Shown: in pieces, positions 1-33,535 of the stretch | Layout of the letters: each line of letters begins with the position of its first letter | Numbering within the stretch: position 1 is the first letter of the stretch | Origin: Macrostomum lignano | Taxonomy: Eukaryota | DNA length: 33,535 nucleotides | Direction: 5' to 3' | Assembly (NCBI GenBank): GCA_002269645.1 | Contig: NIVC01003758.1 | Span: forward strand, 1 to 33,535 | The notes under the pieces: generated by a model | Database searches by the model: none | Told to the model about the DNA's origin: nothing | The model's input: the letters and a program-made list of their open reading frames with translations, nothing else | Program-made: the position numbers and the translations under genes

Positions 1-821
1 GACTTGCTTCAGCCGAGACTGCAGCAGCGGCCGGAGCGACAAACGCCGAAGCCGAGTTGCCTTGTCGGGTGGCCCAGTATTTTCGACGTCGTGGACTTTC
101 CATTGAAACTTCTACCAGTCACAATGGTGACGATCGGACGATCCACAAGGAGGCTTCAGTGAAGTGTGGATATGACAAACGAGCTCGCAGCCAGCGACCT
201 TCTGTTAAACCGCAAAATTTATCAGCGAGGTAAGCAAAAAACCAAAGCTAAAAGATCCACAAGATCCGTTTCTGAATATAAATGATACGAGCGTAGCAAT
301 CGTAGTAGAGGATGAGCTGACGAACTTCTCAATGAAACAGAACTAGGGACTTTTAATTTTACATCTACTTCCCATTTTTCCCCGCAGGTGCTCCTCCAGC
401 TCAGCTCTTCCCGATGGCGCGCACTCATCCAGCTTGTGCTCCGCGGACCTTCACGGGCAGCATCGTCAACAGTACGCCAAGCAGCAACAGACACCGCAAG
501 GTCGACAGCGTCGCAAAAGTGTAACAACAACAACTTCGTCGGGAGCTGTTGACTCGGTTGACTCTGGCTTTACGAGTAGCAGGTGAGAAGCGAAATTAAT
601 CTACCACATAGTATAGAAACTCATGCTTAATACAGTAAAATAAAACTGCGAATTTCCACTTTTCCAGCGACCAGTTAGAAGCTGAGAGTGGATGTCGGTC
701 GAAAAAGCAGCAGTTCGGTGGTCGAAATCGCCCACTGCTTGACTGGTCCCGAGTTTCTCAACGCACGAAAGTCCAGCTTCCACCCAGTGGCTGCAAGCTG
801 GCCAAGAAACATTGCTGCTGA
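1..821 (+). CDS. 3' part of an unknown spliced gene (exons <1-229, 388-582, 668-821); Ser/Gln-rich low-complexity protein ending ...KLAKKHCC*
   Basis: Donors AG|GTAAGC (230) and AG|GTGAGA (583) and pyrimidine-rich acceptors ttttccccgcag (387) and cacttttccag (667) join three stop-free segments in frame (both introns phase 2). TGA at 819-821; AATAAA near 1018. No recognisable domain. Confidence 0.6.
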
Positions 822-1718
822 AGCTGCTTGTCTGTAGACAACGCGCGTCTTTTCAAATCTCAATGCAGCAAAACTGGTCTTTGAATGCACCCCTACTTTG
901 CTTGTTAAGTAATTCTCGTAATGAGCTGTCGAATAATGCATTGCACTCTACTGATAGTACAAATTAAATGTTTATAGCATCGCTATTAAGCATCGTTGTG
1001 CATCATTGTTTAAACTAATAAACTGCCTTAAAAAATATATTTTTCCGCTTTGTCTAAGATTTTAACTTTTAAACTACATGCAATTCAAAAAGCTGCACCA
1101 GCATGGAGCAGCCATTTCTTGTATATTAACTGGCCATATTTATTCCAAGATCCAGCTCACTTTCCCGCAGGAGACAGACTCTCCCGAATCGCTCTTAAAA
1201 GTAACCCACCTTCGTCCCGGGCCCGCTGGTCTGGAAGCAGGATGTCACAAGGAATGAAGCAGTGAGGCGGGTGGCCGGTCGGTCCTCCGTCTTCCCAATA
1301 CTTGTTTCCTCTCCACACTCTCCCGCTCTTCCCCGCTGCAGTTTCTCTGTCTCACTCCCTCGCTCAATCTCGTCTCCTCTTACCTCCGTCCCGCTTTTCC
1401 CAAACCGGAGTCGCCGCGTTAACCTCATTCGTCCCCGCGCCTCCTCACGACTCGGCTCTGGCCCAGCCTCCCCGCCCAGCCTCATCTCAACCCACCCAAA
1501 AAGCGAGTTTCGCTTCCCCTCGAGGCCAGACGCGAGAAGCGCTGCAGGATTAGGGATTATCTGGGTATGGGAGAGAAATCGAAGTCCTCTTCAATTCCAC
1601 CCCAGTTGGACGAGACATCACGGATGTGAAAAAGCAAGGCAGGTAAAACTAGGTTCGAATCCATTGCCCAGCTTGAGAGTCCCCGATTCACTCTCAAATT
1701 CTGGTTGAAGAATCGCGA

Positions 1719-4620
1719 ATGGAGCAACTTCAGACAGCTTTGAAGGGCCGGCTGCAGCAGCTGAGCGGCCCGAAGTCGGTCGGGCCTTCCGGAGGCTGCG
1801 GTCACGTCAACATCGCCATGGAGGCCAGCGATGCATCGTCGGCCGCTTCCGACGCGGAAAGTACTGGCAACGATGACGATGACGACGGGGAGAAGCGCGA
1901 TCGCCCCGCCAAAGACAGCCAAGCTGATGATGGGCAGCTGGGCGACTACCAGAAACACATGCCAGGTGATTTGGCAGACGTGCAGGACGACGCGGAAGAG
2001 TTAAGTGACGCTGACAATAGCAGCCTGTCAATCTCCGGATCGATGGGCCCGTGGCGGATCGTTCGGGCTCTGCTAGGTATGCTCAGTGAATTATTTAAGT
2101 TTAAACTTCTTGGGGTTGGTCTATGAAGCGTGTCCTGTACAGCATGATGCCGGGTCGTCAATAGACTCACAACGAGTTCTGTGCTTGGTTACCTTACCAA
2201 CCGTCACAAAGTTTAATAGTGCATTTTTCAGACGCTTCTCAAGCTATCATAAAAATATTTTTCCAACCAAACGAATGCAGTCCAACATTTTATCTTTAGG
2301 CAGTCGGTTCTATGCTGACACTGCTGCGGATAACGACGACACAGAAGCTGCAGTAACAGCAGCGGCAGCCGCAGAAGCGGCTCAGAGGTTCACCGCCTGG
2401 TCCCGTCGCCTCTGCTGGCGACAGTTTCATCGCCTGCGGCACCGCCAAAATCGTCGGTTCGCCGGTTTCGAGTCCGGATTGCTCATAGATCTGCTGTGTG
2501 TCTCCGCTGTGGCCGACACGGCTGGCCAGCGAGACCGTCTGGCTGTCCTCAAGGCAGCCATTCAAGCGGATGTCAATTCCGATGACATTGGAAACGACGC
2601 TGAAACCGACGGCAGTGACCGTGCTGGCAGCGGCCGAATCTTTCATCTGTGCCTGCGCGCTGCACTGAACGATGTCGACTGCTGGCTGTCGTTGTGGACA
2701 ACAGCTCTCGCTGATGAGTTGACAGCCCGACTGTCTCTGCCAGAGGGACTGGGAGTCCTGGCCATCGGTACCTGCGATCGAGTCTGTCTGGAGCCCGGAC
2801 GACCACTGGCTTTGACTCCTTGCTGCCGCCAGCGGGTCTGCCTTGCATGCCTCGCTGACCATGCTCGCTCGCGCCTGCTGGAGGGCCGGCCGCAGCCGCC
2901 GCCGTGTCCGCTCTGCCCTGCCGAGGCCGTTTTCAGCGTTGCTCAGCTGCGCTTTCTGTTGGCCAACTGCTGCAGTGGTTACTATGGCGACAATGGTCCG
3001 ATTTTTAACCGGCAGCTGCTGACGCTGCTTGATCGTCGGCTGGCAGACCAGGCGGTGGGCTCGGACAGCCGGACCTGCCCACACTGCGGCCTCCTGACGC
3101 CTCGACCACCACCAACGCCTTCGCAGCAGACGCAGCCCCCGATGGGGGCCCTTCAACAGCAGCCAACTACTGGTGCCGAGTCGGTACCAAATCCTAGCGG
3201 TGAAGACACTGACGATGTCTCCACAGTTGCCTGCACAGTTGCCTGCCAGCGTTGCTTTCAGGTAACTGCATTGACCTTGTATACCAGCTCTGGAGTGCAT
3301 TAGACTCACCAAGCCGTTGCACGACCAACAATAAAACCAATTTGGTTAGAATACTTTCCTGCATGTGCAACAACATATGCTCACCATCTTCATTTACAAA
3401 CACACAATTACCAAATCCACAGGCCTGGTGTTTCGACTGTCACGCTCCGCTCCACGCAGACCGCAGCTGCGCCAACTTCCGGCGCAGCCAGGACCAGCTG
3501 CTGGCGCAGTGGTGCAATGTAACCTATTCGGAGAACGGGCAGATTCTACGACGAGCTCAACGCTGCCCCCGATGCTGCGTCCTGATTGAGAAGGACTCCG
3601 GCTGCAACCACGTCATCTGCTCGCGCTGCGGTTACGAATTCTGTTACGCCTGCAGAGCACCACACCACGCTGGTGACTGCGTTCCCCTGGACCTCGCCGA
3701 GGCAGCTGCCCAGCGTTCCCGGAACGCTCGACTCTGTCGACAGTTTCGCTTCTGGGAAGAGTTCAATCGTTCAGTGCCGCTAGCTCGGCCCTGCCCCGGC
3801 CCGTCTTGTCGCTACTTCGTTGCCCTGCCTGAGACGTCAGTGCGCCGAACTCCCTACGATTGGGAAACTCGCTGCGATCTGTGCCAGGTTGTTTTCTGCT
3901 ACCTGTGCGGCACCCGGTCACACGTGGGCCTGCACTGCCCGATTGTGAAACGCCGGTTAGAGGAAATGACCACCGAGATGGTCACCGATCCGGTCAGTGG
4001 ACTGCAGCTGTCCCGATCCCGACAGTGTCCCCGATGTTCCGCCCTGGTTCCACTGCCGCTGGGCCTCGATCTGCATCACCAGCAGCAGCAACAGCAGCAG
4101 CAACAGCAGCTACAACCGGCGCAGCACCAGCAAGAAGAGTTCTGCAGCCGCTGTCTCGAGTGCTCGCACGTCTTCTGCTATCGCTGCGGCGAGAGCTGGT
4201 CGCCGGAGTTGAGCTGCTACTTGCTGATGTCTCAACAGCACGTCGAGTCAATCTTTGGCGGTCACACTGACGCGCTAAGCGTGTTCGGATGCCGCTACAT
4301 CTACCAGAGGGACCGACCCGCGCTCAGGCGCACAATGCGAGGCCTTCGACTGCGTGAGAGTTTTCACTGAGTCTAGGTGGATTTTTTAGTCGAAGATCAA
4401 TCGTAAATTATCTGGTACAATCATTACCTGATTTATGACTCATTGTCAACCGGATTTATTGCTCCCTCTCTTTTCAGTCGGCATTGTTCTGCTACTAATA
4501 ATAGCCGTGGCCCTACTGTCGCCATTCATCGTGGCATTCCTCGCCATCGCTGTTATTGTCGTAGTTGTTGCCGGAATTTTCATCCTGGCCTACAAAATCT
4601 TCCGTCGATTGGGAAGATGA
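1719..4620 (+). CDS. RNF217: RNF217-like RBR E3 ubiquitin ligase with C-terminal transmembrane anchor and an extra IBR-RING2 module (exons 1719-2076, 2300-3261, 3423-4353, 4478-4620; about 797 aa)
   Basis: All three GT-AG introns restore frame (phases 1, 0, 1). Domains seen: RING1-like (C..CCRQRVCLAC..CPLC), IBR (CPHC..CQRC|FQAWCFDCHAPLH..C) and RING2 with catalytic-type motif EKDSGCNHVIC. The tail FGGHTDALSVFGCRYIYQRDRPALRRTMRG followed by a long hydrophobic segment resembles, from recall, the RNF217 C-terminus (FGDHTSNLSIFGCKYRYLPERPHLRRLVRG + TM). Start codon and exon 1 are less certain. Confidence 0.8.
4080..4109 (+). repeat. CAG/CAA polyglutamine tract (Q10) inside the RBR gene
   Basis: cag cag cag caa cag cag cag caa cag cag in the coding frame. 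Confidence 0.9.
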
Positions 4621-5674
4621 CGTTCAAGGACCACACGAAGTTACTGTTAACTAGAAGTGGTCCTTGATGACGGCATCGGGGGAAGAATACGTCGACTGCC
4701 GATTACTGTACTGCGGTAGTTGCTCTGTTCGCTTTGTTGCAAGAAACTTTCTTGAACTTCTTGAACTTGAACAGTTGCAGCTGCACCTTATGATGAACCA
4801 ATAGCTAGTAGCCCTTGCTCGCACCTCGTTGCACCAATTATTATTAAGCAAGGCTCACTTGATGTTATTGATTTTGAATCAAATTTTAAAGATTTGAAGG
4901 ACGAAAACCCAGTGCCACGGATCAGTCAACTACGAGCGTAGCCTACTAGCTTAGTCTATCGCGTCACTAATTTGATTTTGCATGTATTTTCTGCAAAAAG
5001 TACAAAAAATATACACGTGTAAGCGTACATCCTGCAGATTTCGCTTTTACGAGCCGTAGTTTTTTCAATCAGTTTTAAGCAGTCTTTAACTGGGGCAAAG
5101 CAACGGGGGCCGTAAGCGGGAAATCACACGCCTTGGTAGACTGTTGGCCCTGCTGTAAATCATTGGGTGGATGGTTGCTCCTACTGGTAGCATCCCAGCA
5201 AGTTAGTCACAAGTGCAAATGAAAGCACCCAAGTGAACTGCACGATTTTCAGACACTAGAGTTTTCTTCAGACAGTCACAAGCTGTTGGTTTAGTATCCT
5301 TAAGGGGCTGCTCAAAACAGACAGACTGGATACATCGACCGAAGCCAGCAGCAGCAACAGCAACTGCGACAAAAGGAATTTCTCACACCTTATTTCTTCT
5401 GCAAAGAGCAGAGCAGAATTCCTGACTCAAGTTGAGTCTCGCACACCTGCGGCTTTTACTTAAGAGTGCTGCAGAAGTGTCTCACACTCAGGCTTGCAGC
5501 AGAATGGCGGTCGATAATCGATGTCTCTGAAGATGAGATGCATCCATGCGAGCAAGTATTCATGCTTTATGGCAAGATGCCTTGAGTTTCTTTTTCCTCA
5601 GTGTTGTTCCCCACTTTGTCGCAATAATAAATATTAACTGGTTAATAGTGCACCTGCGTTTATGAATGTAACTA

Positions 5675-6658
<984 letters not shown>

Positions 6659-7332
6659 GTTTTTTAGGTGCTGAACTCCCCAAGGGGATCACGACACTAT
6701 GCTCAGCCGGCTTAGCAAAGCAAGAAAGGATAATGACAAAGCCATAGGTATTAAGATGCTAGAAAAGGAAAGACAAAAACTGGCTGAAACAGGATACTGC
6801 ATGAAGAGTTGCGGTGAATATCAATATGCCCTAAATCGAATATGTGCGACCACGCCCATGTATAATGCTTCTAGCATAATTCTTAGATACTTGAGTAGAG
6901 GTGGGCAGACAGCATAAGACTATCTAAATGGCATGCCGCAGATTCTACAGAATTATTGTTGGCATTTTATTTGAATACAAAAGCGCCGTGTGGCCTGCAA
7001 CCTATAATTAACTGGGCGTAGTTTTCTTAGGCGTATGTTGACAGAGCATTAGATGTGTCAGACAGATGTCAAAGAGGCAACTCCGTAGGCAAATGTTCGC
7101 CTTATAACACGGCGAGTCGCCGTCGTAGTAGCTTAATTCTAAAACAGGACGGATGAGTGCGCCATCGGGAAATGTCGGATACGAATTATCAAGCTGTCAT
7201 CCTGGCTGCCTTGCAAATCATGGCGCGGCAGTGGGGAATGCGAACACTATATATACACTGCAGTTAGTGCTAGAATCTCGGCAAGACTCGCGTGTGTGTT
7301 GGACCAACTGCTAGCAACGCAAATATTGGAAA

Positions 7333-7912
7333 ATGCATCTCAAAGGAACAGTTGCTCAAATGCTTCTGCTGTTCAGCATCTGCACCTTCACAGTCTGCCT
7401 GCTGTCTGCTGGCAGAGCAGACGCCCTGCCCAGATCCGTAAGTTATTTGTGCAGTGTAATTGATATGTTTCACTTGGTCTACTTCCAGTAGCATGCATTT
7501 TTCATGGGATATTTTATTGGGCAAAGCAGCTCTGTACTTAATTACGCTTCTGGTTCTAATCGCGCCGAAGTACCCAAGTTCGATTTCGAGCGAGGCCATT
7601 TGGTACTTTTGCACAGAAATTGCCCTGTGGCTTGCCTAATTCTCCCAATTCAGGGTATGCCTCTCCGTGTGCCTGCGGATGCTTCTTGCTAAAGCCTATG
7701 GAAACTAATTACTTGAAAATGCTATAAGAATGCAAGCTTTACTTCTTATACTTCAGAGCGACAAAGGCGACCTGCAGAGCCTGATCGACAAGCTGGTCAA
7801 TGAGGACTCCAGTCCAAGCGAAGCTCGATCCCTGCAGCCGAGCTCCAGCGACCTTCAAAAGTACAACTGGCTGCTCAACAAGTACGGGCCCTACGTTCAG
7901 TACGGCAAGTGA
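7333..7912 (+). CDS. Small secreted (neuro)peptide precursor, 86 aa (exons 7333-7437, 7757-7912), with a signal peptide and C-terminal ...YGPYVQY-G-K* amidation signal
   Basis: Exon 1 encodes MHLKGTVAQMLLLFSICTFTVCLLSAGRADALPRS (hydrophobic core, A-x-A cleavage) and ends at a perfect GTAAGT donor (7438). Acceptor cttatacttcag (7756) is phase 0. Exon 2 encodes SDKGDLQSLIDKLVNEDSSPSEARSLQPSSSDLQKYNWLLNKYGPYVQYGK*. Confidence 0.75.
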
Positions 7913-8118
7913 AGCCAGCCGAACAAAGACAATGGCGAGTGAAGTCGAAATTGCATGTGAACTGCTAGATTCTATCATTTTAGAAGGTGAAAATGATTCA
8001 GTGTCGCCATGAAAGATATTTATTAATGACAAATTTTATCAACAGAAAAATATACCAGAACAAGAATTGACTATTTAAGTTTCTACCGTTGAATTATCAA
8101 TTTTGCATTCTTTTACCA

Positions 8119-8450
8119 GGGGTTGCAGCCTACTAGTGGTTAGAGCGTCGAAGTCACGACTTGAATTTCGGGGGTTCCCGGATTCCCGATTCCACTGGAA
8201 CAATTTGTGTCCTTCAGCAAGGCACTTAATTCTGCATTGCTTCAGTTCACCCAGCTGTAAAATGGGTGCCAGCATTAGCTGGGGTAATTGAGGGTGTGTG
8301 GCGACCCCACAGTCCTTGGACTGAACAACCGTACGCAATAGCTGTGGCTGAGCTATCCGTGTTTGCACATCCGACCAAATTTGGCGCAAGAGGTAATCTA
8401 TTATTATTTAATATTAATATCAATTCTATTAATATTAGTATAATTATTAC
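8119..8450 (+). mobile_element. tRNA-derived SINE, copy A (CORE-like central domain, TTA-rich tail)
   Basis: Head ggggttgcagcctactagtggttagagcgtcg (A-box-like). Central gcaaggcacttaattctgcattgcttcagttcacccagctgtaaaatggg resembles the MIR/CORE domain. Near-identical body in inverted orientation at 8809-9127 and 15215-15510. Confidence 0.85.
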
Positions 8451-8808
8451 ATATACAAAGAAAACATACTACTATGAAGATACAATTGTCAGTAGTGTAA
8501 AATACAGTTAACAAAGAAGAATAAGCAGGCCGAAATAAAGCAGTGCATGCAGTGACGAACACAAATATTCTGAACTAGAAGGGGCTGAAGTAAAAGTTTG
8601 GACAGGTCAGTCTAAGTCCAAAATTCACTTGTCAATTTTTTATGCTTAACGAAGGTTCAGCAAGGAAATATTTGGTAAACTTATAGCATCCGTGCGTTTG
8701 AAGATAGCGTAGCCAAAGTTATTCTGCAGTGGGCCTAGTAACTTTAACAAACCGCATTTCTTAGAATTAGCTAGCCAACAAGTTTTGCTATTAAATATTA
8801 AAATTAAC

Positions 8809-9127
8809 AATAATAATAATTGATTACGCCTGCCCCAATAGCCAGATGTAAAACCGACAGCTCGGCCGCAGCTAGGGCGCCGCAGCGCCGGATCTGAAGG
8901 CTGCGTACGGCTGTTCAGTCCAAGGACTGTGGGGTCGCCACACACCCTCAATTACCCCAGCTAATGCTGGCACCCATTTTACAGCTGGGTGAACTGAAGC
9001 AATGCAGAATTAAGTGTCTTGCTCAAGTGTCTTGCTCAAAGTCACAATTGTTCCGAGTGGGTCCGAGAATCGAACCCCCGACCTTTCAGTCGTGGGTCCG
9101 ACGCTCTAACCACTAGGCTACAACCCC
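8809..9127 (-). mobile_element. tRNA-derived SINE, copy B
   Basis: The reverse complement reads ggggttgtagcctagtggttagagcgtcgg...ggttcgattc (A and B boxes), followed by the same body as copy A and a (TTA)n tail. Contains a small internal duplication (tgtcttgctcaa x2). Confidence 0.88.
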
Positions 9128-9128
9128 C

Positions 9129-9288
9129 TGAGGCTGAAACTCCCTGAGGCTACAACCCCCTGAGGCTACAACCCCCTGAGGCTACAACCCCCTGAGGCTA
9201 CAACCCCCTGAGGCTACAACCCCCTGAGGCTACAACCCCCTGAGGTTACAACCCCCTGAGGCTACAACCCCCTGAGGCTACAACCCCC
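9129..9288. repeat. 16-bp minisatellite (tgaggctacaaccccc) x10, abutting the 5' end of SINE B
   Basis: tgagg recurs every 16 nt from 9129 to 9273. The unit contains the terminal bases of the SINE head. Confidence 0.95.
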
Positions 9289-9946
9289 TTTGCCAATAAA
9301 CAATCAACTTTACAAAAATTCGAAATCTAGATCAGATCCTAAACGAACGGACCATCGACGGTTCCTGTAGGAAAGTTCCTGTAGCCTGTAGCTGTCGGAC
9401 ACAGGACCTACGGAGAAGCTGGAGTACTCAGCACAGCTCTCCATACCGTTTCACAGCTTCATCAGGCTCAGAAGTGTCTTTGGGCCACTTTTAGTGAAAT
9501 AATTAATAGCGTCAAGACCTTATATACAACGATTCTCAACAATGTTAAATTCTAACTGATCTTATAGATTCACCGATCCAGTAGTATCGGTGAGTAGTAG
9601 AGTGAAAAGTAATCTGCACTCACATTGTTCTTAGTTGCCTAATTTTTAGTATATAGGATAAGAGGTTCCACAGCTCTATGAGTCAAATTTCTCTAAAGTT
9701 AATTAAAAAATCGAGGTCATTAAAAGTGGGTTGCAGAAGTATCCGGTTAATATTTATTTATTTTTCATATTAAATTGGTTAACAATCGAGTTGTCACTGT
9801 AATATGCTCTGTCTTTAAGACTCCTAGAATATTGAGTTTTTTGCGTAGCGTTGCAGCGTTGGCGTTATAGTTCCGTAACGTTGCATACGAATTTAGTCAT
9901 TATTCATTTCAAATTGACGTAGATGTCAGCCAAATCCCGGACAAAA

Positions 9947-11049
9947 TCACGGACTCTGGCCCCGGGGCGCAGCGTTTGGGTTGGCAGCTTCGAGGCCTCG
10001 AGCTGATCTGCTGCTGCAGCCAAAGATCTCACGGAATGCCCGACGAAATTGACGGCTCTTCCACAGCAGAACAATCCAGTTCACCGACTGATTGAACAGC
10101 ACAAGAACTCTTCCGATATCGACAATGCCCCAAAGCATCTTCTGGAAGGCAATTGAAGTCTCTGCGCCAATGATTGTCAGTGTCATGTTGATGAGGTTGC
10201 CCAAGACAGTTGGTATCGAGCAGACAAGCAGCACAGCGGACAGGGCCACACAAATAATGGTGTTGGTGAGCTTGTTCTCACCTGATCCCGCTCGAATCTA
10301 GCCTGCTCAGCCACAATATCCCTCATCTTGCAAATGAGGAATCCATTTGCTATCAAAATTATGAAGAACTCAACAGCCGCTGGGAGAACAAAAAGGCTTA
10401 CATAGGTGTAAAACACCGTGTACTGCCAGCCTTCAAGGGAAAAGAAGCAAACAGTCGAGTCGCCCCAAATAACCCAACGAAACTGCGAGCCGTAGGGAGC
10501 AGCCAGAGCCGCGCTGAGGATGGCAGCAAAGAGACACACCTTCATCGAAGTCTTCGCCGATACCGTCTGGAACTTCAACGGGAAATACACTGTCAGACAC
10601 CTGTCAACCACCATCACAAGGAACAGAACGCTGGAGCTGACGCTGAACAGTGCTTCAAGATGGCGCACAATGGTACAGGCAGCATCGGACGCGTTCACAT
10701 GAAAGAAACCAATTCTAGCGCCGCTGACCCAAGGCAGACCCTTGGCCAAGAACATCCACATTAATCCAACAATGAAGAGGTGGAAATTGTCAGAGATGGC
10801 GATGACACTGAAGTACACACCTTGACGCGTCAGAGGCCGCAGCTTCTTCAGGTAGATATAAGTAGTAAGACTGTTCCCGACGAATCCGCCTACCAAGAAG
10901 ATTGGGAGAATGATTCCGGACAGGAATCCCAGCACGGTGTTGATCCTGCAGAACGACACAGCCTCGGGAGCATTGCTCCAGCAGTCGATAAACAGAAACT
11001 GCAGGCTATCGATGAACTTCCGCGGCTTGTCAATCGTATCGTTCGACAT
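9947..11049 (-). CDS. Intronless class A (rhodopsin-like) peptide-receptor-like GPCR, about 367 aa; 1-nt frameshift near 10290 (pseudogene or assembly indel)
   Basis: Motifs seen: N-glycosylation site NDT after the first ATG (11049), TM1 FVGN, TM2 IAISD, TM3 C...DRC, TM5 LP. In the next frame, ENKLTNTII leads to TM6 CSIP and TM7 NQSVNWIV..SRQFR. The two ORFs (10183-11148, 9947-10249) together give 7 TMs. Confidence 0.85.
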
Positions 11050-12112
11050 TTCAAAGGCGTGTTGATGGGATCCCGGCGATGTGAGATCGGCCGGTTCACC
11101 TCGATGTGTATTTATTTCCTGCGCAGATCGCAGAAAATGATCGGCCAAGGGGGATCTGGGGTCACGCGCATTTTTTCCTTTTGAATAAATTGCAAAAGCA
11201 TTTGTGCAAAAATATTGGGTGATCGCCTATCAGTGGATGTGGCTCTTCCACAGCATCAAGTGATTCAATATCGTAATCAAGCACGATACCCGTTTGCGAT
11301 CATTTAAACGCTTTGCTCTCTCAATCAAATAATTGACATTCCGGAATTCGTCTCCTTTAATTATTATTTTTCAGTTGAATGAACAGAGCCGCAAAAGTGA
11401 GGCATTAAATTGCCTCAATTGCTTTCCTGTGGTTGTTAAAATCTTCTGCATGAGCGTCACTTTTCGATCAGTGTGGGCTGGTCATAGCATTGGTATAGTC
11501 GATTATTATGGACATTGTTATTTGGGAATCTCGTGCTTTTTCAAGCATTCTCGAGTCGGCTCGAGTGCTGCAACGTCCGCATACAAATAGCGTCGATGTC
11601 TCAGCACCAGGATGCTACGCCATAACGCTTGATAGTCCGGAAGCTGTGTACGGTGCTTATATCGCTGCTGCTGCCTAATGTTTGTCCCGCTTGTGACTTC
11701 TCGTGAAGCCATCTTGCTGGAAGTTTGTGAACTGCGCTCGTATGAGAATCAGTGAAGTTAAGCTACGTAGCTTAAGTAGCTTAATACTAGTAGTTCAATA
11801 CCTAATGTTAAGTATTAGGTAGTCGCCGGGCAAAGCCATCGGCAGTCCAGTCTTCTCTTGCACTTCTCTAAGGGCGGAGATCACCGCATAAAGAGGTGTA
11901 GCCCACGCAGAGGGGGCCAGGTGGGCCGCGGCCTCTTTAGTCGCCCCACAAAGTCGTGCTCCCCAAAAAAACTCAGTGAAAGAGAAAACCAAGCTAGACA
12001 AATGACAGGAGCTCAACTTTTATCACTTGAAAAAAGACATGGCATGCACCGGCCTAGAAGATAGCTAGGGGCGCGCCCATCAAGAGACTGACCAAGCGCC
12101 ACCAAGAGCCAC

Positions 12113-12984
12113 GGCAGAGCTGCGCCGTGGGCAGCTCAGCGGTCGGAAATTTATTTTTCACTCTGACAGCCAAGCAGCCCTTCGGGCCCTCTGCCGCAGC
12201 ACCACCAGCTCCAGATTTGTCCTGGACTGCAACGCCCAGCTCAATGGGCTTGCGCTAGGCAACCAGGTGGAGCTCAGATGGATCCCGGGCCACGCTGCTT
12301 TCCTCGGCAACGAGCGCGCTGACCTGCTGGCTAAGGCTGGCTCCGCCGACGCGCTGCTGGGGCCGGGCCCGGGAGCCCCCATCCCGGCCTCAGTGATCAA
12401 CTCCCGCGTTAAGCGCTAGGCTGATTCCGAGCATCTCCGCAGATGGCGCGACACCCGGAATTGCAGAAAATCCCGTGCTGCCGTCCCCTGCCCCTCTCCT
12501 CTCCTGCGTAGAGCCCTCCTCAGGCTCGCCAGCAGCCTGGGCGTAGAGACCTCAGAGAAGTTAGTATGGCCCCCTCCGGGCATGGCTGCTTCTCTCGCCA
12601 CCGCTTCCTTCAGGGCCAGGTACCCGAGGAGCGGTGCCCCTTATGCCGCTCAGGTAGTGAAAACGCTGAGCACTTCATCTGCCACTGCCCGGTTTTCACC
12701 AGGGCCAGGCTCACTCACCTCGGGCCGAACCCGGTTCTTTCCGACGTTTGCAGGCCCGAGAGCATCCCGCTGCTCGCCCGGTACCTCAGGGACACGGGAC
12801 GAGCTGACTTCTTCCCTACCGCGGGTGAGGAGGACGGCGCTGCAGGCGAGACCGACGGGTCCCCCTGAGCGACATCGCTTCGATGGTAGTCTTTGGTCGC
12901 CAGGGGCTAGTGGAATGGGCGGTCTCCTCCGCCTCCTCGCTGCATCCGCCGGACGCCCCCTGCAGCTATGTCAAGTAAGTCAAA
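12113..12984 (+). mobile_element. 5'-truncated non-LTR retrotransposon (RNase H + C-terminal CCHC-type; I/Loa/R1-like clade), decayed
   Basis: Translates to SDSQAALRAL...LRWIPGHAAFLGNERADLLAKAG (RNase H) and GHGCF...CPLC..ENAEHFICHCP. In-frame TAG at 12417. Tail ctgcagctatgtcaagtaagtcaa. Flanked by a perfect 15-bp direct repeat gccaccaagagccac (12098-12112 and 12985-12999). Confidence 0.92.
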
Positions 12985-13755
12985 GCCACCAAGAGCCACT
13001 GACAATGTCCGCGGGCTGGTCAATCGCATTGAAGAAGTCGGCCAGACTGCTGTAGAAATTCAAAACCGCTCCCTTTCCGCTCCCTCGAAACTTTTTATTC
13101 ACACTGTTGGGCTGTAGGCAGAAGATGGCAGTGGTGAGACCCAGCTCTGAGTGGGCTCACCACCTGACTCCGCATTGTTCATAGTTTAACTTCTCTAGTT
13201 TTTCGTAACCACTTCCAGCTGCTGTTGTGGTTAAGGAATACGCATTTCTGACCTGACTCAGGGGATAAGTCCACATTTTCCAATGATGCTAGTTTGACGA
13301 TATCAACTTTAGTTTGAATTGATTTAGCGGTAGATGATTTAGGTTTATACAACCAGTCGCAGCATGCGTATGCAATTGCAACTTTTAGACCAAAACTACT
13401 TGGTGCAGTTGCATTATTGGTCTGCGTGTGGGCATTAAGCAGCAGCAAAACACTATATTCCGTGTGAGCTATAAGTGAGCTTTTTCCGCCAGGATGCTTT
13501 TACAATACAAAAGCATTATATTGTAACTATTAAGCACTAAATGTTGAATGTACGCTCGTAACATTTGAAATTTAAAGTGGCTTCTTATCCAAGTTCTAGT
13601 TATCAAGGTACACCTGTTTTTGTATAAGGGCTTTTATATTGGGTTTCAGATTCTGCCTGCTGGGTGACAGACGACAGAATTTTTCAATTACTGAGAGATT
13701 ACGGCATCTTATCTGGTGAGTCTGTTGAGCACGAGGTATGATCCGGGCGTCCGCC

Positions 13756-13935
13756 CTCTCCCTCCTCTCCCTCCGCCCACTCCCTCCGCTCTCTCCATCC
13801 ACTCTCTCCATCTGCCCTCTCTCTCCGCTCTCTCCCTCCGCCCTCTTCCTCCGCCCTCTGCCCTCTCCCTACACCCCCTCCCTCTGCCCTCTCCCTCTGC
13901 CCTCTCCCTCTGCCCTCTCCCTCCGCTCTCTTCCC
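13756..13935. repeat. Degenerate CT-rich low-complexity repeat
   Basis: Reiterated ctctccctccgcc / ctctgccctctcc units. Confidence 0.85.
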
Positions 13936-14127
13936 CGACTCTTCACTCTTTTCCAAATATCCTCAGTTTTAAATTATCTAATATATTCATAAAGTCTGTT
14001 TTATTAAAAATTCTGATAATATTCAGAGTCGGAGGAGACAATCGCAGGGAGGTGGGACTGAAGGATCAGCAGATGAAATCCACAGTGAAGTGGCAGCTCT
14101 CACCCCGCTATTCTATGTTCAGAGGAA

Positions 14128-15081
14128 ATGCATCTCCAACCTGCCCGTCGAGTAGCTTTGCTGCTGCTATTGCTCGCTGCAGTCCTGCATCACGTGACCG
14201 AAGCCACTTGAGAACCTCTCCGACTACGAGACCGTGAAGTCGCACTGGTTCAGGATGAGGTCGACTGCATTATCGCTGCCAGCCAGCGACTCCGCTGTGC
14301 AGCTGGTGGCGTTCAACGCCAGCTCCGGCCTGTGCGCTCACTTCAGGTGTCGCCTGGGCCTGAGCCACTCCAGGAAGTGCCGCAATGCCAGCAAGAGAGC
14401 CCAGCCAGTGTGGGTGAGTCACACCTGTGTCACCTTGCAGACAGCCGGCAGTGACTGCTGGACCACCGTGCGGCGCAGGGTGCCCGGCTCAGTGGACTTT
14501 TACCGCGACTGGACTCAGTACCAGAGCGAGTTCGGCGAGGGACCCGACGGAAACTACTGGATCGGTGAGTGCATCCCAGATCTGCTCCATTCGCTTCCTT
14601 TTCCAACTCGGACTTCAATGACAAACACCGCCATGACGTCCGCATCTTCCCAGGCCTGAACTCTCTCCACGCTCTCACTGCTTCTGGTCCTCGGAAGCTG
14701 AGGATCCTGATGAAGGCGTGGAACGACTCTGAGCACTGGGCTGAGTACTCCAGCTTCTCCGTGGGTCCCGAGTCGGACAACTACCGGCTGAGCGTGTCCG
14801 GCTTCTCCGGCAGCGGCGGCATCGGCGACTGCCTCGCCTTCCTTCAGCAACGGAATGCAGTTCACCACGAAGGACGCCGATCACGACACCTACACTAAGA
14901 ACTGCGCTCAGAACTATATAAAGGTGCCTGGTGGTTCAACAGCTGTCACTGCACCCACCCGAACGGAGAGTACAAAGGCTCATCTGCCGCCATCGGAGGT
15001 GCTCATGCAGAGGGAGTCATTTGGAAGAACAACTTTGGCTACTACTGCTCGCTGAAGGAGTTTGAGATGCTGCTTCTGTAA
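14128..15081 (+). pseudogene. Fibrinogen-related domain (FReD/ficolin-like) gene with three apparent frameshifts; intron 14565-14653
   Basis: FReD motifs seen: WTTVRRRVPGSVDFYRDWTQY..FG..GNYWIG|LNSLHALT, AEYSSFSVGPESDNYRL, MQFTTKDADHD..NCA, KGAWWFNSCHCTHPNG, GVIW. A signal-peptide-like start MHLQPARRVALLLLLLAAVLHH is at 14128. Frame breaks near 14209, 14845 and 14919. Confidence 0.85.
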
Positions 15082-15510
15082 TGATAATCATAATAATAAT
15101 AATAATATTAATATTAATAAAAGAAAAATAATATTAGTAATAATAGTAAAAGAAGAAGAATAATAATAATAGTAGTAGTAATAGTAATAGTAATAATAAT
15201 AATGATAGTAATAATTGATTACACCTGCCCTAATGGCCAGATGTGCAACCGACAGCTCAGCCGCAGCTATTGGAACAGCCGTACGCATCTGAAGGCTGCG
15301 TACGGCTGTTCAGTCCAAGGACTGGGGGGTCACCACACACACCCTCAATTACCCCAGATAATGCTGGCACCCATTTTACAGCTGGGGGTGAACTGAAGCA
15401 ATGCAGAGTTAAGTGTCTTGCTCAATGACACAAATTGTTCCGAGTGGGTCGAGAATCGAACCCCCGACCTTCAAGTCATGTATCCGACACTCTAACTACT
15501 AGGCAAGCAA
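15082..15510 (-). mobile_element. tRNA-derived SINE, copy C, with an expanded (TTA/CTA)n tail at 15082-15214
   Basis: Body 15215-15510 is homologous to copies A and B. Confidence 0.85.
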
Positions 15511-15532
15511 CTTTGATCGATTCTCAAGCAAC

Positions 15533-15895
15533 GTTTACTTTGTTTACTTTGTTTACTTTGTTTACTTTGTTTACTTTGTTTACTTTGTTTACTTTGTTTA
15601 CTTTGTTTACTTTGTTTACTTTGTTTACTTTGTTTACTTTGTTTACTTTGTTTACTTTGTTTACTTTGTTTACTTTGTTTACTTTGTTTACTTTGTTTAC
15701 TTTGTTTACTTTGTTTACTTTGTTTACTTTGTTTACTTTGTTTACTTTGTTTACTTTGTTTACTTTGTTTACTTTGTTTACTTTGTTTACTTTGTTTACT
15801 TTGTTTACTTTGTTTACTTTGTTTACTTTGTTTACTTTGTTTACTTTGTTTACTTTGTTTACTTTGTTTACTTTGTTTACTTTGTTTACTTTGTT
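15533..15895. repeat. 9-bp minisatellite (gtttacttt)n, about 40 copies
   Basis: Perfect tandem array; source of the spurious LFT/VNK ORFs. Confidence 0.99.
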
Positions 15896-16056
15896 ATCGC
15901 TGCACAGAAATTCGTTGCTCACTGAAATGCGAGGCAAAACGCATTGATTATTCAAAAATATTACATGTAGATCAAAGAAAGTACGAGCCGTATAGAAGTA
16001 ACAACCCGGAAAAAAACATTGTAATTCTTCTAGTGGGAAGGCAGCTTGTCACGCAG

Positions 16057-17631
16057 CTACAGACAGCAGTGGCACTGGCAGAATCCAGCCATTCGAGTTT
16101 CAAGTCGTCGTGTCTCGCAACTTTTATGACACGTTTTGACGCAGTTTTCGCAAATGGCAGTCGCCCATATCAGCCGGCAGGTGATGCAGTGGTGCAGCTG
16201 CTGGGCGGCTTGCGCGTTGGCTCCGGTGAACATGCGGGTGCAACAGGTGGCGAGCTGAACCGTGACGTTTAAACCTCCGCGTGTCGGCTTGATCATCAGC
16301 AGCTGAGACTCCGGGTCGATCAGGCCCAAGTAGCTGAATTGGAGAAGAAATTTTGAGTATTTTTAAACGGGCGAATCAAGCATAATATTTTATTGACCCA
16401 TTATTTTATTATAGCTGATTACACAGGGACTCGGATACAGGCACACTCTCACTCAGAGTGCACAGCGTTCCCGACTTTCTCATCTTCGTGCTCATTCTAG
16501 TCCACAGAATCGAACTGTTCTTTGACCACGAACCTAGGTTAAACCTAGTTCAACCTACATTTATGTGTGCTCACGGAGCCATTGATTCGTAGAGACCAAA
16601 CGCTATCATTATAGGAGCAAAGGAGCAAAACTTAGCGGAAGAGATACACAGGTGAACAGGATCTACAGTATTTCTGTGTTTAAGACACTTTAAAAGGGTC
16701 TTCATAATTCAGAAAGACCTATAACAAAAAATTAACTTGTTTCGGGATACCTGACTACATACTACGAAGTGTAGAGTAACTAAGAACGTACCAATAATAC
16801 AAATGGCCATTACTGACTATTGACAATTCCTGTTTTCTGATTATTGAACAAATCACCGGACAATTAAAGTAGATCAAGGTCGTTCTTTTTTCGCTTGATT
16901 CCGAATCTTGGTACAAAATTTTCCCCACGAGATTATGCTCGAAGCTTTTGGTTTTAAGCAGGTTAACGATGTGGCTATCTCAAACAAATCATGATTGTTT
17001 TATTTTTTAAGTTCAGAAAATGAGACATTTTACGAGTATTTGCCATGAAAATCAGCCTCCAGCTACTTCAGTTGTCTATAAAGCATATCTCTCACATGTC
17101 GTCCTGCAGTCGTCGATGATCCCTGGCCGTCAGCACCGTTCTCACAACGGTCGACAAGCCGATCGCCAACCGCGGCAGCTGCAACACCGGCAACGCCAGC
17201 GTCCACCTGGTCTGGTAGCTCACTCTCTGGCCATGGATCAGCGATCTCACAAAGTGTTCGCAGTTATTGGTGACCAGATTATATCCTGTCTCGCCAATTC
17301 GAGCCAGGCACTCATTTACCACCAGAGCTCGCTTAGCTGCGTCGCAGTGGCATCGGTAAACTCGCACCGTGCAGCCTTGGGCGACGTCGCGGACGTCCTC
17401 CAACCGGACAGAAGCTCGAGGCTTCGTGTCAGGGCTGCCGGACAGGTGACAAAGCAACGGCAGCGGTTTTGCGCCGCCGCCTAACGGCCAGGCCCAGCCC
17501 AGGAAAATAGCGAAATGATACAGGGCCCGTCTGTCGAAGGCCACCGCTGAGCCCGGCACCATCGCCTTCAGGGCGGCGTCCAGACGCCACGATTCGAAAT
17601 CTTCGTAGCCGTTGGTGTATCCTACGCACAT
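16057..17631 (-). CDS. LRAT/H-NC domain + UBR-box-like zinc finger protein, paralog 1 (exons 17631-17096, 16333-16057; 270 aa)
   Basis: MCVGYTNGY start; YHFAIFLG, CHLSG and YNLVTNNCEHF give the His/His/Cys triad pattern. Donor AT|GTGAGA (17095) and acceptor tccaattcag (16334) join in phase 2 to YLGLIDP...CTRMF...HCITC..AICENCVKTCHKSC...FCQCH. Confidence 0.85.
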
Positions 17632-18097
17632 TCCTGGCAATGACTAAATCTAAGCAGCGAGAGGCAGTGACTATTTAACAAACAGGATTTCTGAAGCAGT
17701 GAGCCTTTTAGTAGCATGGTCCTTATACCGGTAATAGAGAACCAGTAGTTGTCTGTAACACGTACAGTAGCAATTCGTTGCAGTACGTTCGTAGTTCGTG
17801 AGGTAAAGCAAAATGCGTGCGGAGGCCTTTTGTTCGCATTTTTTACCATCTACGAGTAACAGATTTGCAAAAAATGCTTTTCTAGTATATGTAAAGCAAA
17901 CAATTATAAAAGGTCGCAACAGACTTTGAGAGTGCAGTTAAACAGTAGTCTGGATGACATATCTGCAGCTTGATTGATTAAAAACTAAATACGAACAACT
18001 TGCCACTGTACTTGCACTTCACAGCTTCTGTGGCACAGCTTCACAGCTTCTGGGTTCAATATACGGTAAGCGAGAGCAAACCTTTACTAACACAGGT

Positions 18098-18661
18098 CGC
18101 TTCCGGACATTTGCCCTCCGGCACTTCCCCTCCGGCACTTGCCCTCCGGCACTTCCCCTCGGCGGCGTTTGCCCTCCGGACATTTGCCCTCCGGGACATT
18201 TCCCCTCCGGACATTTGCCCTCCGGACATTTGCCCTCCGGACATTTGCCCTCCGGACATTTCCCCTCCGCACATTTGCCCTCTGCAAATTTACCCCCTCG
18301 CACATTACTCACCTCACCTCCTCCTGTACCCACCCGTCGTTCCTCCAGCACCAACCTCATCCTCCCGCCTCTTGCATCCATCAGGTTCTTCTCCAGCCAA
18401 CAACTCATCCTTTTCTAGTAAGCAATATATACCCGCGCCCTACCCTATCCCCAGCCTTACCTGTACTTTTCCAGAGGGGAAATGTCCGGAGGGGAAATGT
18501 CCCCGAGGGCAAATGTCCCCGAGGGCAAATGTCCGGAGGGCAAATGTCCGGAGGGCAAATGTCCCCGAGGGCAAATGTCCTCGAGGGCAAATGTCCGGAG
18601 GGGAAATGCCGGAGGGCAAATGTCCGGAGGGCAAATGCCGGAGGGCAAATGTCCGGTAGCC
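18098..18661. mobile_element. Non-autonomous foldback/Mutator-like DNA element: long inverted arms built from 15-bp tandem units, 9-bp TSD
   Basis: Left arm (about 18098-18298) is made of tccggacatttgccc-type units; right arm (about 18473-18661) is made of their reverse complement. Termini are cgcttccggacatttgccc and, on the reverse complement, ggctaccggacatttgccc. Direct repeat aacacaggt at 18089-18097 and 18662-18670. Confidence 0.85.
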
Positions 18662-19932
18662 AACACAGGTACATGTAAAGACGAGTGCGGAAAGTTGGTG
18701 CAATTTTGATTGTTCTTAAGAGAACGGCGGTCGCAGCCTACAGTGTAACTGTCATTCTTCCCAGGAGTTCGCGATCAGTGTACTTGTGCAAGCACTGTTC
18801 TTTTATATGCCACATGCTCGCTTTATCGTGACGTGGTGCCTGCATCTGCATGCAGACATGGAGTCTCAGAGAAGACGGTAGAGCCCAGGCCTTCTTCGTG
18901 TGCTCTAATGGCTGCATGCTCTGAAGGCCTAGTCGAGTATGACAGCACGGAATTAGTGCTATCAACACGGTCAAAAAACAAAATCAAGGAAATATTGAAA
19001 GCACACGTAATGTATTACATAAAATTTGCTTGATAGTACTATAAGTTTATTAATAGCTTTGATATACATATAGCTTTATATAGTGTCAAGTAGGCATACA
19101 TTTATAGATACAAGTAAGATATGAGCGACATGAAGGCCGCTACACTTCCTCGAAGTTTAACTGTTTTGAGACAGGAATTATCCGGTTTTCGATATTAAAT
19201 TCCCCCAAAATGTAGCCTTCTGGACTTCTGAATTGAAACTGAAACAACTATGCGTTTTTATCCGAGATTTTATCAAGCTTTTCGTTCAAAACAGCAAATG
19301 AAAACCGGCAAGCAAGCAATTAAAAACCCGGAAAATTTTCAGTTTTGCAATCTTAAATAACTCTTATCGACTAATATCAACAATCCTGTGAATTGATAAG
19401 CATTGAATAACATTGATAAGCCAAGGACCACTAGAAGTTACCGTTGTATCAGGACGCAACACTCGTAAATATTGCAAAATTATTTGAAGGCCCGCTGGTT
19501 TGAATTGAGTTCCTGGAACGTATAGACGCTAGGCACTGAAAGGAGCTAAGGTGACGGGAACTTTTAATCCAACTACAAGTACAAGTGGGATCAGACGCTT
19601 TCTTCATCCATGATCTACGGTATATAGAATTAAGATAGACTGGGCCATGGACAGCATGCAAATGTCTTACTGAGAAACTCCACTAAGAGACAAGCGAACC
19701 TACAAATTTGGCTGCTTGTAATTTATGACTGCATGAAAGGGTTTTGTCACAATTAAATTCTAAGTTTTCTGAATTTGCGCGCTGCCAATGGCCCAACCTA
19801 TCTTTATTTTTTAGGCTTTCAACTTCCGGTTCGGTTTTTACTGTCATTGGCAAAGGAAATACTGTAAAAGCCAAAGCCTAGTCAGTTACTAGATCACATG
19901 TTCTTTAGAGTACATGAACTTTAAGTGCAGAT

Positions 19933-22014
<2,082 letters not shown>

Positions 22015-22159
22015 TTCTACTACAAAGGATGGAATGGCCCTTCCGATAAATAAGCTTTGCAGAGACTGTTAAGAAGTTCCTTAATTACACAAGCCCTGTG
22101 AGCATCTCTACTGGATCGTTTTATACGCACAGGTTCTCTCGGCCAGTGTTCTTATCAAA

Positions 22160-22179
22160 GGCAATTCCGCGGAAATACC
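22160..22179. promoter_or_regulatory. 20-bp quasi-palindromic motif ggcaattccgcggaaatacc, about 146 nt upstream of the paralog 2 ATG
   Basis: 17/20 identical to the motif at 32172-32191; core is TTC-N4-GAA. Function is inferred only. Confidence 0.45.
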
Positions 22180-23234
22180 GTCGGTGTGAGTACAATAGAG
22201 GCTTTAGTTCAGTCTCTGTTTAGTTTTTCATTTGTAGGCAAACCGTTTTGGCAGTCTTGGACCGCGATAAATTTACAGTTATTTAACGTATAAGCTACAT
22301 CTAGACCAGAATATATTTCTGGAGTCTGGCTCCAAATGAAGAAAACAATTTATGTGTGCCTCGCAGGCTGGATCTATCAAGTTCGTAGTCAGGGGCTGTT
22401 TTTATTCAGACATGGACTCCTAGATTCTGCACCTATGGGGTTAATATTAGCAACCTATTACATGCTTGTTTGTATTAAAACCAATTAAAACCAGTGTTAG
22501 TCCACTAAGACAGATCATAAATAAACCAGTGGCCTAGACCGCAAGGACTCACGACTGCAATAAGAACTTGCTTTATTTTTATACACTGTTTTTTAACGAA
22601 CAGTTTCCAATTATTTTATGTGTAAATTTGTAAAAAAACAATCACAAGTAACGATTACAAACCGCAAAAGTTAAAACTTGCAACAATAATCAATACGAGC
22701 GTAGCATTGACAATGGTTTCTTTGTTTTTATACAAAGTACAACTTATTTTCTTAGAAACATATTAAGTAGCTCTAAAACAACGATAATGACAACGCCAAC
22801 ACGCAAACGATGCTACTGCTATTCGGGTTACTTTTGAAAGTTACTAGCCGTTAATTATCTGAATCTTGTTTAGTGTACGAGCTACGTTTAGCCGAGAAAC
22901 TTAAGTAAAACAAAACTATTCAAACGGAGGGACCATGAAATAGCTGAGCATAGATGGAAACCAGAGCAGGGCCAATGAGGAAACAACAGAAGGAATCAAG
23001 GGCTCAATTCAATCTTTTACAGCAAAAGGAATAGAACAAATAAAGTCATTGATCAGAACAAAATATCAGACGAACTCGAATTAAAAAGGATTACCAACAG
23101 ATAAAGGAAAACAAAACAGCCGAGAGGAGGCAGAGATAACAGCAGACAGAAACGGCCAGAGGAGTGAGTCCTGCCGCAGCAGCACGAGCGAAAATATTTT
23201 AGTCTATATCGCGGAGGCCCCACAATATTTTAGT

Positions 23235-25302
23235 TCATTTTTTTTCTCTTTCGATTTCCTTCTTGTCTAGATCATCTTCGGTATCTTTGATTGCGAGAAT
23301 CTTTTGCGGCACTTTGGCGACGGTCCTGCCAACGAGTTTCAGTAAGCCGTCTGCTTCCCAGAACAGCTTGCAGCCAGCCTTCGCTGACATGATGGGCACA
23401 AAGGTCAGCGGGATACGGCGTATGGACCACTCGATCAGCAGCCGGATGGGGCACCAGAAGTCTTGCACCGAAGCTGAGCCTTTTCGATCGATCGCCATAA
23501 GCATCTCTTTTCGAATCTCTATCAGCACCCCCATGGCGGCCCTGCTCGATCCGTCCTTCGGAAGCCTATCCCCGATGTCCGTAATCCTAGTCACACAGCG
23601 GCCGAGCTTCTTCAGAGCCCATTTCTGCTTCTTCTTTACCTGACGGGAGAATGCTACATTGGCTTTGGCCCAGTTGCTGAAGTGCTCGCAGTTGCTTCCC
23701 ACGACGTGGTACTGTTTCTCTCCGACTCGCTTCTTCGCCCGTTCCAGCACAGTTTTCGGGTGGAAGCAGTCTAGACTGTGATAGTCAACTCTGTGCATGC
23801 ATTTTACAATGTCTTGAAGCTTTAAAGTGCTCTCTGCTATGCAAGCCTTTGTTGGCAGCTGATTCAAAAAGGCCTGAATAGTTGGCCTGTTTGACTCGCC
23901 AGTATATTCGATAACCTGAACTTCCTTGGAGTCGGGGAGTGTCTTTTCCACTATAGCGTGGTGCGAGTACAAAGACCTCCGAAAGTCAAGCTGGTCGGCC
24001 GGCTTCAGCTCGTCTATGTCGCTAACCTTGACACAGGCATACGGGCGCCCCATTTTGCCTCTGGAGAACCGGCCCTTGACCGCACGTCGGAGGGCCGAGA
24101 CTGTTTGCGGGATTCGGCGATCATCGAAGCTTCTTAGACTGATAGTTTGATCGCACTGATCGCACACGAGCAGGTCATCGTCGGGATCCCCTTCTACCGG
24201 ATGGAGGCTGGCGAAGTTTCCGCAGCACTTTGACAGCTTTTTATATTTCTCTGGAATCGCAGCTATTTTCTTGTCGCTCTGTTTGTCTTTCTCGTCGTCT
24301 GCAGCAGTTTCGAATTGGTCATTTTCTTTGTCCCAAGCTAAAAGAAGTTTTGTTTTGTTGCAAGTGCCGCACTGCTGCAGCACGCACGGCTTGCCTTCGG
24401 TCTCGCTGAGTACAAATTGAACCTGAGCAGAACCGCAGTGTTGGCACTCGAAAGTCTCATTTAGCTGTTTCTGTCCATCTTTCATTCTCTCTTCATTCTC
24501 GCACTTATCTTTCACCTCCTGATGTAGCAAATCGAATCTCTGCTTTGAGATTTTACTAGAACAATTTTGGCATTCAATCATGGTACCTCCCGTTGCAATT
24601 TTGTCAACCTGAACTTTGTCACCATTGCACCTGGGGCACTGGTCCCAGCGTAGTTCGGTGTCCCAAATGAAAGCGCTGTAAGGCTCTCTGCAGTCCAGAC
24701 AGTAATAAGATTTGGTTGGCCATTTGCATGTGCTTAGTTTGAAACTGTGAGGGTCTTGGTTGCCGCATACGCAGCCCACGCATCGCCAGAGTTCGTCTTG
24801 GTCGTTCTGAAGTAAGAGTTCGTGATAACAGAGTGAATTAGCGCATGCAGAGTGTAATTTGTTAAAGCTTCTGTAAACGCTCAGTTTTAAAACCCAAATA
24901 AAATCTGTACCTCATTGCAACTTACATCGGATGTGAATTCGTCATTCTTCTGTCCAGATTCCGGTTTGTCTGACGCACAGGAAGTTCCAGTGGCTTCATT
25001 TTTTCTGCCTTCTTCTCCAGTCTGCAGGGCATTCAAGTTGACGGTTAAGTGCTAAGCAGACACATTAAAATGGTTTTGAGCATAAATTATCTTTGAAATT
25101 TACTTGCCTCTAGAGCTCTGAGACAGAACTTGCAAATTTCCATCACTTCGTCCTGCATTATGAAGGCCTCCTGGCCGCACGACTTGCACAGGGCATTGCT
25201 GACGTCCCCGTTGAAGTCGAAAGTCGTGTCGCACCTGGAGCAGTGGGCTGTCCAGGATTCATCGAACTTGAAGCCACAGCTCTGGCAGTGCTTGCGGGAC
25301 AT
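23235..25302 (-). CDS. Multi-zinc-ribbon (CxxC-rich) + LRAT/H-NC domain protein (probable exons 25302-25108, 25051-24926, 24806-23235; about 630 aa)
   Basis: The large ORF has LRAT motifs YSHHAIV, VIEYTG and YHVVGSNCEHF after many CxxC pairs. The upstream 71-aa CxxC ORF joins in frame through a GAG|GCAAGT (GC-AG) intron and a GAT|GTAAGT intron. The upstream exon model is less certain than exon 3. Confidence 0.75.
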
Positions 25303-25886
25303 TGTTTTTGCAAGCTAATAGTCTTAACGTGTTGTTAGATAATCAGAGCTTTTTAAGGAATTTAATTTTCAAATCAATTTGCCAAATGGAAAAAAAACTC
25401 AGAAACTGTTAAATTCTTTTCGAATTAAAAAAAATGGTTTCTGTGGGTGGGCGCCACTGCGGAAAGCTCGATTTGGTTGTTAAAAAATAAAATAACCAAA
25501 GTACGCGAATAGAGAAAGAGTTAGACAGAAGCAGACTTTGCGCCCATAATGCGGTACTTCAGAATGGCGAGTACACACTGCAATGAGCGCAGCAGAGATA
25601 TCGCGAGAGTACGAATTAAGCTCTCATGTACATTCAATCTTCAATGCACTTAGGTCATAATTTTTCCTTCTCGGAGCAGTCATATTTGTAGCTATTCAAC
25701 AATACTGAGCGAATGAAGCGATACCATAAACCCTGTAGCTAGGGTTGGCAAACTCCAGCCCGAAGGTTATATATGCGGTTCACGAAGTCTCTTTATCCGA
25801 CCCTCGGGTCCTTTTAAACTTCACAATGGCAATCCACAATGGCTGAAGGTTGGTGTTTCAATTTATCTCAGCTACCAAGTCGGATC

Positions 25887-25975
25887 TCCTCTCCTCCTCT
25901 TCTCTCCCTTCTCTCCTCTCCTTTCTCTCCTCTGTCCTCTCTCTTCCCTCTTCTCTTTTATTTCCTCTCTTCTCC
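25887..25975. repeat. CT-rich low-complexity tract
   Basis: Reiterated ctctcctct-like units. Confidence 0.8.
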
Positions 25976-27483
25976 TATCTCATAGCTACATAGCTACATA
26001 TCTCATAGCTCAGCAACATTGAAAATTTTCCACCCTCGCGCCAGCCGTGTATATTTAGAGTTTCAAAACAGGTTTTTGTCGCCAGACTTGTGCCATAGAC
26101 GATTGATGATTTCGTCAACACAAACTTGGGCCATAGACAAAAACTTGGGCCATAGACGTCAGACAGGTCGAAGGAAATAACAGTCACATGGAGCAGACCC
26201 ATGCTGCGATCCCGTAAGCATCCATTACGGGATGCTTAGCCACGCCTGACCCCAACCCATTTGTTTTTGTTTGAGTTAGACCTCAGATTTTAGAATACAT
26301 GCAAAAATAGTTCCGGGGATTGGAGTTTCCCCGGGTTCAAAATCCGCGGGTTTCAACAGCTTGTCACTATATATATTTCTCGTAGATTAAATGACTCTAG
26401 CCAATACACGATTACGAGCCGTTTAAGCACGCTTTTGCGTTTAATGCACGCTTTTACAATAATTAAATCGTGTTAAAATAGTTTTTAATTCCATATAAAA
26501 GATCTAAAAAGCCTTTTATTACAAGCAACTTCACTACTATCAGGGACTTTCCAAGTCAGTAATCTAGATTAGAAACTGGATTGTTGAGATATGAATTTGT
26601 GTACATACAAAAATTATCAGATTTGAGACCATCGCGCGATTTAAAAAAAACTATCTGTCTAACAGTTTTAGAACTCGAAGAATTATAGAAAAAATACATT
26701 CAGGAAAAACTGAGTAGAAAATAGGGAAAAAATTTTTATCTTTAAAGCAACCGTCAAAAGCAGAAATGTGAAAGTCATTTTTATACACTTTTCACACTTC
26801 GGCCTATTTAACTGAAATTATAATCCTGTTAGAATAGTTAGTTAACGAAAAGTGAAAAATACATATTGGACTTTTGCAAGTTGCTCCGTAATTTTTTTCG
26901 GATTTTCCTGGTATTGATTTTACTCTCTTTTGCTCTTTTGCTCTTTGGCTGGATATCAAAGAATGGGATCATAGGGTACAAAGACAAAGCATTTTTAGCA
27001 ATCCTAAGGTCAATAAATAATTTTTTGCGTATAATTAAAAGATGTGTTGAGTACAAAACATACGATTGATTTTAATAACAGTGCAAAATGTGTTGTGTCG
27101 TGTAACCTGACAGACCAACTTAATGATAGATAATATTTTACGCTAATATTTCTACTATAACGTATATGATAACTATATTATTATTATTATTATTGTCTAT
27201 TACTTATACTGCCACTTTAAGTAGAGTAGTTGATAAATTATCTGTGTAATGTATTATTAATCACGTGATATCTCTAGCTCTTTTATTTATCGATCATGCA
27301 GTTTTTCTTAAATAGCAAAAATATAAATAAAGCAACTGTGCGCACCTAGCACTTTACTTTTCAACTCAACTGGAAAACTTCAAGCCTTGGCTACACACCA
27401 AAATGAGCTACAATCAAATTGCTAGAGTAACGAAAGGTAAATAGATGAGAAGTTACAACGTATTGATGAATGATCGTTTAACT

Positions 27484-28534
27484 TCAGTCTGAAAAACTCT
27501 CCATAAGAAATGTAGCAAATTCAGCGGGCGAAAAAAATGCGAAGAAGGAAAAGCTTTTACGACCTCGTACAGATGCCTGCAGGCCGCTACTCGAGACCGA
27601 AATCAAGAGCATATCACCCTCGGGGTCCATCAGTCCGTAGTCTCTGAAAGATTTTCGGATGTGTCTTTAAATTGCGAAATAAATTAAAGTACAGAAAGAA
27701 GTAGTCAATATTCTCTTATACGACGTAGTAAAATGCTCAGCTTTTTAGCATAAAATGCTCATTGTTTAGCAATTTGACGATCATTATTTACATTTTTAGT
27801 GCAGAACAATCCATTGCTACAAACAATGCATTGTCTGTAGGATCGTCAAACAGAAAAACAATGCAAAGAATCAGCGGTCGCATCACGTGACAACGATTTG
27901 TCTATGGCTCGCGCCTACCGGCGCTCGCCAGACAATCGTTGTCACGCACTGGGACCGCTGATTATTTATCCATTACCAACATGCGTCACACAAGCTTACA
28001 AATTGTCTAAGCAGTACGATGCGCAGCTTGATGAGGCCAACGAAGAGGATGATCCTCCGGAGATTCCTCCGATAATAAACCGGGGAATCTGAATAAATGG
28101 TACCACCGCAGTCCAAAGAGATTGATAGCTGACGGATTCCCCGTTGATCACACGGCGCACAAAGCTCTCACAGTTTTTAAAGAACAGGTCGTACCCTTCC
28201 TCGCCAACTCTCCAGAGGCACTCCCAGATCACTCGTGCCCTTTTGCTCTCACTGCAACTGCAGCAGTACACTCTAATAGTAGAATTCTGCACAACGGCTC
28301 TGAAGTCATCCAGTCTAACGGATGCTTTTGGCTGCGTGCTGGCACCACCTGACAGGTGGCAGATCAGAGGAATCGGCCCGAATTCCCGCCCCTGGGAAAA
28401 GCTAGGCCCAAGTAGATCGCAAAGTGATACAAGCCAATTCTGTTGAAGCTGATGGCCGAGCCTGGAGTCATGGCTTTCAAAGCAGATTCGACAGATTCGA
28501 AGTCTCTGTAGCCGTTAGTCCAGCCAACGCACAT
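27484..28534 (-). pseudogene. LRAT paralog 3: 1-nt deletion near 28375; exon 2 keeps the linker but lacks the zinc finger (exons 28534-28000, 27643-27484)
   Basis: MCVGWTNGY...YHFAIYLG in one frame, and PIPLICHLSG...FFKNCESF in the next. Exon 1 is 535 nt versus 536 nt in paralogs 1 and 5. The phase-2 intron TT|GTAAGC...ctttcag|A leads to DYGLMDPEGDMLLISVSSSGLQASVRGRKSF... and a stop without the Cys/His ligands. Confidence 0.75.
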
Positions 28535-28663
28535 GTCTGCTGTTAGCTCTGTTTGCTTGCAGGAGTTCCGTTTTCGCAATATGGAAAGCTGTGTTATATA
28601 GCTGCATGCTGAAATCAAGTAATTTTTATTCAAGTTTTAGTGTCTTTTGCATGAATTTTCCGC

Positions 28664-28683
28664 GGTAGTTCCACGGAATTTCC
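28664..28683. promoter_or_regulatory. 20-bp motif (reverse complement ggaaattccgtggaactacc), about 130 nt upstream of the paralog 3 ATG
   Basis: 18/20 identical to the motif at 32172-32191; a partial second copy (ttttccgcgg) lies just 5'. Confidence 0.45.
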
Positions 28684-30785
28684 GACACAAAGTCCCAGTA
28701 TACAAAAACCCAAACTTTTTTGTGCGAACTTCCCCTTTTTAAACTCTAAGCCTGAGATAAATAACATTTGAGCATAGTTAATAGTAATATACACATATGT
28801 ACTCAAGTACCCATCGAGTACTCGTGCTTGTTATGAGATGAGGTGCGCTGCATGGACAAAAGGAAAGCTGAGCAAAGCCAACTGGCACATTTTATTTCAT
28901 TATGGAAAACTTGAAAAATTAAAATATAATATAATACCTGCTTCTCCTACTTTGAGAACAGAATAAAAATTTTAGCACCTGGGCAACGCTTGGACGCGCA
29001 TAATATTTTAATAGCTTAACGCCAGGAATAAAATTTATTTTGCTTAGCAGGCAAATCTCGTGATAGGCTCCTGGTATTTTTACCCGAAGCAGTTTCCATA
29101 GGCGCTATTGCAGCACCAGCAAGCTCAAGCTCCCACAGCATCGATTTGTGTACTCTCTTAAGGTCTACGTTTCATACATATTTGAATCATCAGATGTCAA
29201 ACATTCACGGATGTGCTGTTTTTCGGCCTCCTTCCTTCCTGTGACATTTTAGTGCAGTATGCGTAAACGATTCCTCCTGTATCCCTTGGTGCATTACAGG
29301 TGATGATTCTTAAAAGCCTGGAGTTTGGACATCTGCTCAATCGGTTGGACCTCTCTTTGGTTATTAGCTTGTTTTACTCATCTTCTTGAATGAGTTGCTA
29401 TCAGTGTTTTAATAATTGGCACAATATTTTGTAACTTCAATAGATGTACCAGTTGTGCCATCTACATGTACAGTGAAACCCTTTTACACAGGATGGCAGT
29501 AGATTGTATTGTGCAGCAGGTGTGTTGAGACTCCACAGAAGCCTCTGGTGTGCACGGGATCCACAGTGAGGGATTGCCAGGAATGGGTAGGCAGGAAAGG
29601 TTATAACGACTAACGATGTTTCAGCTATCTGCATAAACATATAGATGAGATGCAAGCGTGTAAAACTGATTTGAACAAGTAATTAGCAAGCGTAGTTCGC
29701 GAGAAATACGCTCGACATCATGAAATAGAATGCACTTTTCTGGAAATAAAGTTTCAAGGACAACGAGCTATATGATTCTAAGGTTTATCACGGATTTTCC
29801 ATGGAATTTCTGAGGATTTTCCATGGACTTTATATTCAAAGATATTTACAGTTCAGCTTGAAAGAAAATCGAAAAATGAAGTTCCTTATTCCCAAGCTTA
29901 CCACAGCTAGTATTAGCACGCAGACTGTTGGAACCAATAACGTACATTAAATGCAGAATGTACATGTTTTTTTGCATTTCGTACTTTCAAGCCCGACTGC
30001 CACAGTTGTAAAGGCTTCTACTTATCTTTCCTTTCATTCCGTACTTCCGTGCCCATTTTAGAAATCCTCTAGCTCGCAATGACGAGTGCATGGACAGCGA
30101 GTTGCTCAGTCATATTAGTTGCTTTAATCACCTGGCATGCATATTTCAGAACTTTCATAGACAGTGGGTACACTGTCTCTCTAAACTATTGCAAACTTTA
30201 GTAAGCTTTTTGTATTTCCTTTTTGACTAGCTGCGTACACAACACGGAAACAAACCACTAGTATACTGTTGGCTTTAAATTGGTCTATTTGCATTATTTT
30301 ACAATAGCTACTACGAGCTACTAGCAGTAAATTTGGACCGCTACTCAATTTTATAAACGTCTTAGTAGACTGGTGGCTCTTTAGTTTATTCTGTCGCATA
30401 CACTCAGAAAGTGCCGTAAAAAGCACGTGTAAGTGGTTAGTTAAAAAGATTTGCTTCAAAACCATCGAAAACGTCTTAATTGTCTTTAACAATAATAAAA
30501 GCTGTACAGTAAACTGAAAGCATTATGAAGCCTGGGATTATTACTAAAATATCAGTTAAAAAGATTCATAGCTTAAGAATAATGGGGTCGTACTATAAAG
30601 CTGTCGTAGCGTAGGTTCGATCGTAAGTCGGAACTTTTTCACTGCGGAGATACATGTAGGAGCTAAGAACGATCTTATCTTACTATGGCTTCATAGAACG
30701 GGCCCAGAATCTTTCTCACTGATAAACAGAGTGTAGTCCAATGCATAAAGTTGTGTAAAACAATGTGTTTTTTGTAAAATAAGGG

Positions 30786-31771
30786 CTAACAAGAAGATGA
30801 GAGAGAGCCGTCACATTCGACTGATGAAGTAGATTCTTCTTGAAGATCCAGTTGCAGAGGCAGTTGCACTGCCTCGGATTTCATGGCGTGAGAGCACCGG
30901 CACACATTCTCAGACACAATTCCAGTTCGAAAAATACATTTTGCATGGCAAAGCTTCTGGCATGGCCGGCACACCGCCATCTTTTCACTGCCGCTGCAGC
31001 TTCTGCAGGTGTAGAGAAACTGCATTGGAAACGTGCTTAAGCCTCCGAATTCCCTTGTGCAGACAGAATTCAACTTGACGCCTTGTAAATGTAAACCATG
31101 CTTTGACAATATAATCTCTATTAGATCTCTTTCCGGATTAAGAAGTCCCAGTGATCTGAAATGGGAAAGCAGGCAGTGAATAACCATGCATCAGGATGCA
31201 GAAAAAGTAAAGAATTTCTCAACATTTACCGATTCTCCTCAAATTTGGATGCGCAGTTCGATGAAGCAGACGAAGTGGCGGCCCCGACTACAGCGCTACC
31301 CAGAAGAATTCGCGGCAGCTGAATTAACGGAGCTGCAAGAGTCCAAACGGCCTGATAGCTGGTGCTCTGACCGCAAATCACTTCTCTCACAAAGTGCTCG
31401 CAGTTGTTGGTCAGCGGATTGTAGCCAGCCTTGCCAACTAGATAGAGGCAATTGAGGATCACCTGAGATCTCTTGCTCGCGCTGCATTTGCAGTTGTACA
31501 CCCGGATGGTGCAGCTCTGGACGATGTCTCTGAAGTCGTCAAGTCGAACAGACGCCACCGGCTTCGTGCTGGCGTCTCCGGAGAGGTGGCACAGCAGCGG
31601 GATGGGCTCCGAGTCGTCGCCCTTGGGCCAGGCCCAGCCCAGGAAAACGGCGAAGTGAAAGAAGCCGATTCTGTTGAAGCTGACGGCGGACCCGGGCACG
31701 GCGGCAACGATCGCTTCTTCGACTCTGTCCGAAGCAAAGTCCGAGTAGCCGTTTGTAAAGCCGACGCACAT
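30786..31771 (-). CDS. LRAT/H-NC domain + UBR-box-like zinc finger protein, paralog 4 (exons 31771-31230, 31155-30786; 303 aa)
   Basis: A 74-nt phase-2 intron (CG|GTAAAT...ccatttcag|A) joins the LRAT exon (HFAVFLG, CHLSG, NNCEHF) to SLGLLNP...CTREFGGLSTFPMQFLYTCRSC..AVCRPCQKLCHAKC...VCRCSH. From recall, this resembles the FBXO11/UBR4-type UBR box (..SYPMHDFYRCHTC..AICVNCIKKCHQGH..FCDCG). Confidence 0.88.
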
Positions 31772-32171
31772 GACTTGAGGTGAAATGTGGTAAACAAGAT
31801 CCTTTTTGGACAGCCGAGACAGTTTGTTGGCTGATAAACTATCTAGTACGCTCTGCTGCAGTTTTTTTTCTAGAGCACTACGCCAAGTTCATTGTTTGTG
31901 CAAGCCAATCTGCAATCTACTTGCTTTTTCGACTGAAATTCGACTGAAGCGCAACAACCTACATGCTGAGTTGGTCATACGCAGATTGTACAGAACTAAA
32001 GTGACGCGTGAAAGACCTTGGACGCACTTGCGAATTTGTTTGCGTCCTTTTGTACAGCGAGTACGCTTTTATGCTACCTGTGGCTTTAAAAGTAAAATAC
32101 CTTTCTATACCATTGTACGGTGGTGAAAGGCGAGTCTGATGTTTTTGAAAGATGTAGAAGATAGAACTAAA

Positions 32172-32191
32172 GGAAATTCCATGGAAATACC
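32172..32191. promoter_or_regulatory. 20-bp motif ggaaattccatggaaatacc in the divergent promoter shared by paralogs 4 and 5
   Basis: 110 nt upstream of the paralog 5 ATG; matches the copies at 22160, 28664 and 29792. Confidence 0.45.
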
Positions 32192-32300
32192 TTCAAGTCT
32201 TTGGTTCCATATTTCTCTCTATTATATCTCTATTGTATTAGTGTAGTAAGGCTGTTTGTTTTCACGCCATCAAGTGTATTTCACACAAAAGTTTAGAAAA

Positions 32301-33324
32301 ATGTGTGTCGGTTTTACTAATGGCTACGACGATTTTTCAGCATCGCGGGCCGATGACGCTCTGAAAGCCATGGTCCCAGGCTCCGCCATCAGCTTTAATC
32401 GAGTCGCTCTTGGCCACTTCGCCATCTTCCTAGGTTGGGCCTTCCCCAGAGGCGGGCAATCGGACCCGGTGCCTCTCCTGTGTCACTTCTCGGGCGAAGT
32501 TGCTTCGAATGCAAGAGTTTCCGTTCGAATCGATGACTTCCGCGACGTTGTCGGACTTTCTCCCATTCGAGTTTTCCACTGCAAGTGTAGCGCCGAGAAG
32601 CGAGCTCGAGTAGTGCTGGACTGCCTAAAACGAGTCGGAGAGACCAACTACAATCTAATGAAGAATAACTGCGAACATTTTGTTCGCGAGGTTATCAATG
32701 GAAAAGGAGAAAAGAAGAGCTACCAAGCTCGCCTTGCTGTACTACAGATTCCAAGACTCCCTCTCGGTGCTTTCTTCTGGAGCTCATCTTCGTCGGCCCT
32801 TGCAAAGAAGTGCTGCAAAATTAGCTTAACGAATGGGTGAGTCAAAATTAAAATAAATTTTCCTAATGTTATCCTTCTGGACACTTAAAAACATATTTTC
32901 GAATCGCAGTTCGTACGGCCTGTTCGATCCTCTGATGGACCTGCTGGAGATCATGGTTGACAATAACGGGCTCAGTGCAACTGTTCAGAAATACGCCAAA
33001 TGTACTGCTGACTTTTTTGCGTGCAAGGACGCTCGGTTTGTGCAGGAACTTTACCACAGCAGTTCGAATCAAGTAGTCTGCAGGCCCTGTAGGGAAGGGT
33101 GCCACGGGGGCTCCCTAACCAACTGTGTGAGTTACGTCATTTCGGACGTGTGTCGATGCAGTCACGACCGGCAGGAGAGCGAAGAACCGGCTGAACTGAT
33201 CGATGAGCCTGAGCTGCCTGCTGCTGCTCCTGGTCTATTCAATGATCCTTCTATTGACGCTTTGTGTGAATTGGAGATTCGCCGTTTCAAGAGAGAGGAA
33301 GAAACGTTAGGTATTTTAATCTGA
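32301..33324 (+). CDS. LRAT/H-NC domain + degenerate UBR-box-like finger protein, paralog 5 (exons 32301-32836, 32910-33324; 316 aa)
   Basis: A 73-nt phase-2 intron (GG|GTGAGT...gaatcgcag|T) joins the LRAT exon (GHFAIFLG, CHFSG, KNNCEHF) to SYGLFDP...CTADF..QELYHSSSNQVVCRPCREGCH...VCRCSH, followed by an acidic tail. Confidence 0.88.
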
Positions 33325-33535
33325 AAGACAACTATATATTTAACGGTTTGTGGACAGATAATTTAAATATCAGTTTGTGGAATGATAATAAATATCCGTT
33401 CATAGATGCACTTAGCTTACGCAAGTATAGATGCACTTAGTTACGCAACAATCAGTAAAAATAACGACAGAAACCAGATTTATTTCGAATAAAATCAATT
33501 TTACATGCTTTAAATCTTTTCCTCTAAAATATATT

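Follow-up and report, generated by a model that had tools for sequence, protein, structure and literature searches.

The closest described relatives of the proteins considered here are the vertebrate thiol phospholipase A/acyltransferases PLAAT1-5 (HRASLS/H-rev107) and LRAT, which have in common a permuted NlpC/P60 domain known as the LRAT domain (PF04970). The PLAATs carry their catalytic cysteine in an NCEHF motif, have a conserved histidine on the preceding strand and bear a hydrophobic segment about 22 residues after the cysteine. The second point of reference is the UBR box, represented in its subfamily 2 by UBR4, UBR5 and UBR6/FBXO11, with the Cys/His order C...CxxC...CxxC...CH..[H/C]...CxC. 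The aspartate of the FCDCG motif of UBR boxes (UBR2 D150 / UBR4 D1715) binds the alpha-amino group of the ligand (PMC10687169).

On contig NIVC01003758.1 of the flatworm Macrostomum lignano, analysed over a stretch of 33,535 nucleotides (the window), we observed a tandem array of genes that join an LRAT domain to a UBR-like finger, with one protein per gene and so far only in this species. The PLAAT features named above are found in this family as well, and its fingers share the ligand order and spacing of UBR subfamily 2.

Gene structure of the array

Five LRAT-type open reading frames (ORFs) were located where the sequence-only reading of this DNA had placed them. They score 32-50 bits with Pfam PF04970 against a cutoff of 24.3, and compared pairwise by tblastn the window paralogs give E-values of 1e-18 to 1e-120. 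That reading had held that a splice donor overlaps each LRAT stop codon and that a phase-2 acceptor joins it to a small Cys-rich ORF, and both features were seen in all five paralogs: the T(G/A)A of a GT donor doubles as the stop codon, the intron is in phase 2, and the AG acceptor lies 3-4 codons upstream of a G(L/V)x(D/N)P motif. The four junctions it had named, 17096/16333, 21165/20308, 31230/31155 and 32836/32910 (paralogs 1, 2, 4 and 5), are exact and in-frame, with the donors GTGAGA, GTGAGT, GTAAAT and GTGAGT and with AG acceptors after pyrimidine-rich tracts; a junction of like kind was found in paralog 3 (28000/27643, GTAAGC donor). Seven more paralogs with the identical junction type and introns of 72-850 nt are present on contig NIVC01001035.1. 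In all, 12 paralogs, which share 45-60% protein identity, keep the donor at the stop and the phase-2 acceptor, and the splice signals are intact in every copy.

The GenBank annotation of M. lignano is derived from RNA-seq transcripts (PMC5730564), and the deposited models join the ORF pairs into single genes as had been proposed. GenBank PAA49923.1/PAA75734.1 (BOX15_Mlig006329) is 100% identical to spliced paralog 4 over 303 aa, UniProt A0A1I8J5A6 is spliced paralog 1, and PAA75733.1 is near-identical to spliced paralog 5 and departs from it just at the very C-terminal end (a 1-nt indel separates the two copies); no GenBank transcript-based models were found for paralogs 1 and 2. The spliced LRAT + UBR-like genes are confirmed as real.

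Paralog 1 (reverse strand) consists of exon 1 at 17096..17631, which encodes a Met-Cys start, the LRAT/PLAAT-like domain (Pfam LRAT 50.2 bits) and the hydrophobic segment, a 762-nt phase-2 intron at 16334..17095 (GTGAGA...CAG), and exon 2 at 16057..16333 with a beta-rich linker and the UBR-like zinc finger, which ends in ...FCQCHCCL before the stop. Paralog 2 (reverse strand) appears to need an extra intron within its LRAT exon, a putative phase-0 intron of 293 nt at 21461..21753 (GTGAAT...TTTTAAG) that is almost all (CTAT)n microsatellite and for which no deposited model was found. It would separate exon 1a (21754..22014, the N-terminal half of the LRAT domain) from exon 1b (21165..21460, the C-terminal half with NCEHF and the hydrophobic segment; Pfam LRAT 32.2 bits), and its removal joins ...EVVQ directly to GSTVRVYRC..., colinear with the other paralogs. 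The phase-2 intron follows at 20309..21164 (856 nt), and exon 2 at 19933..20308 encodes the linker and finger (zf-UBR 20.4 bits, sub-cutoff). An antisense retroelement fragment lies inside the 856-nt intron at 20480-20809.

Paralog 4 (reverse strand) has exon 1 at 31230..31771, coding for H39, H62, NCEHF (31391-31405) and the hydrophobic segment (Pfam LRAT 41.5 bits), a 74-nt phase-2 intron at 31156..31229 (GTAAAT...TTTCAG), and exon 2 at 30786..31155 with the linker, the finger (30885-31061) and an acidic/Ser-rich tail. Paralog 5 (forward strand) encodes the LRAT domain (46.1 bits) and a weaker hydrophobic segment in exon 1 (32301..32836), followed by a 73-nt phase-2 intron at 32837..32909 (GTGAGT...TCGCAG) and exon 2 at 32910..33324 with the linker and a degenerate finger that gave no Pfam match. 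Missing from this finger are its CxxC pair and the final Zn1-site ligand, and it is probably a two-zinc remnant.

The expectation that all five paralogs pair an LRAT domain with a finger held for four. In paralog 3 (reverse strand), exon 1 at 28000..28534 encodes an LRAT domain with NCESF; the window copy has lost 1 nt from a G run (28377-28379) and with it the frame, while the sister contig reads GGGG at this place and is in frame. The frameshift may be an assembly error, because the neighbouring gene shows 9 indels and 0 substitutions between its two assembly copies. The exon 2 remnant at 27484..27643 begins with DYGLMDPEGDML... Homology to exon 2 covers no more than the initial ~25 residues of its 52-codon ORF, after which the sequence is unrelated up to the stop, and the Cys-rich finger is absent. 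There is no GenBank gene call at paralog 3 on the window contig or the sister contig, and it is a member without a finger that may be defective. A sixth LRAT gene of other architecture lies within the cluster at 23235..25302 (reverse strand; GenBank model of 620 aa). It encodes CxxC zinc-ribbon repeats at the N-terminus, then an LRAT domain, and a hydrophobic region at the C-terminus.

An LRAT/PLAAT-like domain and a divergent UBR-type finger

The N-terminal domain is LRAT/PLAAT-like, as first read: apart from the PF04970 scores, its best solved-structure match is PLAAT4 (E=5e-5), with weaker matches to PLAAT2 and PLAAT3 structures (E=0.045-0.18). The His/His/Cys pattern pointed out earlier also stands, with H39, H62 and NCEHF invariant in the family (NCESF in paralog 3); the second catalytic His is assigned by invariance only, and in the HMMER alignment it does not pair with the PLAAT4 His. 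About 22 residues past the catalytic Cys, as in PLAAT3 and at the position where PLAAT enzymes carry their membrane anchor, lies a segment of moderate hydrophobicity that contains a conserved LQ(L/I)PRL motif. Its Kyte-Doolittle 19-residue mean of 1.0-1.6, against 2.08 in PLAAT3, is below that of a typical transmembrane helix, and it contains Arg, Gln and Pro, with the central Q-x-P-R conserved.

Judged by profile searches and a predicted structure, the Cys-rich domain of exon 2 belongs with the UBR-type fingers of the UBR4/UBR5/FBXO11 subfamily, as a divergent member, which upholds the initial assignment. The family profile searched against the PDB matched the UBR boxes of UBR4 (E=6e-8) and FBXO11 (E=1e-5), with PHD fingers at 0.15 or above, and hhalign against 24 UBR boxes gave 98.3% probability (E=2.4e-14). 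An AlphaFold2 model of the finger (pLDDT 80) returned UBR boxes (UBR6/FBXO11, UBR5, UBR4) as the top 13 Foldseek matches, with weak E-values of 0.13-1.5 and with partial circularity, because the alignment behind the model was seeded with true UBR boxes; the full-length model was poor (pLDDT 46.6). Among the finger-region matches from 1.84 billion proteins, all those checked with Pfam were verified zf-UBR proteins. All 11 zinc-ligand positions are filled in paralogs 1, 2 and 4, and paralog 5 has lost its CxxC pair along with the partner Cys, as the UBR zinc topology predicts (PMC10687169). Pfam itself bears out the LRAT part and not the finger, as no family member reaches the zf-UBR cutoff (25.2 bits; best 22.8), and therefore databases label these proteins only "LRAT domain-containing".

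No other LRAT + UBR protein was found among 1.84 billion representative proteins. The suggestion that the pairing was undescribed thus holds in that it occurs nowhere else in this set, but the proteins were already deposited, with the LRAT part alone annotated. It is a lineage-specific new domain architecture made from known parts, with gene models already public. Literature and supplement searches for biochemical, localisation or expression data on any member returned nothing.

Proposed function and alternative explanations

We think it fairly probable, on balance, that these are four-piece proteins in which a PLAAT-like enzyme is combined with a UBR-like binding or targeting finger that is not a canonical N-degron reader. 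Such a protein would comprise the family-specific N-terminus, which begins Met-Cys-Val-Gly, then the LRAT/PLAAT-type permuted NlpC/P60 domain with its putative Cys nucleophile (NCEHF) and two invariant His, then the LQ(L/I)PRL segment at the membrane-anchor position, and finally, encoded past the phase-2 intron, the divergent zinc finger preceded by a short linker of beta-sheet (GLxDP...). We infer that the proteins may act in the manner of PLAATs, as membrane-associated thiol phospholipase A/acyltransferases through an acyl-Cys intermediate, and that the role of the finger would be to bind proteins or peptides or to act in targeting.

There is hardly any likelihood that the ORFs are separate genes, with LRAT-only proteins ending at the stop and the small Cys-rich ORFs independent or not genes at all. 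The raw ORF list does show them apart, and prokaryote-style gene callers give LRAT-only products for two relatives (P0007, P0008), but the predicted exon joins are exactly those of the transcript-derived models, the 12 paralogs keep the splice signals and the phase, a plausible start codon close upstream of the conserved GLxDP is lacking in most exon-2 ORFs, and purifying selection acts on exon 2 when it is read in the joined frame, so that this explanation is already largely refuted. A Cys-rich domain of another kind, such as a different treble-clef, a C1/PHD-like finger or a luminal or extracellular disulfide-rich domain, is very improbable. Such a domain would suit the title "Phorbol-ester/DAG-type domain-containing protein" that UniProt gives to an isoform without the NCEHF region, the weak PHD finger matches (E=0.15-0.8) and a hydrophobic segment that, as a true transmembrane helix, would leave the membrane between the two domains. 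However, that segment is sub-threshold for such a helix with its conserved Q-x-P-R at the centre, UBR boxes beat all other finger types by more than 6 orders of magnitude in E-value and stand alone at the top of the structural search, the Cys/His pattern fits the UBR ligand positions one-to-one, and the coordinated ligand loss in paralog 5 fits the UBR cross-brace.

The sequence-only reading had gone further and proposed a peptide-terminus-guided enzyme, that is, a working N-degron reader that steers an acyltransferase or lipase to certain N-termini. The finger is a homologue of the UBR box, a domain known for recognising N-termini (PMC10687169). A paralog outside the window (L005 14117-15860), beside an LRAT-caspase gene, keeps G-F-C-D-C with both Phe and Asp. 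All family members start with Met-Cys, and an N-terminal Cys, once Met is removed, is a classic Arg/N-degron precursor. The residue equivalent to the alpha-amino-binding Asp is, however, Q, S, R and R in paralogs 1, 2, 4 and 5, the preceding residue, Phe in UBR boxes, is F, A, V and V, the second pocket residue of UBR4 (Phe1671) is not conserved, and paralog 5 also lacks one zinc site. As the Asp is replaced in every window finger, guidance by N-termini is not supported in the window and we regard it as unlikely; since the pocket positions vary by paralog as well, the finger would not be a canonical N-degron reader. It is equally doubtful that the array is largely decaying, with the constraint on the fingers relaxed so that they are relics, and with importance left, if at all, to the LRAT domain alone. 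Paralog 3 is finger-less and frameshifted in the window, zinc ligands are lost in paralog 5 and in a relative (L004b), paralogs 1, 2 and 3 are without a GenBank transcript-based model, dN of the finger is 2-4 times that of the LRAT domain, and the youngest paralog pair has a dN/dS of 0.69 in the finger and of 0.36 in the LRAT domain. Yet both exons are under purifying selection (in pairs with measurable dS, the LRAT domain has a dN/dS of 0.2-0.4 and the finger one of 0.2-0.7), the zinc-ligand columns are invariant in paralogs 1, 2 and 4 and the paralog 4-like copies despite 32-50% overall identity, all copies retain their splice signals, and the frameshift may not be genuine. With dN/dS below 1 in both domains, the notion of a fast-evolving, possibly defensive family is not supported; all that speaks for it is circumstantial, namely the tandem expansion and the LRAT-caspase fusion gene that adjoins further LRAT-UBR paralogs on another contig.

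Comparison with known systems

The M. lignano family differs from each of its relatives. The PLAAT protein ends with its anchor, whereas the M. lignano proteins continue for ~120-150 residues of linker and UBR-like finger; besides, their anchor is less hydrophobic, the hairpin between the two His is ~11 residues longer, and they have their own Met-Cys N-terminal extension of ~24 residues. UBR subfamily 2 boxes are the best sequence and structural matches of the finger, and the family also keeps the Thr that follows the first Cys and the Q..Y that precedes CxxC. The second His of the Zn1 site in UBR boxes is replaced by Cys, the FCDCG Asp by R, Q or S in the window, and the last Cys ligand, ~9 residues after CxC, is missing; the His two residues past CxC likely substitutes for it. 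Unlike UBR4, UBR5 and FBXO11, the family has no E3 module (RING, HECT or F-box), and its finger scores below the Pfam cutoff. The best finger matches outside flatworms are metagenome and genome-derived tandem-UBR-box proteins and UBR-calpain fusions (P0013, P0014, P0039 and P0052, for example), which pass that cutoff and keep HxxH and mostly CDCG but have no LRAT domain; in P0052 the UBR box is joined to another thiol hydrolase, calpain. Outside the family, the nearest LRAT domains (E=1e-22) are those of the LRAT-caspase proteins of M. lignano itself (PAA65113.1, PAA73134.1 and UniProt A0A1I8GH60, "Caspase-8-like"). These share with the family the Met-Cys start, placed after a 32-residue leader in a longer GenBank model (P0010), and NNCEHFVR, and carry a caspase (Peptidase_C14) as the C-terminal partner in contrast to the UBR-like finger.

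Splicing of the LRAT and finger exons

The window carries five LRAT-type ORFs (Pfam PF04970), and tblastn searches using the spliced proteins located every copy. A second copy of the region lies on NIVC01000865.1 (~98.7% identical to the window) and a third, larger version on NIVC01001035.1. The sequence-only reading had joined each LRAT exon to a downstream exon encoding a Cys-rich, UBR-like finger, and the rival to this is that the two are separate genes. The junctions 17096/16333, 21165/20308, 31230/31155 and 32836/32910 proved exact and give open frames on joining, with the donors GTGAGA, GTGAGT, GTAAAT and GTGAGT and AG acceptors that each follow a pyrimidine-rich tract, and the equivalent junction of paralog 3 lies at 28000/27643. 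All five paralogs have a phase-2 intron whose donor supplies, as its T(G/A)A, the stop codon of the LRAT ORF and whose acceptor falls 3-4 codons upstream of the G(L/V)x(D/N)P that opens the linker. The same arrangement was found in seven further paralogs on NIVC01001035.1, with introns of 72-850 nt and protein identity down to ~45%. Judged from sequence, such conserved splice signals, position and phase would not be expected to arise by chance. A tblastn match across both domains on the same contig (10028-11005 of the stretch L004) was considered as an intronless retrocopy and rejected: when translated, it runs in frame through a 72-nt intron that has a stop at its donor.

Deposited gene models were also compared with the spliced proteins. 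All 303 residues of spliced paralog 4 agree with GenBank PAA49923.1/PAA75734.1 ('hypothetical protein BOX15_Mlig006329'; 100% identity). The GenBank annotation of this assembly consists of TransDecoder ORFs from an RNA-seq transcriptome that was built with genome guidance by StringTie/TACO and supplemented by de novo assembly (PMC5730564). Spliced paralog 5 is matched by a GenBank model on the sister contig NIVC01000865.1, which has identical DNA over the junction, and spliced paralog 1 equals UniProt A0A1I8J5A6, from an independent annotation, exactly; no deposited model was found for paralogs 2 and 3. The extreme C-terminus of paralog 5 (33290-33324) ends in RRFKREEETLGILI in the window and in RRFKRRKKR in the second assembly copy, owing to a single 1-nt indel. 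GenBank PAA73137.1 (338 aa, 'partial', L004) fuses exons from two different paralogs and thereby duplicates a peptide segment. A full-text literature search that took in some Macrostomum paper supplements returned no expression or functional data for Mlig006329, Mlig013268, Mlig015909, Mlig027562 or Mlig017636.

Two paralogs depart from the common gene structure. The LRAT exon of paralog 2 is split by a 293-nt phase-0 stretch of almost pure (CTAT)n (21461-21753, minus strand, GTGAAT...TTTTAAG), whose excision makes the protein colinear with the other paralogs and which we infer from the sequence to be a microsatellite intron; its N-terminal-half ORF (21469-22014) alone has no PF04970 match. 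This extra intron may have been created by the microsatellite or filled with it. The same (CTAT)n repeat also forms a 1.1-kb tract at 5662-6747 (plus strand). In paralog 3 the exon-2 homology covers only the first ~25 residues, followed by unrelated sequence and a stop, and no Cys-rich finger was found downstream on either the window contig or the sister contig. The idea that each of the five paralogs is an LRAT-finger fusion thus stands for the junction, conserved in five of five, and falls for the finger of paralog 3. Exon 1 of the window copy of paralog 3 has a 1-nt deletion in the G run at 28377-28379, where the sister contig has an extra G and an open frame. A relative with NCESF and an intervening sequence within its LRAT exon occurs in ENA ERZ25074695 (ctg334529, 9749-10850 of the stretch L003); like paralog 3, it ends in a short exon-2-like tail (KDPEGDLVEV) without the finger, so that a finger-less lineage may be old. 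Its identity is highest to paralog 3 (45%), yet its bit scores are similar against all paralogs, and the sequence is only suggestive of orthology between the two.

A further rival is that the family is decaying, and the frameshift in paralog 3 has to be weighed here. It may be an assembly error, since nine indels, but not a single substitution, separate the two assembly copies of the neighbouring gene. This neighbour is a sixth LRAT gene within the cluster (23235-25302, minus strand; 620 aa in GenBank and annotated as 211 aa on the sister contig), for which the indels likewise suggest assembly errors; it has zinc-ribbon (CxxC) repeats at the N-terminus, a hydrophobic region at the C-terminus and no UBR-like finger. 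Between family members, dN/dS is below 1 for both exons in the joined frame (LRAT 0.2-0.4, finger 0.2-0.7), with dS saturated for most paralog pairs, and no domain-wide positive selection was found between paralogs. The two assembly copies give no signal of constraint on paralogs 4 and 5, as they are 100% identical there, introns included, save a single-nucleotide indel towards the 3' end of exon 2 of paralog 5.

The enzyme domain and the UBR-type finger

The five LRAT-bearing ORFs of the window score 32.2-50.2 bits against PF04970 (cutoff 24.3), and paralogs outside the window score 34.5-49.4 bits. The His/His/Cys triad pattern noticed earlier was borne out by alignment, in which H39, H62 and the Cys of the NCEHF motif are invariant across the family; paralogs 1, 2, 4 and 5 have NCEHF, and paralog 3 has NCESF with the Cys kept. 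Among solved relatives PLAAT4 is best (E=5e-5), followed by the weaker PLAAT3 and PLAAT2 (E=0.045-0.18). The first PLAAT4 His is matched by H39 in the alignment. H62 lies on the predicted partner strand and is not aligned by HMMER to the second PLAAT His; since the hairpin is 11 residues longer, H62 is putatively assigned as the second His from its invariance and the predicted strand. A segment that is hydrophobic and keeps LQ(L/I)PRL follows 22 residues past NCE. This distance from NCE equals that of the PLAAT3 C-terminal anchor; the segment is internal in the family whereas the PLAAT3 anchor is C-terminal, and the Kyte-Doolittle 19-residue mean of the segment is 1.0-1.6 against 2.08 for PLAAT3. 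The N-terminus Met-Cys-Val-Gly-x-T-N-G-Y (residues 1-9, e.g. 31745-31771, minus strand) is kept in all paralogs, and its Cys at position 2 may be lipidated or act as an N-terminal Cys degron. For the full-length protein, AlphaFold2 with six sequences gave a poor model (pLDDT 46.6), which yielded only noise in Foldseek, with nothing at E<=0.001, and was discarded.

The finger had been likened to a UBR box, and the competing view is that it is a non-UBR or disulfide-rich domain. Single sequences score 14-22.8 bits against zf-UBR (PF02207) and do not reach its cutoff of 25.2, with no match for paralog 5 and the paralog L004f. Being just below this cutoff, the finger escapes automated annotation, so that databases list LRAT only and misname one isoform a C1 domain protein. 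The likeness held in profile and fold comparisons. A five-sequence finger profile matched the UBR boxes of UBR4 (8j9r, E=6e-8) and FBXO11 (7yrb, E=1e-5), against E=0.15 at best for PHD fingers, and hhalign against 24 UBR boxes gave 98.3% probability (E=2.4e-14). Among 1.84 billion representative proteins, all of the ~30 finger-region matches inspected show the UBR-type Cys/His pattern, and the six checked with Pfam are all confirmed to carry zf-UBR, in many cases as tandem UBR boxes; a word-indexed protein search with the finger alignment was uninformative, retrieving nothing, the family itself included. The AlphaFold2 model of the paralog 4 exon-2 domain (pLDDT 80.2) returned in Foldseek against the PDB a top 13 made up entirely of UBR boxes of UBR6/FBXO11, UBR5 and UBR4 (target-normalised TM-score 0.43-0.63 for isolated UBR-box chains; rmsd 2.5-4.4 A over all 13 matches), a match that is biased because the modelling alignment was seeded and enriched with true UBR boxes.

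The predicted zinc ligands bear on the same question. With the UBR-box zinc topology taken from the literature (PMC10687169), paralogs 1, 2 and 4 fill, in UBR order, each of the 11 positions that bind the three zinc ions of the UBR4 box. Unlike the UBR4 box, these three paralogs have Cys in place of the second His of the Zn1 site, and the last Cys ligand is probably replaced by the His of CxCxH. Paralog 5 lacks three of the four Zn1 ligands, the CxxC pair and the partner Cys having gone together; as this loss corresponds to exactly one zinc site of the UBR cross-brace, it serves as an internal check on the ligand assignment.

If the finger is of UBR type, it might be a canonical N-degron reader, which we consider unlikely. 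UBR1, UBR2 and UBR4 bind the ligand alpha-amino group through the Asp of F-C-D-C-G (UBR2 D150, UBR4 D1715) and through the backbone of the Phe before it (PMC10687169). At this site the fingers of the window have V-C-R-C (paralog 4), F-C-Q-C (paralog 1), A-C-S-C (paralog 2) and V-C-R-C (paralog 5); with Asp changed to R, Q, S or R and Phe to V, F, A or V, canonical N-degron binding is improbable, and the earlier idea of an enzyme guided by peptide termini loses its footing, the alpha-amino-binding Asp being replaced in four of four. The canonical motif survives, as GFCDCQH, only in a paralog from outside the window that directly follows a gene for an LRAT-caspase fusion on its downstream side, and the ancestral finger was probably closer to canonical. 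No ubiquitin-ligase module (RING, HECT or F-box) was found by Pfam in the family proteins, which show only LRAT and the sub-threshold zf-UBR.

Distribution and neighbouring genes

No protein combining LRAT with a UBR-type finger was found outside M. lignano among the 1.84 billion representative proteins, and a literature search returned no relevant paper on LRAT with a UBR box or on LRAT/NlpC with caspase. The sequence-only reading knew of no description of the architecture; it appears undescribed and lineage-restricted, its parts are known, and models of family genes had been deposited before. Outside the family, the nearest LRAT domains are those of M. lignano 'caspase-8-like' proteins, where a Met-Cys-initiated LRAT module precedes a caspase domain; the Met-Cys start is common to both groups. 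One such fusion gene (539 aa, PAA73134.1) lies at 10001-13406 of the stretch L005 (NIVC01001035.1:202192-225597), directly followed by two LRAT + UBR-like genes (14063-15860, with the canonical GFCDC, and 16545-18056), then by a 1109-aa ankyrin-repeat gene and, beyond it, a large LRAT-UBR array; the stretch L004 (NIVC01001035.1:222151-250101) holds at least six further family members, a much larger set on this contig than in the window. The LRAT-caspase neighbourhood is circumstantial and hints at a role in cell death or immunity.

Other features were observed around the cluster. Upstream of it, at 2086-4370 (plus strand), two long ORFs overlap (2086-3303 and 3252-4370), and three IBR domains in the second point to a ubiquitin-ligase-like gene of RBR type. 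A rhodopsin-family GPCR ORF occupies 10183-11148 (minus strand) and fragments of a fibrinogen C-terminal domain gene 14234-15055 (plus strand). The related ORF fragments 12566-12868 and 20480-20809 (both plus strand) have in common the motif CPLC...HF(I/V)C.CP; the former has a weak zf-RVT match, as in reverse-transcriptase C-terminal zinc knuckles, and the latter is antisense within the second intron of paralog 2. Long repetitive tracts between family members (15435-15955 and 18000-18710) comprise an 'FTL' repeat and a GC-rich tract in which all frames give short peptide motifs over and over.

A proposed role and its relation to known systems

The finger-bearing members are single spliced proteins in which an apparently intact PLAAT-like set of catalytic residues and a hydrophobic segment, placed like the PLAAT anchor, are followed by the UBR-type finger. 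Such a protein is predicted to be a membrane-associated thiol phospholipase or acyltransferase, in which the finger may act as a protein-binding module that sets the partner or location of the enzyme. A bolder scheme, to which we give very little credence, is that the LRAT-UBR proteins and the LRAT-caspase fusions might form one flatworm-specific cell-death or immune effector system: caspase cutting or other proteolysis would bare protein N-termini, or the N-terminal Cys of the family itself, the diversified finger pockets would bind these, and the PLAAT-type phospholipase would rupture or remodel the membrane of the marked protein. If true, degron-style recognition would be coupled to lipid chemistry and not to ubiquitination. 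As M. lignano has working transgenesis and RNAi, the function is open to direct testing.

To our knowledge, UBR boxes are known almost solely as substrate-recognition modules of ubiquitin ligases, and the family points to UBR-type fingers being reusable outside the ubiquitin system. PLAAT/LRAT enzymes are small, tail-anchored, lipid-modifying proteins able to dismantle organelle membranes, and their union with a UBR-type finger would represent a new way of directing a membrane-active enzyme.
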